From the NCBI GenBank assembly GCA_964611725.1, contig CAZTBA010000001.1, forward strand, positions 1,117 through 65,116: a stretch of 64,000 bases of DNA, given 5' to 3'. The notes beneath the pieces were generated by a model. It had not been told where the DNA came from. It made no database searches and saw only the letters and a program-made list of their open reading frames with translations. This DNA is from an uncultured bacterium. Its GTDB lineage: Bacteria > Latescibacterota > CAZTBA01. Below, one piece after another: positions 1 to 64,000 of this stretch (positions within the stretch are counted from its first letter, which is position 1; every line of letters begins with the position of its first letter). The position numbers and the translations under genes were made by a program.

Positions 1-1042
1 CATCAAGATCATCGAACTGTTTTCGCCCCTTCTTCCTGGCAGGAGTCAACCACAAAATCTCATCTCTTGCCATCTCAAGACGCTCGTTGAGCCCACGACG
101 TGTCTGTCTGGCAAGGGAAAGCGAATAAACCACCAGTATCCTCTCTCGCCAGGACAAAAGCTTACCATCTTGGTATGCCTTTTGAGAACGGGATACCTCA
201 AAACCCAATGCAAAAACCTCCCTATCTCCATTATCAGTTGCCCTATAAAGACGCTGCAAAGGCTGATCCTTGCTCCATACACGATCAAGCAACCCCACCA
301 AAAGATCCGATACCTTTCCCTTTTGAGCCAACGGCATCAGGTAGTAATCTCCACCTGCATGCACATAAACCCTGTTTTCCAAAGATCCCATCTTACAATC
401 CCCAATATACAGCCGCCTACCTTCTCCCAAACTTTTACGCGCTCTACTAATAGCTGGTATATACAACCGATCATCAGCTCTGTCTCCGGATACAACCAAA
501 GTAGCCAACGGCATACCCATAGGATCCAAACTCCCCAACATTACCTTAAACTGGGCAAGGTCAGGACGATGATCTTTACTATGCCCATGACCGAAAAGAG
601 TGCTACCCTCACAATCATGATATACACAAGCTGTGGTGCTATCCACTCGAACAGGACTTCTCTCAAGATTATGCACTACTATCAAACGCTCAGAAAGCTT
701 TCTTTCCACCTCCTCCCAAAGCTTATCATCGCTAAGAAAAACCAATACATCTGCCAGCCTGTCATCAGTGAAGTCCTTGACCTTCACTGCTTGAGGAATA
801 AGTCGCGACAATGTCTCCAGTTGAGCTTCTGCCCAACTCTCCACCTCGCTCATGCGATGGTCAGACTCAGATACTATGTAGCTAAGCCAACAACTCGTAA
901 GCCAACCTACGCTCAATCCCTGACGATTGCCGTGGGCATCTATAAGGCTATCAAGAATCTCCTGGACTCCCATCTGCTGCAGGAAATTAAGCAACAATGG
1001 TACATCATCAATACGCTCTGTATGAATATCTACTCCTGTCAT
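1..1042 (-). mobile_element. IS1634-family (IS4-like, DUF4277-type N-terminus) DDE transposase gene. About the first 347 codons are in the window and the ORF continues past the left edge.
   Basis: Not in the ORF track because it has no in-window stop. Hand translation of the reverse strand from ATG 1042..1040 gives MTGVDIHTERIDDVPLLLNFLQQMGVQEILDSLIDAHGNRQGLSVGWLTSCWLSYIVSESDHRMSEVESWAE...GHGHSKDHRPDLAQFKVMLGSLDPMGMPLATLVVSGDRADDRLYIPAI..., open down to position 1. The stop-free 314-aa + ORF 170..1114 is its antisense shadow. Confidence 0.7.
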
Positions 1043-1151
1043 AATGACAGAAGTCTAATTCATTTCAATTTTCTATGCAACAAAATAAGCGAAAGACAAG
1101 TTAACACTGTTTAAGGAAAATGACATTTTTTTAACAATTGACAGGATGTGG

Positions 1152-1568
1152 TCAGAAAGCTTCCTGAAGAACTCTGCTCCCAGTTCGTTCTCGTTCCCTA
1201 CTTTTCGACCTTATGGCCCTTCTCACGCTGAGAACTATCTTATTGAGATTAAAAGGCTTGGTTATGTAATCGTAAGCACCAAGCTCCAAAGCATAGACAG
1301 CAAATTCAGCCGCCACAAAACCTGTTATCACGATAACCGGGACACCTTTCAGCAGTGTCCTGGTGTTCCTTAAGACCTCTATCCCACTGATATCAGGGAG
1401 CCCTATATCCGTTATGACCAAAGAGAAATTTTTTTCCTTCATAAGATCAACTGCTTCTAACCCGCTCGATGCAGTTGACACCCTGTACCCTTCCGATATT
1501 AAAAGCTGAGAGAGAAGGTCACGTATGTAAGGTTCATCATCTATCATCAGGATAGATTCTTCAGACAT
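1152..1568 (-). CDS. single-domain response regulator (CheY-like receiver)
   Basis: MIDDEPYIR...LVITDIGLPDISG...YDYITKPF: acidic pocket, phospho-acceptor Asp and conserved Lys of the REC fold. Overlaps the end of the upstream GGDEF gene by 22 nt. Confidence 0.85.
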   Translation of the reverse strand: MSEESILMIDDEPYIRDLLSQLLISEGYRVSTASSGLEAVDLMKEKNFSLVITDIGLPDISGIEVLRNTRTLLKGVPVIVITGFVAAEFAVYALELGAYDYITKPFNLNKIVLSVRRAIRSKSRERERTGSRVLQEAF

Positions 1569-3034
1569 CTCTCACTTCCTTGCATATAGTTTTTCCTTAC
1601 CTTTGGGTGCAGACATGTCCTGTTTCCCCCATTTCTCTTAGCTTGGTAGAGTGCCTCATCCGCCTTTATACAAAGCTGATCGGCGGATGTGCCATCCTCA
1701 GGGAATACTGAAGCACCAAAGCTCGCAGTAACATCTTTTATCTCAGACTTCATGCCCCTGAAAATGTATCTCTCTATCGCTTCTCTTATAGCCTCAGCCC
1801 TTTGACGATTTTTCCTGATATCGAACTCCGGTAGTATTATAACAAACTCCTCACCCCCATATCTCGCCACTATATCCATCGGTCTCACATTGCTTCGAAG
1901 CACTTCGGTAAGGCCTTTCAGAACCATATCACCGTCCTGATGACCATAAGTGTCATTCAATTTCTTGAAGTGATCTACATCAGCCATAAGGATCGAGAAC
2001 TTCCTGCCTGTCCTCGATGCCCGGGTTATCTCCTCTATAAGCCTCTTCCTGAAATACCTGTAGTTGTAAAGACCTGTCATCTCATCGGTTATAGCCATCT
2101 GCTCAGTCTTCAGATAAAGCTCTATGTTTTCTATGATGACAGCAGACTGTCCGGCAAGGAGTGTGAGAAGCTCGAGATCATCCCGGGTATAAGGCTTTTC
2201 AAGCGAGTTACCGACGACTATAACACAGCTATGTCCTTCTTCATCAGAGTATTGCGAAACCATAGCACCGGAGATTTCCAGCTTCGAGAGGATATCTTTG
2301 ATCTGCTGAGAATTAGAAATGGTAAGATAGTCTTCCCTATTAAGTACCTTTGGACTAGATTTGGCATCTATAAGGGCAGCAAGACGGAGAGTCGCTGCTA
2401 CGATCCCTCTCGACCCAGAATCTGTTTTTACACTGTTAGCATAGCCCCTTTGCCCTATGAGGTTCCAGTTCTTATCCTTTGTATATATGAAAATTCCTCT
2501 ATCCATATCGATGTTCTGTTCAAGGTAACCAAGCAATCCATCGCCAGCTCTGTGGAGATCGTGTACGGAGCTCAGATGGTTCGCCATCTTAGAGAGTGAT
2601 ACTAAGGAATCGACCTTTTTGGTTATCTGGGTGTTTACTTGCTTTATCTTACTTTCATATTCTTCTACCTCCCGCATCTTCTCCTTGAGCATCGATGAGA
2701 GGCTGTCAAGTGAGCTGCCAATTTCTTCGATCTCGTCCCCGGGAAAAGATCCGTTCCGCAGCAGTCCTTCCTGAGAGACAGCTTTCTTTGCGTTTTCCCT
2801 TAGCTCAAGGAGCATCTTTGCCACTTCCTGCAAGAGCTTATATCCAAGAAGGGAAAGGAGCATTGCTGCACCCACAAGGAAAACAGTCTCTGCAGAGATC
2901 TGCTTTTCCCCCCGAAGATCAACGATTATATAGGTGAAGATAAGCATAGGTATAAGCGAAACAAGCACATATATTATCCCTACCTTCTTCAGAAACCTCT
3001 GGGATCTTATCGAGAGCGAATTTTTAAATCCCAT
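1547..3034 (-). CDS. membrane-anchored diguanylate cyclase (TM / coiled coil / GAF-like / GGDEF)
   Basis: C-terminus reads TGLYNYRYF...ADVDHFKKLNDTYGHQDGD...RYGGEEFVIILPE (GGEEF active site). Hydrophobic N-terminus VGIIYVLVSLIPMLIFTYIIV. Start taken at ATG 3034 (MGFKNSL), which aligns with the paralogous start at 5871. Confidence 0.85.
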   Translation of the reverse strand: MGFKNSLSIRSQRFLKKVGIIYVLVSLIPMLIFTYIIVDLRGEKQISAETVFLVGAAMLLSLLGYKLLQEVAKMLLELRENAKKAVSQEGLLRNGSFPGDEIEEIGSSLDSLSSMLKEKMREVEEYESKIKQVNTQITKKVDSLVSLSKMANHLSSVHDLHRAGDGLLGYLEQNIDMDRGIFIYTKDKNWNLIGQRGYANSVKTDSGSRGIVAATLRLAALIDAKSSPKVLNREDYLTISNSQQIKDILSKLEISGAMVSQYSDEEGHSCVIVVGNSLEKPYTRDDLELLTLLAGQSAVIIENIELYLKTEQMAITDEMTGLYNYRYFRKRLIEEITRASRTGRKFSILMADVDHFKKLNDTYGHQDGDMVLKGLTEVLRSNVRPMDIVARYGGEEFVIILPEFDIRKNRQRAEAIREAIERYIFRGMKSEIKDVTASFGASVFPEDGTSADQLCIKADEALYQAKRNGGNRTCLHPKVRKNYMQGSERCLKNLS

Positions 3035-3512
3035 TCTTCTTTCCCCCATGAGCTCTGTAAGTTGAGCTTTTGGTTTTCTCCAGTTCCTCTATATATGCAA
3101 GGGTGCGTTCCAATTCTCCTTCAAGGTGTCTTACCCTCAAAAGACACCTCACGCGAGTTAGAAGTTCCACCGTATCGAATGGTTTCGATATGAAATCATC
3201 GGCTCCGGCCCCAACACCCTTCTCCTTCGCCCCTGTTGCTCCAAGTGCTGTCACCATAAGGACAGGGGTCGATCTGATAAGCTTATCTTTCTTTATCGCT
3301 ATGCAGACCTGATATCCGTCGATCCCAGGCATCATTACATCAAGGATAATGAGGTCTGGGAGCCACTTCTTGGCAAGCTCAATGGCTTCCCTACCGCTAT
3401 CTACCACCCTTATATCATAGCCCTCGTCCCTGAGATATTTTCCGAGGAGCTCGGTCACACGGATCTCATCATCCACAACGAGGACCTTTGCTCTTTCGTG
3501 ACTTCCAAACAT
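3024..3512 (-). CDS. response regulator (receiver plus short coiled C-terminal tail)
   Basis: KVLVVDDE...LIILDVMMPGIDG...DDFISKPF. Start set at ATG 3512 with GGAGG 8 nt upstream. The track start at 3542 is a TTG. Confidence 0.8.
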   Translation of the reverse strand: MFGSHERAKVLVVDDEIRVTELLGKYLRDEGYDIRVVDSGREAIELAKKWLPDLIILDVMMPGIDGYQVCIAIKKDKLIRSTPVLMVTALGATGAKEKGVGAGADDFISKPFDTVELLTRVRCLLRVRHLEGELERTLAYIEELEKTKSSTYRAHGGKKNGI

Positions 3513-3837
3513 GGGTCTACCTCCTGTAAGCTTCTCCCACAAGTGAGCTCCCAGGTCCTGAAAGCTGCCTCCAAGGCTGCCTTTATCTCACCTATCCCTC
3601 TGGAATACGTCAGGGATTTCTCCTATTCACTTCACTGAAGTTACGAACCTGTCGAAAAATTGCCTCTGAAGTTTTTTCCCCTTACTAAGGTGAGTCTCCT
3701 ACGCTTTTATCTAACCAATGTGGTGCTGGTTTGACAGCAACGTGAGATTTGACCAGGCTGTTGTTACATCCTCGACAAGGAGGTGGGCCTCATGGCCGCA
3801 TGTTAGCCAGTACCATTGGTTTCTACATTCTGGTTAT

Positions 3838-5871
3838 TTAGCTTTGCTCTATAGCCTCTCTAACTGCTCGAAGTAAATCAGCTAAGAAGTAAGGCTTCTG
3901 TATAAATCGAAACCCCCTTTCGCGTATGATAGGCCACTGAGATTTATCGTCTGTGTAGCCACTGCTAAATAGCACCCGAAGTCCCCCATTGCGAGAAAGG
4001 AGTTCATCAACCAATTTAAGACCACCTCTATCCGGCAAAACCACATCGCTTAAAACCAAGTGGAACTTTCCCTTTTCTCTCTCAAAGATATTTAGTGCCT
4101 CTTCTGTATTTGAAGCCCCCAACACGACGTAGCCGTTTTCACTAAGCGCACCCATGGCAAATTCACGGACTCCTTTCTCATCCTCCACAAGCAGAATCCG
4201 CTCACCATCGCCCTGAAGCCCTCCCAACGAAACCACCTCTTTAGGCTCATCTTCGGGCTTTGCGGAAACGGCTGGTAGATAGACCTTGAATGACGAGCCC
4301 TGCTCGGACTCACTGTAAACATTTATCCAACCTTTGTGCTCTTTGACAATGCCATAGACAACAGATAGGCCAAGCCCGCTACCTCTTCCCATCTCCTTGG
4401 TGCTGAAAAAAGGTTCGAAGATATTCTTAATGATCTCTTTATCCATGCCCACTCCCGTATCCTCAACCGATAGACAGACAAACTTGCCGGGATGTGCATA
4501 ACTGTAAGTTTCGCAGTAATCCTCATCTATATACACATTCTTGGTCTTGATTGTAACCTTGCCACCTTCAGGCATGGCATCTCTGGCATTGACAGACAGA
4601 TTCATTATCACCTGCTCAAGATTTCCTGCGTCAGCTGAGACTGTCCAAAGATCAGGCTCCAATTCGGTGTTAATGACAATGTTCTCACCAATAAGGCGAT
4701 CGAGCATCTTCAGCAGATCCTCAACCGATTTGTTGATGTCAAGCGGGGTAAATTCCATCGGTTGCCTGCGGCTGAAAAGGAGCAGTTGACGGGTGAGGTT
4801 AGCTGCGCGCACAGAAGACTCACGCACTATCTTCAGGTCTCTATACAGAGGATCTACCTCATCTATTTTCATTATCGCCATATCGGTATAACCTTGGATG
4901 GCGGTCAGCAGGTTGTTGAAATCATGTGCAACCCCCCCAGCCAATGTCCCAATAGCTTCCATTTTCTGAGACTGGAGAAGCTGAGCCTGTAGCTTTTCTT
5001 TCTCTTCCTCTGCCCACTTGTACTCGGTAATGTCACGGCTCATGCCCACAAGCCCCACGATTTTACTGTCACTATCCTGCAAAGGCACTTTGGTGGTTAA
5101 AAACCACCTCCTTCTACCTGTCTGATCCATCACCAGTTCCTCCCGATTGAGCAAAGGTTGGCCCGACCGAATAACCTCCCGTTCGTCGGCATAATACTGC
5201 TCTGCCAGTTCCCGTGGGAAAAGGTCAAAGTCCGTCTTGCCAATGACCTCCTCCAGTGTCTCAGCGCCGAGTGTCTGGAGATGAGCGGTGTTGGTTGTGA
5301 TGAGTCGGTTCTTTGTATCTTTGATAAAGATGTGACAATCTGGCAAGTTGTCTATCAGAGTGCGTAGCAGGTTACGCTCCTTCGCCAGCTCCTCCCCTGT
5401 CTCCTTGCGTTCGTTTATTTCCTGTCGCAATTCTTTCGTTCGTTTTTCTACCTTTTCTTCTAATGCTTTACTATATGCTTCGAGTTCGGCTCTGTTTTGT
5501 TTCAGTTCCCACATCTTCTCCTTGAGCATCGATGAGAGGCTGTCAAGTGAGCTACCGATCTCGCCGATCTCGTCCTCAGGAGGAGATCCAGCCTGGGATA
5601 GCTTTTCTTCGGGGACGATCTTCCTTGCGCTTTCCCTGAGCCCAAGAAGCGCCTTAGCTATTTCCTGCAAGAGCTTATATCCAAGAAGGGAAAGGAGCAT
5701 TGCTGCACCCACAAGGAAAACAGTCTCTGCAGAGATCTGCTTTTCCCCCCGAAGATCAACGATTATATAGGTGAAGATAAGCATAGGTATAAGCGAAACA
5801 AGCACATATATTATCCCTACCTTCTTCAGAAACCTCTGGGATCTTATCGAAAGCGAGCTTTTAAATCCCAT
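3838..5871 (-). CDS. hybrid sensor histidine kinase (TM / coiled coil / PAS / HisKA / HATPase_c / REC)
   Basis: H-box GGVAHDFNNLL; N, G1 and G2 boxes (NLSVNARDAMPEGG, DTGVGMD, GSGLGLS); C-terminal receiver ILLVEDE...LVLSDVVLPD...IQKPY. The first ~120 aa are shared with the GGDEF protein at 1547..3034. Confidence 0.9.
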   Translation of the reverse strand: MGFKSSLSIRSQRFLKKVGIIYVLVSLIPMLIFTYIIVDLRGEKQISAETVFLVGAAMLLSLLGYKLLQEIAKALLGLRESARKIVPEEKLSQAGSPPEDEIGEIGSSLDSLSSMLKEKMWELKQNRAELEAYSKALEEKVEKRTKELRQEINERKETGEELAKERNLLRTLIDNLPDCHIFIKDTKNRLITTNTAHLQTLGAETLEEVIGKTDFDLFPRELAEQYYADEREVIRSGQPLLNREELVMDQTGRRRWFLTTKVPLQDSDSKIVGLVGMSRDITEYKWAEEEKEKLQAQLLQSQKMEAIGTLAGGVAHDFNNLLTAIQGYTDMAIMKIDEVDPLYRDLKIVRESSVRAANLTRQLLLFSRRQPMEFTPLDINKSVEDLLKMLDRLIGENIVINTELEPDLWTVSADAGNLEQVIMNLSVNARDAMPEGGKVTIKTKNVYIDEDYCETYSYAHPGKFVCLSVEDTGVGMDKEIIKNIFEPFFSTKEMGRGSGLGLSVVYGIVKEHKGWINVYSESEQGSSFKVYLPAVSAKPEDEPKEVVSLGGLQGDGERILLVEDEKGVREFAMGALSENGYVVLGASNTEEALNIFEREKGKFHLVLSDVVLPDRGGLKLVDELLSRNGGLRVLFSSGYTDDKSQWPIIRERGFRFIQKPYFLADLLRAVREAIEQS

Positions 5872-5879
5872 ATTGGCCC

Positions 5880-6020
5880 TCCCTCCAACCTCCTTAAGTT
5901 GAACTCTTGGTTTTCTTCAGTTCCTCTATATATTGCAAAAGTGCGTTCCAGCTCCCCCTCAAGATATCTAACCTTCAGTAGACACTTCACACGGGTCAGA
6001 AACCCCACAGTATCAAATGC
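5880..6020 (-). pseudogene. 3' remnant of a response-regulator gene, paralogous to 3024..3512
   Basis: DNA 5880-6020 aligns by eye with 3045-3190, the RR C-terminus (..FDTVELLTRVRCLLRVRHLEGELERT..). It carries a 1-bp indel (atatatTgcaaaag versus atatatgcaagg). Homology stops abruptly at ~6020. Confidence 0.6.
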
Positions 6021-6026
6021 TGAACT

Positions 6027-6422
6027 TCAGACAGGAGTTCGGACATAACTGAATCTGAAGTGTTTCATAATAGTCAAAGCCTTTATAAGAGCGAACTCCC
6101 TCACTCCAAGAAGGGGTATACAAAATAAGATAAGTAGAAGAGATATCATCTTTTCTGCATTTATTCTCTTTTTGGATATGATCTTCCTAAGACCAAGTTT
6201 ATCCTTTCCATCTTTGAAAGACTGATCCATTTTCATCCTCTTTTTGTAAAAGCTTAGTTCTTTATCTAAATCTTGCATGCTTGTCATAACAACAAGAGGT
6301 GTTCTGTGACCTACAGAGCTTATGGCTATGATATTGACTTTGATCTTACCTTTGTATAAGACCCCAACAAACTTCTTTTCTTCCCCCTCCTTTAGCCATC
6401 TAAGTTCATCACTTATATCCAC
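6027..6422 (-). CDS. hypothetical protein in an AT-rich segment, with one hydrophobic stretch
   Basis: ORF only. No motif recognised. Composition differs visibly from its neighbours. Confidence 0.3.
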   Translation of the reverse strand: MDISDELRWLKEGEEKKFVGVLYKGKIKVNIIAISSVGHRTPLVVMTSMQDLDKELSFYKKRMKMDQSFKDGKDKLGLRKIISKKRINAEKMISLLLILFCIPLLGVREFALIKALTIMKHFRFSYVRTPV

Positions 6423-6438
6423 TAATCTACTATCACCT

Positions 6439-6666
6439 CTATCTATAGTATAGCTTTACCCCACTTTCCAGATTCAACATTACGAAGTTTATCTCCTCAT
6501 CAAAGAGAAACTTCAAAAACTCCTCGCTGCTTAACTCCCTATCAAAGACTAAAGCCCTTTCTCCTATAAGATCCTTCATATGCTTAAAACTATCCTCATA
6601 CTCGAGATTCCTTGATGTCAAATCATCTGATATAGTCCTAGAAAAAAGCATACTCCAAAATGGCAA
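6439..6666 (-). CDS. hypothetical protein (AT-rich segment)
   Basis: ORF only. An upstream 54-codon ORF (6700-6860) in another frame may be a frameshifted N-terminus. Confidence 0.25.
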   Translation of the reverse strand: MPFWSMLFSRTISDDLTSRNLEYEDSFKHMKDLIGERALVFDRELSSEEFLKFLFDEEINFVMLNLESGVKLYYR

Positions 6667-6866
6667 GGCTCTTCCAGAATACGGTGTGGCTAAATTCAGA
6701 AGCCAAAAACCTCTCCTTTTAGCTTCCCAACATAACCTGTCTTCTCTGCCTCTGGCCTTTCTAATTCTGTTACATCTCCTATTACTATCTTTGAATCACT
6801 ATTGAAAAAGCGAAAAAGAAGATCCCTCACATCGACATCCTTTAAAAACCTCTGGACCATGGAGAA

Positions 6867-7190
6867 CTATCTACCTTGATCTGGACCTTCAGCATATGAG
6901 TCTTCTAGCCTCGCTAGTCTCTCCTCGATCTTGGACAGGGAATCCGCTGTCTGTTCTTCATGAGCCTGTGAGTTAAAGATTGGGTTGTTTACCCACCAAT
7001 CCATGCCCATTTCCTTAGCTTTATCTACAGAGCAGATGACCAGACGAATTTGTATGGTCAGCAGCTCTATGTCCACCAACTTAATCTTGATATCACCTGC
7101 AATAACGACCCCCTTGTCCAGTACACGTTCGAGCAGGTCTGCCAAATTCGTGCTTTCGATTGAATGTTGGGTGGCGCGTTGAATTGCCAT
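6867..7190 (-). CDS. gvpJ: gas vesicle protein, GvpA/J/M family (GvpJ-like)
   Basis: LADLLERVLDKGVVIAGDIKIKLVDIELLTIQIRLVICSVDKAKEMGMDWW is the GvpA-fold core with the GvpJ-type DWW extension. Confidence 0.85.
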   Translation of the reverse strand: MAIQRATQHSIESTNLADLLERVLDKGVVIAGDIKIKLVDIELLTIQIRLVICSVDKAKEMGMDWWVNNPIFNSQAHEEQTADSLSKIEERLARLEDSYAEGPDQGR

Positions 7191-7202
7191 TTTGAGCTCT
7201 CC

Positions 7203-7574
7203 TCACAGTAATTTTCCTAGAGGACCAAGGTCGAGATTAAGATCCTCATCTTCCAGACCGAATTCTTTCCGGAGTCTCTCGATTTCCTGGGCCTGCCTCA
7301 TCAGTGTCACTCCGAGCCTCTCAATATCGGCATCACTGAGGTATCCAGCTTCGATGCGTCGGATTGCTTGACGCTCCAGAAGTTCATGAAGAAGTTTCAC
7401 AAGAGTCAGAACCAGTTGTCCAAGTCCATTCTTTACATCATCCTGATCAAGGTTCAACCGGGTCACCTCTTCACCTGTAGACTGTCGGGACAGAGCATTG
7501 GCGTCCCTTTGCATCACTCTAGCAAAGTCACTCATGGACTCAGATTCTACCCTACACCGTTCGTCTATATTCAT
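7203..7574 (-). CDS. gvpK: gas vesicle protein K
   Basis: GLGQLVLTLVKLLHELLERQAIRRIEAGYLSDADIERLG...EDLNLDLGPLGKLL matches the GvpK signature. Confidence 0.85.
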   Translation of the reverse strand: MNIDERCRVESESMSDFARVMQRDANALSRQSTGEEVTRLNLDQDDVKNGLGQLVLTLVKLLHELLERQAIRRIEAGYLSDADIERLGVTLMRQAQEIERLRKEFGLEDEDLNLDLGPLGKLL

Positions 7575-7672
7575 TGATCAGCTCCTTTGGTATACAGGGA
7601 CATCGTGCAAGATCACTTTTCTGATGCGAAATAACAAATTTGGAGCTTGGAATCATTTGATATTCGGCATTT

Positions 7673-7882
7673 TCAACCAATATCCCGCATTTCTACCGGG
7701 GCCTTTATTTCACGAGCGGTTTCTATAGAAGTGATTACGATCTGTAGCCCTAGGTAGACCAGGTCAATGTTGGCGACTGAAATAGTCACTTCCCCAACTA
7801 CCACAGCCCCCTTGTTAAGGATACGGTCAAGTGCCTCGCAAAGCGAGGCATGTTCAATATCATCGAATGAAAGATCATGCAT
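7673..7882 (-). CDS. small GvpA/J/M-family gas vesicle protein (GvpM/S/A2-like, 69 aa)
   Basis: SLCEALDRILNKGAVVVGEVTISVANIDLVYLGLQIVITSIETAREI. Start moved to ATG 7882 (GAGGGA 7 nt upstream, 4 nt after the ArsA stop). The track start 7936 has no SD. Confidence 0.75.
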   Translation of the reverse strand: MHDLSFDDIEHASLCEALDRILNKGAVVVGEVTISVANIDLVYLGLQIVITSIETAREIKAPVEMRDIG

Positions 7883-9881
7883 GAGCTTTCCCTCGGCTGT
7901 TGAACATATCGGTATACTTTCCGCTTCCGCTTTCATTACACGGATGATATTTATGTTCCTCCTGGGTAGACTGATATAATTCCTTTCCTAACTCCCAAAG
8001 TTGTTGCAGATCATATGGTTCACCACACTGACGATATACCAGCGTTTGATGTTTGTCGGGAAAGGCCCGTTGAAACTTGTTCTTGACTTGCGATTCTCTC
8101 TGATGCAAGGCAGAGCACAACGCACACTCACTCTCAGGTGTGGCAAGGTTGAGAAACAGCACTGGCATACTGACTCCCATTCGCTCGCAGGCAGCCACCA
8201 AGTCTTTAGTTTCTTGGAATGCCATTTCTGTAAGAGTTGTAACGAGATATAATGCGGATCGGGTCGGGTCGTTCAACAGGGTTCGTATGCGTTTGAGCTC
8301 TTTGGACATTTTTACAAGATGCTGAGATACTTTAGGCAAATGAAAGATCTGCTTGTACTTTAGAAACAGTCCGAACAAGAGCTTGAGCCACTTGTCCACA
8401 AGTTCTGGAAGTTCCAAGAGCCGGATCAGATGCCCGGTTGGTGCCGAGTCGAGGATAAGAATGTCGTAACTGCCTTGAGTGAGAAGTTCCGTGGCTCGAA
8501 CCAAGGCCATGACCTCATCGAGACCAGGAGGTGAGAGATCTAGAATCCTCTCTATTACCTCGCGGTCAAACGCCAAGTCAAAATTATGGAAAACGGAATC
8601 CAGAAATTGCGCTAGCTCTTTCTGATATCGTATTTTCAAAGATTCAAATTCAGCTTGGGCATCGATTTCCATGGCCGTCAAGCCCGATGACAGGCGTGTA
8701 GGCCTGGGGCCTATTTGCACGCCTAAGCAGGCTGACAAGGAGTGAGCAGGATCCGTTGAGAAAAGAAGAACTTCCCTTCCTCGAAGATCATGAGCCAAGC
8801 GCACGGCTGTGGCGCAGGCAAGGGTGGTTTTCCCCACACCACCCTTGCCGCCAAAGAGCAAGAGTGTTGTTTCAGATGACGGATACTCCGGAGCCGCCTC
8901 AACCTTAGGTATCGGACCAACCGACACTTCGGAAACGGATACTGCCTCTGTGAGCTCTACGACACTCTTCCAGAGCGCATCAAGACACTCTACCCCACGA
9001 ATCTCCATTGGGTAAAGTGGAACCCCCCAAAGAGCGTATCTTGATGAAGCGCTATTGCTAAAAAGATTCTTCAGTTCCTTCATCTGACGGTTGCGTCGGG
9101 TCTTACACACCGGGCAGATACTGTCCAGATAAAGTTTATTGACCACGATGTCAGTAACTGGCACCTTTATACGTTCCAGCTCTTCTACCAGCGAAACTGT
9201 TTCGCGGATGCTCAACTCCTCGGCGAGCATAACCGGCACAAAACGGCAACGAACGGGATCCACCAGCAAGGCTTTGATCTGGTCCACCGAGACAGACAGC
9301 TCCAGCAGGAAGTTATCGAGCTCATCGCGATGGTAGGAACCGCTGTAAAGCATCTCCATAAAGCGGTGCTTGGCCAACAACGCATCCAGCGCTTCAAGCC
9401 AATTCCGGATCAGCTCCGGCATGGCTAGCAACCGCAGCGTGTGGCCTGTGGGAGCGGTATCTACAACAATACAATTATAACTCTGATCTTCCACCCACCT
9501 GGAGACCTCAAGAAAGGCCATAAGTTCATCCAGACCAGGCAGAGAGAGGTCCAAAAACTGGCTTATATCATCGTTATCTAGAAATGTCCCGCGTGATGCA
9601 ATCTCTTGGAGTTTCCGATTATGCTTCGCCTTGAAGATCTCCAGACACTCCTGAGCATTGAGCTCGAGGATTCTTAAATTGGGGGGAGGAAGAAAGCCAG
9701 CCATACTATCAGTCAGCGAGTGGGCAGGATCAGTCGAGACAAGGAGGAAGGAGCCTCGAGGAGAATTTCGGGCGAAGTGGAGTGCAGTGGCTGTCGCGCA
9801 GGTGGTCTTCCCAGCCCCACCTTTGCCGCCAAAGAGTAACAATTGCAGATCTTGATCTCCCAGGAAAAAGGGATTAGCCAT
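7875..9881 (-). CDS. tandem (two-halved) ArsA/GET3-family P-loop ATPase
   Basis: Two copies of the deviant Walker A plus ArsA signature: FGGKGGAGKTT...STDPAHSL...DTAPTGHTLRLL and FGGKGGVGKTT...STDPAHSL...DSAPTGHLIRLL. Confidence 0.85.
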   Translation of the reverse strand: MANPFFLGDQDLQLLLFGGKGGAGKTTCATATALHFARNSPRGSFLLVSTDPAHSLTDSMAGFLPPPNLRILELNAQECLEIFKAKHNRKLQEIASRGTFLDNDDISQFLDLSLPGLDELMAFLEVSRWVEDQSYNCIVVDTAPTGHTLRLLAMPELIRNWLEALDALLAKHRFMEMLYSGSYHRDELDNFLLELSVSVDQIKALLVDPVRCRFVPVMLAEELSIRETVSLVEELERIKVPVTDIVVNKLYLDSICPVCKTRRNRQMKELKNLFSNSASSRYALWGVPLYPMEIRGVECLDALWKSVVELTEAVSVSEVSVGPIPKVEAAPEYPSSETTLLLFGGKGGVGKTTLACATAVRLAHDLRGREVLLFSTDPAHSLSACLGVQIGPRPTRLSSGLTAMEIDAQAEFESLKIRYQKELAQFLDSVFHNFDLAFDREVIERILDLSPPGLDEVMALVRATELLTQGSYDILILDSAPTGHLIRLLELPELVDKWLKLLFGLFLKYKQIFHLPKVSQHLVKMSKELKRIRTLLNDPTRSALYLVTTLTEMAFQETKDLVAACERMGVSMPVLFLNLATPESECALCSALHQRESQVKNKFQRAFPDKHQTLVYRQCGEPYDLQQLWELGKELYQSTQEEHKYHPCNESGSGKYTDMFNSRGKAHA

Positions 9882-9963
9882 ACCCGTTGCTCCAATATGA
9901 ATGTAAAATTATTTAAATATTGTTGGCTCCATTCCGTGTTCATAGCTTTGCTACACATCCTCT

Positions 9964-10251
9964 TTATACTATTTCGATGTCCTCTTGTTCTTCATTCTCC
10001 TCATTCTCATCTTGGATATGGATTCCGCGTTCCTGTATTTCGTCCAACCGGTCAAGGATCTTTTTTTCTCGGATATCGAACTCAGCCTCGGTAATCTTCC
10101 CCGTCTCCAACATCATATAAAGCTCGCTTAGCTTAGCGGTGATGGTCTCTGCCTCGGTGGCGAGTTCTTGCTGAGCGGCATTGTGCACCTCGCGGAAAAT
10201 CCAAAGGATACTATTAATCGGAAAAAACAGAATATCGTCAACGATCAGCAC
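9964..10251 (-). CDS. gvpG: gas vesicle protein G
   Basis: MLIVDDILFFPINSILWIFREV...LSELYMMLETGKITEAEFDIREKKILDRL plus an acidic tail, the typical GvpG layout. Follows gvpF. Confidence 0.75.
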   Translation of the reverse strand: MLIVDDILFFPINSILWIFREVHNAAQQELATEAETITAKLSELYMMLETGKITEAEFDIREKKILDRLDEIQERGIHIQDENEENEEQEDIEIV

Positions 10252-10276
10252 TTTAATCCCCTATGCTCTTCTGCGC

Positions 10277-11035
10277 TCAAAGCCTAAGATCCACCTCGAC
10301 GAAGTTGTGAGGAACCCATGGTCCATTGTAGTCGAATGCAAAGTTATTATCGAACAGTTTGGCTGCCTCGAATACACCAGTTTCAAGTTCTTCTTGCGAT
10401 TCACCTCCCACGAGACAAGCCAGATTCATTACCTCTCGTTCATTACGGCATTCGTTTCTTTTTATCTCAAAACAACGCCGCGACAAGGCTTCTTCAACTC
10501 TCTTGGTATGGGATTCGCGATCCTCATTGAGAATGTGCTCAAACATCCGTCCCAGTTCGATCTTCTCCTCCTGGGTGGGCTCGCGGTGAGTGCCGAGAAA
10601 TCGATCACGGGCAGCTCTCAGTTCGGGATGGGTGTTGACAAAATATTCGAATATGTTAGGCACCTCCCATGTGACGCGCAGGCCCATCTCTACCTTGCCG
10701 GCCACGCGATGGAGTTGTTCAAGGAAAGCCCCTCGGTTGCGGGAGAGGATTTTTTGGATCGCTCTGCGGCTGTCTGCAATGATGCCGAAGGACATAGGCA
10801 GTGGAGTGTTCCCACCCATGAGCCGCTTGAGGACTTCCTGATGAGCCGCGAGGTGGCGACGTTCCGGGCGGATCCTCTGGTTAGGAACGTTGCTGACTAC
10901 AGCCGCTATCTGTCCATCGGAGATGGTGTAAACAGCACCTCCGTTAATGCCGAAAGAGCCATAGGTTCGCTTATCAGAGCCAGTCACTACAGCATACAGG
11001 TATATTCCACTCCTAATTGTCGTTCGTCTCGCCAT
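10277..11035 (-). CDS. gvpF: gas vesicle protein GvpF/GvpL family
   Basis: IYLYAVV...AAVVSNVP...HQEVLKRLM...PLPMSFG...GKVEMGLRV...YNGPWVPHNF are the hallmark GvpF/L blocks. Confidence 0.85.
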   Translation of the reverse strand: MARRTTIRSGIYLYAVVTGSDKRTYGSFGINGGAVYTISDGQIAAVVSNVPNQRIRPERRHLAAHQEVLKRLMGGNTPLPMSFGIIADSRRAIQKILSRNRGAFLEQLHRVAGKVEMGLRVTWEVPNIFEYFVNTHPELRAARDRFLGTHREPTQEEKIELGRMFEHILNEDRESHTKRVEEALSRRCFEIKRNECRNEREVMNLACLVGGESQEELETGVFEAAKLFDNNFAFDYNGPWVPHNFVEVDLRL

Positions 11036-11153
11036 GTTTTATCCAATCCTTTCACATGCAAGGTGGAATTCGGATTGCGAATTACAGAATGTCGGGGCCG
11101 AACAGTCTAATTCATTTCCTGTTCAGTCTATTCCGCATTTCCCTATCCTTCAT

Positions 11154-11351
11154 CTATCGGACGTCTTCAGGGGCCTTTCTAGTCGAAGGGCGCGGTGAGA
11201 TATTCGCTAACTTGACCGATTTGAGTTCGCCTTGTTCGGTCTTGATATCCAGCATCGCACTGCAAGTTAAGCACTTGACCTGACCCTTATAGTCATCATA
11301 TACGTCGTCTAGGTCCACCTTATGCCCGCAGGAAAGACAGTTAATTTTCAT
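11154..11351 (-). CDS. small zinc-ribbon protein (CxxC...CxxC) inside the gvp operon
   Basis: MKINCLSCGHKV...VKCLTCSAML. Its start overlaps the preceding small ORF. Confidence 0.5.
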   Translation of the reverse strand: MKINCLSCGHKVDLDDVYDDYKGQVKCLTCSAMLDIKTEQGELKSVKLANISPRPSTRKAPEDVR

Positions 11352-11496
11352 TTGCTATCCCTAAACGTTTGTTTTGTTCTTCGAGAAGCTCTTGCCTGAG
11401 ATCTCCACTCCTGGATGCGACACAGAGACCTATGCCAAGCACAGCCAATATAGCTCCTCCGAGTGCCACTATGGTTATTAGCAACCAGTGGATCAT
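11341..11496 (-). CDS. 51-aa single-pass membrane mini-protein (hand-found, below the track cut-off)
   Basis: Hand translation: MIHWLLITIVALGGAILAVLGIGLCVASRSGDLRQELLEEQNKRLGIANEN. AAGGATGGG lies upstream. It sits between two other small ORFs. Confidence 0.3.
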   Translation of the reverse strand: MIHWLLITIVALGGAILAVLGIGLCVASRSGDLRQELLEEQNKRLGIANEN

Positions 11497-11508
11497 TTTC
11501 CCATCCTT

Positions 11509-11703
11509 TTACCATGTTTTCTTCGACCGTTGTCCAGTGAACATCCTAGTAGATGAAACAAGCATCTCATCTACGGGAGGCTTGTAGCGGTCTCTTTCTT
11601 CTGGAGGTTTGAGTGGGGAGATAATTTTGTCCACTATCAACCCACTTCCTTCCCATAGAATAGCTCCTATCATTATGCCTGCAACGAAGATTAGGATATC
11701 CAT
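11509..11703 (-). CDS. 64-aa single-pass membrane mini-protein
   Basis: MDILIFVAGIMIGAILWEGSGLIV, then a charged tail. ORF only. Confidence 0.35.
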   Translation of the reverse strand: MDILIFVAGIMIGAILWEGSGLIVDKIISPLKPPEERDRYKPPVDEMLVSSTRMFTGQRSKKTW

Positions 11704-11771
11704 CGTTAGCTCCTTTTTTATGTAATCCCCTTTCTGTTACCCTTCTTTTCTGCCATGCACTCTGCCTTTCC

Positions 11772-12131
11772 TCAGTACTTGATCCTGAACCTGCCTGTGC
11801 TATGAGAGGGCACGGATTTGGATTTCGTGTTCGAGGTATCAGTGGGATTGCCGCAGGTTCGCTCGCTTAAGGCTCTCAAAAGCGTATCTTTTTCAGCCTC
11901 GATTTCCCGGAAGCGTGCATCTATATTTCTCACTCGATGCATCGCGCTCTCTCTCTCCGCTTTCCGACGGAATTTTTCTATCTCAAGAGAGGTAAGCCTC
12001 ATATATGCCTTATAGGGCACAGTAGCAGCTTGATCAACGCTTCCTGAGAGAGTGCGGAGGTCCTGTAAACCTCTTATATTTCTTTTTGGGATAGCCATAT
12101 TCTTACCCCTTTGGGCTAAATTTGGCTTCAT
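11772..12131 (-). CDS. GvpV-like coiled-coil protein
   Basis: ATGA start/stop overlap with gvpN. YKAYMRLTSLEIEKFRRKAERESAMHRVRNIDARFREIEAEKDTLL resembles the short coiled-coil protein that follows gvpN in cyanobacterial and Serratia clusters. This is from memory of the family, not a search. Confidence 0.5.
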   Translation of the reverse strand: MKPNLAQRGKNMAIPKRNIRGLQDLRTLSGSVDQAATVPYKAYMRLTSLEIEKFRRKAERESAMHRVRNIDARFREIEAEKDTLLRALSERTCGNPTDTSNTKSKSVPSHSTGRFRIKY

Positions 12132-13129
12132 GAACTGTTCGCTTGCCCTCGGCCTTTGGTGGTTTTCCGTCTAGGTCCGCACACCTTCTGAATCACCTCT
12201 TCCACCTTCTGCGACATAAGCGACTGGCCCTCACGGGTAACCTTCGCCGTGTCCGTCGTATTGAGGACATCCCGGCAGACCCGCTGGAAGATGGGGTCAC
12301 TCGGCCGGGCGCGGCCCCCCAGGTGGGCGAGAATCCGGGCGATCGCGATACAGGCCCGGACCGTGGGTCGGTGGTTGTTCACACCGATGCCGCGTAGCTC
12401 CCTCACGATGTCCACGATTGTCTCCGCATCCAGCCTGAGAATACCTGACTTCGCCATCGTGATCTGGATCTCTGTCTCACGGTCGTAGTGGCCGAGGTTG
12501 ATGGTAATCAGCCGGTCCATGAGAGCATCCTGGGTCTTATGAACGCCTGCATACTCCTCTGGATTCGAGGTAAAGATGGTTCGGAAGTCCGGATTCACCT
12601 CCAGGTAACCCTCTCCGGACCTGCGCAACTTTGGCAGATTGAGGACCTTCTCCTCCAGGATGCTGAGGAGCACGTTATTCGCCTCAGGTCTCGAACGGGT
12701 AAACTCATCGTAGATAAGGGTGTGTCCATTACGGCAGGCTGTGGTGAGCCGGTTGTCCACCCAGAGGCTCTTCATCTCCTCTTCGGTCTTCAGGACAGAA
12801 TGGATGAAATTGTCAATGAGTTTATATTTGCGGTATCCATCGTCCCTGCCAACCAGGTCGGAACTCCCGAACTCGTCATCCCCGTTGATAAGGGTGACCG
12901 GCTGGCCAAGCTGCGCGGCAACATGAAAGGCCAAGGTCGTCTTCCCCGTCCCCGCCGGTCCGGAGAAATGGACCGGGTATCCCACTTCGAGGTAGGCAAG
13001 TGCACGCTCTACGAGCTCTTGGATGTAGAGAGTCAAGACGAACTCCTCGCCGGGCTCGGGCAGGACGTTGTCGCCTTCGGTCTGGACTCTTACCGTAGCC
13101 GCTGATATGCTTCTTAAATCACCATTCAT
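12128..13129 (-). CDS. gvpN: gas vesicle protein N (MoxR-like AAA+ ATPase)
   Basis: Walker A FSGPAGTGKTT, Walker B LIYDEFTR, and the GvpN-typical C-terminal half. Positioned between the GvpC-like and GvpV-like genes. Confidence 0.9.
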   Translation of the reverse strand: MNGDLRSISAATVRVQTEGDNVLPEPGEEFVLTLYIQELVERALAYLEVGYPVHFSGPAGTGKTTLAFHVAAQLGQPVTLINGDDEFGSSDLVGRDDGYRKYKLIDNFIHSVLKTEEEMKSLWVDNRLTTACRNGHTLIYDEFTRSRPEANNVLLSILEEKVLNLPKLRRSGEGYLEVNPDFRTIFTSNPEEYAGVHKTQDALMDRLITINLGHYDRETEIQITMAKSGILRLDAETIVDIVRELRGIGVNNHRPTVRACIAIARILAHLGGRARPSDPIFQRVCRDVLNTTDTAKVTREGQSLMSQKVEEVIQKVCGPRRKTTKGRGQANSS

Positions 13130-13162
13130 TTGCTATTTACTCCTTCCTTATGTGTAAAGAGC

Positions 13163-13357
13163 CTACCGGCCGGGGACCCGGCCCCGGCCGTGGCATTTCA
13201 GACAGACCATCGCTGGCGCCGATGCATCGTCACCCGTACCACAGTACTCCAGGCACACAACGGTGGGGCCAATCGGTTGGGGAACAAAACCTTCCCCACC
13301 ACAGAAAGAGCAGCGAACCGCCACCATTTTCCGTTCTTCGATTACCATCTTAGGCAT
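13163..13357 (-). CDS. 64-aa DnaJ cysteine-rich-domain-like zinc-finger protein
   Basis: CSFCGGEG, CLEYCGTG and CLKCHGRG are CxxCxGxG-type repeats. Confidence 0.5.
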   Translation of the reverse strand: MPKMVIEERKMVAVRCSFCGGEGFVPQPIGPTVVCLEYCGTGDDASAPAMVCLKCHGRGRVPGR

Positions 13358-13378
13358 ACCTCGCTCTCTGTTGCCAGT

Positions 13379-13873
13379 TCAACGGGCTGTGCTTTTTTTT
13401 GTCTTTCCCGCTCTTCTAGCTGCCGGCTGCGCCCTTTCCCCCCTCTCAGCCTGGCGGTTAGCCTCTTCTCTGGCCCTGTGTTCAGCGGGAGATGGCTCAA
13501 ACCAGGCTCGGTGCGCACCAGCGATGTCGGCTGCAAATCCTTCTTGCAGTTCGGCGACTTCCCGCTTTAAGTCGGCGACCGCCTGCTCAAGGTCAGACAA
13601 GAACTCCATCCGCTCAGACTTCGTCGTTTTTGCCATCTCGACGCAGGCATTATGGAAGCCAGCCTTCATCTCAGATACACTGGATGCCAGGCTAGATACA
13701 AAAGCTGAGAGATCGGTTTTCATCTTCCCCGCCATCTCAGCATGCGTACCCTGGAAACCAGCCTTCATCTCAGCTACGTCTTGTTTTAGATCCTCGACAA
13801 AGGTCTCACGCGCTTCATGCAAAGCATCTGTCTCATTGCGCAACCGGGTCATATCATCAGTTAATCGGCCCAT
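13379..13873 (-). CDS. GvpC-like repeat/coiled-coil protein (position-based call)
   Basis: Internal repeats DVAEMKAGFQGTHAEMAGKMKTD / SVSEMKAGFHNACVEMAKTTKSE / LKREVAELQEGFAADIAGAHRA. Immediately downstream of gvpA, with a basic tail. Confidence 0.5.
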   Translation of the reverse strand: MGRLTDDMTRLRNETDALHEARETFVEDLKQDVAEMKAGFQGTHAEMAGKMKTDLSAFVSSLASSVSEMKAGFHNACVEMAKTTKSERMEFLSDLEQAVADLKREVAELQEGFAADIAGAHRAWFEPSPAEHRAREEANRQAERGERAQPAARRAGKTKKSTAR

Positions 13874-13971
13874 TTTTTTCTCCTTATCTCTCTAAGTCGT
13901 TAGACCCTCCGGGGCAGCTTCGACACTGTCGGGTTTGTCCCTGAGGGCGTTTTGAGCAAGGACATTCTCCC

Positions 13972-13999
13972 GGGAGGGGCCTGTGGAGCCACCCCTCCC
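13972..13999 (-). terminator. GC-rich stem-loop without a T-tract between gvpA and the next gene (possible attenuator)
   Basis: gggagggg-N12-cccctccc, 31 nt after the gvpA stop. Confidence 0.35.
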
Positions 14000-14029
14000 A
14001 GAAGAGAAACCCTCCGCTTCGCTGGGTTC

Positions 14030-14248
14030 TTACGCCGGAGCGGCTGCGGTGGCCGTCAGGCCAATGGCCTCGGCGTACTTCAGGTAGGTCTCGACCGAAG
14101 CTATAACAACGCGGGCTTCGACAGACAGCAACTCGATTCCTACCAATGACACCTTCACCCAGGCATCGATCACGATGCCCTTGTCCAGAATCCGGTCAAC
14201 AACTTCAGCCAGACTCGAGGAATCTGTTGATTTCTGAACTTTTGCCAT
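14030..14248 (-). CDS. gvpA: major gas vesicle structural protein GvpA
   Basis: [54 protein letters not shown] is a near-consensus GvpA. Confidence 0.95.
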
Positions 14249-14276
14249 TGCGGTAAACCCCCTTTCTCAATTAATT

Positions 14277-14299
14277 CCGGTGCTTGTTGCCAGCACCGG
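14277..14299 (-). other. 8-bp stem-loop in the predicted gvpA 5' UTR
   Basis: ccggtgct-N7-agcaccgg, between the sigma54 promoter and the ATG. Confidence 0.4.
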
Positions 14300-14330
14300 T
14301 CATACGTTAGGCATGCCTCCACGTATCACA

Positions 14331-14346
14331 TGCGAAATCTATGCCA
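14331..14346 (-). promoter_or_regulatory. sigma54 (-24/-12) promoter for gvpA
   Basis: The minus strand reads TGGCAT-agatt-TCGCA, with the exact GG-N10-GC spacing. It lies ~85 nt upstream of the gvpA ATG. A sigma54 activator gene is in the same locus. Confidence 0.6.
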
Positions 14347-14426
14347 GATTGGGAAAAAAAGTCTTTCTTATTTGTAAGTGATGAAATTTCAGAACGATAA
14401 GGAAATCGGCCGTAGTGGGTTGCTGC

Positions 14427-14449
14427 TCAGGAATGGGAGATTCAGGAAT
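14427..14449 (-). promoter_or_regulatory. direct repeat TCAGGAAT x2 (15-bp period), candidate enhancer/UAS
   Basis: Plus strand: gcTCAGGAATgggagatTCAGGAATtg, ~85-115 bp upstream of the -24/-12 element. Confidence 0.3.
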
Positions 14450-14511
14450 TGATGCTATGGAATATGTTTCACATTTTAGAGGAATCCATTTCTTATTTTA
14501 GGATAGGGAAG

Positions 14512-14892
14512 TCAGAAAGAATTTGATAATTCGACCTCTTTTAGGACTTCGTTGTGGAGGAAAGGTTTACTGATAAAGCCGCATATTAATCCTTCCGACA
14601 ACGCCTTCTTTACGTCTACATCGTCTCTGTAAAAGTAACCCGAAACCATAACGATACGAGTTGTGGGATTAATCTCTCGAATACGCTTTGCCAGATCAAG
14701 CCCATCTATGTCAGGCAGCTTGGCATCCAAAAAGATTAATCGAATGTCATATTTTCCTATAAGTGTAAGTGCCTCAAGGCCATTTAGTGCTTTTTCCGAG
14801 AGAAGCCCTTTCTTTTTCAAAATACGTTCCAAAGCCCAGCACATGTCCGGTTCATCATCCACGATGAGAAATGCTGTCTTTTTAGCCCTCAT
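14512..14892 (-). CDS. single-domain response regulator (GvrC-like position)
   Basis: FLIVDDEPD...LIFLDAKLPDIDG...GFISKPF. Confidence 0.85.
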   Translation of the reverse strand: MRAKKTAFLIVDDEPDMCWALERILKKKGLLSEKALNGLEALTLIGKYDIRLIFLDAKLPDIDGLDLAKRIREINPTTRIVMVSGYFYRDDVDVKKALSEGLICGFISKPFLHNEVLKEVELSNSF

Positions 14893-14972
14893 TTAACAAG
14901 ACCTCCTGCTCCATCCTAAGATGTATTGAAAAAATAGCCCTGTTTGAGACCTCGTTCCAACCTGCCAGAGGT

Positions 14973-16454
14973 TTAATCACACAAAGGAAGCCTCACAGTA
15001 AAGGTGCTTCCCTTCCCTTTAACGCTATCCACCTCAATGGAACCAAAGTGTTGCTTTATGATGGAATAGCAAAGAGAAAGCCCCAAGCCCGTTCCTTTTC
15101 CAACAGATGCCGTTGTATAGAACGGGTCAAATATTTTGCTAATGTCTGCGCCGGAGATGCCACGGCCCATGTCGGCAATATGAACCAAGGTCTCGCTGTC
15201 CGTTCTTCTTACGGAGATACTTAAAGTTCCCCCATCGGGCATGGCTTTGATGGCATTTAGGAAAAGATTCATAAACACCTGTTGAAGAAGGCTGGCGACA
15301 CCACTGACCATCACAGGTTTTCTAGGAAAGTGTGTCTGCAGTTCGATTTTCTGAAGACTGGCCTGGTTAGCAACCAAAGTCAATGTTTCCTTGAGAATAG
15401 AGAGCAGATTTATCCTCGACATTTTGGTCCCCGCCGAGGGACGGGCGAATCTCAAAAGGTTTTCGATAATGACAGACGTCCTCTGTATCCCTGCTTGAAT
15501 TTTCTCAGCACATTCTTTCCGAAACTTTGTGGTAATATCATCTTCCATGAGAAACTGAGCGGCTGACGAACAAATCGCCAGGGGATTCCGTATCTCGTGG
15601 GCGATTCCTCCAGCCATTACGCCTAGGGCAGCTAGTTTCTGTGACTGGAGAAGTTGTGTCTCGAGCTTACGGCGTTCAGTCAGATCTCTCCCTACCGCGA
15701 CGATTCCTGTTATTTGATCCAGATCATCCTTCATCGGGGAACAGACCCATGAAATCAGAATGGAGTCACTGTGCTTTGTTAAGAGATCCCACTCAGCCAT
15801 CTGCGAACTTTTTTTAATCTTCATACTAGAGAAAACTTCCCTTACCTCCTTACGGTGATTTTCAGCGCAGCACTCGAAAAAAAAGCTCCCTTTTACCTCA
15901 TTGGAACCATAGCCTGAGAGCCTCTCAGCCGCTGTGTTCCAGGTCAAAATCCTCCCTTCGGTGTCGGCGGACAGAACAATGTCACTTGCACTCTCGACGA
16001 CACTCGCGAGATGACGCTCCATCTGATGGATCTCCTCGTTCAATCTTACTTGCTCAGTCACATCTTCCATTAAAAACATTGCGTTCTCTACAGTTCCACT
16101 CCAGCAAAAAGGAAGGATGCTGTAATAATAGATCCGTATCGGAATCCCTGGCGCCCGATAGGTCATCCGCTCCCCCGTAACTGGCTGGTTCTTTTCGAAA
16201 ACCTGACGGACGCCACTCGCGATGTCTATATGCTCAAGGATGATGGTAGGGAATACTTCCTCCAGTCGGTGGCCGATTGTATTCGACACAGAGCGCCGGC
16301 TCTTTTCCAGAAAATTTCGATTTGCCGAGACTATGCGCATATCTTGGTCGACTAGCAGAACTGAAGAGGGAATTGCGTCCAGAAGCATCGCATAGAGTTT
16401 TTCGTAGCGTTTAGATGAAACTTTACGCGGGACCTTGACCTTTTTCACTTCCAT
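14973..16454 (-). CDS. cytoplasmic PAS-PAS sensor histidine kinase (GvrB-like position)
   Basis: No TM segment. H-box GGIAHEIRNPL, N box FLNAIKAMPDGG, G boxes DMGRGI and GTGLGLS. Confidence 0.9.
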   Translation of the reverse strand: MEVKKVKVPRKVSSKRYEKLYAMLLDAIPSSVLLVDQDMRIVSANRNFLEKSRRSVSNTIGHRLEEVFPTIILEHIDIASGVRQVFEKNQPVTGERMTYRAPGIPIRIYYYSILPFCWSGTVENAMFLMEDVTEQVRLNEEIHQMERHLASVVESASDIVLSADTEGRILTWNTAAERLSGYGSNEVKGSFFFECCAENHRKEVREVFSSMKIKKSSQMAEWDLLTKHSDSILISWVCSPMKDDLDQITGIVAVGRDLTERRKLETQLLQSQKLAALGVMAGGIAHEIRNPLAICSSAAQFLMEDDITTKFRKECAEKIQAGIQRTSVIIENLLRFARPSAGTKMSRINLLSILKETLTLVANQASLQKIELQTHFPRKPVMVSGVASLLQQVFMNLFLNAIKAMPDGGTLSISVRRTDSETLVHIADMGRGISGADISKIFDPFYTTASVGKGTGLGLSLCYSIIKQHFGSIEVDSVKGKGSTFTVRLPLCD

Positions 16455-16494
16455 TAAAAGATTCCCCTTTCTACTCGCTGCCTGTTATCCACAC

Positions 16495-17274
16495 TCACTT
16501 TGACTCGTGCAGGCTTTCCTGGTTCTGGAAATGAGCTGACAGAACGAAGTTATACGGTGGCCATGGGCCGCTCAGGAGAAGCTTCGCAGGCCCTTTCATA
16601 TTAATTTGCCTGAACGCCTTGCGAAATAGTTGCACAGAACTCCTTGGCACGAGAAAGTAAAGAGAGAGCAAGTGGTTCCTGGTCAATAAACGAGATCCTT
16701 TCTTGCTTTGTACAAAGAGATCCGAGAGAGAGCTGCAGATCCTTTCCATGATCATGCTCTGTTCAAACACTACCCGGTCTTTTACAGCATACCGATTCGT
16801 CTGTGCGGTCAGATAAGCTCGCCCGGGATTTTCCACCGTACCTGTGAGGGTTAGGTTTGCTTTCGCTGGGCTGCAGATGGCCAAATCCGTGCTGAAATGA
16901 GAGATAGAATAAGGGGCCTCACCAGGCAGAAGAATGCGAATCCCCATCTCTACACAGCCTTCTAACCTTCTAAGGAGCGTTTTGTATTGCTTGCAACGTT
17001 CTTTGAGTAGCTGAATGACTTGGGATTCTTCCTCAAACAGGCATCCATAACGCATTGGGATAACTGTACGCTCACGATGAAATGATTCAATAACCTTTTC
17101 GTAAACTAGGGCCGGGGAGATGTCAGGAACCAGGTCCGAATCGGAAATACCGGAGATAGCAGCACTGAGGCCATTGTTTGTGACCAGAAAAACAGGTTGA
17201 CTCTCAACTCCCAAAATGGCTTCCCGCTTTTGATATTCCGAGCTTTGAAAAATGCAATAAAGCAGATATCTCAT
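16495..17274 (-). CDS. GvpF/GvpL-family gas vesicle protein (second paralogue)
   Basis: YLLYCIF...AAISGISD...YEKVIESF...VIPMRYG...VEMGIRILL...LSGPWPPYNF. Confidence 0.8.
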   Translation of the reverse strand: MRYLLYCIFQSSEYQKREAILGVESQPVFLVTNNGLSAAISGISDSDLVPDISPALVYEKVIESFHRERTVIPMRYGCLFEEESQVIQLLKERCKQYKTLLRRLEGCVEMGIRILLPGEAPYSISHFSTDLAICSPAKANLTLTGTVENPGRAYLTAQTNRYAVKDRVVFEQSMIMERICSSLSDLFVQSKKGSRLLTRNHLLSLYFLVPRSSVQLFRKAFRQINMKGPAKLLLSGPWPPYNFVLSAHFQNQESLHESK

Positions 17275-18107
17275 AGTTTTGGCTCCGTTTCAAGAGAAGG
17301 GGAAAAGCTGTAGGGAGGCCATGGTCCTGATAGCCCGACGACCAACCCCTGTGGCATATTCTCTATATTTGCCTGATCAATCTGTGCTCGAAAATCCGTC
17401 ACTGCACTCCGCGGCACCAGGAAGGCCCAATTCAGGACCATATCACTCCCTGTGTCGCCAGAGGAGAGCACCCTACGTTCATAAAAATCTAAGGCATAAC
17501 TGTTCAAGTTATTCACGATTTCTTTGCAGACCCCTTTCAACCAATGGTTCAACTTCTTCTCTACACTCGCCCGGATTCGCTGTTCCTGAAAATAGCGCTT
17601 TCCTGGAGATGATGAGAGTTTTTCTTTTTGGTTATCTAGGATCCTGGAGAAAAGTTGCTCTCGGGCCTTTGTTCTATCCAGCAAACCTTTGACCGCCCAC
17701 TCATCCTTATCAGCTACCCGGTCCAAAAAACGCGATATCGCACTATAGTGCCTTTTCAAGCGTTCCTCTAGGCTTTCTATCGAAGAGAAAATGGTTCCGA
17801 ACCGGATCGGGAGCACGGGAGAGCGATGCATCACCTGCTCGACGACCTCCTCGTGTCGGGAAGCACGGGGTCCAACCCAGGATAGATCCTGCATTCTGGA
17901 TTCTGCCAATGGCCCACAGAAATCCTCAAGGGAAATCACGCTCAATACCGCAGCAATATCCAGGAAATTCCACAGGAAAAGAGAATTTTGGCCGTCAACG
18001 CCTTTCCCTTCGATAGCTGATGGGGTATTTCGACGGGCAAAACAAAACAGGTAGATACCCTCGCGTCCACCTTTCTGAATTTTAAGGTTGCTGCAATTAT
18101 CGGGCAT
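17271..18107 (-). CDS. GvpF/GvpL-family gas vesicle protein (third paralogue)
   Basis: GIYLFCFAR...AAVLSVISLEDF...HEEVVEQVM...VLPIRFGT...LSGPWPPYSF. Start moved to ATG 18107, because the longer track ORF would read through the upstream receiver gene. Confidence 0.75.
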   Translation of the reverse strand: MPDNCSNLKIQKGGREGIYLFCFARRNTPSAIEGKGVDGQNSLFLWNFLDIAAVLSVISLEDFCGPLAESRMQDLSWVGPRASRHEEVVEQVMHRSPVLPIRFGTIFSSIESLEERLKRHYSAISRFLDRVADKDEWAVKGLLDRTKAREQLFSRILDNQKEKLSSSPGKRYFQEQRIRASVEKKLNHWLKGVCKEIVNNLNSYALDFYERRVLSSGDTGSDMVLNWAFLVPRSAVTDFRAQIDQANIENMPQGLVVGLSGPWPPYSFSPSLETEPKL

Positions 18108-18522
18108 GGCGGCCCTCCATGTTTCTCCCAAGAGCACATTCGGATTCAAGAGCTTCTCGGACCACAGCACGTAATTCATTGTAGTCAAATGGCTTCGTGA
18201 GGTAGTCATAAGCCCCAATCTCCATGGCGCTCCGAACCGTGTCTTGCGAACCAAAGCCAGTGAGAATGATAACCTGGATATCCTTATCCATCGCTTTGAG
18301 TTCGCCCAATACCTGGATGCCATTGCAGTCGGGCAAATTCAAATCTAAAATAACTAAATTCGGTCTGATTCTCGCAGCAATATTCACCGCCTGATTTCCA
18401 TTTTCCGCCCAAACTGTCACATAATTATCGGAGGAAAAAATTTCTGAGAGCACGTTGAATACGTTCTTTTCGTCTTCCACGATGAGTATAGTCCCTCTTT
18501 CTTTGGGTGGGCTGGTCTTCAT
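18097..18522 (-). CDS. single-domain response regulator
   Basis: ILIVEDEKN...LVILDLNLPDCNG...YDYLTKPF. Confidence 0.85.
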   Translation of the reverse strand: MKTSPPKERGTILIVEDEKNVFNVLSEIFSSDNYVTVWAENGNQAVNIAARIRPNLVILDLNLPDCNGIQVLGELKAMDKDIQVIILTGFGSQDTVRSAMEIGAYDYLTKPFDYNELRAVVREALESECALGRNMEGRHAR

Positions 18523-18615
18523 GATATATCACCCCTATGTTACGCAAGCACGCCTACCAGGATACTCGCCTATCCTGGCACGTAGGGGCTTATGTATTAA
18601 CAGGACGCTGTTTCA

Positions 18616-19098
18616 TCATAAGCCCCTGTCTCTTTTTCTTGGCAAAATAATTTCAAGCACTCCATTCCTGAAATTTTCGACGCATTTTTCGATATCAACT
18701 TCCGGCGGCAACATAATTTCTTCTCGAAACTCTTGACCTTCTCGCTTGGCATATATAGTATACCTCTCCGGCGTCATATTCAGTGAAATATCGCCACGTC
18801 TGAACCCGCCCAGATCAATTACGATTAGTACTTCCTCGGCTTCATGAAAGACATCGACGAGAGGTCGCTTTATTCTCTTGAACAGAGGCTTTGTCTGGAA
18901 TCGCCAGTTCCGGGGCTTTTTAAAAGCCCCGGTCGGGAAGGTAGTCTCAGGCGAAGGTTGACCCTTGTCAGCCCTCAAGTGCCAGCCGCTGCTGAATTGC
19001 AACCGCAGACCAATATTCAAATGTGAGCGGCCGCGTTTGCGGTTACGCAGCTCCTGAGATACATCCCGCATCGTCCTGGGAGGAATAGATCGAGGCAT
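18616..19098 (-). CDS. Hsp20/alpha-crystallin-domain protein; start uncertain
   Basis: VDVFHEAEEVLIVIDLGGFRRGDISLNMTPERYTIYAKR...REEIMLPPEVDIEKCVENFRNGVLEIILPRK is an ACD core. Confidence 0.7.
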   Translation of the reverse strand: MPRSIPPRTMRDVSQELRNRKRGRSHLNIGLRLQFSSGWHLRADKGQPSPETTFPTGAFKKPRNWRFQTKPLFKRIKRPLVDVFHEAEEVLIVIDLGGFRRGDISLNMTPERYTIYAKREGQEFREEIMLPPEVDIEKCVENFRNGVLEIILPRKRDRGL

Positions 19099-19147
19099 AT
19101 TAATAACCCTATTTCCTAGAACCGCTGTGTGAACAGCTCAGAATTAT

Positions 19148-21274
19148 TTACTGTGCTTCCTCCAGGGCTTTGAGCAGGTCTTCCATCGTAATTCGCGGCT
19201 TCATCGCCTCGTCAGCTTTTTTTCTACCGTCCATGGTCTCTACCTCCCGGCGTACGGCATCCAGGGCAGCCTTGTGGCAAACTGCGGCGATATCCGCGCC
19301 GCTGAACCCTTCGGTTCTAGCTGCTAGTTCCCCTGAATCGATTTCTGCCGTCAGAGGTTTGTTACGCAGATGAACCTCGAAAATTTCCCTGCGCTCTTTC
19401 TCGTCGGGCATTGGGATCTCCACGATCTCGCCAAAACGGCCCGGTCTGAGCACAGCCGGGTCTAGCATATCCAACCTATTCGTCGCCCCGAGCACCAGAA
19501 CCCCTTTCAGTTCCTCGATCCCGTCGAATTCTGCCAAGAACTGGCTGAGGACCCGTTCGGCGACGTGGGAATCCGATGAACTCGAACTCCGCACAGGAAC
19601 CAGTGCATCAATCTCGTCGAAGAAAACGATGCATGGAGCAGCCTGTCTAGCCTTGTGAAACACCTCTCGCACCCCCCGCTCTGACTCTCCAACATATTTG
19701 GAAAGGAGAGCGGGACCCTTCATTGATATAAAGTTCACTCCGCTTTCGTTGGCAATCGCTTTGGCCAACAAGGTCTTGCCACACCCAGGTGGACCTGACA
19801 GGAGGATACCTTTAGGAGGCCTGATCCCTGCCTGCTCAAAGAGATGGGGATATCTCAGAGGCCACTCGACCGCTTCCACCAGACACTTTTTGATGGCTGT
19901 AAGGCCAGCCACGTCCTGCCAGCGGACGTCCGGGACCTCGACGAACACTTCCCGAATGGCCGATGGCTCGATCTCCCGCAGTGCGGCAAGAAAGTCGTCC
20001 ATGTGCACCTCGAGTTTCGTGAGCTGTTCGTAGGGGATACTGGTCAAACCAAAATCAATATCAGGTATAATGTGGCGCAAACAGATCATAGCAGCTTCTC
20101 GGCACAGGGCCTCGAGATCGGCCCCGACAAAACCGTGTGTGATCTCCGCCAGGTGGGTCATGTCCACATCCTGGGCCAAGGGCATCCCGCGGCTGTGGAT
20201 TTCCAGAATCTCCAGCCTTCCGTTGCGGTCGGGAATAGGAATGGAGATCTCTCTGTCAAAACGGCCTGGGCGCCGCAGTGCCGGATCGAGGACATTAGGA
20301 ATATTCGTGGCTGCGATGACAATGACGTTCTGGCGTTTGGTGAGCCCATCCATCAAGGCAAGTAGTTGCGCCACTATCCGTTTCTCCACATCTCCTACCA
20401 CCTGTTCACGTCTGGGAGCGATGGCATCGATCTCATCCAAGAAAACTATGCTCGGGCTCTTCTGGGTGGCTTCCTCGAAGATCCTGCGTAGGTGAGCCTC
20501 ACTCTCTCCATAAAACTTGTGCACAACTTCCGGACCACTCACGGAGAAGAAATTTGCCTCGGTCTCATGGGCAATCGCCCGAGCGATAAGGGTCTTACCG
20601 CATCCAGGGGGACCGTGGAGAAGGACTCCCTTGGGCGCATCGATTCCCAACCGCTCAAATACCTCTGGATAGCGGAGAGGAAGTTCGATCATCTCCCGTA
20701 TACGCTGGAGCTGCAATTTAAGTCCTCCGATGTCCTCGTACGACACTGCACGAGCGCCCTCTTCTTTTCGCGTCTTTCCAATTACAAGTTGAGTGGCCGG
20801 GTTAATAAGCACAGGCCCTCTCGGGGTCGTGCTCTCCACCTTGAAATCAGCCGAGCGGCTGCCAAACAGGGTGGCTCGGATCCGATCTCCCTCCTGGACG
20901 GGCAGGCCATCCAGGAGGCCGCCAATATACTTCAAGTCACGCTCCGCAGGGGTGATATTCGTCGGGGCGAGCACCACACGCCCTGCTGGCCGAGAGGTGA
21001 TCTTGCAAACCATAACAAACTCGTCGAGCCCAACGCCTGCATTCTCCCGGGTAAGTCCATCCAATTGAATTCGGGACTGGTCGCGTAGTTCCTTGTAAGC
21101 TGGCATTGCCTTACATACAGTATCTCTCTTCCCAGCAACTCTCACGATGTCACCGATAGCCACCTGTAGTTTCTCCATGTCTTCTGGTCCTATGCGGGCA
21201 AAGGCCCGTCCCACATCCTTACTGAGGGCTTCCGTTACCTTGAGTTTTAGAGTCAAGTCTTCGGACTTCTCCAT
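19148..21274 (-). CDS. CDC48/VCP-like double-ring AAA+ ATPase
   Basis: CDC48-type N domain, then two AAA modules: LLHGPPGCGKTL...VFLDEIDA and LLSGPPGCGKTL...VFFDEIDA, with second-region-of-homology arginines. Confidence 0.9.
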   Translation of the reverse strand: MEKSEDLTLKLKVTEALSKDVGRAFARIGPEDMEKLQVAIGDIVRVAGKRDTVCKAMPAYKELRDQSRIQLDGLTRENAGVGLDEFVMVCKITSRPAGRVVLAPTNITPAERDLKYIGGLLDGLPVQEGDRIRATLFGSRSADFKVESTTPRGPVLINPATQLVIGKTRKEEGARAVSYEDIGGLKLQLQRIREMIELPLRYPEVFERLGIDAPKGVLLHGPPGCGKTLIARAIAHETEANFFSVSGPEVVHKFYGESEAHLRRIFEEATQKSPSIVFLDEIDAIAPRREQVVGDVEKRIVAQLLALMDGLTKRQNVIVIAATNIPNVLDPALRRPGRFDREISIPIPDRNGRLEILEIHSRGMPLAQDVDMTHLAEITHGFVGADLEALCREAAMICLRHIIPDIDFGLTSIPYEQLTKLEVHMDDFLAALREIEPSAIREVFVEVPDVRWQDVAGLTAIKKCLVEAVEWPLRYPHLFEQAGIRPPKGILLSGPPGCGKTLLAKAIANESGVNFISMKGPALLSKYVGESERGVREVFHKARQAAPCIVFFDEIDALVPVRSSSSSDSHVAERVLSQFLAEFDGIEELKGVLVLGATNRLDMLDPAVLRPGRFGEIVEIPMPDEKERREIFEVHLRNKPLTAEIDSGELAARTEGFSGADIAAVCHKAALDAVRREVETMDGRKKADEAMKPRITMEDLLKALEEAQ

Positions 21275-21293
21275 TTAGTGCCTCCTATAAGAG

Positions 21294-21818
21294 CTACCTG
21301 ACGCATTTGATCTCAAGAATACCATTGTTACAGGAAATGATCATCTTCTCCCCGGGATAGCTCCTGGGCAGCATAACCTCTTTGCGATATTTTTTGTCTC
21401 CTTTCTCCGCGTGAATGGTGAGCAAATCATCCTTGGCTTCGAGGCGAACATCCTCGACGCTGATACCAGGCATCTCAGCCACGACCAGGGTGTGATCTTC
21501 TTCCTCAAAGACATCTACCACGGGCTCACGGACCTCCTGGACTACGGGCTCTCCAGATTTCTCATCTCTGCGGATGTTTCCAAAAGGCTCTACCCGAAAC
21601 TTCTCGCCTCCCAAGCCGACCTTGACGTTGAAACCGTAAATACCCTTGATCTCCTTTCCTAAGCCACGAATTTCCCCAGCTTTGGAAATCTCTTGTCCTT
21701 TCTCAGCCAACTCGCCAAGATTCTCCACCAGATCTGCCAGACCCTTCAGTATCCCCCCGAGGCCAGATGTAGATTCACCCTCTGGAGGCTTGTTTTTACC
21801 TGTTTTCTTCTTGACCAT
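21294..21818 (-). CDS. Hsp20/alpha-crystallin-domain protein (second copy)
   Basis: VDVFEEEDHTLVVAEMPGISVEDVRLEAKDDLLTIHAEK...KEVMLPRSYPGEKMIISCNNGILEIK. Start set at ATG 21818 behind GAGGAGGGAG. Confidence 0.8.
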   Translation of the reverse strand: MVKKKTGKNKPPEGESTSGLGGILKGLADLVENLGELAEKGQEISKAGEIRGLGKEIKGIYGFNVKVGLGGEKFRVEPFGNIRRDEKSGEPVVQEVREPVVDVFEEEDHTLVVAEMPGISVEDVRLEAKDDLLTIHAEKGDKKYRKEVMLPRSYPGEKMIISCNNGILEIKCVR

Positions 21819-21971
21819 AATTCTCCCTCCTCTTACTAAACTTTCTGCGTAATGATTTGGAAAATCGCTGAAAGCCACTAAAGGATTGACCTTGTGCTCA
21901 GATCTTTGTTCGAATGAGCCGAAAAGTTTTTATCCCTTGTGATGAACAAGCTTGCGCAACCTCCATTTTTA

Positions 21972-23426
21972 TCATCCACGCAATGAGTCTATTGTGATAC
22001 TATATTCTTTCACCTTCGAATGAATAGTCTTGTAATCGATCTGAAGTAATCGAGCTGCTTTGGCCTTGTTACCTCCCGTCTTGCGCAGCACTTGGACTAG
22101 AACCTGTCGTTCAACAGCAATGGTGTTGCAGCGCACGATTTCTTTGAGAGAAAGGCCATTATGTAGCATTTTTTGAACTTCCGGGGGGAACTCCGAATCA
22201 GATGTCCCATTGGTATCAAGATGCTCATCCGAGGAAAACGTCAAACTAGATGTCCTATTGATATTAAGATGCTCCTCAGTGATGAACTCATCAGCCAGAA
22301 GCACCGCCCGGCGTATGGTGGATCGAAGCTCCCGAACATTCCCAGGCCAGTTGAAAGTGAGCAGGGCTTCGATAGCAGATTCCGAAAACCTTCTTACATC
22401 TTTGTTCAATTCTACATTTGTAATATCCAAAAACCTATTAGCCAGGTGGAAAATGTCTTCTCTGCGTTCCCGAAGTGGTGGGACTGTAATAGTGAATTCA
22501 TTCAACCGGAAAAAGAGGTCTCGGCGGATCAAACCCGATGCAACTGAGGTCTTGAGATCCTTGTTACTGGCAACCAGGAGACGAACGTCAATATTTATAG
22601 GCTTGGTAGCCCCCACACGGTAGAGCGTTTTCTCCTGAATTACACGCAACAGTTTAGCCTGAGAACTCAAAGGCATATTTGAGATCTCGTCTAGAAAAAG
22701 TGTCCCACCTTGAGCTACCTCGAATTTCCCGGACTCCTGTGTCTCTGCACCCGTGAAAGCTCCCTTTTCGTGGCCGAACAGCTCGCTCTCAAAAAGCGTT
22801 TCCGGAATTGCACCACAATCAACAGGGACAAAAGGGTTTCCTGAGCGAGGACTGGCATAGTGGATGGTTCTGGCGACAAGCTCCTTTCCTGTTCCGGTTT
22901 CCCCTAGGATGACCACGCTAAAATCTGATTTCGCCACACGGTTCACGCCAGAAATGAGGCGGCCAATTGTATCACTTGGTCCCATCATTTCCCGGAGGGA
23001 AGGAACCATCATATCTTGGACTTGCTTGGATTGGTGATTGCGCTTTCGTTTAACCCACCGTTCGGCCAGCGCCCGGCGCACCACCCGGATCACCTCGTTG
23101 TGATCGAATGGTTTGGCCAAGTAATCGTAGGCACCCGCCCTCATCGCCTCAACGGCCCCACTAATCCCAGCATAGGCGGTAATTATGACAACCGGAAGGT
23201 CCGGGTCCAATTCCCTTGTTCGCTTCAGCACCTCCATCCCATCCATACCCGGCATCCTGATATCCAATAACAATACTTCGGGTGCCTCAGAGTGGATTAT
23301 CTTTAGCGCTGTATCCCCATCGTAAGCCACCAGGGTTTCAAGTCCTTCTCTCCCCATAAGACGAGAGAGGATCTTACATATATCTTCCTCATCGTCAACT
23401 ATCAAGACCTTGGCGTCCGATTTCAT
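21972..23426 (-). CDS. sigma54-dependent transcriptional activator (REC / AAA+ / Fis-type HTH; NtrC family, GvrA-like position)
   Basis: Receiver VLIVDDEED...[12 protein letters not shown]; Walker A GETGTGKE; GAFTGA loop (EKGAFTGA); C-terminal [27 protein letters not shown] 23426 is preferred over GTG 23441. Confidence 0.9.
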
Positions 23427-24063
23427 TTTCTTTCTCTCCACGACTAAAAGGTCGGTTGATCGGGTAAATTACACGGATATCCTTGTTGAGCTGATTTTCC
23501 AATGAGTGAAGCATCCCCAGAAAAAGAATTCCCGTTTTACCAACGCAAAGGGTACGATTGATGCGATCAGAGATGTATTGATCACGCCTTTTGAGTAAGT
23601 CTTCCAAAGCCTTTTGGGTAATTTTAACCTTGGGCGTTTCTAATGAATCTCCTGCGGCCAGTAACTGTTTAATGAGTTTGTACTCTTCCACAAGAAGCTC
23701 TGAAGATTCGGTTCCCATGATCGTAGCGCCCTTCTCTATCAAGCGGAGAAGGAGCTGATGATTCCGACTTCCCGTCTTTGCTAGCTCTGTGACAATTTCG
23801 GCCTCTCGACCACAAACGGGCAAACCATCTTGGTAAAGACGAACTCTTTTGTAGGAGAAGGCCAAACTGTCAATTACCTGCTCGATCTCCGTCCACATTT
23901 TATCTATCAGATTCACCTTGCGATTCCAACCTCTTTTGTCCAGCTTTTGGAGCATTGCTCGCCGCAACGATTCACCGAGAGTGCCCATATCGGCCTCGGT
24001 ATGAATTATGGGGATGTAAATCAGAGTCCTCGCAGGAACCTTAGAGCTGGTAACTTTGTTCAT
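23395..24063 (-). CDS. hypothetical protein, first gene of the activator operon
   Basis: 222-aa ORF with AGGAAGAGG before the ATG. No motif recognised. Confidence 0.5.
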   Translation of the reverse strand: MNKVTSSKVPARTLIYIPIIHTEADMGTLGESLRRAMLQKLDKRGWNRKVNLIDKMWTEIEQVIDSLAFSYKRVRLYQDGLPVCGREAEIVTELAKTGSRNHQLLLRLIEKGATIMGTESSELLVEEYKLIKQLLAAGDSLETPKVKITQKALEDLLKRRDQYISDRINRTLCVGKTGILFLGMLHSLENQLNKDIRVIYPINRPFSRGEKENEIGRQGLDS

Positions 24064-24094
24064 CCTCTTCCTAAAGTTTTTAGTATTTCTCTAT

Positions 24095-24135
24095 CTATGG
24101 AAATAATTCCATAGCGATAATTCCATAGTTTATGG
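24095..24135 (-). promoter_or_regulatory. operator-like repeat cluster (CTATGGAA-N4-TTCCATAG palindrome plus a direct copy of ATAATTCCATAG)
   Basis: Plus strand: ctatggaaataattccatag cg ataattccatag tttatgg, 32-72 nt upstream of the ATG at 24063. Confidence 0.35.
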
Positions 24136-24288
24136 TGTAAATTTCATATATCGAGCGATATTCCCAGCTTTACAGGCCTCTTTCTTAAAAGGAGCACAAA
24201 ACGATAACTCTCACAGTGAAATAAAGTTAGATCAGAGAAACTTAGCTCACTTCACTCGTAAGTAGGCTCAACACGTCAATTTCAATAA

Positions 24289-24304
24289 CGCAATCTTTAT
24301 GCCA
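24289..24304 (-). promoter_or_regulatory. sigma54 (-24/-12) promoter upstream of the hypothetical-protein/activator operon
   Basis: The minus strand reads TGGCAT-aaaga-TTGCG, with consensus spacing and a TTGC -12 box. It lies ~230 nt upstream of ATG 24063. Confidence 0.55.
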
Positions 24305-24341
24305 AACTCGTCTTCCTGTGGAATACTACCTTTGGCTTCGC

Positions 24342-27300
24342 TTATCCTTGCTCCATAACCTCCCTAATGGCCCGAAGCAAATCGGGTAAAGAGTAAGGTT
24401 TCTCTAGAAATCGAAATCCTCTTTCACGGATCATAGACCACCGCACCTTCTGATCCGCATAGCCACTGCTCAGCAGTACTAAAAGTTTCGGTTTTTGAGA
24501 AAGCAATTCGTTAACCAATTGAAACCCATTTTTGCCTGGCAGGACTATGTCGCTGAAAACAAGCTTGAAATTCCCCTTTTCTCTCTCAAAGATATTTAGT
24601 GCTTCTTCTGCACTTGCAGCCTCAAATACAACGTAGCCATTCCCACTAAGCATATCCATGGCAAATTCACGAACCCCTTTTTCATCCTCTACCAGCAGAA
24701 TCCTCTCTCCTCTGCCTTGAAACTGCTGTAATGAAATCGTCTCTTTAGCCTCATCTTTCGGCCTTGCGGAAACAGCTGGCAGATAGACCTTGAACGTTGA
24801 GCCCTGCCCAGGCTCACTGTAGACGTTTATCCATCCCTCATGTTGCTTGGCGATACCATAGACAGCTGAAAGGCCGAGTCCTGTACCTCTCCCGGCTTCT
24901 TTGGTGCTGAAAAAAGGTTCGAAGATGTGTCGAATGATTTCTTTATCCATGCCTACTCCCGTATCCTCAATCGATAGACAGACAAATTTACCAGATCGGG
25001 ATTCAGGAATATCCTTACAGTAATCTTCGTCCAGACACACGTTTTCGGTCTTGATGGTGAGTTTTCCCCCTTCCGGCATGGCATCCCTTGCGTTGGCTGC
25101 CAGATTCGCGATAACCTGCTCAATTCCTCCCGCATCGGCTGAAACTGTCCAGAGCTCAGATTCCAACTTAGTGTTGATAGTAATATCCTCGCCTATGAAA
25201 CGGCCCAACATCTTCAGCAAATTGTCAACAATTCTGTTGATATTGAGCGATTTGGGCTTCATGGGCTGTTTGCGGCTGAAAAGAAGAAGCTGACTAGTAA
25301 GGTCGACCGCGCGCATAGCAGCAGAACGTGTTTGCTTCAAATCTTCATGCAAAGGGGTCGACTCATCGACCTCCGTTATCGCCAAATCGGTATAACCTTG
25401 AATAATAGTCATCAGATTTTTAATTTCGTGGGCCATCCCTCCAGCCAGCGTTCCAATAGCTTCCATTCTTTGTGCTTGGAGAAGCTGAGCTTGCATCTTT
25501 TCTTTCTCCTCCTCAACCTGCTTACGCTCGGTAATGTCAGTTACTATTCCGAGGATGGCACTCTCTCCCTCGTATTTTATCGATTTTGTCGCAACTATTG
25601 CCTCGATCCTCCTACCTCTTTTGGTGATGATTGTACATTCGTACGGAACGACCTCTTCTCCTTTCATATGCCTGCTGAAACTGGCCTTTACTCTGTCTAT
25701 AGATTCTGGTGCAATTAAGGCAAAGAAGTCGAAATCAGGAGAGTAAAACTCTTCTTTCTTGTGTCCCATAACCTCTTCGCATTTCTTATTGGTATATATT
25801 ATTCGCCCTTTCTTGTTAATAAAGATCATGCTCGGCGACTGTTCTGCGAGACTCCTAAATTTCTCCTCAGATTCTCTCAGAGCTGTCTCTACCTGCCTGC
25901 GCTCAAGAGCATTTCCGAGGATCTCTGAAAACACGCGCAAAATTGCTAAATCTTCATCCCTCCATTTTCCAACCTCCATAATATTATCGAAACCTATGAA
26001 TCCGGCGAGTTTTCCTTCCACATTTAAAGGCAATACCAGAAGCGATCTGACATCCTGACTTTCCAATATTTCCTTCTCGGCTTTTGCCTCCGCAGGCATC
26101 TTTGAAACATTTTTGACATGGATAACCTCTCCTTTACGAAGTTTCGCCATCCACCACGGAAACATCTCCGAAGGGAGATCTTGTAGATTATCTATTTGTG
26201 GACTCACTCCTTCGCCACACCATTCATGGGTGTTGTTCATCATGGCTCCGTTTTCACGGAAAGTGAAGACATACGTGCGACTCGCTCCGCTCAAGTGGCC
26301 AATATCGGCAAGTGAATTGTTAATGCTGCCGTCAATATTCGAATAACTAATAAATCGGGACGAGATACACGCAACGGTTTCTTCAAATTTTAGTCTGCGA
26401 TTGATAGTTTCCTCCATCCGCTTGCGCTCGGTGATATCACGCACAATCACCTGAACAATTCCTTTCTTCTCATCAATAATGTGAGGGCTTATCTCCACAT
26501 CTAAAACGGTTCCATTTGCTCTCTTAAACCGTGACTCAAACTGGACGTGACCCTTTTCCCATGTCTCTTGAAAAGCCTTCTCGGACATCACAAGGTTGGC
26601 CTCTGCTAGTATCATCGAAATCGTCATACTTCGTAGCTGATCCGCATCATAACCTAATACCTCGCAGGTTCTGGTGTTAACATCCAAGGTTTGGCCTTTT
26701 AAGTCGTGAATGATTATTGCGTCATTGGACCGCTCAAAAAGAGAGCGAAACTTTTCTTCGCTCTCTCGCAGTGCCCCATAGAGCTTTCCGTGTGCAATGG
26801 CAATGGCTACCTCATCCAGAAGCGGACGCATCACCTCTATCTGGTGAAGCATCTTCTCCTTCTCTTCAATCTTGCTACGTGTGGCCAAAACTGCCAGCAC
26901 CTGATCCCCCCGCTTCACTGGAATAAAATAGGATACCCGTCCTTTACGATACTCGGGTCTATCGAATTTCCGATCAAATCGGTCATCCCACCCTTCGATG
27001 GCCTTTATCTCTCCCTCGCGAGCTACCTCCGCAGTGATATTGCTATCATTCAAATCGTAACGGGTGCCAATCACTCTTTGATCGGTAGCTCTAAAAGACG
27101 GAACCACTGTATCATCAACCACATGATAGGTTAAGTTCCTTACCACCTCAACGTTTTGCTTCTGTCCGTCTACCAGAGCAATCATCAAACTGGGAAAGAT
27201 CCCGGCTTTCACTATATGCTCCGCTAGATTGTCCAGGACTTGTTCCAGGTCCAGAGACGATAAAGTTAGTTGACCAATCTTATTGAAAGCCTCCAGCAAC

Positions 27301-27884
27301 CGATTTTTCTCTTCCAGCATTTCATTGGCTTTAGAGAGTTCAGTTGTCTGCTTAGCCAACATCTCCCCCGCTCGCCTGCGTTCGGTGATATCGCGAGAGA
27401 TACCGCCAGCTATTATGCCTTTGTTTGTATTAATAGGTAAAACCAATGACTGAATGATCCGGCGCGTTCCATCGGGGCATTGGATTTCACGCCCCAGAAA
27501 CTGATTTAACCAGGATGCCTGCCCTGTTCTGAGAAAATCAAGTATTCTATTCTTATCTTGTTCATATACTTCCGGGATTTTTTGCTCTTCAGGGCTCAGC
27601 TGAACCAGAACATCCCAAAGGGGTTGGCCGATCACCTCAGTCCGCTTCAAGCCAGTAATCCGCTCTTGCCCCCGATTCCATTCAATGATAGCTCCATGTT
27701 CATCGATCACGACGATGCCGTCATCGGACTGTTCGACGATGCTACGATATTTTTCTTCACTTTCCCGCAGTTCCTTCTCCACCCGTTCATGCTCGCTCTC
27801 TGATGCTTCCGAGTCAGCAACCCTTTGGCGCAATTCTACCAGTTCCGCTATAAGCTGCTCTTTTGTCTCATTTTCATCCTTCAT
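24342..27884 (-). CDS. large hybrid sensor histidine kinase (multiple PAS, GAF, HisKA, HATPase_c, REC)
   Basis: Repeated PAS cores (RDITERK/R), a GAF-like middle, H-box GGMAHEIKNLM, N and G boxes, and receiver ILLVEDE...LVFSDIVLPG...LEKPY. Start set at ATG 27884, which forms an ATGA overlap with the upstream receiver remnant. The track start is a TTG. Confidence 0.9.
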   Translation of the reverse strand: MKDENETKEQLIAELVELRQRVADSEASESEHERVEKELRESEEKYRSIVEQSDDGIVVIDEHGAIIEWNRGQERITGLKRTEVIGQPLWDVLVQLSPEEQKIPEVYEQDKNRILDFLRTGQASWLNQFLGREIQCPDGTRRIIQSLVLPINTNKGIIAGGISRDITERRRAGEMLAKQTTELSKANEMLEEKNRLLEAFNKIGQLTLSSLDLEQVLDNLAEHIVKAGIFPSLMIALVDGQKQNVEVVRNLTYHVVDDTVVPSFRATDQRVIGTRYDLNDSNITAEVAREGEIKAIEGWDDRFDRKFDRPEYRKGRVSYFIPVKRGDQVLAVLATRSKIEEKEKMLHQIEVMRPLLDEVAIAIAHGKLYGALRESEEKFRSLFERSNDAIIIHDLKGQTLDVNTRTCEVLGYDADQLRSMTISMILAEANLVMSEKAFQETWEKGHVQFESRFKRANGTVLDVEISPHIIDEKKGIVQVIVRDITERKRMEETINRRLKFEETVACISSRFISYSNIDGSINNSLADIGHLSGASRTYVFTFRENGAMMNNTHEWCGEGVSPQIDNLQDLPSEMFPWWMAKLRKGEVIHVKNVSKMPAEAKAEKEILESQDVRSLLVLPLNVEGKLAGFIGFDNIMEVGKWRDEDLAILRVFSEILGNALERRQVETALRESEEKFRSLAEQSPSMIFINKKGRIIYTNKKCEEVMGHKKEEFYSPDFDFFALIAPESIDRVKASFSRHMKGEEVVPYECTIITKRGRRIEAIVATKSIKYEGESAILGIVTDITERKQVEEEKEKMQAQLLQAQRMEAIGTLAGGMAHEIKNLMTIIQGYTDLAITEVDESTPLHEDLKQTRSAAMRAVDLTSQLLLFSRKQPMKPKSLNINRIVDNLLKMLGRFIGEDITINTKLESELWTVSADAGGIEQVIANLAANARDAMPEGGKLTIKTENVCLDEDYCKDIPESRSGKFVCLSIEDTGVGMDKEIIRHIFEPFFSTKEAGRGTGLGLSAVYGIAKQHEGWINVYSEPGQGSTFKVYLPAVSARPKDEAKETISLQQFQGRGERILLVEDEKGVREFAMDMLSGNGYVVFEAASAEEALNIFEREKGNFKLVFSDIVLPGKNGFQLVNELLSQKPKLLVLLSSGYADQKVRWSMIRERGFRFLEKPYSLPDLLRAIREVMEQG

Positions 27885-28066
27885 CTTATGCCCCTCCAAA
27901 CAGAATCAAGTCCCGAGCCCATGCATTTCTTACGATATTGGTGGTAGGGATGGTCAGTAAAGATGATCATTACAGGAACTGATCTACTTTTCTTAATGTT
28001 TTGGAGCACTTCGATCCTGTTTCCTCCATGCATCCGAATGTCTAACCACGCTGTTTTTGGTAGTTT
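27881..28066 (-). pseudogene. 5'-truncated response-regulator gene (C-terminal half of a receiver only)
   Basis: Hand translation: ..KLPKTAWLDIRMHGGNRIEVLQNIKKSRSVPVMIIFTDHPYHQYRKKCMGSGLDSVWRGIR*. There is an in-frame TAG at 28067-28069 and no N-terminal half. Confidence 0.55.
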
Positions 28067-28681
28067 CTATATCGCATTAAGACTATGGAGCGAGTTATCT
28101 TGATGTCATCCATAAACCTGTTCAAATTATGTCCCTGGGACATTCCCCTAAAAAGAAAAAACCCTGTCCAGATTTCACCGACAAGGTCTCTTCAAATTTG
28201 GCATATAGGCCCCCTTTGCTTAGATGAAACTCTTCTAAGCTGTGGCCCGTATTGGATAGGGAGTATAGTATGAATAACCTTCCCCGAGGTTACAGAGGTA
28301 ATATAAGAAGAAGAAAACGTATGTCAAGTCTGATCTAAAACGGAAACGATCTTACAAGTGGGGTCTGCCACGTTCCTTTTTCCTTCCCACATATTTCTAA
28401 GTGGGAACTCTGGTTCCTAATACGCCTACTCTCAGGCCAAAAATATGGCCATTTGGTCCGATTTTTCCCACTTTAACACAAGGGGAGTTTCATCTTACCA
28501 ATCCCCATTTCCTAAAGTCTCCTCAAATCCCAATAAAGGGTGGTTATGGAAAACTGATCCCTAAACATCTCCACATACTCAGCTTTTCCAACCTCTCTTT
28601 TTTCTTTATAATCTCAAGGAGCTTTTTCTGACCATCGTTCGGGATTCTTTCGCCACTGGTGCCTAAAACATGTTGAATAAT

Positions 28682-28900
28682 CACTAAGTAGGTGGCCAGA
28701 AATAATTTGACATAGCATAGGAGAAATCCTTTGTGAGGATCTCTGGGGACATCTCAAGGATAACATTGCTGCCAATCGGACTTACAAAACTATACAGGAG
28801 TTGGTAGAACGTTCTCAGAGGTGGCTGTATGACCTGACACCACAGGAAATCAAAACTAAGACTGTTACTATGTCAAAATCATTTTGGCCTTCCACTTAGT
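28682..28900 (+). mobile_element. IS630-family-derived MITE/remnant (~219 bp) with imperfect ~33-bp terminal inverted repeats
   Basis: Ends are actaagtaggtggccagaaataatttgacatag / ctatgtcaaaatcattttggccttccacttagt. The interior translates to ..EDLWGHLKDNIAANRTYKTIQELVERSQRWLYDLTPQEIKTKT.., an IS630-type transposase C-terminus. The last ~78 bp are nearly identical to the reverse complement of 63922..64000. Confidence 0.65.
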
Positions 28901-29262
28901 CTATCGTAGGAGGTGCGGGTAGATAAACAAACCCGAGTCTGATAAGCGTGTTATCATGGCTTCTTCAATACCCTATTGCAATCGAATGACTTCCGGCCCG
29001 ATGAAGAATTACTTCTTCCTATCTACCCGAGTTTGACAGTTAGCGAGAATTTTCCGGATCACGATCCTTTATTCATGCGGGTCTGCAAGATCGATTCCCG
29101 GCGATTTTTAAAATTTGTCAAATTTGTGTTTTTTGAACCTTGTAAACCATTGATATCATTAGCTTTTTTTGAATTACATAACTGTCGAACTTGGGATCTA
29201 TAAAGTCTCTTCGAGATGTTCCACTAAACGGTGTGTCCCATAACTCGAAATCTTGTAGTGCT

Positions 29263-29279
29263 ATTATACAAAAAGTCTC
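29263..29279 (+). repeat. ATTATACAAAA+AGTCTC, a copy of the recombinase-arm motif found next to the integrase (candidate att half-site)
   Basis: The 11-mer is identical to 57429..57439. The following AGTCTC is identical to 57455..57460. Confidence 0.35.
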
Positions 29280-29605
29280 TGGAAATGCAGGGATTTAGCC
29301 CATATCTGCATTTATGGGATACTCAAAGAAATAGGGATCTTTTCCTTTAAATCAATACCGTAACTCCCACCGTTTCTCTAACAATTCGGGGAATGCCCCA
29401 AATTTCCATTCTGACGGCCTTTTTTTCGAAAAATGGGTAAAATGAGATGGCCAATGTAGTCTAACTTACCGTCCACTTTTTTGGGGAAAGATCAGTTGTA
29501 ATATAATGCTATCCTGGTTATCGAGCTTAAGTTCTACGACTTCCACAGAGGGTATATGCCTATCTCCATGGAAAAACACAGAAGGAACCCTTTGTTACCT
29601 AATAC

Positions 29606-30607
29606 TTACCATCTAAATTTATGAGGACCAAAGTCGGCATCATAATAAGGTACTGTTACCCTTCCGGGAGGTGCCACCTCGTCGATCCGAGTAAGATCTT
29701 TGTCAGTGATCTTCACATCCATTGCACCAAGATTATCCTCTAGCTGCTCCATTGTGCGAGGCCCGATGATTGGACTTGTAATGCCTGGCTGTTGAGCGCC
29801 CCAGGCCAAAGCAAATTGGCTAGGTGTGCAACCTTTCTCCTTGGCAATTTCCAGGACGACATCCAGCACATCAAATGCTGCATCTGTGAAAAGTCTTCCC
29901 CTTGCACTACCTTCCTGATATCTGGATCCTTCAGAAGGTTCCTCGCCACGGCGATACTTACCTGTCAGAAATCCACCAGCAAGAGGCGCCCAGGGGATCA
30001 ACGCAATACCATATGTCTGAGCCATGGGTACCAGTTCCCGCTCAATACGCCGATCCAGCAGATGATAAGGTGGTTGCTCACAGACGAAGCGATTGAGACC
30101 TAACTCCTCTGCAACCCAGAGCGATTCGACTATCTGCCAGGCTGCAAAGGTGCTGGTGCCAATGTAACGCACCTTGCCAGCATGGATCAGATCGTCAAGC
30201 GCACGTAAGGTTTCATCAATTGGTGTGTCTGAGCTGGGACGATGGAGCTGGTAGAGATCGATGTAATCGGTTTGTAGACGCTTCAGCGATGCCTCACACT
30301 GTTCCAATATATGTCGACGATGGTTCCCCTGCGCATTGGGATCCTTGTCGTCCATACGGCCATGCACTTTGGTCGCAAGTACAACCCGTGATCTTTTGCC
30401 ATTGTGCTTGAGTGCCTTACCCACTACCTCCTCGCTACGACCATGGTTATAGACATTGGCCGTATCGAGGAAGTTTATGCCCGCATCAATTGCATGATCA
30501 ATGATTTTAATCGAGTCTTTCTCATCAGTTCGACCGCCGAACATCATGCATCCCAAACAATACTTGCTTACTTTTACTCCTGTACGTCCAAGATTGCGAT
30601 ACTCCAC
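29606..30607 (-). CDS. aldo/keto reductase
   Basis: MEYRNLGRTGVKVSKYCLGCMMFGG...INFLDTANVY...GRSEE, a typical AKR N-terminus with the catalytic tetrad context. Confidence 0.9.
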   Translation of the reverse strand: MEYRNLGRTGVKVSKYCLGCMMFGGRTDEKDSIKIIDHAIDAGINFLDTANVYNHGRSEEVVGKALKHNGKRSRVVLATKVHGRMDDKDPNAQGNHRRHILEQCEASLKRLQTDYIDLYQLHRPSSDTPIDETLRALDDLIHAGKVRYIGTSTFAAWQIVESLWVAEELGLNRFVCEQPPYHLLDRRIERELVPMAQTYGIALIPWAPLAGGFLTGKYRRGEEPSEGSRYQEGSARGRLFTDAAFDVLDVVLEIAKEKGCTPSQFALAWGAQQPGITSPIIGPRTMEQLEDNLGAMDVKITDKDLTRIDEVAPPGRVTVPYYDADFGPHKFRW

Positions 30608-30730
30608 TACCCTTCTCCTTTCTCAAGTTCTTCTTTTACAAATTTTCTCAACCTCCAAAATCATACAATGGATAACAGGAACCAAAAGACGGGAGTCAGA
30701 CAAAACCATCTGGCTCCCTGGCTTTCGGCC

Positions 30731-31123
30731 TTACGCAAGCTCGATCCTTTTGTCCGACTCCCAGAGACCGTGGATGTTACATAGAGCGACAGCATGTAAT
30801 GTCCCGGCCTTGTCTGTCTTAAAGGAGAAACTGACCTCATGATTGGTATAAACCGGGCCTTCATTTGCTCCGGCAACAGACTCACCATGAGCATTGAACT
30901 CAAACTGACCGATTTCGTAGGTGAACTTATCACCGTCCGGCGAGAAGAACGCCTTGATCCAGCGAATGTGGTGCTCGGTTGTATTAGGATGTGCTATGGC
31001 CTTGCCCAGGCTCATCTTCACCTGAACCCACTCTCCCGATTTTACCTTATCAGGGCACTCGATCACAGGGACATGCTTCTCCTTTTTCCAGTCAGCCTCC
31101 TGGATCTTATCACAGATACGCAA
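30731..31123 (-). CDS. 1Fe superoxide reductase (neelaredoxin/desulfoferrodoxin ferrous-iron domain)
   Basis: EKHVPVIE...AIAHPNTTEHHIRWI...ALCNIHGLWES carry the His/Cys ligand motifs of class II SOR. Confidence 0.85.
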   Translation of the reverse strand: MRICDKIQEADWKKEKHVPVIECPDKVKSGEWVQVKMSLGKAIAHPNTTEHHIRWIKAFFSPDGDKFTYEIGQFEFNAHGESVAGANEGPVYTNHEVSFSFKTDKAGTLHAVALCNIHGLWESDKRIELA

Positions 31124-31256
31124 TTATATCACCTCCTTGCCAATTCGATTAAGTTACCTGAATGCCGATAGATCCTTACAGTTTCGCAGAAAAACAGCCA
31201 GCCTCCATATCCCTAATCTACAAACTAATTAAGAGCCTATCTGAAAACCTATTTAC

Positions 31257-31479
31257 GGGTATATTTCAACAAAGGTAGGCAAGATCGCCATCTCTTCTGC
31301 GAATTCTCATACCTGCTCGTAATATGACCAAGGATAGACTCAACAGTAGCTGTTACCTCGGAGTACGTCACCACCCAGGATATGGAGATGCCCAAACTTG
31401 CTGGAATATGCCCGGAATGAGGCACGACAGGATGGACATGCTTCTATGAGAGTTTACGTACCTTTGTTGGAATATACCC
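31257..31479. repeat. 223-bp element bounded by 21-bp inverted repeats (MITE-like)
   Basis: gggtatatttcaacaaaggta (31257-31277) versus tacctttgttggaatataccc (31459-31479), 20/21 complementary. It abuts the truncated nuclease ORF. Confidence 0.45.
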
Positions 31480-31509
31480 AGTAATCTGTGTTATACTGAT
31501 AATATCCCT

Positions 31510-31794
31510 TCAGAATCTCAATGCCAAGATCATACTGTTTTTGTTGCTCGGCTTCGGATACGGCCAGACTTCCTCATACAGGGACACCAAATAGTCCAAA
31601 TCAGGGGGACTATCCCCGGCATCCAGATAAAACCGTCCCAGGACTGAGTGAAGCACATTACCGAGGCGAAGGTAAGAGCGAGGCTTCTGAGGGAGCCTGT
31701 GGATATACCGGAGCTTATATTTGAATCCACAGTCCAAAAAGGTCGAGAGTTTTGAGTAGCTTAATCTCATAGGAGAGCCTTCCTTTCTCCGCAC
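31510..31794 (-). pseudogene. N-terminal fragment of a PD-(D/E)XK (Cas4/AddB-like) nuclease
   Basis: MRLSYSKLSTFLDCGFKYKLRYIHRLP is typical of PDDEXK_1 N-termini. The ORF stops after 94 aa and there is no continuation in any frame. Confidence 0.5.
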
Positions 31795-31970
31795 TGGCAG
31801 AGGTTAGAATCAAGATAACACAAAAGCTTCTGAAAAGCAAGGAAATAGGAAAGGAAATTGCTACTCTTCTATAGAAATATCTTCCCTGATCTTCTCCCTC
31901 TATTTTCGAGCTAAGATACTCCAGCACAGTTACTTCACAAAAGCCTTGCCTGTTAATTTTTCAAAATGCC

Positions 31971-32006
31971 CATTAACACCCTAATTAACACCCACATTAA
32001 CACCCT
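31971..32006. repeat. three tandem 12-bp units with an invariant ATTAACACCC core
   Basis: cATTAACACCCt aATTAACACCCa cATTAACACCCt. Confidence 0.7.
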
Positions 32007-32206
32007 GAAACTGCATTTTACATGCGGGTGGGACAGGGCTGGGAACCTCAAAATAACTTGCTCTGCCTTTATCAATATCATCTACACCAATCCCCTACCC
32101 TTTCCATATCCCTCAATTTTCTGAATCCCTCATATGCGACATTATCTGTTGAGATTCATCATTTCTCGTTCACTTGTACTGGGCGGGTGGGTACCTGGGC
32201 ACACAG

Positions 32207-32250
32207 AAAAAATCTGTGGAGAGGAGACGTTGCCATCCCCTCTCCACTTT
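32207..32250 (-). terminator. Rho-independent terminator (bidirectional shape)
   Basis: aaaaaa tct GTGGAGAGG-N14-CCTCTCCAC tttt, directly after the stop at 32256. Confidence 0.6.
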
Positions 32251-32255
32251 TCCTA

Positions 32256-32879
32256 TCAACACACCGAGATCGGACTTTTCGTCTTGACAGCCAGCTCTGC
32301 AAAGTCTACCAGTTCCTTTAGCCACTTGATATAGCTATCGGTTTCCTTTGGTTCCAATACTACTTTCTTTTTCACCAACCTGTTTTTCTCAAAGCTGCTT
32401 TTCTTATACTCAGTTACCATCAAGAAACTCTCCTTGCCCTTAAGCTGTAGTGCTTTCTCATACCATCTCTTGGCTGTATCCAGGAGTTCTCTGTGAAAAG
32501 AGGTATCCTTTATCATATGGTCTTCCTTATCCCTGGATGCTGAGTAGAACGGTTCAATACCCCAATCCGCTTTAGCCTCCTCGTCAATGTTATACATCAG
32601 CCACCAGCTTATAGAGTAGTCATTGTAACTTACCCTGAAGTAGCCCATCTTGCCGTTATACATCTTGTCATACCACTTTTCAACTTTCTCCTGGTAAAGT
32701 TTCTCTTCCTCTTTATCCTTGTTATACTTCGCTGCATCCCTTAGCTTCACATATTTGTAAAAATTCTTCTTATACTTCTTACGCAGAGCTTTAATCTTAG
32801 GATCTTCGAGATAGATATCCATACCCATAAATTTACGATTAAAGATTAGAAATGGTGGTTGTTCAAGCGATACCACCAA
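32256..32879 (-). CDS. hypothetical protein (Lys/Tyr-rich)
   Basis: ORF only. Confidence 0.45.
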   Translation of the reverse strand: MVVSLEQPPFLIFNRKFMGMDIYLEDPKIKALRKKYKKNFYKYVKLRDAAKYNKDKEEEKLYQEKVEKWYDKMYNGKMGYFRVSYNDYSISWWLMYNIDEEAKADWGIEPFYSASRDKEDHMIKDTSFHRELLDTAKRWYEKALQLKGKESFLMVTEYKKSSFEKNRLVKKKVVLEPKETDSYIKWLKELVDFAELAVKTKSPISVC

Positions 32880-32898
32880 AACGCTTCTCGACCTTTGT

Positions 32899-33153
32899 TT
32901 AGAACGGCAGATTATCTTTTACTCCTTGATCTTTCTTCTCCACAAGCGAGGTAAACCTAGTCTGCCTCCGTGCATAGATGGCCAGGATGTCTGGAATTTC
33001 CTCTAAAACCCTATACCATAGGTTCTTAGCGTAGTTTACGTCCAAAGCTAATCCTTCTTCCCACAAAGCTGATATGATTGCCTCTACAATCGGTCCCTTT
33101 TCAATCCATTCATAGAGATCATCATAGAGTTCAGGAATTTTGCTTTTGGTCAT
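32899..33153 (-). CDS. hypothetical protein
   Basis: ORF only. Confidence 0.4.
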   Translation of the reverse strand: MTKSKIPELYDDLYEWIEKGPIVEAIISALWEEGLALDVNYAKNLWYRVLEEIPDILAIYARRQTRFTSLVEKKDQGVKDNLPF

Positions 33154-33258
33154 AGTTTTTCACATTAATGATTATGAACCAAATCATAAGATCTGGTGGC
33201 GGTTATTCAAAGGGAACACCGCCAAACCCTTGCCCTGCTCTCAGAGCCTGCTCCAGGA

Positions 33259-33450
33259 TCACCGAGTCTTGAACGAGTCTGCAATTGCCTCCATCGTCGC
33301 ACGTCTACCTTTCTCCAGATCTTCCAATAGCTCATAAACTGTCTTGCCGGTTAGACGTACTTCTTCTGCCAGATCTTCCTCAATCTCCTGCTGCTGTGCT
33401 TCGTAGCGCAGTTTCTCATCCCCTATTTCATCAAAGTCTCTTTTCGACAT
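33259..33450 (-). CDS. hypothetical acidic 63-aa protein
   Basis: Start set at ATG 33450 behind GGAGGT. Confidence 0.4.
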   Translation of the reverse strand: MSKRDFDEIGDEKLRYEAQQQEIEEDLAEEVRLTGKTVYELLEDLEKGRRATMEAIADSFKTR

Positions 33451-33563
33451 ACTTACCTCCTTGACCGCTCCGGACAGATATGCTATAATGAAATAAGCGG
33501 GCACGGAGCGGCTTTAACTACTTAGAGTTCGACCTTTAAGGATAGGGTTGCCTGTGCCCTGCT

Positions 33564-33698
33564 TCAACCGTTCCTTATCCTGCGTTTTATCCTTGCCAAA
33601 CGGATTTTCTCATCCTGAATATTCATCAGATACTCGCCAATACTGATAAGAACTGCTACAACAAGTCCTATACCGAGTACAAAGAGAAGTATGGACAT
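33564..33698 (-). CDS. 44-aa single-pass membrane mini-protein (hand-found)
   Basis: AAAGGAGGTGAG, then ATG: MSILLFVLGIGLVVAVLISIGEYLMNIQDEKIRLARIKRRIRNG. Confidence 0.35.
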   Translation of the reverse strand: MSILLFVLGIGLVVAVLISIGEYLMNIQDEKIRLARIKRRIRNG

Positions 33699-34013
33699 AC
33701 TACTCACCTCCTTTCTCCAGCTTCTTAATTCTCAGTGCTGCCGAAAGTGTGCTGGCGACTTCCAGCTGCACTGGAAGGAGACCAAAAAACTCTGGAAATT
33801 GTCAAGGTTAATGCCTTTACTATTTTCAGATTTTTTGGTATACTGGAAGAAGGCTGGAAGTCGCCACTCTCCACAATGGTACAAATAAAGCCCCAAATTC
33901 CGTCAATGAGCCAGGCGGTTGTGTGTATATCTTAACAACCCCTGGCGAATAGGGATTTGGGGCGACTCTAAGGACCTTTAGGGGTGGGCGGGCGGGTATC
34001 TCTCCCTCCCCTT

Positions 34014-34054
34014 AAAAAAACAGCCTCCCAGATATTCTGAGAGGCTGTTTTTTT
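34014..34054 (-). terminator. Rho-independent terminator (bidirectional shape)
   Basis: aaaaaaa CAGCCTC-N13-GAGGCTG ttttttt, 42 nt after the stop at 34096. Confidence 0.6.
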
Positions 34055-34095
34055 CTGATGTGAGTTTTCTAAATCATATTTCGATAGCCATCTGC

Positions 34096-36663
34096 TTACT
34101 CGGACTTAGTCAGTTCCCCAACGATCTCCCTGAAGAGCTTCTGCTTCTCTTCTGAGCTTAGATTTCCCTGGATGTTTAGTTGCTCCTCTGGTGGCTTCCT
34201 GACCTTTTCCACCCCTGGAACATCCATCCTCCATTCTGCCTCTACTTCCTCAATTGGGGTGGCATATTTGGCTCTACAACGCTTAATTATCTCCTGGCTG
34301 AAATCAGGCATATCGAAGCCTTCCTCCTCCCATTCTGGAGGCAGGGCTGACATTGTAAAGGTATGTTCGTCTACCTTGACCAAAGTTTCATATGGTGGTA
34401 GCTGGGTGAAATGTTTGGCCTGGAACTTCTCTCCATACTGCCTGGACATGAGCGAAGCATACTCAGCTCCCAGGCGGAAGCTCACAATTGTGCCAACATT
34501 GCCAAAAATTGAGCTTCTAATTTCCGCTGGGATCTGGGCCATGTTCTGATGGGCCATGATGAGGCTGATGCCGTATTCTGCTCCCATCGAGAGGATGTCC
34601 GTGATCGCCGGGGTCAGGTACTCCTGCAGCTCGTCTAAGAAGATATAAAAGTCGCTGCGCTTCTCGACAGGGCGGTTCATTGCTGAGAGTTCCAGTTCTG
34701 TGACTAACATCCTACCCAGGATTGCCCTACGTTCCTGGCCGATGTCTGAAAGATCCACTATGAGGATGCGATTGTTAGTGACAATGTCCTCGAAATCTAA
34801 TTTGCACTCCTTTTGACAGAGCATCCTGCCTATAAGTTCATCCCCGACAAACTGATCCAACCTGTTTATAACTCCCTCTGCGGAGACATCATATCTTAAC
34901 CTCGGATCTATGCGCTCATCTATACTTCTCCAGAAGCGTATAAGGTGGCGGTTCTTCTCTGGATCGAGCTGGCTTAAGGTCTCCTTCCGGATTTCCTTAT
35001 CGTCCAAAAATCTTGTGATATCTCTCAATGTAGCTCCTTCGATTTCGAAGAAGACAAGCATAGCGTTTCTCAGAATCCTTATCATCCTGGCAGTCAAAGG
35101 ATCGCCTCTATAAAATGTGATTTTATCCACAAGCATTATAAAATCCTGGATGACATCACTCCTGGGCCGGTGTTTGCCAAGCTGGAAGATATTGAGAGCG
35201 AAAGGATAATCACGGTCATTCGGCCTGAAATATATCACATCATCTACCCTATGTTCTGGAACCAGCCTCAGGACTGTTCGTGCTAAACTTCCCTTCGGAT
35301 CAAAGGGTGCTATCCCCTTTCCTCTGTCCATCACATCCCGGATCGGGTGGGTTCCCAGCGTGCTCTTGCCCATTCTTGTAGCCCCGGCTATGAGCATATG
35401 CCTGTTAAGCCTAATGTCAGAGATCCGGATCGGTATTTCCTGATTCCTATACCTATTGACACCAATTAATACCCCTTCGGAAAGATCCGTCGGTGCTCCC
35501 ACCTGTGGGATCTTCACTCTTTTAAGCTTATCGCTTTCCACCTTTGCTGTGGGCAGGTGAACTAGACCAGTAAGTTCCGTGGGGTTTAGGAGTGCGCCAT
35601 ACCGGTAGCTCAACCTTCCTCGAATCAGTTCCCAGAGATGGCTCCCTTCCTCAACAGGGATAAATCTCTGGAACTCGGTGTTAAATAGCTCAAGGTATCT
35701 ATAAAGCCGATACATCGCCTCTGCAGAGCTTCCTGCTGTGCGAACCTGAATGGCAAAGAAAGGTTCCTGGGCTTTCTCAGTGGCTATTGCCCTAAGATCT
35801 ATCTCTGCTTCTCTCGGGAAGCCTGTTACCTCATCCATCACCGCCTGCTTGAGATTTGCTGTCCAGTCCCCTCTGCATTTTGTCACCAGTATCTGCAATA
35901 TGGCTACTTCCTGCTCTGTCAGCACCTCCATCACTCCTGCAAGATATACCAGGAGATCCTCTCCCTGAAGCGCATCACGGAGCGGGAAAAGATGGGAGTC
36001 AGCTAAGCTGTAAGACCAGATATAACGAGGGATTACATTCCCAAGCATATCCTCTCCCGATATCTCAAACTGGCTTTTGGGGTATTGGGTATACAAAAGC
36101 CCCATAAGGATGTTCAGGAAAATCTCCGGACAGGCAATCTGCAGGGTCAGTTCGTCATGATCGGCTATCACTTCGAATGAGGTAATGTAGTCGCTTGACA
36201 GCCCCACGAGAACGCCCAAAGTGTTCTGTGGCTGTACATCCTCCTCAAACATAATTGCCCTGATAAATCGCAACGGCATGGGATTATATGGCCTGGCCCT
36301 AAAGTGCACGGGAACAATCTCTCTCTTCTTCAAGAGTCTCGAAATTGGTGAAAGACGGATCGGTCCTGTGTAACCCAAAACGTATCTATCTGCATCATTA
36401 AGCTCAGTAGAGCGAAATGGCTCATAGGGAGGTTCTAAGTGTATGGGATAAGAAAAAGGTATTAGATTACCCTGGCCACGCCTTAGCTCTGAATAACGCT
36501 TGAGCTCCCGCAGCTCCTCCATTGAGGTAATAGACCCTGAATCCCTGCTCAAAAGGCTATCCAATTTTCGCTCATGCCGCTCCCACAGGGAGCCTGGTTC
36601 TTCTATCTCCACTCTTCTTCTGAGTGGAGGTTTTCCGCTTTTAAGGAGAGTTGCTTTAGACAT
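34096..36663 (-). CDS. TraD/VirD4-like type IV coupling protein (FtsK/HerA-superfamily ATPase) with a ~420-aa unassigned N-terminal region
   Basis: Walker A LIAGATRMGKST, then FDPKG; Walker B FYIFLDELQ; then ISLIMAHQNMAQI. Confidence 0.7.
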   Translation of the reverse strand: MSKATLLKSGKPPLRRRVEIEEPGSLWERHERKLDSLLSRDSGSITSMEELRELKRYSELRRGQGNLIPFSYPIHLEPPYEPFRSTELNDADRYVLGYTGPIRLSPISRLLKKREIVPVHFRARPYNPMPLRFIRAIMFEEDVQPQNTLGVLVGLSSDYITSFEVIADHDELTLQIACPEIFLNILMGLLYTQYPKSQFEISGEDMLGNVIPRYIWSYSLADSHLFPLRDALQGEDLLVYLAGVMEVLTEQEVAILQILVTKCRGDWTANLKQAVMDEVTGFPREAEIDLRAIATEKAQEPFFAIQVRTAGSSAEAMYRLYRYLELFNTEFQRFIPVEEGSHLWELIRGRLSYRYGALLNPTELTGLVHLPTAKVESDKLKRVKIPQVGAPTDLSEGVLIGVNRYRNQEIPIRISDIRLNRHMLIAGATRMGKSTLGTHPIRDVMDRGKGIAPFDPKGSLARTVLRLVPEHRVDDVIYFRPNDRDYPFALNIFQLGKHRPRSDVIQDFIMLVDKITFYRGDPLTARMIRILRNAMLVFFEIEGATLRDITRFLDDKEIRKETLSQLDPEKNRHLIRFWRSIDERIDPRLRYDVSAEGVINRLDQFVGDELIGRMLCQKECKLDFEDIVTNNRILIVDLSDIGQERRAILGRMLVTELELSAMNRPVEKRSDFYIFLDELQEYLTPAITDILSMGAEYGISLIMAHQNMAQIPAEIRSSIFGNVGTIVSFRLGAEYASLMSRQYGEKFQAKHFTQLPPYETLVKVDEHTFTMSALPPEWEEEGFDMPDFSQEIIKRCRAKYATPIEEVEAEWRMDVPGVEKVRKPPEEQLNIQGNLSSEEKQKLFREIVGELTKSE

Positions 36664-37021
36664 CTATGGTCACCTCGCATTGTGGACACGTGATTTCGTG
36701 TGTGTAGGTTTTGCAGCTTCGACATCGGGAGAGGATATGCCTGACAGTGTTTGAACCACACTGACAATGCCATAACCCATTCAGATCGATTTCCAGGCCA
36801 CAGTTGTAACACCTTTCCGTTGAAATAAACAGCCGCTGTATTGCCCTTCTATAGCCAGGATGTAAAAAAACCAGGAAATGGTTTCCAATGATGAGCAGAC
36901 CTATGGCATCGTTCGTGTCATCTCCCGATGAGCCTATTATTAGCACTACTATCATCAGAAATACGTTGGAAATGATGAAATACCCCACGGAGATCAGATG
37001 CCGTCTGTTCCGTAGCTTCAT
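36656..37021 (-). CDS. membrane protein with a C-terminal double zinc ribbon
   Basis: Two hydrophobic helices, then CYNCG...CQCG...CRSC...CPQC. Confidence 0.5.
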   Translation of the reverse strand: MKLRNRRHLISVGYFIISNVFLMIVVLIIGSSGDDTNDAIGLLIIGNHFLVFLHPGYRRAIQRLFISTERCYNCGLEIDLNGLWHCQCGSNTVRHILSRCRSCKTYTHEITCPQCEVTIDV

Positions 37022-37921
37022 TTACTCCACCTCCCAGCGTTTCCTTACCTTTCCAGCCACCTTGTCCTGTGGCCCTATCCATATGGGCTTACGTTCATCC
37101 CGGTTCATAATTGCAGCCACTGTAGTAAAGCGAAACAGGTTTTCACCCCCAATTCCTCTATCATCTTCTTTTGTAGAGGACACCAGTTTAAGCGTTTCTC
37201 CCATGCGTTTCTCATTTGCGTATATAACCATTACCCTGAAAAAAGGCTCCTCCAGATCAGGAAGATTGTATTGAGTCTGGAACTGATCCTGATAGTCCTG
37301 CTTAAAAGCCCCGGTGTTTTTATACCGCTTATATTGGTTCAATTTGCTTTTCACATCTTCTTTGGCATTGTTGACCTCGACCTCGATCAAAAACAGGCTG
37401 AAGTAACCCTTCTCATAGATAAGGAGTATAGCGCTATCCGATTTGATCCTTCCACCCCATAGCCTTGGTGTCGGTAACACATAGAAATGCTTCACCTGCG
37501 TTAACCCCTCGTATCTTTCTATGAAGTAGAACACTGCCTCGGCGGTTAATCTGTGATGCTCAAACAGAAGCTTTGTATTGCCTGGATTGGGAGGTCCTGG
37601 GATCCGGCCATGATCCACCATCGACAGATCCTCAGGTTCTTCACTTAACACCTTCATCAACACTTCTTGCACGCCCAGAGCTGTGGCGTAAAATAGCCGG
37701 TCTTTCTCCCTTATATAGCCCAGCTTAAGCATGGAAGCCCAGCGCCTGGACATCGAGACATTTGCGCTGTCCCCTTCTCCAAAGATATGACGCTGTATTT
37801 GCTGGCGTGTACAATATCCCGTCTGGAGCATCCTATAGATGATAAGCGCATCCCGGGGTGTCGGTGAAAATGTCCCTTTATCAGTATTAGTCATACTCTT
37901 GCCTTCTCCTTTCTCTTGCAT
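37022..37921 (-). CDS. Replic_Relax-like (replication-relaxation family) protein; start uncertain (37921 or 37894)
   Basis: N-terminal wHTH-like TPRDALIIYRMLQTGYCTRQQIQRHIF, then EHHRLTAE...IKSDSAILLI...FLIEVEVNN...KLNQYKRY. This layout is as I remember the family, and it sits next to a T4CP. Confidence 0.55.
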   Translation of the reverse strand: MQEKGEGKSMTNTDKGTFSPTPRDALIIYRMLQTGYCTRQQIQRHIFGEGDSANVSMSRRWASMLKLGYIREKDRLFYATALGVQEVLMKVLSEEPEDLSMVDHGRIPGPPNPGNTKLLFEHHRLTAEAVFYFIERYEGLTQVKHFYVLPTPRLWGGRIKSDSAILLIYEKGYFSLFLIEVEVNNAKEDVKSKLNQYKRYKNTGAFKQDYQDQFQTQYNLPDLEEPFFRVMVIYANEKRMGETLKLVSSTKEDDRGIGGENLFRFTTVAAIMNRDERKPIWIGPQDKVAGKVRKRWEVE

Positions 37922-38222
37922 CCAACAACTGTTTCACAGTGTAGATGGGCAGAGCCAAAAGCAAAACTACAAGGATATTCTTTGCTGTCATCTGGTTACT
38001 AAATATCAGGTTAATAGCTACTCCCATCACGAATAACGCATAGAAGAACCATATTCGGAACAACATTCCCCTATTCCGCATGGGCCTTCGCCAGAGGTTT
38101 AGAAGTGGATTGATTAGGCGATGCTTGACAAATCCCGGTATCAGTCCCCGGGCGATGTGGAATGCAATCACTAAGAAGGCAACCGCTATAATGAAGCTTA
38201 TGAGTCGATCTTCCATCAACAT
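37887..38222 (-). CDS. small integral membrane protein (3 predicted helices)
   Basis: Hydrophobic stretches FIIAVAFLVIAF, FFYALFVMGVAINLIF, ILVVLLLALPIY. Confidence 0.5.
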   Translation of the reverse strand: MLMEDRLISFIIAVAFLVIAFHIARGLIPGFVKHRLINPLLNLWRRPMRNRGMLFRIWFFYALFVMGVAINLIFSNQMTAKNILVVLLLALPIYTVKQLLDARERRRQEYD

Positions 38223-38295
38223 CTTGCCCCTTGTGTGAATTCAGGAGGCGAGATACTTCCCGCCTCCTGAGGGTATGTTTTCGCTATAGCTCAAC

Positions 38296-38970
38296 CTATA
38301 TGGGTCGCACGGCCTGGGCTTGGATGCCCTTACCTGTTGCATAGAGCGGTATAAAGCTTACCTGCATACCCGGCGTTAAAGACCCTGCCACTTGAGATCT
38401 ATGCATGAAGATCTCTGTGCCAGTCCCATCCTGTATGATAAACCCAAATCCTCTCACCGGGTTGTAGAACTTCACCCTACCGGTGCGACGCACACCCTGG
38501 TCGGCAACAAAGACCTCTCTGCTCCCTCTTCCTCCGGTCTTTCTGGCAAAGTGTCCGTCATCCCTGCTGATGCCTTGAGGACGGTGGTAAGTTGGCGCAT
38601 TTGACCAATTGATCCAGAGCTGATCGTGATAGAATCCTGATTTCCCATTTCGGGTTATAACGATGTTCATATCAAACGGTGGCTCTATGGGCACTATGGC
38701 AATGCCGTTCGATGTATCCAGGCTGAACCTCTGACCGTTGCCATTTGCAGAAAAGTTATAACTGTACTCAGCTTTGACGACCTGCTTTCCGTTTACCTCC
38801 TGGAAGAACTTGACGGATAAGCCTTTCAGGTCATCGAAACCCAGCATCATCGCAAAGTCGTGCTGGTAGTGATCCTCTGGATGAGGGAGATCCTTGCCAT
38901 AGGATCTGGCCAACTGGGTGATTTCTGATATGAGCTTCCGCGACATGATGTTTGCATCTTGAGGTTTCAT
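38296..38970 (-). CDS. fusion of an unassigned ~150-aa domain with a C-terminal cold-shock domain
   Basis: GRVKFYNPVRGFGFIIQDGTGTEIFMHRSQV...GMQVSF carries CSD RNP1/RNP2-like motifs. It starts 21 nt after the E1 gene. Confidence 0.7.
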   Translation of the reverse strand: MKPQDANIMSRKLISEITQLARSYGKDLPHPEDHYQHDFAMMLGFDDLKGLSVKFFQEVNGKQVVKAEYSYNFSANGNGQRFSLDTSNGIAIVPIEPPFDMNIVITRNGKSGFYHDQLWINWSNAPTYHRPQGISRDDGHFARKTGGRGSREVFVADQGVRRTGRVKFYNPVRGFGFIIQDGTGTEIFMHRSQVAGSLTPGMQVSFIPLYATGKGIQAQAVRPI

Positions 38971-38991
38971 GATTTATCTCCTGGGTTAATG

Positions 38992-40467
38992 TTACGATTT
39001 AATGCTCTCTGCTTCCACTTCCACCACTTTGCTTCCTGCTTCCATATCAGTGGCCTTAGGGATGGCTCTCGGATTTCCCCTGACGGCTTTGAGGTAATCC
39101 GGAACCAGTTCCAGATCGCCAAGCCCCAGGACACCTTCTGGACTGCAGATCGGGCAGGAAGGATCTGTAGACACTTCTATATGCATCACCTCCCCTTTGA
39201 GTTGATCGTATGCCACGTACCTGCGGATTTTCCTATACGGGTACACGACATTGTGGATCTCTGCCACAGCCAGTGAGGCCATGGTGGCATTGATATGATA
39301 GACCGCAGGCGAGGGCATATCGCGTATATAGCCCCGCTTGATGAGTAAACTTCTCTCCTCCTCACTGGATAGTTCCCAACTTGCCATCTGGGTATCGAAA
39401 ATGGACGCACACTGGAGACACCACTCCCCTACCGGTGGGATCACGCACTCTCCGCTTATGTCTTTGATATTTCCCTCACTGTCCACATCTATGTTTACCC
39501 CAACGTGAACTATTGGGATCAGATACTGCGCCGACAGCCGGTTAGAAACCAGGCGGCTTGCGTGTGTATCCGTGCACACGACAAGAAGGTCACATCCCTT
39601 CAGGGCATCTATGGATTCTCTGTCAAAGAGCGATTGGTCCAGTATCTCAGCTTCAGCCTCAGGCGCAGCCCTTCTGATATTTCTCGCAGCAACTATTACC
39701 TTTGGCGTGCCTCGTTTGGCATCCCAGTTCGTTGCTCCTAAAAGGCGATTGAGGTTTGTCCTCTCTACCCTGTCGTTGTCCACAAGGACCCACTTCCTTA
39801 CGCCCAGACGTGTCAATTCTTCGCATACCACACTTCCTGTTCCACCCAGACCGATAAGGCCGATGCGAAGCTCGCTCAAACGCTTCTGAAAAGCCTCTCC
39901 AAAGGCCATAACCTGCCTGGAAAAGACCTCATCAGACTTTTCTCTACCCGGTTCATTGCCATCCCTGATTCTCACCTCTTCATATGAGCCAAACCTTACA
40001 GCATCTGCCTTTTCTGCTACAGGACCGCCAGCATGTATTCTCCAGATCCTTGCATCTAATGCCTCTCTTGTCATTACCACAGAGCCGTATAAAGTCCCAG
40101 GTATTTTCCTGCCAAGATAGCTGGCCATTCCCCTTTCATAGCTATCATCAATGCCCGAGAATCTCACTACAGGGCTGTTGGACACATGCGTATGGAAGTC
40201 AATCTGTGAAAGCCCCTCCCGATGGGCCATTTTTAGTATATGTTGGTTGATTTCATCCCTTAGCTCCAACCGGCCAGCGCTTTGCTCAACAAATGCATCT
40301 TTGGGAAACAGGATAAAATGCCTGCCCAGAAGATGCACTTCACCTCCCACCTTGCTTATGCCGCAGAGTATGATAGCCATCTGTTCTTTCGCTCTATCAC
40401 TGAAGAGATGATCTTTCAATTTCTGAGCCATCTTTTCTGTCAATATGATCTTGTTCGGCATCGGCAT
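38992..40467 (-). CDS. JAB/JAMM metalloprotease fused to an E1-like (ThiF/MoeB-family) adenylating enzyme
   Basis: JAMM: EQMAIILCG...HTHVSNSPVVRFSGIDD (E, HxH, SxxD). E1: IGLIGLGGTGSVVCEELTRLGV...LVDNDRVERTNLNRL, plus CLQC and CPIC zinc-site pairs. Confidence 0.85.
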   Translation of the reverse strand: MPMPNKIILTEKMAQKLKDHLFSDRAKEQMAIILCGISKVGGEVHLLGRHFILFPKDAFVEQSAGRLELRDEINQHILKMAHREGLSQIDFHTHVSNSPVVRFSGIDDSYERGMASYLGRKIPGTLYGSVVMTREALDARIWRIHAGGPVAEKADAVRFGSYEEVRIRDGNEPGREKSDEVFSRQVMAFGEAFQKRLSELRIGLIGLGGTGSVVCEELTRLGVRKWVLVDNDRVERTNLNRLLGATNWDAKRGTPKVIVAARNIRRAAPEAEAEILDQSLFDRESIDALKGCDLLVVCTDTHASRLVSNRLSAQYLIPIVHVGVNIDVDSEGNIKDISGECVIPPVGEWCLQCASIFDTQMASWELSSEEERSLLIKRGYIRDMPSPAVYHINATMASLAVAEIHNVVYPYRKIRRYVAYDQLKGEVMHIEVSTDPSCPICSPEGVLGLGDLELVPDYLKAVRGNPRAIPKATDMEAGSKVVEVEAESIKS

Positions 40468-40473
40468 AGTCTC

Positions 40474-40944
40474 CTAATCATTCGTTAGAGTTTCCCTCAC
40501 CATGTTAAGAAAAGTCCACAGATTATCTGGTTGTCGGTAATCTGCTGAAGCCTTCCAGCCTCCCTGGCCAGAGGCAATACGCACACAGTACCAATACCAC
40601 CCCGCTTTTGTTAAATTTGGCGCTCCATGATAGCTTCTGCCTGTCAGATGGCTGTCAGAGCCTCCTCCGGTCAGCTGGAACTTCTTGTTAAGGTAAAAGC
40701 CTATGGGCGGTGTGTCTGGATAGCCCTCCGGGAAGACTATCATCAACTTGCACCATCTCTTCTGCCAGCGTTCAGGAAGGGCATATCTGGGGATCACAAG
40801 CCAGTCCCCATTCTCTTCGTCGTATAACACACCGCCGGCTTTTGCAAAGCGTGGTGCGATCATCAAGATCTCATTGTCAATCCGCTGCTTGCGTCGACCT
40901 GGCTGCACTTTACCAGAACCAAATAATGATTCCCAAATTGACAT
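40474..40944 (-). CDS. prokaryotic E2-like (UBC-fold) protein
   Basis: IVFPEGYPDTPPIGFYL...GWYWYCVRI...DNLWTFLNMV: a UBC-like YP(D)xPP flap and a candidate catalytic Cys. Lies between the Ubl and E1 genes. Confidence 0.7.
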   Translation of the reverse strand: MSIWESLFGSGKVQPGRRKQRIDNEILMIAPRFAKAGGVLYDEENGDWLVIPRYALPERWQKRWCKLMIVFPEGYPDTPPIGFYLNKKFQLTGGGSDSHLTGRSYHGAPNLTKAGWYWYCVRIASGQGGWKASADYRQPDNLWTFLNMVRETLTND

Positions 40945-41006
40945 TTACTTTCACCTCCTTTGAAGGGAGCAGGATAGCCTTCTTCGGCCATCCTACTCCC
41001 TAACCC

Positions 41007-41213
41007 TCAACCTTTGATGCGTTTTGGAGAGTCCACGAACATGTCTCCGTCTCTCACATGGACCTTGGAACCGGGTTTGAGGCTATAGTTACCCTCCTTT
41101 GTCTTATTGACCACAATCCGCCCGTCCTCGATCCCGCCAAATTCGCGGATCTCCTGCTCAGAGGTATTTGAAGGTATGCTGACCCTTCTACCATTAATGA
41201 TTGCTGTTGCCAT
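41007..41213 (-). CDS. 68-aa ubiquitin-like (beta-grasp) protein ending in a free C-terminal Gly
   Basis: MATAIINGRRVSIP...EIREFGG...VHVRDGDMFVDSPKRIKG-stop. The pattern resembles ThiS/MoaD/multiubiquitin-type modules. Context is E2 and E1. Confidence 0.65.
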   Translation of the reverse strand: MATAIINGRRVSIPSNTSEQEIREFGGIEDGRIVVNKTKEGNYSLKPGSKVHVRDGDMFVDSPKRIKG

Positions 41214-41214
41214 T

Positions 41215-41877
41215 TTACACCTCCTCTACTGTTTCAACAGTTTCTGCTACCGCTTCCTCAATCACCGATTCATCCTCATCCGGCATCTGGCTGAGGTCAA
41301 TGAACGAGTTCACTGCCTCCATAAGGTCCTGCGAGATCGCCGCCGGCGTCGCCGCAACTTCCACCCTGATCCCCCTCATCCTCAACCGCTCTGCAAGGGG
41401 GACGTAATCGCCATCACCGCTTGCGATTATGGCAATATCTGGCTTGACCTTGTCTGTGTAATCAGCCGCATCCAGGGCTAAAGCGACATCGAAGTTACAC
41501 TTTAGCTTCCCGTTTTCAACAAACTTGGCAAGTTTTGACCGGACGATGAAGCCTCCGCTCCTCAGTGACCGTGCTTTGGCTTCGCCTTCCTCCACCTGCC
41601 TCGGATCAATTCCCATGTAGACGAACGCCTCCAGTAGATGCCTACCCTCGCTCAGGTAGTCCCTGAATCTGAATGGATCCAGACGACGCCCCAGGGCTCG
41701 TAGTCCTGCCTCTATATTGTATAGTTCGATAAAGGCTACTGCTTTTTCCAACTTTGATTCGGTAAACATGCGCATATCATTTCTCCTTTCTTCTGGCAAT
41801 ACTCCTCTTTGGCTGGTAAAAGACCCATCTCCTACCATCCGGAACTCATTAACACTGGCCATCTTAGAATTTCCCAT
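41215..41877 (-). CDS. NYN/LabA-like (PIN-related) predicted RNase
   Basis: VAFIELYN...NFDVALALDAADY...IAIIASGDGDYVPLAERLRMRGIRVEV carry the conserved Asp clusters of NYN/LabA. Start is ATG 41877 behind AGGAGGTG, with 41775 as the alternative. The stop is 1 nt before the Ubl ATG. Confidence 0.75.
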   Translation of the reverse strand: MGNSKMASVNEFRMVGDGSFTSQRGVLPEERRNDMRMFTESKLEKAVAFIELYNIEAGLRALGRRLDPFRFRDYLSEGRHLLEAFVYMGIDPRQVEEGEAKARSLRSGGFIVRSKLAKFVENGKLKCNFDVALALDAADYTDKVKPDIAIIASGDGDYVPLAERLRMRGIRVEVAATPAAISQDLMEAVNSFIDLSQMPDEDESVIEEAVAETVETVEEV

Positions 41878-42040
41878 TAGCTTCTCACCTCCTTTCAAAT
41901 GATTTTCCTTTTACCCTATATAACGACAGATTGGAATTTTTCTTGCAGTCACCTTAGAGCATATTTTTGCATCAATCTGGTTGGTGTCTGATCTCGTTAT
42001 TCTCTACTTTGTATATGTAACGATACTTTGCTTTTTTTCT

Positions 42041-42080
42041 TGCAGAAAGAAAAAGGCTTCCGAAAAACTTCGGAAGCCTT
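42041..42080 (-). terminator. strong Rho-independent terminator ending the CHAT/sigma/anti-sigma operon
   Basis: Minus strand: AAGGCTTCCGAA-gttt-TTCGGAAGCCTT, then TTTTTCTTTCT, 29 nt after the stop at 42109. Confidence 0.75.
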
Positions 42081-42108
42081 ATAAAGAAACAGCCTATGAC
42101 GTTTATTC

Positions 42109-44307
42109 TTACATTAACTCCTCAATTATTGTTCTAAGAAATTCTCTCTGGAAAAGAAGGTCCCGGAAATCTTCAATTTTCTGCCTTTCAAGTGGTTTTG
42201 AATGCACCGAGCCATTTCGATACTTTTGTACTATCATATGCAATTTGTTTTGGAAACCTTTTTCAAAGAAAAGCTCAGACTTTCTATGAACAAAAACAAA
42301 CAACTTCCCATAGACTTCCCATTTTTCCCTTGATCTCTCACCTGAGGCTTGAGCAAAAGTATTGGCAAGCTCGTGAAGTGTAAGAGACTTCTCACCGGCT
42401 AAGACAAACTGACCTTTGGAGTTCTGGAGAATTTTTAGTGTGACTCCTGACTTTCTTTGTTCTTCGAAGTCTTTAATTAGTATACTCTCAATCTTATTTC
42501 TATCTCCCCTTCGACAACTGAGCCACCTGTCCACTGCCCAAACAATCTTATCGTTTAGAAAATGTTCCACAGCTTTGCTATACATTGCAGCAGCAGCAGC
42601 ATAGTCCTTAGCCTTAACGTTTTTTAGAATCTTATATAAGAATTCCCCAAAAACCAGAGTTCTACCGCTTTCTCCCATAAAGTTTAGATTATCTTCTCCA
42701 CCAACTCCTAGACTTACTATCTCCTGAGTCTTTTGATAATCTTCCTGATAGACTCTGCAAAGATCTCCAGCAATTCCCTTAACCTGCCTACTAAATCCGT
42801 CGCTTTTCTGCTGAAGATCCTCTTCAGAAGCTTTATCTGCATCCCTAACAATGAAAAGGTTCTTAAGTTCACTGATCTCAGTGAGCTTAGCGTCTATATC
42901 TTCTACCTTCTTCTCAATCCTCCCTACCCTCTTCACCAGAGAGACCAGATCTCTGGCAATCTTAGGAAGAATGAACTTTTCTAAAATCTCCAGCCTCTTC
43001 TTTCGCTCTTCTTCAAGCTCCCTTGCCAGTTTTTTTGTCTTTGCCTTTACCGCCACTTCATATAAATCTCTTAAGGGATGGAGGGTGGGGTTTAGTGTTT
43101 TAGCGGTTTCAAAGCTACTTATAACCCTTTCAAGATCTTTGGGAGGAAGCTCGCTAAGATCACGCCCGTATTCTAAGACCATTCCTACACCTGCATAGCC
43201 AACATACCAACCGCTGCGCTCTCTTGTAAGCCGCTCAAAGACAGGTAACGCCTGATCATATTGCCCATTCTTGATATGTCCAATGCCTCTCACTACATCA
43301 GCTAACATCGGGTTGTAGGACTCAATTCTGCTCTCAATATCCTCTGAGAAGTCCTTAATAATGGCCTTAGGAGCCGCTTCCGGCTGGTAACCCCTGATCT
43401 GGAGGCCAGCTTTATATTGCTCAGGATCAACATCACGTAAAGTCTTCACCACAGCCAGAAGCTGCAATGCTTCTGAATCTTCAGGTTCAACTTTGAGCAC
43501 AGAGGCAAGTAAATCCTCGGCAATCACATAGTTTCCATGATCGATGGTCTTCCTCACGTCGATAAGGCGTTCCTCAACAGGAAGGTCCCTTATCGTGAGA
43601 GCAACCTCACCAATTCTTTCACCTTCTTTTTCAATCATGAATGTATAGGAACCAAATTTCATTTCACGGAAAGTTACTCGACCATGCCGGTCGGTTCGTC
43701 CCGCGTTTTTCTTTACCTGTCCTGTCTCCTGGAACCAAACATCAACCCCTCGGACCGGCTGGTCAGTCTGGAAGTCTTTTATATAGATTCTGACTTCTAA
43801 TTCCTCCAGGGTCTTTTTACTTACCCTTACCTGAACAAGATAATCACCAAGCCTCTTTTTGACTCCTTCAAGGCCACCCGATGGAACCGGTGCTCCACGC
43901 ACCATCTCAAGCTCTTTTAATCCGCCTCCCAAGACAACTTCACCGGTAGTCTCGATTACCTTTAAAAGGCCGTCTACAATACCAATAACTATTTGAAAAG
44001 AGCTTTCTTTCTCTCTGTTGAGTGCCTGCCTAATCAATCCCATAATCTTCACGTTCTGAGCCGGTTCAACCGAAATCTCAGCTATATGACTTAGAGCTTC
44101 TTGGAGGACTTCCACCTCTCCCCTACAGTATTCACATGTTTCTATATGTGCTTCTACAAGATCCCGGTGCTTCCCCTCAAGGAAACCATCGACATATTGC
44201 CCAATCTCCTCTTCAGTAAGGCAAAATATCCCTTTCTCTGAGGACGTTTTCCTCTCAGCATATTCTCTAAGGAGCTTATCGATATCGACGTTGTCCAAGT
44301 ATTTCAC
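42109..44307 (-). CDS. cytoplasmic anti-sigma-like protein: N-terminal zf-HC2, beta-sandwich, TPR/coiled coil, C-terminal HEPN-like domain; start uncertain (44364/44307/44298)
   Basis: HIETCEYCRGE is the H-x3-C-x2-C anti-sigma zinc finger, found right after the sigma gene. VRIYIKDFQTDQPVRGVDVWF..GRTDRHGRVTF is CarboxypepD_reg-like. C-terminal QKYRNGSVHSKP has the RNxxxH motif. No TM segment seen. Confidence 0.6.
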   Translation of the reverse strand: MKYLDNVDIDKLLREYAERKTSSEKGIFCLTEEEIGQYVDGFLEGKHRDLVEAHIETCEYCRGEVEVLQEALSHIAEISVEPAQNVKIMGLIRQALNREKESSFQIVIGIVDGLLKVIETTGEVVLGGGLKELEMVRGAPVPSGGLEGVKKRLGDYLVQVRVSKKTLEELEVRIYIKDFQTDQPVRGVDVWFQETGQVKKNAGRTDRHGRVTFREMKFGSYTFMIEKEGERIGEVALTIRDLPVEERLIDVRKTIDHGNYVIAEDLLASVLKVEPEDSEALQLLAVVKTLRDVDPEQYKAGLQIRGYQPEAAPKAIIKDFSEDIESRIESYNPMLADVVRGIGHIKNGQYDQALPVFERLTRERSGWYVGYAGVGMVLEYGRDLSELPPKDLERVISSFETAKTLNPTLHPLRDLYEVAVKAKTKKLARELEEERKKRLEILEKFILPKIARDLVSLVKRVGRIEKKVEDIDAKLTEISELKNLFIVRDADKASEEDLQQKSDGFSRQVKGIAGDLCRVYQEDYQKTQEIVSLGVGGEDNLNFMGESGRTLVFGEFLYKILKNVKAKDYAAAAAMYSKAVEHFLNDKIVWAVDRWLSCRRGDRNKIESILIKDFEEQRKSGVTLKILQNSKGQFVLAGEKSLTLHELANTFAQASGERSREKWEVYGKLFVFVHRKSELFFEKGFQNKLHMIVQKYRNGSVHSKPLERQKIEDFRDLLFQREFLRTIIEELM

Positions 44308-45073
44308 CCCCTCTACCCATGATCTTCTTAAGCTGCTCTCTGGCCCGTGTAAGGTGAGAACCAACAGTTCCTACCGGTATGTTAAGCCCTAAGGCGATCT
44401 CCTTATAGCTCTTCTTCCCTTCGTAGTGGAGTTCCAATATCCTTCGCTGAAGCGGCTCTAATTTACTCATTGCTTTATGCAGGAGGTCAAATAGTCTTTC
44501 CTCTTTGCCAACATCCTCCTCAATATCGATCAAGGTCTGTTTTTCCTTCGATTCTTGCTCGTAGTCATTCATAACTCGCAATCGCCGTGCAATTTTCTTC
44601 TTTTCGTCCAGAGCAAACCACCTTGCCCTTTGGTAAAGCCAGGTCGTAAACTTGATTGTCCAGGCATATTCTCTAAGTCCTTTAAAATTATGGCTAATTA
44701 ACTTTTCAAGATAGAATTCTCCTACAATATCTTCAATAAATTCTTGACTCTGATCCTGATATATTTTCCAAACCGCTGACAAAATAAGTTTTTGGAAATG
44801 ACTTACAAATTCCTCCCAGGCTTTCTCATCTCTATTAAGGCAGCGATCGAGGATGTCCTTGATTTGAACTGCTTCCCAAAGTTCATCCTTTGCCTTTTTG
44901 TCGCCATTCCCACATCGCTCAATCGACCTTTCAACATATAAATATCCCTGATACTTCTGTAACAGAGCTTCTTTGGCCTGACAATCACCACTGAAAGTCT
45001 GATCAATAAGCTCAAAATCTCTCTCTAAAGGCAGATTCAAATTTACCCTCTCAGAAATCCAAAAGTCTGACAA
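44276..45073 (-). CDS. sigma-70 family (ECF-like) RNA polymerase sigma factor with a ~75-aa N-terminal extension; non-ATG (TTG) start in the track
   Basis: Region 2: EKAWEEFVSHFQKLILSAVWKIY...FTTWLYQRARW. Region 4: LEPLQRRILELHYEGKKSYKEIALGLNIPVGTVGSHLTRAREQLKK. Confidence 0.8.
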   Translation of the reverse strand: MSDFWISERVNLNLPLERDFELIDQTFSGDCQAKEALLQKYQGYLYVERSIERCGNGDKKAKDELWEAVQIKDILDRCLNRDEKAWEEFVSHFQKLILSAVWKIYQDQSQEFIEDIVGEFYLEKLISHNFKGLREYAWTIKFTTWLYQRARWFALDEKKKIARRLRVMNDYEQESKEKQTLIDIEEDVGKEERLFDLLHKAMSKLEPLQRRILELHYEGKKSYKEIALGLNIPVGTVGSHLTRAREQLKKIMGRGGEILGQRRYR

Positions 45074-45183
45074 AATAGAATACTATTCTACAATTCTCTC
45101 TTACTTTTATCGTTTCCCCTTTTCCAAAGACAGATCACCTATTCTAAAAGCAAAAGCGTTGATAGTCGAGTTTATTTGAGACC

Positions 45184-46905
45184 TTAATTCCCCTCACGGA
45201 ACCACTTTGTATCAGCCCACTCTCTTCTTAGCTGCTCAAAAACCTGCCTATACCTTGCTTTTATACCTGAGTCTGAGGTTAAATTCGTAAGACGAAAGAT
45301 ATATTGGGCCACAGAGTCTGCTAAAACATGTCCTGCCAATTCTCTTGTCTGGTCGATAGTAAAAGAAGAGGAAAGTTGCTTTTCAAGGGCTTTTCCTATG
45401 TGCTCTTTATCAAAAAGCTGGAGTATAAAGGCAGCACGTAAGGGCGGCCTTGTATATCCCACACAAAGTGCATCAGCAAGATAATGTATAGCCCAGGTGT
45501 TGCCGCTATTTTTCTCTGCCCAATATCGCATCTCATAGCCGTTGTGAATTGATACAAGCAGGAGAAAAGTCAAGGACTGCTCATCAATCTCTATCCCACC
45601 CTCCATAACACGGCGTGCCTGATCCAACAGATTTCCCTTATCAATCCCAGGATATTTACAACCTCTCTTTACCCAGTTATCTTTTGCTGCTATAATCTTT
45701 TTCAATGTGGACAATTGTCCAGCAGCCCTTTTCCTTCTTCGAGTAAGCGGCTTCAGGGTAAACGCAGGATCACCATAAAGCATATAAGGAGCCCAGAAGA
45801 GCTGGTCAAAACCGTAGGAATCCTGAATAGATTTCCTTGCCATTCTCAGAGAACTGCCCATGCTATTGCCTGAAAAAAGGCTCTTATAAAATTCCACAGC
45901 AAAATGTGCACTTGGTTTATCGAGTATTTTGCAGAAGGTTCCGATGTAGTGCTTCACACCTGACATTGCGAAAGCGCTGGCCAATCCAAATGACTTGGCG
46001 TCATATATAAACTGTTCCTCCCAGTTAGAATGGGTCCTCTTATAATCCTTCATAGTACCACTATCGCAGGAATTTGAGAACACAAAAAGAGGTGCTGGAG
46101 AAATATTACTGATCTCAAAACAAGGGCATATCTCCTCTACCTCTCCACCTTTCATTGACAGGACCCAACCGTTTCTTTCAGGTTCCTCTGGATCAAAGAC
46201 AGAATGGCCTATGAAGTGCACGATATGGTAATTATCACCAACCTCACAGATAAGATCAGACAAATTACGCTTGCCGCTTAAGGTTTTTACTTCAATTTGC
46301 CATTCCCCTTCCGCTGCCGCTTCTTCAAGCTCCTGTTTGATACTCTCAGCTTCGTTTCTTGCTTTACCAAGACCACCTGTGGGATCAGCAATAATGAGCA
46401 TCCTCAATTTCTGCCGGGATACCTTCTTTTCGGTTACCTTGCTCTTGACAGGTGTACCAATATATCGACCCATATTGAATTTGAGACAGAGAAACTCTTC
46501 TCCGTCAAACAGAAGTTCCCAAGGGATGTTAAGGAGATTACCAGACTCTGAACTAATCCAAAGTGAAAGATCTGTGTTTTTGCCCTTTCCAAGAAGTTCT
46601 TTCAGATGGATCGGCAAGAAATGGTTAAACATAGCTCTACCAACAGTCTTCATCTCCCCTAAAACTTCGCCTGTCTCCTGCATTAGTCCGTCCGAGGGTA
46701 AACCTCTTAAAGTTTCCTGGAGATTAAAGCTACCCATTGTTTCCGTTGCTTTCTCACAAAGTTGCCTTATAAGATCTGATCTAACCGGACAATCTGTGTC
46801 AAGAAAGGTTGTTGATGATCCCTTCTGCATTACGACAAAGTTAAGATTATCCACATCTCTTCGGGTGACAAGGATCTCCAATGACTCACGTTGCTTCTTA
46901 GACAT
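45184..46905 (-). CDS. CHAT-domain (caspase-fold) protease with unassigned N- and C-terminal domains
   Basis: LRMLIIADP...YHIVHFIGHS (catalytic His context)...LFVFSNSCDSG (catalytic Cys context)...YIGTF..WAPYMLYGDP. Confidence 0.8.
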   Translation of the reverse strand: MSKKQRESLEILVTRRDVDNLNFVVMQKGSSTTFLDTDCPVRSDLIRQLCEKATETMGSFNLQETLRGLPSDGLMQETGEVLGEMKTVGRAMFNHFLPIHLKELLGKGKNTDLSLWISSESGNLLNIPWELLFDGEEFLCLKFNMGRYIGTPVKSKVTEKKVSRQKLRMLIIADPTGGLGKARNEAESIKQELEEAAAEGEWQIEVKTLSGKRNLSDLICEVGDNYHIVHFIGHSVFDPEEPERNGWVLSMKGGEVEEICPCFEISNISPAPLFVFSNSCDSGTMKDYKRTHSNWEEQFIYDAKSFGLASAFAMSGVKHYIGTFCKILDKPSAHFAVEFYKSLFSGNSMGSSLRMARKSIQDSYGFDQLFWAPYMLYGDPAFTLKPLTRRRKRAAGQLSTLKKIIAAKDNWVKRGCKYPGIDKGNLLDQARRVMEGGIEIDEQSLTFLLLVSIHNGYEMRYWAEKNSGNTWAIHYLADALCVGYTRPPLRAAFILQLFDKEHIGKALEKQLSSSFTIDQTRELAGHVLADSVAQYIFRLTNLTSDSGIKARYRQVFEQLRREWADTKWFREGN

Positions 46906-47454
46906 AAAGCTTCACCACCAGGAGTTTAGGTTTGGACAGAACTAACGGAATTTATTTGAGATTTGGTCAGAATTCCTTCCTCAACTGTTCAATAAAGGAT
47001 TAGAATAAGGCCTCACAGCCTTTGCCTTCCTAAGTATGGAAAATTCCCATTTTCTGCTGCCAGATATAATGCGATCCAGGATAGGAGTTTGGATAATAAC
47101 GGAACAATAAACAACGTTAAGATCAATTGATAGACACTTAATTCCTATTTAACAATGATTTATATTCAATCAAGCCTTTTGACATATTTTCACGTTGAGC
47201 GAGTTTGTCGGCCCCGGGAAATTGCTTCGCAGCCAAAAATCCAGAGTTTACCCAGGCGTGAGAGTACTTTTGAGTTGACCAATGCACGTTGTGTGGCCAA
47301 AAAGGTCTTCTGTGGGAGACCTGTAAGATTGGATTCCCGTTAGTGTTGTTTTCTGTTCCAATGATTGTCACAGTCCAACTACTGCTTAGCTTCACTTTCT
47401 CAGCACCCGTGCAAAACTATCGATAGAATCAAATGGTAATTGATCATAAGACTA

Positions 47455-48543
47455 TTATCCTGTTCCACCTTCGTAGAGAGCCACAATTTCTTTCTCACTC
47501 AATGGACGACTGTATATGCGAGCGTCGTCCATAGCTCCAGTTAAAGAGGGATATGGGGCAAATGGAGGCTTTATAGCAGTGTTACCAACCAATACCATGT
47601 ACGTTGAGCTAACCTCTGGGATAATCGGTGTGGAGGTCTGTGCTTTTAAGATACCATTGATATAGATTTCTAGTTCTTTATCTCTATAAACTCCGCAGAC
47701 AAAGGTCCAAATTTCTGGTATTTCTGCATAGATCTTCGTGTGGTTATTGGATTCGTCCATTACTATGAGGCTTATCTCTCTTTTTCCCCTTCTAAAATCG
47801 AGCCTTAGGCTGTAAGGATCCCTGCCACCAAAATCCTGGCTTATTTGGCCAAGAATGGTGTATTCTGCCTCCAAGGTCGCATCACATTTCACCCAAGCAC
47901 ACAAAGTAAAGCCACTCCCAGAATAAGCCAAGCTGGCAGATCCTGGGATCGAAACGGCTTCATCTGAATTTCCTGTGAAATAAGCGGCCTGTCCTATAAC
48001 TCCTTCACCAAAACTAACATTCCCAAGAGATGTCCCATCATTTCCATTCCCAGAATAGTCTTTGAAGTCCGCATCGAAGGGCAAATACAGCACCAACCCG
48101 TCCTCCACCTTTGGTGGTGGAACAAAAACTCCTATAATCTCTGCACTACCAGTTTGCCGTGCCAATTGAATATTGACACTAACTGTATCCCCAGGGAATA
48201 CGTTGGCAGTTGCCGATCCGCTATAGGTTAGAATTTCTCCCGCATCAAATGCATTCAGTATAAACACTCGGTTCTGCCCTGTTGGAATGTCTCTTACAAT
48301 CCCCACAGCCAGTGAATCCCCCTGCATATCCAAATCTTGACGTATTGTATCCATATCTGCCGCTGTAACCAACGCTTCGACCCTCGCCAATACTGTTGTC
48401 AGAACAGCTTTCGGTATTCGGACACTAATTTTCGCTGCACCGAAGCCTTCTTGGGGTTCAACTACGCTTTTTTCACAGCCGGTGGTGACCAGAAATGCAA
48501 TCATGGCCAGCACCAACATTAAGCTATACCGTTTGCGGAGCAC
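47455..48543 (-). CDS. probable lipoprotein with a LamG/concanavalin-A-like lectin domain
   Basis: Signal/lipobox MLVLAMIAFLVTTGC. LamG_3-like LVLYLPFD..DYSGNGNDGT...GFTLCAWVK...GAMDDARIYSRPLSEKEI. Confidence 0.75.
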   Translation of the reverse strand: MLRKRYSLMLVLAMIAFLVTTGCEKSVVEPQEGFGAAKISVRIPKAVLTTVLARVEALVTAADMDTIRQDLDMQGDSLAVGIVRDIPTGQNRVFILNAFDAGEILTYSGSATANVFPGDTVSVNIQLARQTGSAEIIGVFVPPPKVEDGLVLYLPFDADFKDYSGNGNDGTSLGNVSFGEGVIGQAAYFTGNSDEAVSIPGSASLAYSGSGFTLCAWVKCDATLEAEYTILGQISQDFGGRDPYSLRLDFRRGKREISLIVMDESNNHTKIYAEIPEIWTFVCGVYRDKELEIYINGILKAQTSTPIIPEVSSTYMVLVGNTAIKPPFAPYPSLTGAMDDARIYSRPLSEKEIVALYEGGTG

Positions 48544-48795
48544 CCTCGGCCTCCTTTTCCCGAATGGCTTTATTGAATTTTGCCCTGAGTCTTCTTCGAA
48601 AATACATCTTCCAGTTCCAGAAACGCCTCTACAGCCACCAAATTTGCCCTCTGCGGGCCTTTCTTCCCAAGAGATGGGTTTTATCTCGGACTGAAAAAAT
48701 AGTGTTTTGACGTGATAGGTCTTTTTATGTCAATTTTTTTGACGATCCTTCTCAACCACATTTCACAGTTTGGCCGAGATCAGATATATATTCCA

Positions 48796-49893
48796 TCATT
48801 TGTTTTCTTCAAATGATTTTTGTATCAGAAGCTTGGCAGTTTGAAACCTCTCAAGGCTGTCAATTGCAAGCTCAACGTCCCCTACTCCCCAGTGCCCAAT
48901 TTTCGAAACATCACGGGCATATTCAGGTGGACTCTCCAAATCCAAATAATTCAACTTCAACCAAACTCGAAGTCCACTTTTTTGAATATGAACACAACAA
49001 AAAATGTCTTTACCATAGCTATATCTGATATACATAGCAAGATACTTTTTTTGAACACCAGTCGGGCCAAGCTCTCTACAAAACCTGTCAACTGTTCGAA
49101 ATAATTCCACAACTTCTTGTGGTCTCCCTTTTATATGATGTTCCTCACCGTATTCTTTGCCTCTTGCTCTACCGGGAGGTACAGACTCTACACCAGTTTC
49201 AGCACTAGGAGGAATCTCTATTTCCGATGTTTGTGCCCATAGCCTCTTTAGGGCTTTTTTCACTTGCATCGGTTTAATGCTATCATTTCCAAGAGTTGAG
49301 CGTATAAGCCTGATTAGAGTGTCCGGAGGTTCCATAAAGAGTTTGTCCAAAGCCTTTCTCACTTTTCCTGTAGTGAAAACCTGCTCCCCAATCTCGTCAA
49401 GGAGACCTTTAGCCATCGCATCACGTGAGAAACGCGCAAATTGCCCTGCAACCTGCTGGACTGACATACCCTCAGTCTCCTTTGGGTCAAGAGAAACTTC
49501 AAAAAGCAACTTATCAGGGGCCTCTGCTTTCTCAGTGCTGTGATAGACTCTGTATGTAACACCATTAGTGAGAATGCACCATTCAATACCTGCATTGGCG
49601 GCATAGCCTACTACCTGTGTGATCGATTTAACATCTGTTAGTGGATCATTTAATGGTTTGGCTTCTATGAATAGAACTGACTTACGGTTTATTTTAGGTG
49701 CATAGTCAACCGATTTTCCGTCTATCGTCGGATACTCAAGCTCAACTTCATCTGGATCCGTCAAGTCCCATCCAAGAGCTTCCAATAGTGGATCTATGAA
49801 TATTGTTCGTGTTGGATACTCCTTTAGTTCAGCTTTTCGATGCCTATCCAACTTTGCTCGAAGGATTTCAATGCATGAGATTATAGCGTCCAT
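48796..49893 (-). CDS. HsdR_N-like PD-(D/E)XK domain protein with a DUF5655-like C-terminus
   Basis: TRTIFIDPLLEALGW...VDYAPK...VLFIEAKPL is the type I restriction R N-terminal-type nuclease motif (D...EAK). Confidence 0.65.
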   Translation of the reverse strand: MDAIISCIEILRAKLDRHRKAELKEYPTRTIFIDPLLEALGWDLTDPDEVELEYPTIDGKSVDYAPKINRKSVLFIEAKPLNDPLTDVKSITQVVGYAANAGIEWCILTNGVTYRVYHSTEKAEAPDKLLFEVSLDPKETEGMSVQQVAGQFARFSRDAMAKGLLDEIGEQVFTTGKVRKALDKLFMEPPDTLIRLIRSTLGNDSIKPMQVKKALKRLWAQTSEIEIPPSAETGVESVPPGRARGKEYGEEHHIKGRPQEVVELFRTVDRFCRELGPTGVQKKYLAMYIRYSYGKDIFCCVHIQKSGLRVWLKLNYLDLESPPEYARDVSKIGHWGVGDVELAIDSLERFQTAKLLIQKSFEENK

Positions 49894-49929
49894 TTTATTA
49901 ACTCACTTCCCCCCTCTATCAGAGAGCAT

Positions 49930-52900
49930 CTACGGGTGCGTCAAGAGACGCCTTGCGTAGTTTCCTTCCTGTCGCATAAGGAGATATTGTGTTTCCAACT
50001 CCATCCAACCTCTGTCGCCGCGATCAGGAATATCGTCAAGCGAAGTCCGAGTTAAGACAAAACCATCAAGCGTTATTCTCTTTGTCTGAAAAGCTGGGGC
50101 ATTACTCAATTCTGAAAGCTTTCTCAGCGCTTCGAACTTATCCTCGTTTCCCACCAACCCTCCATGGTGAAGCCCATGCGGATCGATAAATCGGACATGG
50201 ATCCTACCAGTGCTTTCGTCTTTGATCCATAATATGAAGTCCGGGTAGAACCCACTGCGATGGAAAAGCTCAATGCCGGACTTCGGGAAATTCCTAAGTA
50301 GATACGCGGTATATCCACTGAACGGGATTTGACTGCTATTTGACTGCCAAAATGCTTTTAAGTCCCTTACTAGCTGAATTTCCGCGGGAACGAGTGCCGG
50401 TGGTCGTACTGATACATCCTTTTGCCATTTCTTACCACCTTGAGCTAAGATCGGATTGAAGAGATGCCAATCGATGTAAAACCTTGGCAAAGGTTCAGGT
50501 GCATCAAATAGATCCAAACCCCTCCCCAGTAACGCTTCTATTTGTTCTAGAAATTCACCTGATTTTACCCGAACCTTGTACTGTTTGAGCACGCGCTCAT
50601 CCGCCTCCAACCATCCTAGCTCGATGTGTTGACTTTCAGCTTCTCTTTCTTTGTAGCGGACAAAGCGATCCAGATAAGTTTTCAATAATTGCCCTGCAGC
50701 ATGCTGTAGGTGATCCGGGACTTTTTCATCCTCTTCAGGTATGCGCAGTCTGCAATGTTTCTGAAGTATTTCAGGTAACGCCCCTCGTCTTACATAAACG
50801 TTGCCATAGCCCCGGGTTTGCTTATAGCGTACTAGATCTGCGTAAAGGAGATCTAAGTCCAAAAGGTCTAAATACTGTGTCCTAGAGAAATCAATTTCGA
50901 CAGCCGTACCTGCCCGTCCTCGGGTCGCCACACCCCCGGTTACACTGTCCCGCAACCCTATCAGATGAGGCACTAAATCTATTGTGACAGTAATGCCCTC
51001 AGACTCAAGAGTCCAGGTCAAAGCTCCAGTGTCAAAGCTACCTTCTTTCTTCGGGACTGGCAGGTCATCTTTCGGCCAGGGTGTCCTGAGGTCCACATTT
51101 ATTGTGAACTCTTTGCCGATATCTTCCCGTCCGAGCATATTTTGGAAGCTGTCTATATAGTCAGCGTTCCAGCCAAAGATGTACAATGTCTCCAAGTGTT
51201 CAATTCCTTCCGGATGACCATTATGCGTCAGCAGCGCCTCCGTCCGCTTGAGGCTCATGTCCTTACCTTTTAGGCGAACGCCGCGGCCAAACAACTGCAT
51301 AATTTGTGGACCTTCGCCTCTTCCCATATTTAGAAGCCCCATTGACGATACACGCCAACTCGACCATCCTTCGATGAACTTCTTGGCACCGATCAGTATA
51401 TTGGTCAGTGAGTCCGCACGGTTAACTTGCTCAAACTGCGATCCTACGAAACGGTCTTCCTGAACTTCTATGTCCAGGTGCCTGTCCAGATATTTCCGAA
51501 ATTCGGATACATCCCCAATGTTAATCACAGCGAAATATGGGCTGTTTTGCGAATCTCCTGCCGAAGCTCGAAGACCCAACTCCCCTTCGACATTCTTTAT
51601 CTCCCATACTTCCAAAGCACCTCCCCCATGGAACACCTTGTCTATGATCTGGCCGTAGACCATCTCGGGGTCTTTCCCGTACAGGTGCGAGATATAAGGT
51701 GCAAACAGGTCAAGCTCCGTTTCCGTATCAGTAAAGCCACTGTTTCCACTGAGAATACGACCTATGACCTCCGTGGCCCAATTCTGCTCCTCTAAGACGC
51801 GCCGCAAAAATGCCACAACCTCCGCCACATCACTACGCCGCTGACTATCACGTATATACATCGCATTTACACTACTACCCAGCATCACCCAAAGTGGCTT
51901 TTCTATATTGTATGGTCGGTATTCCTCGGACTTCTGCTCGTAGAGCAACAATTGTTGATAGTATGTCAACAGGCCTCCGAGCAGTAACTCATGAGCACGA
52001 CCTGCTGTACCCCGCGATAGGTTTAGGACATTGAATTTCTTCCCATAACCATCCCCGTAGAAATGAGCGTAGGAGTAATCGAACAGGATAGCTTTGCCAT
52101 ATTCCTGTGACAGCTCCTTCTGGTCGCGTCGACGGCTCGCAGCACCAATAGCCTGTGCAAATGTTGCACTATATTCCAGTAGGAAGCCGCCACGACTTAG
52201 ATAGCGCTGGCGTGATTTCCAGACCTGAGCTTCACTGCCGGTTCCTTTGTGCCCCTCGTCTACCAAAATGAGGTTGTTCTCGCCGAGGTCGTCCAAGACA
52301 ACGCTGACACCCTCTCGCGAAGGCTCCTCAGATAGCTTGTGGATTTCGATAACCTTGACTACCGGCCCAAACAGGCTCGATGCCGTAGGGTTTTCAATAA
52401 AGACACATGCCTCAATCCCACTGGCTTCAAACTCCGTGATGTGCTGCCGCGATAGTCCCTCGTTTGGTGTAATAAGTAGTATGTTGTCGAATGTCCGCCA
52501 CCCGTCCGTCCGCGGAACTATTGATTCCGGGTGACGGCTATGTTCCAGGTAGTAAAGCACCTGCCACACATTCACATGCAACAGCAGTGTCTTACCACTC
52601 CCTGTGGCCATGAAAAACGCCAGCCGCCGCAGGTTGTCCATCTCGAACTCCGGGAAATCCCGCAGCTCCGAGTCATCTTCCCGCAGCTCACAGAGAAATA
52701 CATTCAGATCAGCAAGCAGTTCTCTCGAATTTCGTGTGAGGCGATCAAGAAATATTTCGGTGTAGAGGAGGGCCAGATACTGGAAGTACCGAAAAGCCTT
52801 AAACTCAGAGCGAATACGCACAAGCCGCGTCTCATATTCCATCACCCGCTTGTCATATACCCGCAGTTCATCCTCGCTCAGGAGGAGACCCGTTTGTTTC

Positions 52901-53046
52901 ACAAGCTCTTCGAAGAAGTAGCTCTGCCCATTAGCAGAAGGTCCTTCTTCCGCGAGCCGCAGCATTGACTTTAACTCGTCAAAACTTTGTGCCCCGAGCA
53001 AATGGTGAAGATACCGAGCCAAGACTGTGTATTCTTCGAGCCTCAT
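49930..53046 (-). CDS. Type III restriction Res-like SF2 helicase/nuclease subunit
   Basis: Motif I MATGSGKT, motif II LILVDEGHKG, a later QLFGRGVR arginine finger, and a C-terminal YPDFILWI...FIDPHG nuclease-like motif. 1-nt stop/start overlap with the methylase gene. Confidence 0.8.
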   Translation of the reverse strand: MRLEEYTVLARYLHHLLGAQSFDELKSMLRLAEEGPSANGQSYFFEELVKQTGLLLSEDELRVYDKRVMEYETRLVRIRSEFKAFRYFQYLALLYTEIFLDRLTRNSRELLADLNVFLCELREDDSELRDFPEFEMDNLRRLAFFMATGSGKTLLLHVNVWQVLYYLEHSRHPESIVPRTDGWRTFDNILLITPNEGLSRQHITEFEASGIEACVFIENPTASSLFGPVVKVIEIHKLSEEPSREGVSVVLDDLGENNLILVDEGHKGTGSEAQVWKSRQRYLSRGGFLLEYSATFAQAIGAASRRRDQKELSQEYGKAILFDYSYAHFYGDGYGKKFNVLNLSRGTAGRAHELLLGGLLTYYQQLLLYEQKSEEYRPYNIEKPLWVMLGSSVNAMYIRDSQRRSDVAEVVAFLRRVLEEQNWATEVIGRILSGNSGFTDTETELDLFAPYISHLYGKDPEMVYGQIIDKVFHGGGALEVWEIKNVEGELGLRASAGDSQNSPYFAVINIGDVSEFRKYLDRHLDIEVQEDRFVGSQFEQVNRADSLTNILIGAKKFIEGWSSWRVSSMGLLNMGRGEGPQIMQLFGRGVRLKGKDMSLKRTEALLTHNGHPEGIEHLETLYIFGWNADYIDSFQNMLGREDIGKEFTINVDLRTPWPKDDLPVPKKEGSFDTGALTWTLESEGITVTIDLVPHLIGLRDSVTGGVATRGRAGTAVEIDFSRTQYLDLLDLDLLYADLVRYKQTRGYGNVYVRRGALPEILQKHCRLRIPEEDEKVPDHLQHAAGQLLKTYLDRFVRYKEREAESQHIELGWLEADERVLKQYKVRVKSGEFLEQIEALLGRGLDLFDAPEPLPRFYIDWHLFNPILAQGGKKWQKDVSVRPPALVPAEIQLVRDLKAFWQSNSSQIPFSGYTAYLLRNFPKSGIELFHRSGFYPDFILWIKDESTGRIHVRFIDPHGLHHGGLVGNEDKFEALRKLSELSNAPAFQTKRITLDGFVLTRTSLDDIPDRGDRGWMELETQYLLMRQEGNYARRLLTHP

Positions 53047-56000
53047 CAGCGCCCCTCTTTCTGTTCCATAAGCATCTTGAACATCGGGTCAAGTGACTCA
53101 ACTCCTGGTACGGCTGTATCCCCATTGATAAGCACTTGATCATAGGCTTGTCCCTGTTCCCCCAATCTGGCTTCTAGGAACGAACGCTCCAGCCCAGGAT
53201 CAAAGTCGCTCATATCCCGCCATATGACCATGATACGCTTGTCCTGATCCCGATTTGTAGTCTTAATGACTTGGTATTGCCGCCCTGAGGCGTCTTTCCC
53301 TCTTATGTCATCTGGGTTCACCCACCTTTCTATACTGTTCACTCGCAGACCGTAAAGGTAGTTGAATGTCTCAATGAGGTCTACCCCCCTTTGGTGGGTA
53401 CCATCTTCGGTTAACACTTCAATAGTATAGTCAAATGGGTAATTCAGTTTAGCCAAATTGAGCATGGTGTCGCTGGAGTCAAGGGGTAGCTTCACCAGGT
53501 ATCGCAACCGGTATTCATCTTCGCCAACAACTTCCTTATATGCATTATCACGAGGATGAGACTGTTCATAGACGCTTTCAGCCACGATGTTGTGTAGTGC
53601 ATCGTCATAGGACTCCAAACGCAGTATTTTAACAAGCCGAGGTGTTCGTTCTAGTTCCTCATCTGTGGGTAGACGCCCGGGTTGACCTTTGGACCATTCA
53701 GATGAATAGATAACCTTCGCAACTCGCGGGAGCATAACTGTATCAAAATATGATCCCATTTCAACAAGTATGAACCGTGCATCATTCTCACTCTTACGAT
53801 TGAAGCTGATTGTTGCATCTGCTGTAGTACCGGATCCAGCATAAAAGTCCAGAATTGTGCCTTCAGGATCGCAAAGGAAATCGCAGATGCGTTTAACGAG
53901 ATCAACAGGTTTGGGGTTATCGAAAACTTTTTCTCCGAACAAGGCTATGAGCTGGTGCGATCCGTTAACCTTTACATCAACCCACAAGTCGCTTGCCAGT
54001 TTCTTACCTGATGGAGGAACATAGTGCTCAGGTTTCCCAGAACTCGGGAGACGCAGTAGATCCACCTTTTCCCCTCTTTGCTCTTCCTTTCCGCGAACCC
54101 ACTCGTCAATCGCTTCTTGTGTGGGGTTTTCTGTAGCCAATTCTGATAGAAGCTGTTGGTAATTCCGGATGGCTTTTTCGCTCCGCTCTGGGGCCCAACG
54201 CCATTGGCCAGTCTCTGGCGTTTCACCGAAGAGAGGGTATCGCATAGTGGGGCGGTCGGTTCCTCGCCAATGCTTGTTCCATCCCCCAGTTACTACCGTT
54301 TCCTCTTCCTCTTCATCAGACAATACTTTCGGTACCATCAGCTTTTTGAACTGTGCAGTTGGATTCTTTGAATACATCAGTACATAATCATACCCTTGGT
54401 TCAGACGATCGATAGTGTCAAATTGCGCTTGAACGCTTTTGATCCCACGGCGTCTCACAATAGCGGACTTAAAACAATCAGCGCCCCATTTAGCATCCAT
54501 TAACTGGCGGAGATTGCTGCATTCCTCGTTTCCGATGCTTATAAAACAAGCGCCTCCCTCAGACAGCAAGATATGGCCTAGTTGCAATCTTTCCTCAAGT
54601 GCACAGAGCCAGCTTGAATGTTGATATCGATCCTTGTATGGGAATTCGTCCTCCCCCGTGTTATAGGGTGGATCAATATAAATGCATTCCACCTGCTCGC
54701 GGTAGCGTTCTTCCAACAGCTGCAACGCTTGGTAGTTTTCCCCCTGAATGAGAAGACCATCCATGGCCTCCTCCAGGTCCTCGAAAGGCAAGGCTTCAAG
54801 CAAACTAAGCACGAAATCACGGTCAAAATGCTGTGTGTTGACTACCAAAGTAGGGTGTGTAACCAGGAACTCTTCATTGACTATTCCCTTTGCGTTAAAG
54901 AGGTTTTTTTCAGGCTCCAGAGCGAACCAGTGCTGCCACTCGGTCCGCTGTGCTTCGTTTCCCAGCACTTCAGGCCAGAGCTTTGTAGGCACATGCTTGA
55001 TGGGAAGCAGATAATCGGTCTGTAGCACGAACTTCTTCTTCTCAAACAGCCGTTTCTGTGTTTCTTCGACTTGGGCCAAAAATTCGATGATCTGCTCACC
55101 CAAGCGGCGCAGCACACGTATCATCCGCTGCCGAGATTCTATATCCCCTTCTATATCTTCCAGGTGTAGGATATGGTCCTTGATATAAAACCCCAGCTCA
55201 TGATGGAGAAAACCCCTCAAATTCTTATGAACGAAATAATCGCTTGTCTGACGTCTAGTGAAGTGACGTAAACGTGTCAACAACAAGGGTAGCTCCGGTT
55301 TACCATCAGCCCTTTCTTTTTCATTACGTTGGTCTCTCATCAGGATTACTCGTAGCGTCTCAACTGGAACGATGTTGGAAATAGCATCGAGGCTCTCTTC
55401 CAGAATCTGTTCCTGTCCCTTATTGTTCTTACCATATTTTTCTATCTCTTCGCCAGTGGGCAGACGATACTCAAACGGCAAGATGAACAGTTGCTCTGAT
55501 TCATCGAATGTTGCGCAGTCAGGACGAGGAAAGAAATAGCGGCGGTCTCCCTTGGTGTTATCCCTCGGCACGGAGGCCTCCATAAGAGTGAAGCGCATAC
55601 GATACTGGCCGGAGACAGTGTCTACGTTGAATGCATAGTCCTTGAAGTATTCAGCGGTCTTGACGTAGTGCTGGTCATTATTGGCCCAGTGTAAGAATAT
55701 CTCCTGGCCTTGATAAGGTACGGCGTAGGTCTCCCGTGCACCGTATCGCCGGAGAGGAATAAAGTCGCCCTCCTCGTAGTAGCGAGAAAAGAAATTATAA
55801 AGGTGATTGAAAACCTCCGCCTTCTGCGCTTCGCCGGCCTGGGCTGTCTCCAATCGCTGACGCTTGGCTTCATATTCTTCAACGAGCTCCCGGACTACTC
55901 TGATGTTACTTTCGTGATATTCAGGCTTCACCTCTCCTGTGAGTGTTATAGCATTCGGCTCAATTTCCTCTTTAGCACGCTCCGCTAATCGCTCCACCTC

Positions 56001-56201
56001 CCTTTGAAGCGCTTCCTTCTCCTCTTTTGTGATACTGGCATATGCCTCGTCTACCTCATGAGGCAATTGCTCGCTCAAAAAGACCTCTACTTCGTCCCGT
56101 TTCAGTTTCAGCAGCCGATATATGCCAAAGTCGAGATCGGCTGTATCGAACTGGAACAGCTTCCTGAGGAGATCCTGAAATTCTGTAAAGTAATCTTCCA
56201 C
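53046..56201 (-). CDS. large N6-adenine/N4-cytosine DNA methyltransferase (beta class, Type III Mod-like) with a ~470-aa N-terminal extension
   Basis: Motif IV CIYIDPPYNTG precedes motif I ILDFYAGSGTTADA. Confidence 0.85.
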   Translation of the reverse strand: MEDYFTEFQDLLRKLFQFDTADLDFGIYRLLKLKRDEVEVFLSEQLPHEVDEAYASITKEEKEALQREVERLAERAKEEIEPNAITLTGEVKPEYHESNIRVVRELVEEYEAKRQRLETAQAGEAQKAEVFNHLYNFFSRYYEEGDFIPLRRYGARETYAVPYQGQEIFLHWANNDQHYVKTAEYFKDYAFNVDTVSGQYRMRFTLMEASVPRDNTKGDRRYFFPRPDCATFDESEQLFILPFEYRLPTGEEIEKYGKNNKGQEQILEESLDAISNIVPVETLRVILMRDQRNEKERADGKPELPLLLTRLRHFTRRQTSDYFVHKNLRGFLHHELGFYIKDHILHLEDIEGDIESRQRMIRVLRRLGEQIIEFLAQVEETQKRLFEKKKFVLQTDYLLPIKHVPTKLWPEVLGNEAQRTEWQHWFALEPEKNLFNAKGIVNEEFLVTHPTLVVNTQHFDRDFVLSLLEALPFEDLEEAMDGLLIQGENYQALQLLEERYREQVECIYIDPPYNTGEDEFPYKDRYQHSSWLCALEERLQLGHILLSEGGACFISIGNEECSNLRQLMDAKWGADCFKSAIVRRRGIKSVQAQFDTIDRLNQGYDYVLMYSKNPTAQFKKLMVPKVLSDEEEEETVVTGGWNKHWRGTDRPTMRYPLFGETPETGQWRWAPERSEKAIRNYQQLLSELATENPTQEAIDEWVRGKEEQRGEKVDLLRLPSSGKPEHYVPPSGKKLASDLWVDVKVNGSHQLIALFGEKVFDNPKPVDLVKRICDFLCDPEGTILDFYAGSGTTADATISFNRKSENDARFILVEMGSYFDTVMLPRVAKVIYSSEWSKGQPGRLPTDEELERTPRLVKILRLESYDDALHNIVAESVYEQSHPRDNAYKEVVGEDEYRLRYLVKLPLDSSDTMLNLAKLNYPFDYTIEVLTEDGTHQRGVDLIETFNYLYGLRVNSIERWVNPDDIRGKDASGRQYQVIKTTNRDQDKRIMVIWRDMSDFDPGLERSFLEARLGEQGQAYDQVLINGDTAVPGVESLDPMFKMLMEQKEGR

Positions 56202-56454
56202 TGTTCCACTAACCCCCTTTTAACGACGCTCAGTAAAATTCAAGCAGTAAACTTCCGTTATACGCAAGCATGAACAAATGCATGTCCTGACGCAACACTG
56301 TTTAGATCTGATTATCTTCCTCAGCAACCTGTCCTCCACACCCTTTGCCAACCTCAATTTCTTTGGTGTCCTGAATTCTCAGTTCCCCTGGAATAAAAGC
56401 TCAACTCTTCACCACAGCAAGAAGATAAGCAGAAGACCCTTCGTTTCAAAGAAA

Positions 56455-56497
56455 AACAAAAAACAGCCCTGAGAATTTTCAAAAAGGCTGTTTTTGT
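56455..56497 (-). terminator. terminator-like hairpin between the integrase operon and the R-M genes
   Basis: A-run, ACAGCC-N17-GGCTGT, T-run. Confidence 0.45.
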
Positions 56498-56523
56498 TAT
56501 TCGAAGATTCTCTATGATGCTCC

Positions 56524-56721
56524 TTATCTTATATTCTTCCAACCTCCCCTAATTTCCACAACTCCGGGAACCTTGTTTTTCAGGTCGTTCCTCTTCAGCC
56601 CACTTAATCTCTCCTGATTCTCCGTATCCCTAATCCATTTCGTGTAGGCTAAAACCTCTCCTCTCCCCTCTTGGGAGAGTTTCCTAAATTCTCTTAGAAT
56701 TTTGTATTCAATCGTGGTCAT
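56524..56721 (-). CDS. hypothetical 65-aa protein downstream of the integrase
   Basis: ORF only. Confidence 0.4.
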   Translation of the reverse strand: MTTIEYKILREFRKLSQEGRGEVLAYTKWIRDTENQERLSGLKRNDLKNKVPGVVEIRGGWKNIR

Positions 56722-56739
56722 AGTTTTTGTCTGTCCACT

Positions 56740-57336
56740 TTATTCCTCGAAGTCAACCTCCTGCTGGATCCTCAGAGAATCCTCTTTTGTGAGTGTTGAA
56801 AGGTATCTCATAACCATTGTGGTTGAGGCGTGTCCCAGATGATGCTGCAGGGTCTTTGGATTTCCGGTCTGGCGGAGCCTCTCGATTGCATCTGAGTGTC
56901 TTAAGAGGTGAGGATAGACTCTTTTGGGGAGACCTACCTTCTGGGACAGTTCACGCAAGATCTGCCAGGCCCTCTGACGGTTTATGGGAAAGAATTTATC
57001 CTGAGCTTCGAGCTTCTCCTGGTAGGCATATGCCTGTAGCTTTTCCGAAAGCCTCTCTGGACAGGCAACCATCCTGAGCTTTCTCCCCTTTCCGATGACT
57101 TCCAAAGCCGGCCTGCCTTCAAACTGCCTTATCTTGGATGGTGATAGAGAGAGAGCCTCTGAGATCCTGAGGCCGGTCTGATACAAAACCTGTATCAGGA
57201 GGGAGTCCCTCTCCCCTTTCCTACCCTTCTTAGCCTCTTCAATTAGAAGATCAGCCTCTTCTCTGGTAAGATAAGGGACGATGCCGAATGCCTTTGTGAG
57301 GGCAGTTTTCTGTGGGATAAGTGCTTTGTTGTTCAT
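56740..57336 (-). CDS. short (198-aa) tyrosine recombinase, catalytic domain only
   Basis: GLRISEAL (Arg I), GKGRK (Lys), HLLRHS (His-x-x-Arg II), LGHAS (His), VMRYL (Tyr nucleophile). Confidence 0.85.
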   Translation of the reverse strand: MNNKALIPQKTALTKAFGIVPYLTREEADLLIEEAKKGRKGERDSLLIQVLYQTGLRISEALSLSPSKIRQFEGRPALEVIGKGRKLRMVACPERLSEKLQAYAYQEKLEAQDKFFPINRQRAWQILRELSQKVGLPKRVYPHLLRHSDAIERLRQTGNPKTLQHHLGHASTTMVMRYLSTLTKEDSLRIQQEVDFEE

Positions 57337-57360
57337 AGACTTTTCCTATACACTTTTATC

Positions 57361-57457
57361 TTTTGTATAATTATAGCATAGAAAAAGGCCCCTGTCAAAG
57401 GGAAAATGGCCCTTTTCAGAGGGGTAAAATTATACAAAACTATTACTTTTGTATAGT
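57361..57457. repeat. cluster of recombinase-arm repeats, including a lox/dif-like site (11-bp inverted arms, 7-bp spacer)
   Basis: ttttgtataatt (57361-72) is the exact reverse complement of aattatacaaaa (57428-39). ATTATACAAAA-ctattac-TTTTGTATAGT spans 57429-57457, with arms 10/11 complementary. Confidence 0.5.
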
Positions 57458-57577
57458 CTCATTGTGAGCGTAGATCAAAATCCCATCTATGCTGGCATGC
57501 CTTCCCAAACCTGAGTTTCCCGGATTGTGGCCCCTCCCTGTAAAACCACGGTTACAGCAATCATTGTGGTATACCCT

Positions 57578-59050
57578 TTATCGGAGGATAGCGGAAGAAT
57601 CATGAATAATTTTCCCTAAGCTAACGAAAATTACGAAAAATTCAAGTCGTCCAAGAAACATACCCAGAATTTCCGTCCAAAGTACCAAAACTGGTGAGGA
57701 AGAAGTTGTTACACCGGCAGAGAGACCTACGGTACCTAATGCCGAAGCAAATTCGAACAGCGATTCTTTCAATTCATACCCATGAGTAGCAAGAATCCCT
57801 GAGCCTATGGTATATACTGCGAGGTAGAGGAATAAGAAATTGGCAATGTTTCGTATGCGCTCATCACTGATAAAGTCTTTCCTATCACCTTGCCAGATGT
57901 AATTCTCGACCACAGCTGTTCTGGGCAGAAACGAACGGCGTATTTCCCACAGAAGGGATTTGAACAGTAGATAAACGCGGTATTGTTTGATACCACCGGC
58001 AGTTGAACACGTTCCCCCGCCAATAAGCATTAGAACTATTAGTATGAAGAATCCTAATGAATTCCAGTTCCCGTATCCGGTTGTCGAGAATCCGGTAGTT
58101 GTTAATGCCGTGACAGTCTCAAATATAGCCACCCGAATGCTCTTAACCAGAGATGGATAGATTCCCTTACAAACCATTAGAGACAAGATAAGCACACCGA
58201 CAGGAATCAAAACTACAAAAAAGCGTGTTTCGCCATTACGGTAAACAGCCTTTAAATTTCCGTGTAAGAGCAGATATGCTGTCAGGAAATTCAGGTTTCC
58301 CAGAATCATTAATGGTATAGTTACACTTTCGATAACAACTGAATCCCAGTGCCCAATGCTTTCAGGGTAGGTTGAAAACCCACCGGTAGAAACCGCAGCA
58401 AACGCATGATTAACAGCATCAAACAGATCCATTCCTGCCAGCCAGTATGTCAAAACACCTACCGATGCATATCCGACATATATGAACATAACAAGTTTGG
58501 CAGACTGTCGGATATGCGGAACAAGTTGTTCACTTCGGCCCTCAGCTGTAGTAAGCCCTGGACCAATCGGCCCAGCAATAGTGGCAAGCATGATTATAGC
58601 CAGCCCTGCGCCACCAGCAAGCTGCATAATACTGCGCCAAATTAAAATTATATGGCTTGCTCTACTGACATCAACTACGGATAGCCCTGTCGTTGTCCAG
58701 CCACTGACAGACTCAAAGACAGCTTGAGTGAAACTAAGCTTTTGGATAACTATAAGAGGCCAACCTGAAAACAGACACACTATAACCCAGCTCAACACGA
58801 CAATAACACCACCTTCCTGCACTGTCAGGACTACAGGGTTATGAGGTCGGAAAACTCTCCATATCCCGATGCCCATTCCCGAAAGCACAATGCCTGGAAG
58901 AACAAACCCTGTACTGCATACCCATTCCTCGGGCCAAGCTACAAGAACCGAAAGTGGGAGAAACATCAATAATCCACCTAAAAACAGGATCAGACCTGTG
59001 TAGGAGAGAATTGCCCTATAACGTCGCTTAAGATTAACGTTCGCCCGCAC
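57578..59050 (-). CDS. trkH: TrkH/KtrB-family potassium transporter
   Basis: Polytopic protein with repeated pore-loop motifs (GWTTTGLSV, VSTGGFST, LTTTGFST, GLSAGV). Confidence 0.9.
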   Translation of the reverse strand: MRANVNLKRRYRAILSYTGLILFLGGLLMFLPLSVLVAWPEEWVCSTGFVLPGIVLSGMGIGIWRVFRPHNPVVLTVQEGGVIVVLSWVIVCLFSGWPLIVIQKLSFTQAVFESVSGWTTTGLSVVDVSRASHIILIWRSIMQLAGGAGLAIIMLATIAGPIGPGLTTAEGRSEQLVPHIRQSAKLVMFIYVGYASVGVLTYWLAGMDLFDAVNHAFAAVSTGGFSTYPESIGHWDSVVIESVTIPLMILGNLNFLTAYLLLHGNLKAVYRNGETRFFVVLIPVGVLILSLMVCKGIYPSLVKSIRVAIFETVTALTTTGFSTTGYGNWNSLGFFILIVLMLIGGGTCSTAGGIKQYRVYLLFKSLLWEIRRSFLPRTAVVENYIWQGDRKDFISDERIRNIANFLFLYLAVYTIGSGILATHGYELKESLFEFASALGTVGLSAGVTTSSSPVLVLWTEILGMFLGRLEFFVIFVSLGKIIHDSSAILR

Positions 59051-59063
59051 GGCAAGCTCCTCA

Positions 59064-59759
59064 CTACTCTTCTATATCCCCGGTCAAAATTTTGAGCACC
59101 TCACCGTGATTTTTCGGCAAAGTTACGACAATAAGGCGATCCTGACCTCGAAGCACGGTTGTCCCTCTTGGTACAATTGGCTGCTCCTCCCGCAGAATAA
59201 ATGCTATAAGAGAATTTTCCGGAAATGCGATATCTCGAAGCGATCGCCCAACCACAGGAGAAGTTTCTTTCAACACAATTTCGGTAATATTAACTTTCCC
59301 TTCTCCAACCGGAATCAGATTGATAACCTCGTCAAGACCAGCCCTCTGCTCTATCAGGCTAGTTAAAATATGCGTCGTAGAAAAAGCGGTTGCGATTCCA
59401 AGCTTCCGAAAGACTTCTTCGTTGTCAGGGTCGTTCACCAATGCCAGAGTCCGAGAGACATTAAAATGCATGTCCGCCACCTGGCAAATCACAAGATTAT
59501 CCTGGTCATTTGGCGTTACTGCGAGCACCGCATCAGCGGTGTCAGCCCCTGCCTCCTGCAAGATTTGAGGATCACTCCCATCGCCGTATACAACAGTCGC
59601 TTTTAGACGCCGGGCAAGCCAGGTGCATTCACCACGGTCGCGGTTTATCACAGTGACCTTATAACCTTTAGAAATGAACGTACGGCAGAGAAAATAAACC
59701 ATCTTTCCTCCACCAACAATTACAACATTCATTGCCAATATTTTTGTCAGTTTCTTCAC
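59064..59759 (-). CDS. trkA: TrkA/KtrA regulatory subunit (RCK N plus C domains); start 59759 (GTG) or 59732 (ATG)
   Basis: VVIVGGGKMVYFLCRTF...VTVINRD Rossmann fold, with a TrkA-C-like C-terminus. Confidence 0.85.
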   Translation of the reverse strand: MKKLTKILAMNVVIVGGGKMVYFLCRTFISKGYKVTVINRDRGECTWLARRLKATVVYGDGSDPQILQEAGADTADAVLAVTPNDQDNLVICQVADMHFNVSRTLALVNDPDNEEVFRKLGIATAFSTTHILTSLIEQRAGLDEVINLIPVGEGKVNITEIVLKETSPVVGRSLRDIAFPENSLIAFILREEQPIVPRGTTVLRGQDRLIVVTLPKNHGEVLKILTGDIEE

Positions 59760-60190
59760 CCTATGGGAAATGTCGATTTCAGAAGTGATTCCAGGAGAAT
59801 ATCACCCGCAATCAATGTTGGGCAAATAGTTTCGATACCGAGAGTACTGTATATCTTTTCCCGATTTGGATCGAACACCCGCGCTATGACTTTCGGTACA
59901 TGGAAGATCTTCTTGGCAACCTGAGCAACCATCAGGTTCATATTATCCTCACATGTAGTAGCAATAACCAGATCTGCTTTATCGGCCTTAGCCTGCTTCA
60001 TTACAGCGAATTCCGTTGCATCTCCTTCTAATCGAAATCCGCTGTATTCAGCAGAAAGGGCACTAAAAGCCGATTCATCAATATCAATTGTTACCACGCT
60101 ATGTCCTTCTCGGCTTAGCCTGTTGGCAAGGTGTGAACCAAGACGACCACAGCCTACGATAACTATGAAAAGGCTTTGGTCATTTGACAT
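59756..60190 (-). CDS. TrkA-N (RCK N-terminal) domain protein
   Basis: IVIVGCGRLGSHLANRL...VVTIDID. Confidence 0.8.
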   Translation of the reverse strand: MSNDQSLFIVIVGCGRLGSHLANRLSREGHSVVTIDIDESAFSALSAEYSGFRLEGDATEFAVMKQAKADKADLVIATTCEDNMNLMVAQVAKKIFHVPKVIARVFDPNREKIYSTLGIETICPTLIAGDILLESLLKSTFPIG

Positions 60191-60204
60191 TTATCTAGTC
60201 TCCT

Positions 60205-60894
60205 TCATTCCTTTTTTTCTTCTTTAACCCTTCCTAAGATAATGTTTCCTTTTGGCTTCCAAGCTACTAACCGGTCAAGATTTTCTCTTGCCGGTTCATA
60301 TTTAGGATCGACTGTCAGTGCCATCCGATAATTCTTCTGTGCCTCAGGCATTTTCCCCTGAATTTCCAGAAGAGCTCCCAGGAAATTAAACGCTTCTGGG
60401 CGGGCAGGGTCGAGGGAGATGGCCTTACGCACATACTCAACTGCCGCAGCGAAATGTCTGTCTCCGACACACCTTCTGGCAAGTTCGATGTAGGATCTAT
60501 AATCTACTGCTTTCCGCTCATCGATCTTTTCTCTATCGATCACCTGGGATACCAACTCCCGAATCTCCTTTGGAGCAAATGGCTTTTGAATGAAGTCCAC
60601 AGCGCCATGTTTCATGGCTTCCACTGCCGACTCAATCGTGCCATGAGCCGTAATAATAATAACGCGAATATCTGGTCGGATCTCACAAACCTGGCGAAGC
60701 ACATCCATGCCATCTATGCCAGGCATTTTGAGATCCAGAAGAATCAGATCAAATTCTTTCTCTTTGAGCTTAGCAAGTGCCTCCTCACCGTTTACGGCGG
60801 TATCTGTTTCCAGCTCCAGAGAATCCAGGGTCTGGGATAGAGTCAAACGAATGTTCTTCTCGTCATCAACGATCAAAACAGATTTACCTTTCAT
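60205..60894 (-). CDS. response regulator with a C-terminal TPR domain
   Basis: Start set at ATG 60894 (AAGGAGAG upstream). VLIVDDEKN...LILLDLKMPGIDG...DFIQKPF, then TPR-like AVEYVRKAISLDPARPEAFNFLGALLEIQGKMPEAQKNYRMALTVDP. Confidence 0.8.
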   Translation of the reverse strand: MKGKSVLIVDDEKNIRLTLSQTLDSLELETDTAVNGEEALAKLKEKEFDLILLDLKMPGIDGMDVLRQVCEIRPDIRVIIITAHGTIESAVEAMKHGAVDFIQKPFAPKEIRELVSQVIDREKIDERKAVDYRSYIELARRCVGDRHFAAAVEYVRKAISLDPARPEAFNFLGALLEIQGKMPEAQKNYRMALTVDPKYEPARENLDRLVAWKPKGNIILGRVKEEKKE

Positions 60895-60916
60895 AGTTCC
60901 ACTCTCCTTATTGGGA

Positions 60917-62755
60917 TTATTCCGCGATCGGGAGCGTGAAAGTGAAAGTGCTCCCTTCGCCAGGGATTGAATTAACCCAGATGGTACCTCCATGAGCGCG
61001 GATAATCTCCTTAGAAATGGCCAATCCAAGGCCACTGCCACCAGCCTCTTTGTCACCTTTAACCTGTACAAATTTGTCAAAGATCTTCGACTGATACTCA
61101 TATGGAATCCCAATCCCGTTGTCACTGACCGAAATGTGGGCCTGGGGACCCACTCGCTCAGCGGAAAGGTGAATATGTCCTCCACTATTGGTGTAACGCA
61201 AGGCATTAGATATTAAATTGGTCAACACCCATGTTATCTTGTTGGCATCCGCCTTAAGATCGGGCAGCTTTTCCGGAAGTTCAAAAGAGAACTCAATAGA
61301 CTTTTCATCTGCCTGAGGTTTCAAAACCGCAATTGCCTTCTCAAATAGTATTTTCACAGGAAAACGGTCAAATTCCATCTCCATCTTGCCAGCCTCGATC
61401 TTCGAGATATCCAACAGATCATCGACAAGAGTTCTAAGTCTCTGTTGTTCCTCGTGGGCCGCTGAGAGTAGCTCTTGTTCTTTCTCATTTAGCTTATCTA
61501 CAGCGCTTTCCATGAGTAGGTCTATGCTCATACCCATACTCGTCAACGGGGTCCTCAGCTCATGGGAGACAGCCATAACAAACTCGCTCTTCAGACGGTT
61601 AAGCTCCTTGAGGCTTGTTACATCGCGTAAAAGCAACACACCTCCTAGTATAGAACCGGCTTTTATATGGACAGGCGTGATCGAAAACTGGTAATGGTGT
61701 TGCTTATTGTCCCGCTGCACTGTAAATGTATTCTTACCCTCCCCAATTCTTGGAGGCTTTCCAGATTCAATTGATTCTTTCAGGTACTTGAATAACTCCT
61801 CACTCTTGATTATTTCGAGAAAATGCTTATTCTGTACCGAATCCAGTTCAACATCAAGTGCTTCAGCCGCTTTCGGATTCATGTCGGTTACTTTGAACTC
61901 AGCATCCACCACCACGATACCATCATCAATACTCCGGATGATAGATTCGCTCTTCTGTTTCTCCGCCACAATCTGTCCCACGTTCAGATTATGGTATGCC
62001 TTTAATTTTCCGATCATTTTGTTAAACTCTTTGGCAAGACGTCCAAGTTCATCAGTAGAACGGGCTGACACTTCGACTTCATAGTTGCCTTCAGCTATCT
62101 CCTGTGTTGCCTCCACAATCCGCTGAAGCGGTCTCACAACGATATTTGACAGCAACAGGCTAAATCCTAGCCCCAGCCCTACAGCAGCTAAACCAATAAT
62201 AGCCATGGACAATAGGGATCTTCTTGCAACATACCGCGCACGATCACTGGCTCCGAACATGGTTTCCTGGTTGATCTCCCGCAGACGAATGCATCCATCA
62301 CGGACTGATTTAAATGACGGTAGAACTGTCTCATGATAAAATACAGCAGCCTTCCGGGGTTCGCTTTGATAGAGCAGTTTGAGTTCATAGAAATTAACTA
62401 TGTAAGATGAATATCCCGTTTCTATAGTAATGATAATCTTGTCTTCGCCCTCGATGGTGATATTATCTTTTGCCCGAGATAGCCATTGCAAAAACTGGCT
62501 CTCGTTTTCGTGAAACTGCCTTGTCCCCTCACTACCGTAACCAAGAATCACCAGAAGTATCGCACTGTCCTGCCGCTCGATCGCATCGATCATATTCTCA
62601 GCTGCAAGAATACTCTTGTAATTTTCTCTCAGGATAGCATCGCTAGCCTGGCCCAAACTGATCAGATTTATGAACGCCCATACGAAGACCACAATTATTA
62701 AAACGAGGGCTATTCCATACCCGATCAGTATCTTTTTGCGAAGTGTCCAATTCAT
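60917..62755 (-). CDS. membrane sensor histidine kinase (TM / periplasmic 4-helix-like domain / HAMP / PAS / HisKA / HATPase_c)
   Basis: H-box VSHELRTPL, N box LISNALRYT, G boxes DNGIGI and GSGLGLAI, and two TM segments. Confidence 0.9.
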   Translation of the reverse strand: MNWTLRKKILIGYGIALVLIIVVFVWAFINLISLGQASDAILRENYKSILAAENMIDAIERQDSAILLVILGYGSEGTRQFHENESQFLQWLSRAKDNITIEGEDKIIITIETGYSSYIVNFYELKLLYQSEPRKAAVFYHETVLPSFKSVRDGCIRLREINQETMFGASDRARYVARRSLLSMAIIGLAAVGLGLGFSLLLSNIVVRPLQRIVEATQEIAEGNYEVEVSARSTDELGRLAKEFNKMIGKLKAYHNLNVGQIVAEKQKSESIIRSIDDGIVVVDAEFKVTDMNPKAAEALDVELDSVQNKHFLEIIKSEELFKYLKESIESGKPPRIGEGKNTFTVQRDNKQHHYQFSITPVHIKAGSILGGVLLLRDVTSLKELNRLKSEFVMAVSHELRTPLTSMGMSIDLLMESAVDKLNEKEQELLSAAHEEQQRLRTLVDDLLDISKIEAGKMEMEFDRFPVKILFEKAIAVLKPQADEKSIEFSFELPEKLPDLKADANKITWVLTNLISNALRYTNSGGHIHLSAERVGPQAHISVSDNGIGIPYEYQSKIFDKFVQVKGDKEAGGSGLGLAISKEIIRAHGGTIWVNSIPGEGSTFTFTLPIAE

Positions 62756-62805
62756 GGTTAACTACCTCTCATCATCGAAGCCCAGTTGAGTTCTTTCTGG
62801 TTTCC

Positions 62806-62994
62806 TCATGAAAGATCACTCTTTGCGCGGGCCATCGACTCCCACAGACCATATAGAGTGCCTGCCGCAAGATCAACCGCCAGATATGGCCTTATCGCCC
62901 ATCCTATAATCCTACGGGAGAGCAGATCCTCAATGGCACACATATGCAGCCAACCTTCGCCTATGGAGATGCTTCCGCCAGCCATAATAGCCAC
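62806..62994 (-). pseudogene. remnant of an IS3-family transposase (rve integrase core)
   Basis: GEGWLHMCAIEDLLSRRIIGWAI resembles the GWLYLAVVIDLFSRRIVGW block. The downstream frame-shifted ..IFHEE.. piece suggests decay. Confidence 0.55.
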
Positions 62995-63067
62995 TTCTGA
63001 AAACCCTCAACACCAGGTACATCACCACTATAGGAAAATGTTCTGATACTCCTCGATAGGTAACATT

Positions 63068-63283
63068 TCAATCCGTTACAGGAATAAGATGATAGACACG
63101 AGCTAGCTTGTTCGCCGTCAAAACATCCCCGCGCCTTAATGCTTCTCGTACATCATCCAATTTCTCTGCATCTTCAAGAGACAGATAAGGTGCCCATCCC
63201 TCATCCGAATCGATCAGCTCAACCTCCACCTCAGCAGCATAGTTGCCCTCATGTACAAGCTTCGCATGCTTTCTTCTACTCAT
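63068..63283 (-). CDS. 71-aa putative antitoxin-like partner of the DUF4258 protein
   Basis: ATGA start/stop overlap with the upstream gene. No motif recognised. Confidence 0.45.
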   Translation of the reverse strand: MSRRKHAKLVHEGNYAAEVEVELIDSDEGWAPYLSLEDAEKLDDVREALRRGDVLTANKLARVYHLIPVTD

Positions 63284-63603
63284 CTTCTTCTCTCCATGAA
63301 ATCTTCTGTCCAAATCGAGCGGTCAGGTTTGTAGGCAGTAACCAGTACAGCGGGTGAGGAAGCGTTCTTTGGGATACCCCATACCACATGAATTGGATTT
63401 CCTTCTTTATCCCTCTGTAGCACGAGGACACACGGTCCCTTCGGGTATTCAGGATAGTCTTCTACAACCCTGCCACCTCTTAAGCTACTTATAATATCCC
63501 TTACTAAAAGACCTTCCTCGGCCAATTCGCTATACCCATGGTCGGATATTCTAACCTCACCCTTTTCTACAAGATCAATTATTTTCCTAAAAGTTCGACT
63601 CAT
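63280..63603 (-). CDS. DUF4258-family putative toxin
   Basis: VRISDHGYSELAEEGLLVRDIISSL..GRVVEDYPEYPKGPCVLVLQRDKEGNPIHVVWG is the typical DUF4258 pattern. Confidence 0.7.
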   Translation of the reverse strand: MSRTFRKIIDLVEKGEVRISDHGYSELAEEGLLVRDIISSLRGGRVVEDYPEYPKGPCVLVLQRDKEGNPIHVVWGIPKNASSPAVLVTAYKPDRSIWTEDFMERRR

Positions 63604-63747
63604 AACCAGTTAGAGGTGATATTGTCTATTTTACAACCTAGCTTTGAAAGAATACATATATAGCCATAGGAAATGAGAAGTCTCCCCCTATATAAGTTCT
63701 CCCTATGAGTCACAAGCCTCTGATTATTTCTTCTTCCCATCTCTTGG

Positions 63748-63894
63748 TCACCCATAGGGCACCTTCTTTTTTCGCAAGTGACCGTATTTCTCCTTGAGTT
63801 CATGAAGAAATATCTCACGGTTGGAAAGATATTTCTCGCTCAACTCCTCTCGAACCTTCCTTTGGAATTTTACAGCATCAAATCTCTTCTTCAT
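63748..63894 (-). CDS. 48-aa basic mini-ORF (hand-found)
   Basis: MKKRFDAVKFQRKVREELSEKYLSNREIFLHELKEKYGHLRKKKVPYG. ORF only. Confidence 0.25.
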   Translation of the reverse strand: MKKRFDAVKFQRKVREELSEKYLSNREIFLHELKEKYGHLRKKKVPYG

Positions 63895-63921
63895 AGATAA
63901 TCTCCCTTGGACTTCTTATCT

Positions 63922-64000
63922 CTAAGTGGAAAGCCAAAAAGATTTTGACATAATAGCAGCCTTAGTTTTGATTTCCTGTGGTGTCAGGTCATATAGCCAT
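63922..64000 (-). mobile_element. end of an IS630-family element: terminal inverted repeat plus the last ~26 codons of the transposase, continuing past the right edge
   Basis: The reverse complement reads ..WLYDLTPQEIKTKAAIMSKSFWLST*, followed by the TIR. About 90 percent identical by eye to 28823..28900. Confidence 0.6.

Follow-up and report, generated by a model that had tools for sequence, protein, structure and literature searches.

A CHAT protease/sigma/anti-sigma operon beside a Bub-related NYN/ubiquitin-like operon on a mobilisable island of an uncultured Latescibacterota bacterium

Results

In the present study, a 64-kb stretch of DNA (the window) from an uncultured bacterium of the Latescibacterota was analysed. 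Eight co-directional ORFs lie on the minus strand at 38296-46905, and all of their coordinates were checked in the window, in agreement with an earlier note on this DNA that had described eight consecutive genes in one direction. The integrase, T4CP and Type III-like restriction-modification (Mod/Res) genes that it had placed in the surrounding island are all present. The note had also stated that the window holds no cas gene, CRISPR array or nucleotide cyclase; neither cas genes, CRISPR arrays nor Rfam RNAs were found in the 64 kb, but a GGDEF diguanylate cyclase is encoded at 1547-3049, inside the window and outside the island. PADLOC recognised no complete defence system. The features of the locus are listed below.

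45184-46905, minus strand: CHAT (caspase-like) cysteine protease, 573 aa (Pfam CHAT, E 2e-25)
44276-45073, minus strand: ECF-type sigma factor, 265 aa (TIGR02937 ECF, 82.8 bits against a cutoff of 42.9)
42109-44364, minus strand: large cytoplasmic anti-sigma factor, 751-aa ORF, 729 aa as database-called (Pfam and NCBIfam anti-sigma)
42053-42080, minus strand: intrinsic terminator closing operon 1 (12-bp stem, 4-nt loop, T-tract; from the sequence)
42016-42045, minus strand: distal bipartite promoter-like element, CTGCAAGAAAAA-N10-TCGTTACA, read as -35 TGCAAG, 16-nt spacer, -10 CGTTA
41919-41948, minus strand: proximal copy of the bipartite element, CTGCAAGAAAAA-N10-TCGTTATA (motif recurs at L095 and L090)
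41215-41877, minus strand: NYN (LabA-like) predicted RNase, first gene of operon 2, ORF 41215-41898 (Pfam NYN, E 4e-20)
41007-41213, minus strand: 68-aa Ubl candidate (BubA-equivalent), C-terminus ...PKRIKG (conserved C-terminal motif)
40474-40944, minus strand: E2/UBC-like protein, Prok-E2_E (Pfam, E 1e-6)
38992-40467, minus strand: JAB/JAMM peptidase::E1 adenylyltransferase fusion, BubCD homologue (PDB 9ea4 BubCD, E 3e-43; ThiF, E 1e-37)
38296-38970, minus strand: 224-aa protein; N-terminal domain, aa 1-161; cold-shock domain at the C-terminus, aa 162-224 (Pfam CSD, E 1e-9; PADLOC CSD_V)

Profile searches bore out the earlier domain assignments for CHAT, sigma, zf-HC2 (marginally), NYN, E2, E1 and CSD, the JAB domain having no Pfam match in the window protein. 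The CHAT domain (aa 88-380) of the protease carries the catalytic residues H234 and C280 (VHFIGHS / SNSCDSG), invariant in 13 sequences; its homologues span this domain only, and aa 1-87 and 385-573 are unique to the window protein. The sigma factor has a sigma2-sigma4 core (aa 85-251) behind ~80 aa of N-terminal extension; the sigmas encoded next to the closest CHAT homologues are homologous to it (E 2e-15 to 6e-11). The anti-sigma gene overlaps the 3' end of the sigma gene. Its product contains a ZAS zinc finger (H73-x3-C-x2-C80), with a zf-HC2 score that passes the Pfam cutoff marginally (22.5 against 22.2), and aa 23-260 match over 100 cluster representatives, all from proteins of ~210-250 aa; the two of these short proteins that were scanned both have zf-HC2 and/or beta-sandwich matches. 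Weak matches to RsrA/ChrR-type NCBIfam models were also observed. A beta-sandwich (~aa 190-260) and TPRs (~aa 264-385) follow, and an all-helical C-terminal domain (aa 556-751) holds the RNxxxH motif that had been noted earlier (YRNGSVH, aa 715-721), a HEPN-like candidate. This last domain matches only four proteins, to which YRNxxxH is common. Transmembrane segments are absent from all eight proteins, consistent with the cytoplasmic location claimed for the anti-sigma factor.

The arrangement of operon 1 recurs elsewhere. Among the eight nearest CHAT homologues examined, six (L090, L092, L094, L095, L097 and L102) have a zf-HC2-type anti-sigma-like gene directly upstream of CHAT and, before it, a sigma or sigma-like gene; the sigma and anti-sigma proteins of L090, L092, L095 and L097 are homologous to those of the window (E 1e-9 to 2e-15). 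These trios adjoin unrelated genes, e.g. VIT/VWA-sortase, DZR zinc-ribbon or CsgG. Operon 1 is a member of a recurrent, CRISPR-independent sigma/zf-HC2 anti-sigma/CHAT cassette family.

In operon 2, the NYN gene probably starts at the ATG at 41877, which is preceded by an AGGAGG ribosome-binding site. D137, D143, D162 and D164 of its product are conserved, and two family-conserved acidic residues are replaced in the window copy (D58 by E, E139 by A). The 68-aa protein ends in glycine, as described earlier, and the P-x-R-x-K-G at its C-terminus is invariant in 16 relatives; a beta-grasp fold could not be demonstrated for this ORF by sequence. In a clade of ~32% identity, the Ubl candidate is joined to the N-terminus of the E2, which is there preceded by ...RTKG. 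The E2 has the canonical layout H99 ... C120 ... W130-x-P, with C120 invariant in 59 sequences, and matches canonical BubB (hhalign 97.4%, E 9e-12). The JAB (aa 1-170) and E1 (aa 182-439) domains of the fusion align over its full length to Citrobacter BubCD. All five JAMM residues (E28/H92/H94/S104/D107) are invariant, and PF14464 (JAB) is present in many of the homologues, supporting the JAB-E1 assignment. The E1 has a zinc site (C350/C353/C438/C441) and, in the crossover loop, Y380 and no Cys.

Homologues of JAB::E1 number 97, and the NYN-Ubl-E2-JAB::E1 cassette was found in conserved order at 89 loci, none of which encodes a homologue of the 224-aa CSD protein; NYN is the first cassette gene in most relatives with upstream sequence. 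Thus, each operon is real and belongs to a recurrent cassette family. Type III CRISPR-Cas/RT-Cas1 genes adjoin the cassette in 30 of the 53 informative loci (RT-Cas1-Cas2-Cas4, RAMP and Cas6, with Cas10 at L033, L034 and L047); the earlier description of the system as CRISPR-independent has to be qualified accordingly. Elsewhere the cassette follows sensor-regulators of other types, namely HTH-NB-ARC and HTH-TPR proteins and a sigma54 activator whose N-terminus gives a weak CARF-like match, which favours its control by a neighbouring regulator.

A second setting of this cassette is the mobile element. In 14 of the 53 informative loci, T4CP/Replic_Relax relaxase genes come immediately after it in the same direction, with an integrase nearby, and in the window it is followed by DUF2637, p121 and T4CP. 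Plasmid records with a JAB::E1 homologue number 80, of which 43 are conjugative plasmids; inspection of four showed canonical Bub operons. The cassette might therefore serve the mobile element and not host defence, through transfer or establishment control, anti-defence or competitor exclusion, and the sigma switch would tie it to the life cycle of the element. We consider this explanation unlikely. The 30 loci inside type III CRISPR-Cas suggest a role connected with immunity, the island has a Type III restriction-modification system as well, which is typical defence cargo, and the Bub and Bil relatives are tied to antiphage immunity, demonstrated for Bil and inferred for Bub.

The two operons were not observed together elsewhere, which by the earlier note's own yardstick counts against a composite system. 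Homologues of the window CHAT, sigma or anti-sigma proteins were found in 0 of the 89 cassette-2 loci, and a sigma or anti-sigma of any kind in one of the 39 loci with 3 kb or more of sequence on the upstream side. L002, with a Lon/TPR protease, a zf-HC2 anti-sigma and a sigma next to the cassette, is the sole other locus with such an analogous trio. None of the other sequences examined showed operon 1 paired with operon 2; thus, the composite does not form a conserved unit. Together with the unrelated neighbours of the CHAT trios, this result indicates that the wiring of the two modules into an eight-gene composite is unique or rare, and that the composite is neither catalogued nor conserved as a system. 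These same observations, and the strong terminator between the operons, would also be expected if the two were mere neighbours, independent cargo that landed together in the island's variable region, with the sigma controlling other genes or nothing nearby.

The inter-operon region bears on this question. The 12-bp-stem terminator reported earlier was found at 42080-42053, and the non-coding gap of ~230 nt up to the likely NYN start lies within the ~160-260 bp given before. After the terminator are two 32-nt direct repeats, in each of which the -35-like and -10-like boxes are conserved and the spacer between them varies; the proximal element is 97 nt downstream of the distal one and ~43 nt upstream of the NYN ATG. 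The pattern TGCAAG-N16-CGTTA occurs twice in the 64-kb window (0.02 expected). In the form TGCAAG-N16-(C/T)GT(C/T), it was found at intergenic, correctly oriented sites by homologous CHAT-associated sigmas, twice in L095 (437 nt intergenic, ~0.002 expected) and once in L090, with TGT in place of CGT, and not at the other CHAT-trio loci L092, L094, L097 and L102 (0/4). Recurrence of the exact bipartite motif across loci beside homologous sigmas is very unlikely to be due to chance. At L002, two direct repeats of 40 nt, spaced by 99 nt, precede the NYN operon, and nothing similar was found in any of four sigma-less loci. A regulatory link from the sigma to the NYN operon thus has support from comparative motif evidence.

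If the operons were only neighbours, the tandem repeats might be operators of another regulator or a housekeeping promoter in duplicate. The motif was not found ahead of the CHAT or sigma genes of the window itself, so that the usual signature of ECF autoregulation is missing, and the motif-sharing sigmas of L095 and L090 are only 23-25% identical to that of the window. Nevertheless, we regard this explanation as somewhat improbable, given the motif shared beside homologous sigmas and the same tandem-repeat architecture at L002, the second sigma-adjacent locus. Moreover, ECF sigmas usually control genes adjacent to their own.

Discussion

Several known systems resemble parts of this locus. First, protease-gated release of a sigma factor has precedents, one of which the earlier note had named. 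In the type III-E Craspase, Cas7-11/Csx29 (TPR-CHAT) cleaves Csx30 and the ECF sigma RpoE is released (PMC10028731); as in operon 1, the genes of an ECF sigma and of an inhibitor that binds it are linked to that of a cytoplasmic CHAT protease, and protease-triggered sigma release is the logic that we propose. However, the window has no Cas7-11, no crRNA and no TPR on the protease, and its inhibitor is a ZAS-type anti-sigma, seemingly distinct from Csx30. In Myxococcus xanthus, DdvA/DdvS control a CBASS/CRISPR (type III-B) island (PMC11506125); there, too, an ECF sigma and a zinc-finger anti-sigma associated with a CHAT domain govern a defence island. DdvA combines these parts in one membrane-spanning protein whose TPR-CHAT is periplasmic, and its pathway includes an RseP-dependent step, whereas in the window CHAT is a protein of its own and all parts of the switch are cytoplasmic, and the putative regulon is the Ubl/NYN operon instead of CBASS and type III-B. 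CalpL/CalpT/CalpS of type III CRISPR (SAVED-Lon protease, anti-sigma, ECF sigma) share the triad logic, and the Lon-TPR, zf-HC2 and sigma proteins beside the same Ubl cassette at L002 recall them; the window uses CHAT rather than Lon, without a SAVED/cOA sensor or CRISPR.

The sigma might alternatively be freed without proteolysis. RsrA is a zinc-finger anti-sigma that senses redox or thiol stress, and the ZAS finger of the window protein could act likewise, with CHAT as a co-regulated effector or processing enzyme. The H-x3-C-x2-C motif and the weak RsrA/ChrR-type matches are consistent with this, and the motif-bearing promoters of L095 lie upstream of anti-sigma and CHAT genes, suggesting that CHAT there may be a sigma target. 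We think this improbable: the tight linkage of sigma, anti-sigma and CHAT indicates that the three function together, CHAT has an intact catalytic dyad, and protease-triggered release has precedents.

Second, operon 2 is a diverged, uncharacterised relative of Type I Bub, the 6E/DUF6527 operons with BubA/BubB (or a BubAB fusion), BubCD and BubE (Ye et al., bioRxiv 10.1101/2024.11.21.623953). The gene order Ubl, E2, JAB::E1 is the same, BubB is homologous to the E2, and the JAMM residues and crossover-loop Tyr (BubCD Y370, window Y380) are kept, with the crossover Cys absent. Both are borne by mobile elements, and the Ubl-E2 fusions of some operon-2 relatives would likewise need cleavage after the conserved Gly. 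However, the E2 has an invariant canonical Cys where BubB has W-S-x-H, the E1 keeps a 4-Cys zinc site that BubCD has not, the DUF6527/BubE protease is missing, an NYN RNase is the conserved first gene, and the Ubl is minimal (68 aa) with no Pfam multiubiquitin match. The regulators also differ, being CapH/CapP or WYL in Bub and sigma/anti-sigma/protease or STAND/CARF-type here. The likeness first drawn to Bil and CBASS Cap2 did not hold for operon 2: Bil (BilABCD) and CBASS Cap2/Cap3 do use E1/E2/JAB chemistry in antiphage defence, but their E1s have catalytic cysteines and other fusions (Cap2 E2-E1; BilD IAD-AAD-CYS), and the PADLOC E1-E2 matches to the window reflect the shared adenylation domain only. 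Judged by domain labels, the same four-gene cassette appears as a CRISPR-associated NYN / ThiS / Prok-E2 / ThiF neighbourhood in Altae-Tran et al. 2023 (PMC10910872), as an association without mechanism; the window copy differs from that neighbourhood in lacking cas genes and an array, in belonging to the mobile-element-borne clade and in having a sigma-switch neighbour.

Herein, we propose that a protease-gated sigma switch and a Bub-related Ubl/NYN operon are wired in series, a reading that we favour with modest confidence. For the earlier proposal of such control, the TGCAAG motif upstream of NYN is supportive and the lack of co-occurrence (0/89) is not; the absence of a complete PADLOC system and the two acidic residues replaced in NYN also weigh against this reading. 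At rest, the N-terminal zinc-finger domain of the anti-sigma would sequester the sigma, as in its family. An activating cue, sensed perhaps by those parts of the anti-sigma that are specific to the window (its TPR and C-terminal domain) or by the C-terminal domain that is unique to the protease, would activate CHAT. Purely by analogy with Csx29/Csx30/RpoE, CalpL/T/S and DdvA/DdvS, CHAT may then cleave the anti-sigma and free the sigma, which would transcribe from the two tandem promoters just past the operon-1 terminator, as the shared motif suggests, and so drive the NYN, Ubl, E2, JAB::E1 and CSD genes. The JAB domain might trim or recycle the Ubl at its C-terminal Gly, and the E1 would adenylate it and probably carry it on Tyr380, the counterpart of the Tyr370 that BubCD uses. 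Since C120 of the E2 is invariant and canonical, unlike in Bub, the next intermediate would form there and most likely be a thioester. The Ubl would then be conjugated to a target, and the NYN RNase, possibly with the CSD protein, could be the effector or the conjugation target.

In this locus, two separately recurrent cassettes meet on an integrative, mobilisable island. The relatives of cassette 2 are type III CRISPR-Cas accessories or mobile-element cargo, habitually placed after a threat-sensing transcription regulator whose type varies. This setting suggests that the role of the cassette is likely to be inducible defence or inter-element conflict.

Results

Gene layout and genomic context

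The eight consecutive minus-strand open reading frames claimed in the earlier note were all found, with exactly matching coordinates, and profile searches upheld most of the domain calls, namely CHAT, ECF sigma, zf-HC2, NYN, Prok-E2_E, ThiF, and CSD; transmembrane segments were found in none of the eight proteins. Operon 1, encoding the CHAT protease, the sigma factor, and a 751-aa anti-sigma (42109-46905), is followed by the proposed terminator, with a 12-bp stem at 42080-42053. The non-coding gap before operon 2, previously put at 160 to 260 nt, is present and is about 230 nt long if NYN begins, as is most likely, at the ATG at 41877, which has an AGGAGG site in front. The island context was also borne out, with an integrase, Type III Mod/Res, an HSDR_N protein, and a T4CP, as was the absence of cas genes and CRISPR arrays across the 64 kb window, where no Rfam RNAs, tRNAs, or RAMP were detected either. 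The statement that the window holds no nucleotide cyclase was incorrect: a GGDEF cyclase is encoded at 1547-3049, outside the island.

Several further features of the region were observed. At 198 aa, the integrase frame (56740-57336) spans just the catalytic domain and may be a truncated gene; a search between the ends of the island (approximately 31-32 kb and 57.3-57.6 kb) revealed no att-like direct repeats. Several copies of the Ubl cassette (operon 2) on mobile elements (L016, L017, L020, L032) share with the window p121 (36656-37021), a small membrane protein with weak, sub-threshold Zn-ribbon matches that is encoded beside the T4CP gene. In the chromosome flanking the island are a gas-vesicle cluster at 7875-21878 (three GvpL/F genes, a GvpH-like gene, a GvpN-like AAA gene, ArsA, and a CDC48-type AAA gene) and a desulfoferrodoxin at 30731-31123, the latter suggesting an anaerobic host.

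Operon 1 belongs to a recurrent CHAT-associated cassette

The CHAT domain (Pfam, E 2e-25) carries an intact H234/C280 dyad, invariant across 13 sequences; no TPR was matched in the protein by Pfam, and its nearest homologues align to the CHAT domain alone, at 31-40% identity. The sigma factor is of the ECF type (TIGR02937, 82.8 bits over profile positions 2-164; Pfam r4_2, E 6e-16), with both the sigma2 and sigma4 regions and an N-terminal extension of about 80 aa. This extension (44834-45073) contains three degenerate copies of the motif GD/RD-x2-A-x-E-x-L/W, which normally opens ECF region 2, as if the N-terminus of sigma2 had been duplicated internally. The anti-sigma gene directly follows and overlaps the sigma gene, and its product has an N-terminal zinc motif, H73-x3-C-x2-C80 (H73...C77..C80), with a zf-HC2 score barely above the Pfam threshold (22.5 against 22.2 bits). 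Judged on these features, the two proteins appear to be an ECF sigma factor and its ZAS anti-sigma.

Among the eight nearest CHAT homologues examined, six (loci L090, L092, L094, L095, L097, and L102) have two genes directly in front of CHAT, one for a sigma or sigma-like protein and one for a zf-HC2 protein or its equivalent, about 220-290 aa long; of the other two, L096 lacks sigma and anti-sigma, and L103 ends at a contig edge. The anti-sigma member of this recurrent trio is a zf-HC2 plus beta-sandwich protein. L090, L092, L095, and L097 carry homologues of the window sigma and of residues 23-260 of the window anti-sigma (E 1e-9 to 2e-15), and L094 and L102 match by architecture alone. The full 751-aa anti-sigma retrieved no match besides itself; the short anti-sigma-like protein (about 210-250 aa) has more than 100 cluster representatives in an exhaustive representative search. 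Operon 1 is a member of this uncharacterised cassette, and CHAT is not mentioned in the 2021 ECF classification paper. The trios elsewhere are not near CRISPR, and their neighbours vary (VIT/VWA-sortase, DZR zinc-ribbon proteins, CsgG). The window trio is atypical in its permuted order, with the CHAT gene first, in the unique terminal domains of the protease, and in an anti-sigma about 500 aa longer, the extra part consisting of TPRs and a C-terminal helical domain. It also differs from Type III-E Craspase (Csx29/Csx30/RpoE), which has a TPR-CHAT protease, Cas7-11, and a CRISPR array, none of which is present in the window. The non-coding gap upstream of the CHAT gene (46906-47454) is unusually long at 549 nt. 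At 47120-47093 it matches a sigma70-like promoter, and searches of it gave neither an Rfam match nor a copy of the TGCAAG motif described below.

The C-terminal helical domain of the anti-sigma is common to only four other proteins, and YRN-x3-H is invariant in all five known members; it is this motif alone that suggests the HEPN reading, HEPN RNases having an all-alpha fold with a catalytic R-x4-6-H. Profile searches with the domain gave no Pfam or PDB match, the only PADLOC matches were weak ones to the model "TPR" PDLC02907 and to Cas13a (E 0.02), and an AF2 model from the 5-sequence alignment was helical but, at pLDDT 53, unusable. Relatives of the domain (42112-42699 in the window) match the C-terminus of PDLC02907 with E values down to 8e-6, so a candidate defence protein may already include this domain.

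Operon 2 encodes a relative of the Bub systems

In Type I Bub operons, a Ubl and an E2, often fused, are accompanied by a JAB-E1 fusion without a catalytic Cys and by a DUF6527 protease, and the pathway runs via oxyester intermediates, with Tyr370 used by the E1 and Ser333/His335 by the E2 (Ye et al., bioRxiv 10.1101/2024.11.21.623953). The best solved relative of the window JAB::E1 is Citrobacter BubCD (PDB 9ea4/9ea5; E 3e-43, query 5-414 against chain 7-408). The ThiF half of the claimed fusion is clear in the window protein (E 1e-37); the JAB half was undetected there by Pfam and is backed by its homologues, many of which (of 97 in all) match PF14464, with E28, H92, H94, S104, and D107 invariant. 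The E1 crossover loop has no Cys, Y380 is invariant in 20 sequences and aligned to BubCD Y370, and the only invariant Cys residues of the family are four zinc ligands, a pattern that would fit the oxyester intermediate of Bub. Membership in Bil or Cap2 was considered and rejected; the PADLOC E1-E2 matches span the adenylation core only.

The E2 (Prok-E2_E, Pfam E 1e-6) is homologous as a family to canonical BubB, represented by an alignment built from plasmid records (hhalign 97.4%, E 9e-12), and against the PDB its N-terminal half alone aligns to BubB. However, canonical BubB has W-S-x-H and no Cys loop, whereas in the window E2 family W-S-x-H is not conserved and the Cys loop is an insertion relative to BubB in the hhalign comparison. 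Unlike the Cys-less Ser-x-His E2 of Bub, the window E2 has a Cys120 that is invariant in 59 family members, in the canonical UBC-like H...C...W-x-P arrangement, with H99 97% conserved.

The 68-aa candidate Ubl ends in RIKG, within an invariant P-x-R-x-K-G, and lies upstream of the E2 or, in a second clade at about 32% identity, forms the N-terminal part of an E2 fusion, as expected for a Bub Ubl with a conserved C-terminal Gly. In that clade, JAB processing would be needed, as for BubAB. The Ubl profile had no significant similarity to PDB or Pfam entries or to an approximate E. coli ThiS sequence, and no beta-grasp fold emerged from these sequence comparisons. Canonical plasmid Bub operons have a DUF6527 gene and CapH/CapP regulators in place of NYN; by contrast, DUF6527 was not matched in the eight window proteins (E<=0.1), and the conserved neighbourhood clusters characterised among the cassette loci showed no DUF6527 gene. 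These differences in active site, BubE (the DUF6527 protease), and NYN make the cassette a distinct sister family of Bub.

The NYN protein (41215-41877; Pfam E 4e-20) appears to be an NYN/LabA-like RNase, a type with a PIN-like fold and acidic metal-binding residues; D137, D143, D162, and D164 are conserved. The first catalytic Asp of the family is Glu here (E58) and family Glu139 is Ala (A139), which makes the activity uncertain; the nuclease may be weakened or altered. The last protein of operon 2 has a C-terminal CSD (Pfam, E 1e-9) resembling the retron Se72 effector and PADLOC CSD_V models. Its N-terminal 160 aa (38488-38970) had no homologues in related loci and gave a sub-threshold bacHORMA_1 match only (E 1e-3, aa 5-77), and an AF2 model from the single sequence was unusable (pLDDT 32). 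A different CSD protein, of about 776 aa with an N-terminal CSD fused to a RAMP domain, is encoded near CRISPR-linked cassette copies (L013, 13028-15358; its clusters are also in L014, L028, L030, L042, L044, and L045). CSD proteins thus accompany the cassette in two unrelated architectures.

Distribution and neighbours of the Ubl cassette

JAB::E1 relatives were found in 89 loci, with the order NYN-Ubl-E2-JAB::E1 conserved, using an 11-sequence alignment (the 20-sequence version was too diverse); the genome-contig scan alone gave 6 loci, and phage records gave none. The neighbourhoods were counted in the 53 loci with at least 3 kb of flank. RT, Cas1, Cas2, Cas4, RAMP, and Cas6 are beside the cassette in 30, joined by Cas10 in L033, L034, and L047; in 14, a clade that includes the window, T4CP and relaxase genes follow the cassette directly and integrases are close by; and in 9 the cassette is beside neither. 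NYN, ThiS, Prok-E2, and ThiF appear as CRISPR-associated genes in Altae-Tran et al. 2023 (PMC10910872), and no mechanistic study of this association was found in the literature.

The cassette is preceded elsewhere by other regulators, including HTH-NB-ARC STAND, HTH-TPR, and a sigma54 activator with a weak CARF-like match. An XRE-type HTH fused to an NB-ARC STAND NTPase is divergent and immediately upstream of NYN in L049 (6887-8326) and 15 other clade-B loci, and HTH-TPR proteins hold the same position in other loci of the CRISPR-linked clade. In L033, a type III CRISPR locus, a Sigma54_activat plus HTH_8 activator with a weak Csm6-CARF-like N-terminal match lies just upstream of the NYN cassette (6682-8187) and could be a cOA-responsive transcription switch; such activators likewise precede the cassette in L031, L034, and L020.

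The two operons are not a conserved unit, since homologues of the CHAT, sigma, and anti-sigma proteins were found in none of the 89 loci; the window CSD protein likewise had no homologue there. Apart from the window, a sigma switch accompanies the Ubl cassette only in L002 (2374-7640), where genes for a sigma, a pair of zf-HC2 paralogues (65 and 195 aa), and a Lon_C/TPR protease of 1162 aa are divergent from an AdoMet_dc-GNAT-NYN-Ubl-E2-E1 operon. A possible second Lon-type locus, L011, ends at a contig edge and has weak repeats only.

A promoter-like motif probably links the two operons

Two direct repeats, 97 nt apart, lie upstream of NYN just after the terminator:

41917-41948, minus strand, 32-nt direct repeat
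42014-42045, minus strand, 32-nt direct repeat

Each reads CTGCAAGAAAAA-N10-TCGTTA, i.e. TGCAAG-N16-CGTTA, and the conserved box, variable spacer, and conserved second box follow the pattern of an ECF promoter. The motif is confined to these two copies in the 64 kb window (0.02 expected). Beside sigmas homologous to that of the window, intergenic and correctly oriented copies were found in two trio loci, twice in L095 (TGCAAG-N16-CGTCTA at 1719-1747 and 2364-2392), against about 0.002 matches expected in its 437 intergenic nt, and once in L090 (TGCAAG-N16-TGTCTC at 6566-6594), and these sigmas are just 23-25% identical to the window sigma. In L002, two 40-nt direct repeats, 99 nt apart (7454-7493 and 7553-7592), lie upstream of the NYN operon in the intergenic region shared with the sigma set, with the same architecture and a different sequence; comparable tandem repeats were absent in four sigma-less loci. 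The motif is absent from trio loci L092, L094, L097, and L102, it was not found in 94 loci scanned, and in the window neither the CHAT nor the sigma gene has an autoregulatory copy upstream. Other matches across 2.1 Mb appeared to be mostly in coding sequence, as judged unsystematically from their positions. The two operons are therefore not a system by co-occurrence, and, on the motif comparison, they probably form one by regulatory signal.

Discussion

The composite locus observed earlier was confirmed, and its interpretation as a protease-gated switch over a conjugation operon is partly supported; the locus combines known kinds and is not a categorically new system. The domains and active-site residues of the following proposed pathway are present. 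The ZAS anti-sigma would sequester the ECF sigma, and a cytoplasmic cue would activate CHAT and lead to anti-sigma cleavage, by analogy with Csx29/Csx30/RpoE, CalpL/T/S, and DdvA/DdvS. The sigma might then fire the two tandem promoters predicted from the motif, and the NYN, Ubl, E2, JAB::E1, and CSD proteins would be made. The Ubl would be adenylated and passed via E1 Tyr380 and E2 Cys120 to a target, and the NYN RNase might be the effector or the target of conjugation. Taken as a whole, we regard as tentative, and somewhat doubtful, the reading that a cytoplasmic sensor of caspase-like protease, ECF sigma, and giant anti-sigma is wired by tandem sigma-specific promoters to an uncharacterised ubiquitination branch with a Tyr-oxyester E1, a canonical Cys E2, and an NYN RNase, which elsewhere is an accessory arm of type III CRISPR-Cas with RT-Cas1. 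If true, this branch would stand midway in evolution between Ubl cascades that use thioesters and those that use oxyesters, and would be a defence effector whose sensor-regulators can be exchanged.

Of greatest interest are the Bub sister family, so far uncharacterised, and a testable sigma-promoter link. First, a large family, NYN-Ubl-E2(Cys)-JAB::E1(Tyr) without BubE, has been defined, whose active-site pattern suggests a mixed oxyester/thioester relay; the origin of the unusual chemistry of Bub thus becomes directly testable. Second, Ubl conjugation and an RNase are tied to type III CRISPR-Cas loci with reverse-transcriptase adaptation modules, an association already on record for which no explanation is known. 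Third, the window offers a compact, natural, CRISPR-free cytoplasmic protease/anti-sigma/sigma switch whose predicted cognate promoter and defined target operon make it suited to dissecting what CHAT switches sense. In addition, the many alternative regulators upstream of the cassette suggest a broader principle, in which transcription of the effector stays off until a sensor detects a threat.

Follow-up and report, generated by a model that had tools for sequence, protein, structure and literature searches.

A probable sister clade of Type I Bub operons with a predicted cysteine E2, set in a likely integrative mobilisable element of an uncultured bacterium

Bacterial operons in which a JAB peptidase is fused N-terminally to an E1 were classified as operon type 6e by Iyer et al. 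2006 (PMC1779556). Type I Bub (6E.1) is composed of BubAB, BubCD and BubE (Ye, Gong, Chambers & Corbett, 10.1101/2024.11.21.623953; PDB 9ea4, 9ea8, 9eae, 9eav), and in BubCD the residue Y370 is experimentally essential. BubE is stated to be present in all Bub operons, and a 2024 report described the Bub pathways as unique among ubiquitination-like cascades in working without any catalytic cysteine. Type II Bub (6E.2) consists of BubA, BubBD and BubE.

The sequence analysed here, referred to as the window, is a 64,000-nucleotide stretch from an uncultured Latescibacterota bacterium (contig CAZTBA010000001.1). A first-pass annotation of the window had proposed a conjugation cassette made of a ubiquitin-like protein (Ubl), an E2 and a JAB/E1 fusion, and the three ORFs were recovered on the minus strand with the same coordinates. 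Together with an NYN nuclease gene, they form a cassette of four tightly packed minus-strand genes, encoding the NYN nuclease, a 68-aa beta-grasp Ubl, a UBC-fold E2 and the JAB::E1 fusion. Many homologues, Pfam matches and strong Shine-Dalgarno sequences, one of which precedes each of the Ubl and E2 starts, indicate that these are real genes and not chance ORFs. Judged from its sequence, the locus is probably a Ubl-conjugation operon that represents a previously uncharacterised sister clade of Type I Bub (6e) and belongs, as a fixed module, to a likely integrative mobilisable element.

A strong intrinsic terminator on the minus strand (42053..42080; 12-bp stem and T-run) closes the anti-sigma gene that lies upstream and sets the 5' boundary of the cassette operon. 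The 150-nt leader between this terminator and the NYN gene contains two copies of a 32-nt direct repeat, 78% identical to each other (41917-41948 and 42014-42045, spanning 41917..42045, with no strand), and is a candidate operator or promoter region; a scan for sigma-70 promoters gave a count no better than in shuffled sequence. At the other end, no terminator was found in the window between the cassette and the genes for a T4CP-like ATPase and a Replic_Relax protein, with which the cassette operon is co-directional and probably co-transcribed.

The 491-aa JAB/JAMM peptidase::E1 adenylation fusion (38992..40467, minus strand) is BubCD-like. The cassette had previously been compared with Bil and CBASS, but Bub is the right comparator; a phmmer search against the PDB matched both domains of the Citrobacter BubCD (9ea4, E 3e-43, aa 5-414), with the N-terminal 165 aa aligning with the peptidase domain of the solved protein. 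The complete JAMM site, ThiF-type fold and two CxxC pairs read earlier from the sequence are all present. The JAB domain (~aa 5-165) contains the JAMM residues E28, H92-x-H94, S104 and D107, and the E1 domain (~aa 180-445) contains R184, G206xG208, D230, R241, K256 and D300, with GLGGTGS and DNDRVERTNLNR in a ThiF-type Rossmann fold (Pfam ThiF, 1e-37). The only Cys residues in the crossover-loop stretch are the CxxC zinc ligands (C350xxC353 and C438xxC441), and the crossover-loop Tyr, Y380 (TAT, 39328-39330), is invariant in 35 homologues. All the experimentally validated residues of BubCD have conserved counterparts in the fusion: E28 (E28 in the window), H91 and H93 (H92 and H94), D104 (D107), R227 (R241) and Y370 (Y380). 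The Pfam searches suggested at first pass matched Prok-E2_E and ThiF, whereas the Prok-JAB model gave no direct match to the 491-aa protein; Prok-JAB is recorded for many of its close homologues.

The E2 (156 aa; 40474..40944, minus strand) is assigned to Pfam Prok-E2_E (PF14462; 28.9 bits, cutoff 25) and displays the flap YPDTPP and the motif WYWYCVRI. Its AF2 model (pLDDT 81) has a UBC fold whose top PDB match in Foldseek was BubB (9eae_C, probability 1.0), with eukaryotic E2s next. The single well-placed cysteine that had been described is at the catalytic position and invariant, but it is not the only one: the protein contains C65 and C120, of which only C120 (codon TGT, 40585-40587) is invariant. 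The other invariant residues are H99, W116, W118 and Y119, and Cys120 was invariant in 30 homologues; the loop containing His99 (residues 91-110) was modelled with low confidence (pLDDT 65-67). Cys120 aligns with the catalytic Ser333 of Type I Bub (hhalign probability 94.7%, in agreement with hmmalign), within a shared motif [WY][FY][SC]xH that reads W-Y-C in the window and W-F-S-x-H in Bub. When the window E2 was aligned with the 150 best cluster representatives, this column was Cys in 137 of the 151 sequences and Ser in 3. The partners of the Bub serine, His335 at position +2 and Asp299, correspond to Arg122 and Ile81 in the window E2. Cys120 is the predicted catalytic residue.

The Ubl (68 aa; 41007..41213, minus strand) is a single beta-grasp domain that ends, as first described, in SPKRIKG followed by a stop: Gly68 is encoded by GGT at 41010-41012, with TGA immediately after, and the protein is made already mature. 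Whether it folds as a beta-grasp and whether its terminal Gly is conserved had been named as points on which the proposal could fail. The fold was supported by an AF2 model (pLDDT 90, topology bb(b)abbbb) and by Foldseek, where the best PDB matches were the BubA multi-ubiquitin entries 9d59 (TMq 0.83), 9d5a (0.77) and 9ea8_B (0.79/0.72), followed by ThiS, MoaD and ubiquitin. A word-indexed search with the 68-aa Ubl recovered only 3 relatives, and the homologues for the comparison were taken from ORFs of the related loci; among these, the R[IV]KG motif was found in 19/19 non-redundant relatives, of which 11 terminate at the Gly, 5 carry a tail of 1-9 aa and the other 3 are E2 fusions. As the Ubl is tailed or fused to E2 in 8/19 relatives, processing is a family function of the JAB domain. 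At the window locus, where there is neither a precursor nor BubE, the JAB domain most likely reverses conjugation, and the deconjugase role proposed for it is plausible here.

The window cassette and Type I Bub have in common the gene order Ubl-E2-JAB/E1, an N-terminal JAB on an E1 of the homodimer type that has an invariant crossover-loop Tyr but no catalytic Cys, a Prok-E2_E E2 without the C-terminal UBC helices, and a beta-grasp Ubl that resembles BubA and has a conserved Gly at its C-terminus. Fusions of Ubl and E2, presumably cleaved after the conserved Gly as in BubAB, are also found among the relatives of the window cassette. Some features proposed as distinctive turned out to be shared, since the JAB-E1 fusion already defines operon type 6e (PMC1779556) and Type I BubCD (10.1101/2024.11.21.623953), single-domain Ubls are common in Bub operons, and the Ubl is Gly-terminal or nearly so in canonical operons that do contain BubE (L037, L039 and L044). 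The real differences are the Cys120 E2, the absence of BubE and the fixed linkage to T4CP and Replic_Relax genes. In addition, and unlike Type I Bub, the window has no APH/TCAD9 kinase-like gene and encodes its Ubl and E2 separately, with one Ubl domain versus three in the fused BubAB; its E1 keeps the Cys4 zinc site lost in the Citrobacter BubCD and is ~30% identical to canonical Bub-type E1s. Type II Bub uses the same E1, E2 and Ubl families and the same crossover-loop Tyr, but its E2 is fused to the E1, there is no JAB domain, the E2 has Ser with Lys/His, and BubE is present. An architecture identical to that of the window cassette was found in no characterised type, given the missing BubE and the different E2 nucleophile.

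A BubE HMM was run on six-frame translations of the window and of all the loci, where its matches were confined to the canonical Bub loci (L037-L040 and L044); no BubE/DUF6527 serine protease gene was detected in the window or in ~30 related loci, and no window gene matched PF20137. Published surveys probably missed the Cys-type clade because they were anchored on DUF6527/BubE, which this clade lacks. A literature search, with most subscription journals outside its reach, found no paper on a Cys-type 6E/Bub variant or an NYN-linked cassette.

Other known systems are more distant. Bil (BilABCD; Type I = 6D, Type II = 6C) resembles the window cassette in having a Ubl with a conserved Gly and possibly a removable tail, a cysteine E2, a JAB and an E1, with no E3. 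However, Bil has a large E1 of IAD-AAD-CYS architecture, which includes a catalytic Cys domain, and encodes its JAB in a separate gene, whereas the window E1 is a single adenylation domain of ~265 aa fused to the JAB, with no CYS insertion. A profile of the window E2 family gave no match to BilB among PDB chains, and Bil, in contrast to the window cassette, has no link to T4CP or relaxase genes. The CBASS Type II Cap2/Cap3 (6B) and 6A-MBL systems also combine an E1 adenylation domain, an E2 and a JAB on mobile elements, but in Cap2 the E2 is fused to the E1 and the protein conjugated is a CD-NTase, with no Ubl and with a separate JAB (Cap3). The window E1 matched the PADLOC Cap2/E1-E2 models over the Rossmann core only (aa 192-326), and no CD-NTase is present among the window neighbours.

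The PRTRC (ParB-related, ThiF-related) cassette of plasmids and ICEs is another fixed module of conjugative elements with E1-like, E2-like and JAB-like genes. Its protein families differ from those of the window cassette (a Prok-E2_D-like E2 and a separate JAB), and it is not known to include a Ubl gene.

In the pathway proposed for the window cassette, the Ubl would be produced mature, ending at Gly68, and the E1 domain of the fusion would use ATP to adenylate this residue, as suggested by the fully conserved adenylation residues and the homology to the solved BubCD. The invariant crossover-loop Tyr380 would then accept the Ubl as an oxyester, by analogy with the essential Y370 of BubCD, and its alignment position suggests that the invariant E2 Cys120 would take it over as a thioester, where Bub uses a serine. 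The E2 would hand the Ubl to target lysines with no E3, and the intact JAMM site would cut after R[IV]KG, which in the relatives would remove tails or split Ubl-E2 fusions.

Two alternatives to this chemistry were considered. The locus could be a canonical Type I Bub that forms oxyesters only, with Cys120 having a structural role and another serine, such as S104 of the E2 (in 'RSYH'), acting as the nucleophile. Such an arrangement would agree with the BubCD-like E1 and its catalytic Tyr, with an E2 of the same Pfam family and with the S-x-H triplet at S104-Y-H106, but it seems very unlikely: this triplet was rejected as the Bub-like SxH because S104 is not conserved, being mostly Ala in homologues, while the SxH of Bub aligns with W-Y-C120-V-R, away from S104. 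Moreover, Asp299 of BubB aligns with Ile81, and BubE is absent from the window and all related loci. Even more improbable is a sulfur carrier of the ThiS/MoaD-ThiF/MoeB type, in which a thiocarboxylate would serve cofactor or tRNA thiolation and no protein conjugates would be formed. The window cassette shares with these systems an E1 Rossmann fold with a MoeB-type Cys4 zinc site, a beta-grasp partner and the adenylation of a C-terminal Gly; the E1 does match ThiF/MoeB models, and ThiS and MoaD are among the structures similar to the Ubl model. Nevertheless, every match of the E1 to the NCBIfam ThiF/MoeB equivalogs was far below cutoff (the best, 69.9 bits versus 275), and the Ubl terminus is KG instead of GG. 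The E2 and the JAB peptidase, which ThiF/MoeB-ThiS/MoaD systems do not have, are conserved partners, and the cassette is in a mobile-element context with no thiamine or molybdopterin genes nearby, unlike the biosynthetic gene contexts of those systems. The favoured reading is that of a Bub-related pathway that conjugates the Ubl through a cysteine E2.

The family is large, with more than 100 homologues of the E2 (50-72% identity) and more than 75 of the JAB-E1 protein (40-63% identity), and the Cys-type E2 occurs in at least 137 protein clusters (50% identity). Ubl-E2 fusions account for 32 of the 151 aligned E2 sequences, about a fifth. The order [NYN]-Ubl-E2-JAB/E1-T4CP-Replic_Relax-...-integrase was found in ~20 loci from several phyla, and wherever downstream sequence was available in the related loci the cassette immediately preceded the T4CP-like ATPase and Replic_Relax genes, in the same orientation, with an integrase usually following them. 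This linkage spans Syntrophorhabdaceae, Binatia and Acidobacteria MAGs at 44-60% E1 identity; the loci were gathered through their E1, so that the dependence between element and cassette is seen from one side only. The neighbours differ in more distant Cys-type cassettes (L043), where they include FRG and RRM domains. A genome scan for related loci found only 6, all in MAGs, while a tblastn search of plasmids found canonical Bub only (<37% identity) and a phage collection gave no match, indicating that the close family is known only from uncultured bacteria.

The mobile element genes of the window include the 855-aa T4CP-like ATPase (34096..36663, minus strand), the last gene of the co-directional block, which belongs to the TraD/TraG/TrwB group of the FtsK-HerA superfamily (Pfam TraG-D_C and TrwB_AAD_bind; NCBIfam VirD4-like CD1115 and TraD; PADLOC mad8, 5.6e-16; phrog_5156, 1.6e-46). 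Its homologues are located downstream of the cassette in at least 16 related loci. A 121-aa zinc-ribbon/membrane protein (36656..37021, minus strand), identified by weak zinc-ribbon matches, travels with the ATPase, with homologues adjoining it in L023, L013, L009, L014 and L015. The next gene encodes a 299-aa distant Replic_Relax-like protein (37022..37921, minus strand), which may be the relaxase of the element or its replication-relaxation protein: it has no Pfam match, but an HMM built from 14 Replic_Relax proteins of related loci recovered it (E 2.6e-7, 20.9 bits), and its counterparts in L002 and L003 are annotated as Pfam PF13814. These genes and a short integrase (198 aa, 56740-57336) all lie between housekeeping flanks, in an island that also carries restriction-modification-like genes (methylase, ResIII helicase and HSDR_N) and a CHAT protease. 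No att direct repeats and no tRNA gene were found at the island ends.

The first gene of the operon encodes a LabA-like, PIN-fold NYN nuclease (41215..41898, minus strand; Pfam PF01936, E 4e-20). Its longest ORF starts at TTG 41898, but the true start is likely ATG 41877, with AAAGGAGGTGA just before it as the Shine-Dalgarno region. The TAA stop is 1 nt before the Ubl ATG, and translation of the two genes is coupled. As a distinguishing feature the NYN gene was not borne out: of the related loci only 12 (10 distinct) have an NYN homologue, located at the equivalent place and keeping the motifs [DE]xxN, C[DN]xD and GDGD. It was rejected as an obligatory effector, since more distant family members (L007, L009, L013, L025 and L008) lack it ahead of the Ubl gene.

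The gene on the other side of the cassette, also taken at first as distinguishing, is unique to the window. It encodes a 224-aa protein with a C-terminal cold-shock domain (38296..38970, minus strand; Pfam CSD, 1e-9), whose N-terminal 160 aa had a weak, sub-threshold bacHORMA_1 match and whose PDB matches were to the CSD part only. It was discarded as a component of the system because no homologue was found in any related locus; the gene lies in a variable slot. A 111-aa predicted membrane protein, identified as an ORF (37887..38222, minus strand), has no significant family match and no homologue in the related loci, and is also window-specific.

The co-directional, probably co-transcribed arrangement with the T4CP-like ATPase and Replic_Relax genes suggests that the role of the cassette is tied to the element; it could be a defence or addiction cargo, or it could control transfer or establishment. 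A possible role, tentatively entertained, is that of cargo for defence against phages or other mobile elements, in which the Ubl would be put on invader proteins as in Bil and the NYN RNase would be an associated effector. The related machineries are defence systems (Bil and CBASS) or defence-associated (Bub), the island contains the restriction-modification-like and CHAT protease genes, and the NYN protein, whose gene is coupled to that of the Ubl, matches PADLOC NYN models. On the other hand, protection against phage has so far been demonstrated for no Bub operon, and the loci of the close family, in contrast to Type I Bub, showed no regulator of the CapW/BrxR or CapH/CapP kind; furthermore, the cassette is fixed beside the transfer genes and not in the variable cargo region, and distant members lack the NYN gene. 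A somewhat unlikely alternative is that the cassette serves the life cycle of the element, by modifying its coupling ATPase or relaxase or proteins of the host or recipient, or that it is an addiction module. The processes targeted would be excision, transfer or establishment. Its fixed position upstream of the T4CP-like ATPase and Replic_Relax genes, despite 44-60% E1 identity, and the absence of a terminator between the cassette and the transfer genes in the window are consistent with such a role, and Iyer et al. 2006 (PMC1779556) had already noted operons of this kind on conjugative elements and proposed an addiction-like role. This evidence is one of co-occurrence, with loci selected by their E1 and the dependence seen from one side only, and the distant Cys-type cassettes (L043) have FRG and RRM domain neighbours instead.

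The broadest interpretation, which we regard as unlikely, is that these cassettes make up a large, unrecognised 'Cys-type Bub' lineage that would operate a mixed cascade, with a tyrosyl oxyester on the E1 and then a cysteinyl thioester on the E2, and would represent a living intermediate between thioester ubiquitination and the all-oxyester Bub pathways. In the sub-clade of the window, the cassette would be among the core genes of an integrative mobilisable element and would tag proteins to control transfer or establishment, rather than being ordinary anti-phage cargo. The pairing of a Bub E1 and its Tyr with a Cys E2 in the same motif constitutes a natural Ser/Cys swap that is directly testable, and the clade bears on how and why the cysteine-free chemistry of Bub arose. 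The JAB domain of the window cassette, which has no precursor to process, could allow deconjugation to be studied separately from processing, and the constant association with coupling ATPase and relaxase genes provides a concrete setting in which to seek the targets of Bub-like conjugation.

Three minus-strand open reading frames make up the core of the cassette, and their coordinates and lengths match the first-pass annotation exactly: a 68-aa ubiquitin-like protein (Ubl, 41007-41213), a 156-aa E2-like protein (40474-40944) and a 491-aa fusion of a JAB peptidase to an E1 (JAB::E1, 38992-40467). The Ubl ends in ...KRIKG, with the GGT codon at 41010-41012 followed directly by TGA. Its reading frame opens 1 nt past the TAA of NYN, the next gene upstream, with GGAGGTG in front of the start; the E2 start has AGGAGGTG in front of it. 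The longest NYN reading frame has a TTG start at 41898, but an alternative ATG at 41877, located 7 nt downstream of a perfect Shine-Dalgarno sequence (AAAGGAGGTGA, 41875-41898 region), appears more likely, which would probably give a protein of 220 aa and not 227 aa. The anti-sigma gene upstream ends at a strong intrinsic terminator (42080-42053), and none of comparable strength was found from NYN through to the end of the ATPase gene at 34096; this suggests that NYN, Ubl, E2, JAB::E1 and the five genes after them are transcribed as a single unit. The leader between this terminator and the NYN start contains a direct repeat, whose two 32-nt copies (41917-41948 and 42014-42045; 78% identical, 97 nt apart) are candidate operator sites that could serve a regulator of the cassette operon.

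The JAB::E1 protein matched ThiF in Pfam (1e-37). Its best PDB sequence match was Citrobacter BubCD (9ea4, 9ea5 and 9eav; E 3e-43, residues 5-414), spanning both the peptidase and E1 domains, followed by ThiF, MoeB and UBA5 at about 1e-9. In the alignment of 35 E1 homologues the JAMM-site residues (H92, H94, S104 and D107), the adenylation-site residues (R184, Q185, G206, G208, D230, D232, N238, R241, K256 and D300), two cysteine pairs (C350, C353, C438 and C441) and Y380 were invariant, as was E28 in the 22 close members. The residues validated experimentally in BubCD (E28, H91, H93, D104, R227 and Y370) have one-to-one counterparts in the window protein. Identity to the window E1 was 40-63% within the close family and about 30% for the canonical Bub type. 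A narrower alignment of close-family E1 proteins (A3) revealed, past the second CxxC (aa 442-491, 38992-39144), an invariant G-x-x-G-L-G-D-L motif (LGLGDLEPLPDY) and a variable acidic tail after it; Citrobacter BubCD lacks the motif, which might serve for docking of the E2 or of a partner.

The E2 matched Prok-E2_E in Pfam barely over threshold, and the top PDB match of its AF2 model (pLDDT 81) was BubB (9eae_C), followed by eukaryotic E2 enzymes only. Invariant positions among 30 homologues (50-72% identity) include H99, W116, W118, Y119 and C120. S104, in the RSYH stretch, was considered as a candidate nucleophile and discarded, being mostly Ala in these homologues. Profile-profile alignment with the canonical Bub E2s (probability 94.7%) placed C120 at the catalytic Ser, R122 at the His and I81 at the Asp. 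The hmmalign register agrees, with WFSWH, WFSFH and WYSIH in Bub against WYCVR, WFCIH and WYCVH in the Cys-type E2s. An exhaustive E2 profile search returned 444 clusters (50% identity) at E < 1e-3; when the best 150 of them were aligned with the window E2, the catalytic column held Cys in 137 of the 151 sequences and Ser in 3, and 52 of the Cys-type E2s had His at +2.

No family match was found for the Ubl. Its AF2 model, built from 4 sequences, is a beta-grasp (pLDDT 90), with the Bub multi-ubiquitin proteins 9d59 (TMq 0.83), 9d5a (0.77) and 9ea8_B (0.79/0.72) as best matches, followed by ThiS, MoaD and ubiquitin. A Ubl homologue was located directly upstream of the E2 in 19/19 non-redundant cases, with the consensus AIINGRRV...GN...DGD.F.DAP.R[IV]KG; both the fold and the conserved C-terminal Gly thus bear out what had been predicted. 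Counting the window, 11 of the 19 Ubls stop at Gly, 5 have tails of 1-9 residues and 3 run in frame into the E2. Such fusions, with a KG junction, account for 32 of the 151 aligned E2 sequences; L030 and L017 are examples of relatives with a natural fusion. The tails and fusions of the relatives point to JAB-mediated processing as a probable family trait, and the window Ubl, judging from its terminus, would need none.

The general reading as a ubiquitination-like cassette is upheld, and Bub is the proper point of comparison for it, in place of Bil and CBASS, with which it was first compared. Bub is operon type 6e of Iyer et al. (PMC1779556), renamed by Ye et al. 2024 (10.1101/2024.11.21.623953). 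Type I Bub is composed of BubAB (a Ubl-E2 fusion cut by BubC after a conserved Gly), BubCD, in which a JAB is fused to the E1, and the serine protease BubE (DUF6527), whose gene is present in all Bub operons; the active residues are Tyr370 in the E1 and, in the E2, Ser333 together with His335 and Asp299, which makes it an oxyester cascade (10.1101/2024.11.21.623953). The JAB-E1 fusion order, which had been taken as unusual, is instead the defining feature of this characterised family. Neither is a single-domain pre-processed Ubl a novelty: single-domain Ubls are common in Bub, and the canonical BubE-containing operons L037, L039 and L044 have separate Ubl and E2 genes, with Ubls ending in FG-stop or FGTK-stop. 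These three operons do not have the BubAB fusion that is reported for every Type I Bub operon, and carry an extra APH/TCAD9 kinase-like gene between E1 and BubE.

In contrast to Type I Bub, the cassette has Cys in place of Ser at the E2 nucleophile position and is devoid of BubE: in six-frame translations the BubE HMM matched 5/5 canonical loci, and matched neither the window nor any close-family locus. The original grounds for novelty were wrong; a different, better-founded distinction is present, in that the cassette belongs to a sister lineage of Type I Bub whose E2 has Cys and which lacks BubE. This lineage was probably missed by the published Bub surveys because they began from DUF6527; no paper describing it was found in the literature that could be searched. 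Sequenced plasmids contained the canonical E1 type only (119 records, all < 37% identity), and no E1 of either type was found in the phage genomes searched.

Sequence and comparison reveal a mature Gly-terminal beta-grasp, a full adenylation site, a conserved crossover Tyr, a Cys conserved at the E2 catalytic position, a full JAMM site and the absence of BubE. By homology to the BubCD and BubB experiments, the E1 would adenylate Gly68 of the Ubl, Tyr380 would take the Ubl as an oxyester and E2 Cys120 as a thioester, from which it would be handed to lysines, with the JAB cutting after KG. We regard this overall picture as quite probable and the E2-thioester step, on its own, as probable; the E1-Tyr step draws on one experimental system. 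Because the window has no precursor and no second protease, the JAB is the sole candidate there for reversal of conjugation.

Exact-protein look-ups and genome and metagenome scans yielded 36 loci, and the genomic loci of the family were MAGs of Syntrophorhabdaceae, Binatia and Acidobacteria. The recurrent order is an optional NYN, Ubl, E2, JAB/E1, 0-3 variable genes, a T4CP-like ATPase and Replic_Relax, with a tyrosine integrase further along; the window counterparts of the transfer genes are an 855-aa T4CP-like ATPase and a 299-aa distant Replic_Relax. Of the flanking genes formerly singled out, NYN does recur, in 12 related loci (10 distinct sequences), and is absent from more distant ones, whereas the CSD gene (224 aa) occupies the variable slot with a membrane gene (111 aa), neither having a homologue in any related locus. 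The 224-aa protein (38296-38970), placed after the E1, has a C-terminal cold-shock domain, and its N-terminal ~160 aa gave a weak sub-threshold match to bacterial HORMA (E 1e-3, 19.5 bits vs cutoff 35.6). The ATPase (34096-36663) is unusually long, about 400 aa of it being an N-terminal extension, and matches phrog_5156 (a phage protein family, E 1.6e-46) and PADLOC mad8 (5.6e-16). An AdoMet-decarboxylase-like gene and a GNAT acetyltransferase gene precede NYN in the related loci L002 (3624-4593), L003 (3109-4503, with a Dam-like gene also) and L011 (713-1700), and are absent before NYN in the window.

The island extends from a short integrase gene (56740-57336) to the ATPase gene end at 34096, and contains, in order from the integrase, restriction-modification-like genes, a CHAT protease, a sigma/anti-sigma pair and the cassette operon, with the ATPase gene last. 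Its neighbours are TrkH/TrkA at one end and desulfoferrodoxin and aldo-keto reductase genes at the other, and a search for att repeats and tRNA genes gave none. The region 48796-57336, probably the distal part of the cassette's island, encodes restriction-modification-like HSDR_N/DUF5655 (365 aa), ResIII helicase (1038 aa) and N6_N4 DNA methylase (1051 aa) proteins, a Laminin_G-like protein and the short tyrosine integrase (198 aa) adjoining TrkH/TrkA. Directly upstream of the cassette (42109-46905) are the CHAT protease (573 aa), the sigma factor (265 aa) and a zf-HC2 anti-sigma/TPR protein (751 aa); L002 (1-3420) has a comparable group beside its cassette, made up of sigma70, zf-HC2 anti-sigma and TPR/Lon_C protease. 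The set may represent a recurring module for regulation or defence.

Two roles fit the cassette: defence cargo of the island, which is possible, if doubtful, and a part in the element's own transfer or maintenance, which we hold to be slightly less probable. The second is favoured, beyond what is usual for defence genes, by the invariant placement of the cassette before the coupling ATPase and relaxase genes, but the association with transfer genes was sampled from the E1 side only.

More remote relatives were found in other settings. A JAB-E1 relative with 30% identity and the Tyr conserved (L041, 5134-8484) had no E2 or BubE near it, its neighbours being a 158-aa upstream protein and a DUF2971 protein, with transposases around. 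The locus L043 (1018-6858) encodes a protein of 1134 aa that is weakly RRM-like at the N-terminus and ends in a Cys-type Prok-E2_E domain, next to a JAB-E1 (Tyr, CxxC), a 102-aa Ubl ending in TTKG and an FRG-domain protein, a different architecture inside the same Cys-type clade with four cluster representatives of about 1130 aa. The distant Cys-type E2s of L042 and L043 likewise have a Gly-terminal Ubl and a Tyr-containing JAB-E1 next to them, in other neighbourhoods; therefore, the triad of Ubl, Cys-E2 and JAB/E1 (Tyr) is general, and the mobile-element linkage is specific to the sub-clade of the window.

Follow-up and report, generated by a model that had tools for sequence, protein, structure and literature searches.

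A CHAT protease encoded with an ECF sigma factor and a zinc-finger anti-sigma factor: a probable divergent copy of a three-gene module

Described systems that couple proteases to sigma factors

Type III-E Craspase systems encode Cas7-11 (gRAMP) with the TPR-CHAT protease Csx29, together with Csx30, Csx31 and a sigma factor (RpoE/CASP-sigma), which is set free once the inhibitor has been cut (PMC10028731). The locus that we analyzed, in a 64 kb stretch of DNA (the window), is similar in that it brings together genes for a CHAT-family protease, an ECF-like sigma factor and a predicted sigma-binding inhibitor. Unlike a Craspase locus, the window encodes neither Cas7-11 nor Csx31 and contains no CRISPR array; its protease lacks a TPR arm, and its inhibitor is a zinc-finger (ZAS) anti-sigma factor with a large family of its own and not Csx30. 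Activation cannot be RNA-guided. We looked through the 64 kb for CRISPR arrays, cas genes, tRNAs and Rfam matches and found none. With CRISPR absent from the window, the locus resembles Craspase in its logic and not by homology. Kinship by descent was rejected, based on the CHAT protein without a TPR arm, the ZAS-type inhibitor and the single weak match of the CHAT profile to PDB sequences (8tl0, annotated 'CHAT domain-containing protein'; E = 2e-4). For the "Craspase-like wiring without CRISPR" described in the initial annotation, the absence of CRISPR is supported, and the locus does lie in a defence island.

In DdvA-DdvS of Myxococcus xanthus, CHAT likewise shares one regulatory unit with an ECF sigma factor and a C-H-C-C zinc anti-sigma domain. 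The system controls a defence island, and cleavage of the anti-sigma by CHAT has there been proposed only (PMC11506125). DdvA is one polypeptide that spans the membrane, and its TPR-CHAT, in the periplasm, lacks three active-site helices; release needs RseP, and DdvA-like proteins are reported only from Myxococcota and one Comamonas species (PMC11506125). In contrast, the protease and anti-sigma of the window are separate proteins without predicted membrane helices, and the CHAT domain of their canonical relatives (below) is cytoplasmic.

Two other systems are similar. CalpL-CalpT-CalpS, from type III CRISPR, is also a trio of protease, soluble anti-sigma and ECF-like sigma, in which CalpL, once activated by a signal, cleaves the anti-sigma so that a fragment containing sigma is released (bioRxiv 10.1101/2024.05.08.593097). 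However, CalpL is a Lon-type protease of a different clan that is activated by cyclic oligoadenylate via a SAVED domain, and the window has neither a SAVED domain nor a cyclase. The SAVED-CHAT/PCaspase/PCc-sigma system of Haliangium ochraceum has a CHAT protease and a sigma factor in one defence operon; its CHAT protein is activated by cA3 via SAVED and cuts a second caspase, which cuts the sigma factor, and there is no ZAS anti-sigma. In addition, ECF54 sigma factors have CHAT-domain proteins in their genetic context, and proteolytic control has been suggested (PMC8999054). By description ECF54 lacks an anti-sigma factor, whereas a ZAS anti-sigma is always present in the module described below.

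RsrA, ChrR and the RsiW N-domain are like the window protein in having an H-x3-C-x2-C zinc anti-sigma domain encoded directly behind an ECF sigma factor. These are controlled by redox chemistry or by membrane site-1/site-2 proteolysis. To our knowledge, no classical ZAS anti-sigma is paired with a CHAT protease, and none has a beta-sandwich with an invariant Arg linker or a fusion to TPR repeats, a coiled coil and a YRNxxxH domain.

The three genes and their products

The genes lie in the order CHAT, ECF sigma, anti-sigma fusion (Table 1), with all three open reading frames intact and preceded by good ribosome-binding sites. They form a single terminator-bounded unit, which ends at the terminator behind the anti-sigma gene, within an integrase-marked island. 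Its neighbours on the island are a Type III restriction-modification system on one side and, on the other, an operon for NYN, ubiquitin-like (Ubl), E2 and E1 proteins. A second assembly independently yielded the same locus.

Table 1. Features of the locus (positions in the window).
Feature	Position	Strand	Basis or detail
CHAT protease gene, 573 aa	45184..46905	-	Pfam CHAT and Peptidase_C25 matches
CHAT domain, aa 88-379	45769-46644	-	Pfam CHAT
CHAT catalytic His234 (HFIGHS)	46204-46206	-	alignment with relatives
CHAT catalytic Cys280 (SNSCDSG)	46066-46068	-	alignment with relatives
Orphan CHAT C-terminal domain, aa ~390-573	45187-45738	-	soluble, no relatives found
ECF (group 4) sigma factor gene	44276..45073	-	longest ORF 265 aa, TTG start at 45073
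Anti-sigma fusion gene, 729 aa	42109..44298	-	TTG start at 44298, RBS GGGGGTGA, 5 nt spacing
Anti-sigma module, aa 1-237	43588..44298	-	zf-HC2, RsiW alignment, end-to-end matches
Invariant Arg134 in linker	43897-43899	-	65/65 sequences
Extension part 1: TPR repeats (aa ~240-405), long coiled coil (aa ~408-528)	42715..43581	-	TPR_14, 3e-6
Extension part 2: rare all-alpha C-terminal domain, aa 534-729	42112..42699	-	few relatives
Motif Y-R694-N-G-S-V-H699 (YRNxxxH)	42202-42219	-	Y, R, N, H invariant
Intrinsic terminator	42053..42080	-	29 nt past anti-sigma stop; 12-bp stem, 6 GC pairs, then TTTCTTTC
Two 32-nt direct repeats, TGCAAG-N16-CGTTA each	41917..42045	-	repeat family D1; between terminator and NYN gene

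The CHAT protein matches Pfam CHAT (90 bits against a cutoff of 24, E = 2e-25) and Peptidase_C25, the gingipain family (27.8 bits against 23, E = 2e-6). When aligned with 20 relatives (alignment A1), Cys280 was invariant and His234 at least 90% conserved. The full-length protein is a singleton; its best other match has 40% identity over 53% of the length. No relative of the C-terminal domain was found in related loci, fetched proteins or PDB. Sensing had been proposed to occur through both termini of CHAT. The N-terminal ~90 aa are part of the conserved family core and do not fit that proposal; only the C-terminal 190 aa are unique.

The sigma factor matches TIGR02937 (sigma70-ECF; 82.8 bits against a cutoff of 42.9) and Sigma70_r4_2 (E = 6e-16). 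Its N-terminus is extended by ~55 aa, which include a second sigma-2.1-like helix and an HTH_16 match (E = 2e-5). This extension has no counterpart in homologous sigmas: in an alignment of about 60 module sigmas, most start at window-sigma residue ~37-66. The true start is uncertain. The gene caller places it at 45040 (TTG, with GAGAGGG ahead), giving 254 aa, and the distance from the CHAT stop is then 143 nt; for the longest ORF it is 110 nt.

The last 23 nt of the sigma gene also belong to the anti-sigma gene. For the latter, the longest ORF encodes 751 aa, and the likely start gives 729 aa, equal to the database gene call (P0121). In the N-terminal module, H51-x3-C55-x2-C58 (HIETCEYC) and C26 make up a C-H-C-C zinc site. 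This region aligns with the RsiW anti-sigma domain, and the protein matches zf-HC2 at 22.5 bits (cutoff 22.2). The module also has a conserved IETTGE segment. It matches about 130 proteins of 210-245 aa end-to-end, and directly matches 61 ORFs between sigma and CHAT in related loci. Zinc ligands are retained in 59-62 of 65 sequences, and Arg134 is conserved above these, in all 65. Arg134 lies in a linker with the lowest pLDDT and without predicted secondary structure, ahead of a beta-sandwich (aa ~143-237; pLDDT 70-87).

The remainder of the protein is unusual. No full-length relative was found among 5.8 billion clusters, and domain-wise relatives were taken from an exhaustive HMMER search. 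The TPR repeats and coiled coil (predicted helices H241-402 and H408-483/H492-528) are missing from the related ~238-aa anti-sigmas and had no match in 80+ related loci. Relatives of the YRNxxxH domain are limited to a few proteins (P0125, P0202, P0251, P0253, P0271 and L094-L097), which have defence genes as neighbours (SMODS, TIR, GmrSD, Schlafen-AlbA2 and HicAB). Its AF2 model (pLDDT 61.8) gave no significant fold match, and no HEPN profile matched it. We consider it a candidate HEPN-like effector or sensor domain. Roles for the extension and for the CHAT C-terminal domain, both of them orphans, were assigned from context only.

The structural features noted in the initial annotation were recovered: the three minus-strand genes, the intact His and Cys contexts of the 573-aa CHAT protein, the 110-nt CHAT-sigma gap (for the longest sigma ORF), the overlap of the sigma 3' end with the start region of a partner with the ZAS-type HIETCEYC motif, and the absence of a TM helix from that partner. 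A 19-residue Kyte-Doolittle scan found no TM helix in the window CHAT, sigma or anti-sigma (maximum 1.34). The great size of the partner, also noted there, comes from the fusion of a normal ~238-aa anti-sigma to 490 extra residues.

The module in other bacteria

We found the order sigma, ~238-aa anti-sigma, CHAT in 51 of 84 non-redundant loci of the closest CHAT relatives. An ECF sigma gene was present at most 2.5 kb upstream on the same strand in 48 of the 62 loci with enough upstream DNA. Within 990 kb around 80 genomic CHAT relatives, 56 of 59 ECF sigma genes are directly followed by a gene homologous to the first 240 aa of the partner. Such adjacency goes far beyond what chance would give. 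In most cases the anti-sigma and CHAT genes either share 4 nt or are at most 20 nt apart, a spacing that points to coupled expression. The three genes had been taken for a functional unit, with linkage in other genomes as the test, and the conserved linkage supports that claim. The reading of the partner as a true homologue of ZAS-type anti-sigmas is also supported. The module is widespread, and we found no earlier description of it.

The canonical proteins differ in topology from those in the window. A TM helix directly behind the protease domain is present in 65/72 CHAT relatives (about 90%), and these proteins lack an N-terminal signal peptide and differ in their distal domain. The anti-sigma relatives are soluble (63/64). 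This is the topology expected for a sensor-protease with a cytoplasmic substrate. CsgG-like and FadL-like genes come after CHAT in the usual module, which looks like envelope signalling and not defence. Since the canonical relatives sit with envelope genes, a defence role for the window copy is suggested by its island context alone.

Each window protein is homologous to one component of the module, and both the protease dyad and the zinc site are intact. Three features of the window copy are each unique among the 84 loci, namely its CHAT-first order, its soluble CHAT and its long anti-sigma, and the arrangement is unique in the searched data, except possibly for one truncated contig. A fragment from another genome aligns over the coiled coil and C-terminal domain of the window anti-sigma, suggesting that the long form is not a one-off.

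Proposed mechanism and alternatives

The reading that we favour, to which we give a probability of roughly 0.55, is that the trio is a divergent, all-cytoplasmic member of the module in which CHAT cuts the anti-sigma and so frees the sigma factor. At rest, the sigma factor would be held by the anti-sigma domain. A cytoplasmic cue, read by the unique C-terminal domain of CHAT or by the TPR arm of the anti-sigma, would activate CHAT, which would then cleave the flexible linker after Arg134. Several clan CD proteases (separase, gingipain R, metacaspases) cut after Arg, and Arg134 in its unstructured linker is a concrete candidate site. Since the anti-sigma domain itself would survive this cut, release would require one more event, either a degron or a conformational change; the sigma factor might be freed directly or after degradation of the remnant, turning on its target genes. 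The cut would also detach the TPR/coiled-coil/YRNxxxH part, possibly as a second, effector output. In canonical relatives, an extracytoplasmic sensor domain would be coupled through a membrane-anchored cytoplasmic CHAT to the soluble anti-sigma. Cleavage of the anti-sigma by CHAT is inferred. Precedents for protease release of sigma are the cuts of Csx30 by Csx29 and of CalpT by CalpL, as well as DdvA, in which a ZAS anti-sigma and CHAT form one polypeptide.

It is possible, although we think it rather doubtful, that the anti-sigma itself is the sensor, through its zinc site, beta-sandwich or TPR arm, and that CHAT is a co-expressed output protease with other targets, for example an abortive-infection executioner. 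Redox-sensing soluble ZAS anti-sigmas are well known (RsrA, ChrR), CHAT and caspase proteases are executioners in other defence systems, and the window anti-sigma has interaction modules of its own (TPR). The canonical CHAT gene is also downstream in the operon of an autoregulated-type sigma/anti-sigma pair, where ECF target genes are often located. However, most CHAT relatives span the membrane and pair an outer domain that varies with a cytoplasmic protease that is conserved, as expected for a signal receiver. In addition, the genes for anti-sigma and CHAT overlap tightly, by 4 nt, which suggests that the proteins form a stoichiometric complex, and a redox model gives the invariant linker Arg no obvious role.

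It is improbable that the locus is a decayed or accidental (perhaps recent) rearrangement, that is, a non-functional remnant of an envelope module that lost its CHAT anchor and had its anti-sigma fused to unrelated sequence on entering the island. The features unique among the 84 loci would fit this, as would the lack of full-length relatives of the anti-sigma, and of relatives of the CHAT C-terminal domain, in very large databases. However, three long intact ORFs with good RBSs retain the dyad, four zinc ligands and Arg134, a strong terminator closes the unit, the locus was recovered independently in a second assembly, and the fragment from another genome spans the coiled coil and C-terminal domain. 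Least likely of all is that CHAT trims the ~55-aa sigma extension (pro-sigma activation) independently of the anti-sigma: the extension is absent from about 50 homologous sigmas, the CHAT gene is directly ahead of the sigma gene, and a caspase-family protease of Haliangium type III-B cuts PCc-sigma into defined products, but the sigma start codon is uncertain, the sigmas have no conserved candidate cleavage site, and an extension found only in the window cannot explain a CHAT linkage that is family-wide.

An obvious candidate target of a freed sigma factor would be the downstream NYN/Ubl/E2/E1 operon. TGCAAG-N16-CGTTA was not enriched upstream of homologous sigma genes and has no cross-species support as a promoter. 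In the window it occurs in just the two repeat copies, a count that is circular as a statistic. As a hypothesis only, the 32-nt repeats are candidate ECF-type promoters of that operon.

Components of the trio

We found that the three adjacent genes encode what the initial annotation had described: a CHAT protease, a sigma factor and a zinc-finger anti-sigma partner. The domain profiles, the catalytic dyad of the protease and the zinc site of the partner were all confirmed, and no stretch in any of the three proteins is hydrophobic enough for a membrane helix. The gene positions also held, as did the 110-nt gap between the protease and sigma genes if the longest sigma open reading frame is taken, and the start sites of the sigma gene and of the partner were slightly corrected. 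Coordinates of these genes and of surrounding features are collected in the table.

Features of the trio and of the surrounding island, in window coordinates
Feature	Position	Strand	Remarks
21-nt tandem repeat	57381-57423		beside integrase
Short phage-type integrase	56740-57336	-	198 aa
Type III restriction-modification, mod	53046-56201	-	methyltransferase, PADLOC E 1e-138
Type III restriction-modification, res	49930-53046	-	restriction enzyme, PADLOC E 1e-130
HSDR_N/DUF5655 protein	48796-49893	-	matches PADLOC candidate PDC-S18
LamG/ConA-like lipoprotein	47455-48543	-	lipobox VTTGC; 549 nt upstream of CHAT
11-mer TCTCAAATAAA, first copy	46950-46960	-	56 nt upstream of CHAT start
CHAT gene	45184-46905	-	first of trio; 573 aa
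11-mer TCTCAAATAAA, second copy	45170-45182	-	just past CHAT stop
ECF sigma gene	from 45073 (longest ORF start)	-	start 110 nt past CHAT stop; database start 33 nt further in (254 aa)
Sigma N-terminal extension	44880-45073	-	~55 aa; second sigma-2.1-like helix (GDCQAKEALLQKYQGYL)
Anti-sigma fusion gene (ASF)	42109-44298	-	729 aa
Terminator	29 nt after ASF gene		12-bp stem
32-nt direct repeats (two)	42014-42045 and 41917-41948	- (as read)	97 nt apart; in 200-nt terminator-NYN spacer
NYN nuclease	41215-41898	-	
68-aa protein	41007-41213	-	ends KRIKG (ubiquitin-like?)
Prok-E2_E protein	40474-40944	-	
ThiF-type E1	38992-40467	-	
Cold-shock-domain protein	38296-38970	-	weak bacterial-HORMA match

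The window CHAT protein matches the Pfam profiles PF12770 (90.2 bits; cutoff 24) and Peptidase_C25 (27.8 bits). Its dyad is intact (His234 in HFIGHS and Cys280 in SNSCDSG), and in an alignment with 20 relatives Cys280 is invariant and His234 nearly so. With both a profile match and an intact His-Cys dyad, it is a CHAT protease of clan CD. The N-terminal 90 amino acids are part of the core of the family to which it belongs. A membrane helix is absent from the protein (maximum hydropathy 1.18), and in its place is a C-terminal domain of ~190 amino acids that has no detectable relative and matches nothing in Pfam even at E up to 10. A Pfam profile search also found no TPR arm. The closest other protein is 40% identical, in the protease domain only.

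The sigma factor matches TIGR02937 with 82.8 bits (cutoff 42.9) and Sigma70_r4_2 with 58 bits (cutoff 25.7). It contains only the sigma-2 and sigma-4 regions and scores above threshold with ECF profiles, as do ECF (group 4) members of the sigma-70 family. Its start codon is uncertain, and every candidate start is TTG.

The most probable start codon of the anti-sigma partner, which we call ASF for anti-sigma fusion, is the TTG at 44298 that follows GGGGGTGA. This start gives the 729-aa protein found in its database entry (P0121) and overlaps the stop of the sigma gene by 23 nt on the same strand. The zinc site is complete (C26, H51, C55 and C58), with H-x3-C-x2-C and the upstream Cys ligand. 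The match to zf-HC2, at 22.5 bits, is just above the threshold of 22.2, and the region aligns to the anti-sigma domain of RsiW. As a protein with a zinc-motif domain, encoded beside an ECF sigma gene on the same strand, ASF is classed from its sequence as a ZAS (class I) anti-sigma and is predicted to bind and block the sigma factor.

A conserved operon with an envelope-type layout

The initial annotation had set a refuting test beforehand, namely that CHAT homologues in other genomes are not linked to sigma/anti-sigma pairs. We fetched 80 genomic loci with the closest CHAT relatives and annotated them with profiles made from the window proteins. The window sigma factor, ASF residues 1-240 and CHAT each retrieved matching genes in these loci; that is, all three components are homologous. 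For the three closest CHAT matches, a sigma gene, a zf-HC2 gene or both lie just upstream. The order sigma, anti-sigma homologue, CHAT was present in 51 of 84 non-redundant loci, and most of the others are missing the upstream DNA, so the proposal was not refuted. An ECF sigma gene was found within 2.5 kb upstream, on the same strand, in 48 of the 62 loci that had at least 1.6 kb of upstream sequence. In 990 kb of related loci, a homologue of ASF 1-240 directly followed the sigma gene in 56 of 59 cases, and the anti-sigma and CHAT genes typically overlapped by 4 nt or were within 20 nt of each other. The association is a conserved operon, carried by Thermodesulfobacteriota, Nitrospirota, Omnitrophota, Planctomycetota (Scalindua), Binatia and others. 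We refer to it as the canonical module.

Over their entire length, about 130 proteins of 210-245 aa match ASF 1-237 (exhaustive HMMER). The median length of the canonical anti-sigmas is 238 aa (maximum 324), and 63 of 64 are soluble. In each, the zinc anti-sigma domain is followed by a conserved IETTGE-like segment, then a linker and then a beta-sandwich. Among 65 family members, 59-62 retain the zinc ligands. Arg134 is more conserved than any other residue of the family (65 of 65). A hydrophobic residue stands before it and Gly, Ser or Ala after it, and its segment is the one for which no structure is predicted and model confidence is lowest.

The CHAT relatives begin with a conserved N-terminal region of ~90 amino acids and the protease domain, followed in 65 of 72 by a single hydrophobic helix (>1.6) and then a highly variable C-terminal region. 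Because the helix sits after the protease domain and no such stretch precedes it, the protease is predicted to be cytoplasmic and the variable domain to be outside. Many CHAT relatives in loci L001-L087 also have extra N-terminal cyclase, kinase or TPR modules. The commonest genes after canonical CHAT encode proteins with CsgG/Glucodextran_B domains, FadL/TodX outer-membrane proteins and TPR proteins. In L001-L087 the operon is commonly followed by genes for a ~680-aa CsgG/Glucodextran_B-domain protein and a ~440-aa FadL/TodX protein, which suggests a conserved five-gene envelope cluster. The canonical module looks like an envelope signaling system that runs from a variable sensor on the outside, through a caspase-like protease in the cytoplasm, to a soluble anti-sigma and its sigma factor.

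Judged by homology, the window trio belongs to the canonical module, from which it departs in gene order, predicted localization and the size of the anti-sigma. Its order of CHAT, sigma, anti-sigma is unique in the set. The only other locus with the three genes in this order, L083, contains a gap of 2.6 kb and probably represents another kind of layout. Canonical CHAT is a membrane protein and its anti-sigma is ~210-300 aa; in contrast, the window CHAT has no helix and ASF is more than twice that long. The canonical family is large, has an invariant candidate cleavage site and is apparently undescribed. The window copy is a unique, predicted cytoplasmic derivative, fused to a candidate effector and located in a defense island.

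Proposed release of the sigma factor, and known systems

The three parts are homologous to those of the linked operon, their catalytic and zinc sites are intact, and they form a single terminator-bounded unit in a defense island. Comparison across genomes strongly supports the wiring of a CHAT protease to a sigma/anti-sigma pair without CRISPR, and from several further points we infer cleavage itself. CHAT would be a signal-activated protease with the anti-sigma as its substrate, and a cut after Arg134 would release the sigma factor. The canonical CHAT proteins have a receiver-like topology, the anti-sigma and CHAT genes are tightly coupled, and the invariant Arg lies in a flexible linker. Several clan CD proteases cut after Arg, and the window CHAT also matches the gingipain family profile. 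In addition, there are precedents in Csx29-Csx30, in CalpL-CalpT and in the proposed self-cleavage of DdvA. In the window copy, the cytoplasmic sensor would be the orphan C-terminal domain of CHAT or the TPR arm. The same cut would split the TPR, coiled-coil and C-terminal part of ASF from the sigma-bound part, possibly providing a second output.

The serious rival is that the anti-sigma itself senses the cue and that CHAT is an output protease; we consider this unlikely, though less so than the other alternatives. That the locus is a broken remnant seems improbable, given that its catalytic and zinc sites are intact and that a terminator closes the unit. Slightly less probable still is that CHAT processes the extended sigma factor, whose ~55-aa N-terminal extension is missing from about 50 homologous module sigmas.

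Cleavage of the anti-sigma by CHAT, if it takes place, would amount to a new and general way of activating ECF sigma factors, with the invariant Arg as its precise candidate site. In that case, the window copy would illustrate how a sensor swap and an effector fusion turn an envelope-signaling module into a cytoplasmic defense-island switch. Bacterial immune systems have lately been found to use protease-triggered sigma release as an output, and its logic in Craspase and CalpL/T/S is like that proposed here, where cleavage of the inhibitor sets the sigma factor free. The initial annotation had called the trio Craspase-like without CRISPR. The likeness lies in this proposed inhibitor-cutting logic, and we found no CRISPR array, spaced repeats, cas gene or domain, tRNA or Rfam hit in the 64-kb window. 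It does not extend to the features that define Craspase, since Cas7-11/gRAMP, the CRISPR array and the N-terminal TPR arm of Csx29 are absent. As for the substrate, which in Craspase is Csx30, the homologues of the window partner are all ZAS-type proteins. CalpL is a Lon-SAVED protein, whereas the window protease is not. A PADLOC scan of the three trio proteins gave no match.

The closest parts list is that of DdvA/DdvS, comprising a ZAS domain, an ECF sigma and CHAT. DdvA is one polypeptide with a ZAS domain, a TM helix and a periplasmic TPR-CHAT part (PMC11506125). The window protease and anti-sigma, in contrast, are the products of two genes, and a TM helix is absent from both. For ECF54 sigmas, CHAT proteins have been remarked nearby and anti-sigmas are said to be absent. 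We found no description of the free-standing module in the literature searched, where this remark is the nearest and the other finds are DdvA, Craspase, SAVED-CHAT and CalpL; other sources, such as the ECF Hub group descriptions or the ECF classification, may mention it. To our knowledge, the known cases of protease-released sigma factors (Craspase, CalpL/T/S and DdvA/S) have either a CRISPR-linked trigger or a protease fused to the anti-sigma. The window locus and its relatives suggest instead a caspase-like protease that stands alone and has a soluble zinc anti-sigma as its dedicated partner, and the trio is most aptly seen as a new form of sigma signaling under protease control.

The fusion domain and the defense island

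Beyond its anti-sigma part, ASF has an extension of 490 amino acids that contains TPR repeats, a long coiled coil and an all-alpha C-terminal domain (aa 534-729), which we call the YRNxxxH domain. A word-based homologue search with the 729-aa protein retrieved only itself, and in a single-sequence AlphaFold2 model (pLDDT 44.7) nothing beyond the beta-sandwich and a portion of the TPR repeats was usable. The YRNxxxH domain has a handful of relatives among billions of proteins (P0125, P0202, P0251, P0253 and P0271, and those in loci L094-L097). All keep Tyr-Arg-Asn-x3-His, which in the window copy ends in R694-N-G-S-V-H699. The domain thus carries the R-x4-6-H motif of the HEPN superfamily, with terminal helices after it, and by this motif it may be HEPN-like, as in HEPN RNases where R-N-x3-H precedes the terminal helices. 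A model of the domain from a 6-sequence alignment (pLDDT 61.8) gave nothing at E below 1 with Foldseek against the PDB. There was no HEPN match in Pfam, PADLOC or PDB sequences, a PDB profile search returned noise, and the sole Pfam match to sub-domains at E up to 10 was a sub-threshold one to DUF6705 (ASF 548-640). Because neither a profile nor a fold match backs HEPN, we keep the assignment at the level of the motif.

The YRNxxxH relatives are free-standing or form the C-terminal part of ~490-aa proteins. Their neighbor sets are SMODS and DUF6602; TIR_2 and HicAB; an HTH protein and a PDDEXK nuclease; GmrSD and an integrase; and a methylase and Schlafen-AlbA2. That is, defense genes adjoin this rare, unannotated domain family in the few contexts examined. 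Proteins of ~345-490 aa with a terminal YRNGxAH domain, in L090, L096 and L097, form a small unannotated family with SMODS and DUF6602, GmrSD and integrase, and methylase and Schlafen-AlbA2 as neighbors, and may be a candidate new defense-associated family in their own right. In addition, a fragment on a 1.1-kb contig (L092; GCA_011774785.1, JAACAM010000466.1) aligns with ASF 439-716 (29% identity, E 7e-28), across the coiled coil and the YRNxxxH domain. Its open reading frame runs off the contig end, and it may be a second instance of the long fused form.

The trio lies within a stretch of lower G+C (42-44%, compared to about 48% elsewhere) in which every gene is on the minus strand. The gene order is integrase, Type III mod and res, PDC-S18-like, LamG lipoprotein, trio, NYN, 68-aa protein, Prok-E2_E, ThiF-type E1, cold-shock-domain protein and TraG/TraD-like ATPase. 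This stretch is a defense or mobile island. The side with the integrase and Type III system (48796-57336) is probably one edge, and the region directly downstream of the trio (38296-41898) looks like a bacterial ubiquitin-like conjugation defense operon.

Between the terminator and the NYN gene, each of the two 32-nt repeats has the form TGCAAG-N16-CGTTA (on the minus strand, CTGCAAGAAAAA..N..CGTTA(T/C)ATA), which occurs nowhere else in the window. This layout is that of Bacillus-type ECF promoters. Since the motif was not enriched upstream of homologous sigma genes, the repeats, as putative sigma-regulon promoters of the NYN operon, are a lead only. We also looked for a shared ECF promoter in the DNA preceding 58-59 homologous sigma genes, by enumerating bipartite k-mers and with specific AAC/CGT-type patterns, and neither approach gave anything above shuffles.

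It is possible, with a probability that we put at roughly 15%, that the trio is a self-contained sensor of infection that works in the cytoplasm, independently of CRISPR, and has two outputs. A phage cue would activate CHAT, and the cut at Arg134 would both let the sigma factor fire the TGCAAG-N16-CGTTA promoters of the NYN/ubiquitin-like/E2/E1 operon and unleash a HEPN-like (YRNxxxH) toxin. More generally, the canonical operons would be a new, widespread transmembrane route to ECF sigma activation, with a caspase-like protease in place of the site-1/site-2 cascade.

The intergenic regions of the window share a single motif, the 11-mer, which lies before both the CHAT gene and the sigma gene. 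The chance expectation is roughly 0.02-0.05, and the significance of the motif is uncertain. We considered the LamG protein as a split-off outer domain of the CHAT relatives and rejected this, given that it has no similarity to them, is a lipoprotein and is separated from CHAT by a long gap; it is probably unrelated to the trio. The rest of the chromosome stretch has gas-vesicle, sigma-54 and PAS-kinase genes. The gas-vesicle cluster (10181-21274), which lends the host a Desulfobacterota-like character, has PAS histidine kinases and a sigma-54 activator as flanking genes. It encodes three GvpL/GvpF proteins, a GvpN-like AAA_5 ATPase (12128-13129) and a CDC48-like AAA ATPase (19148-21274).
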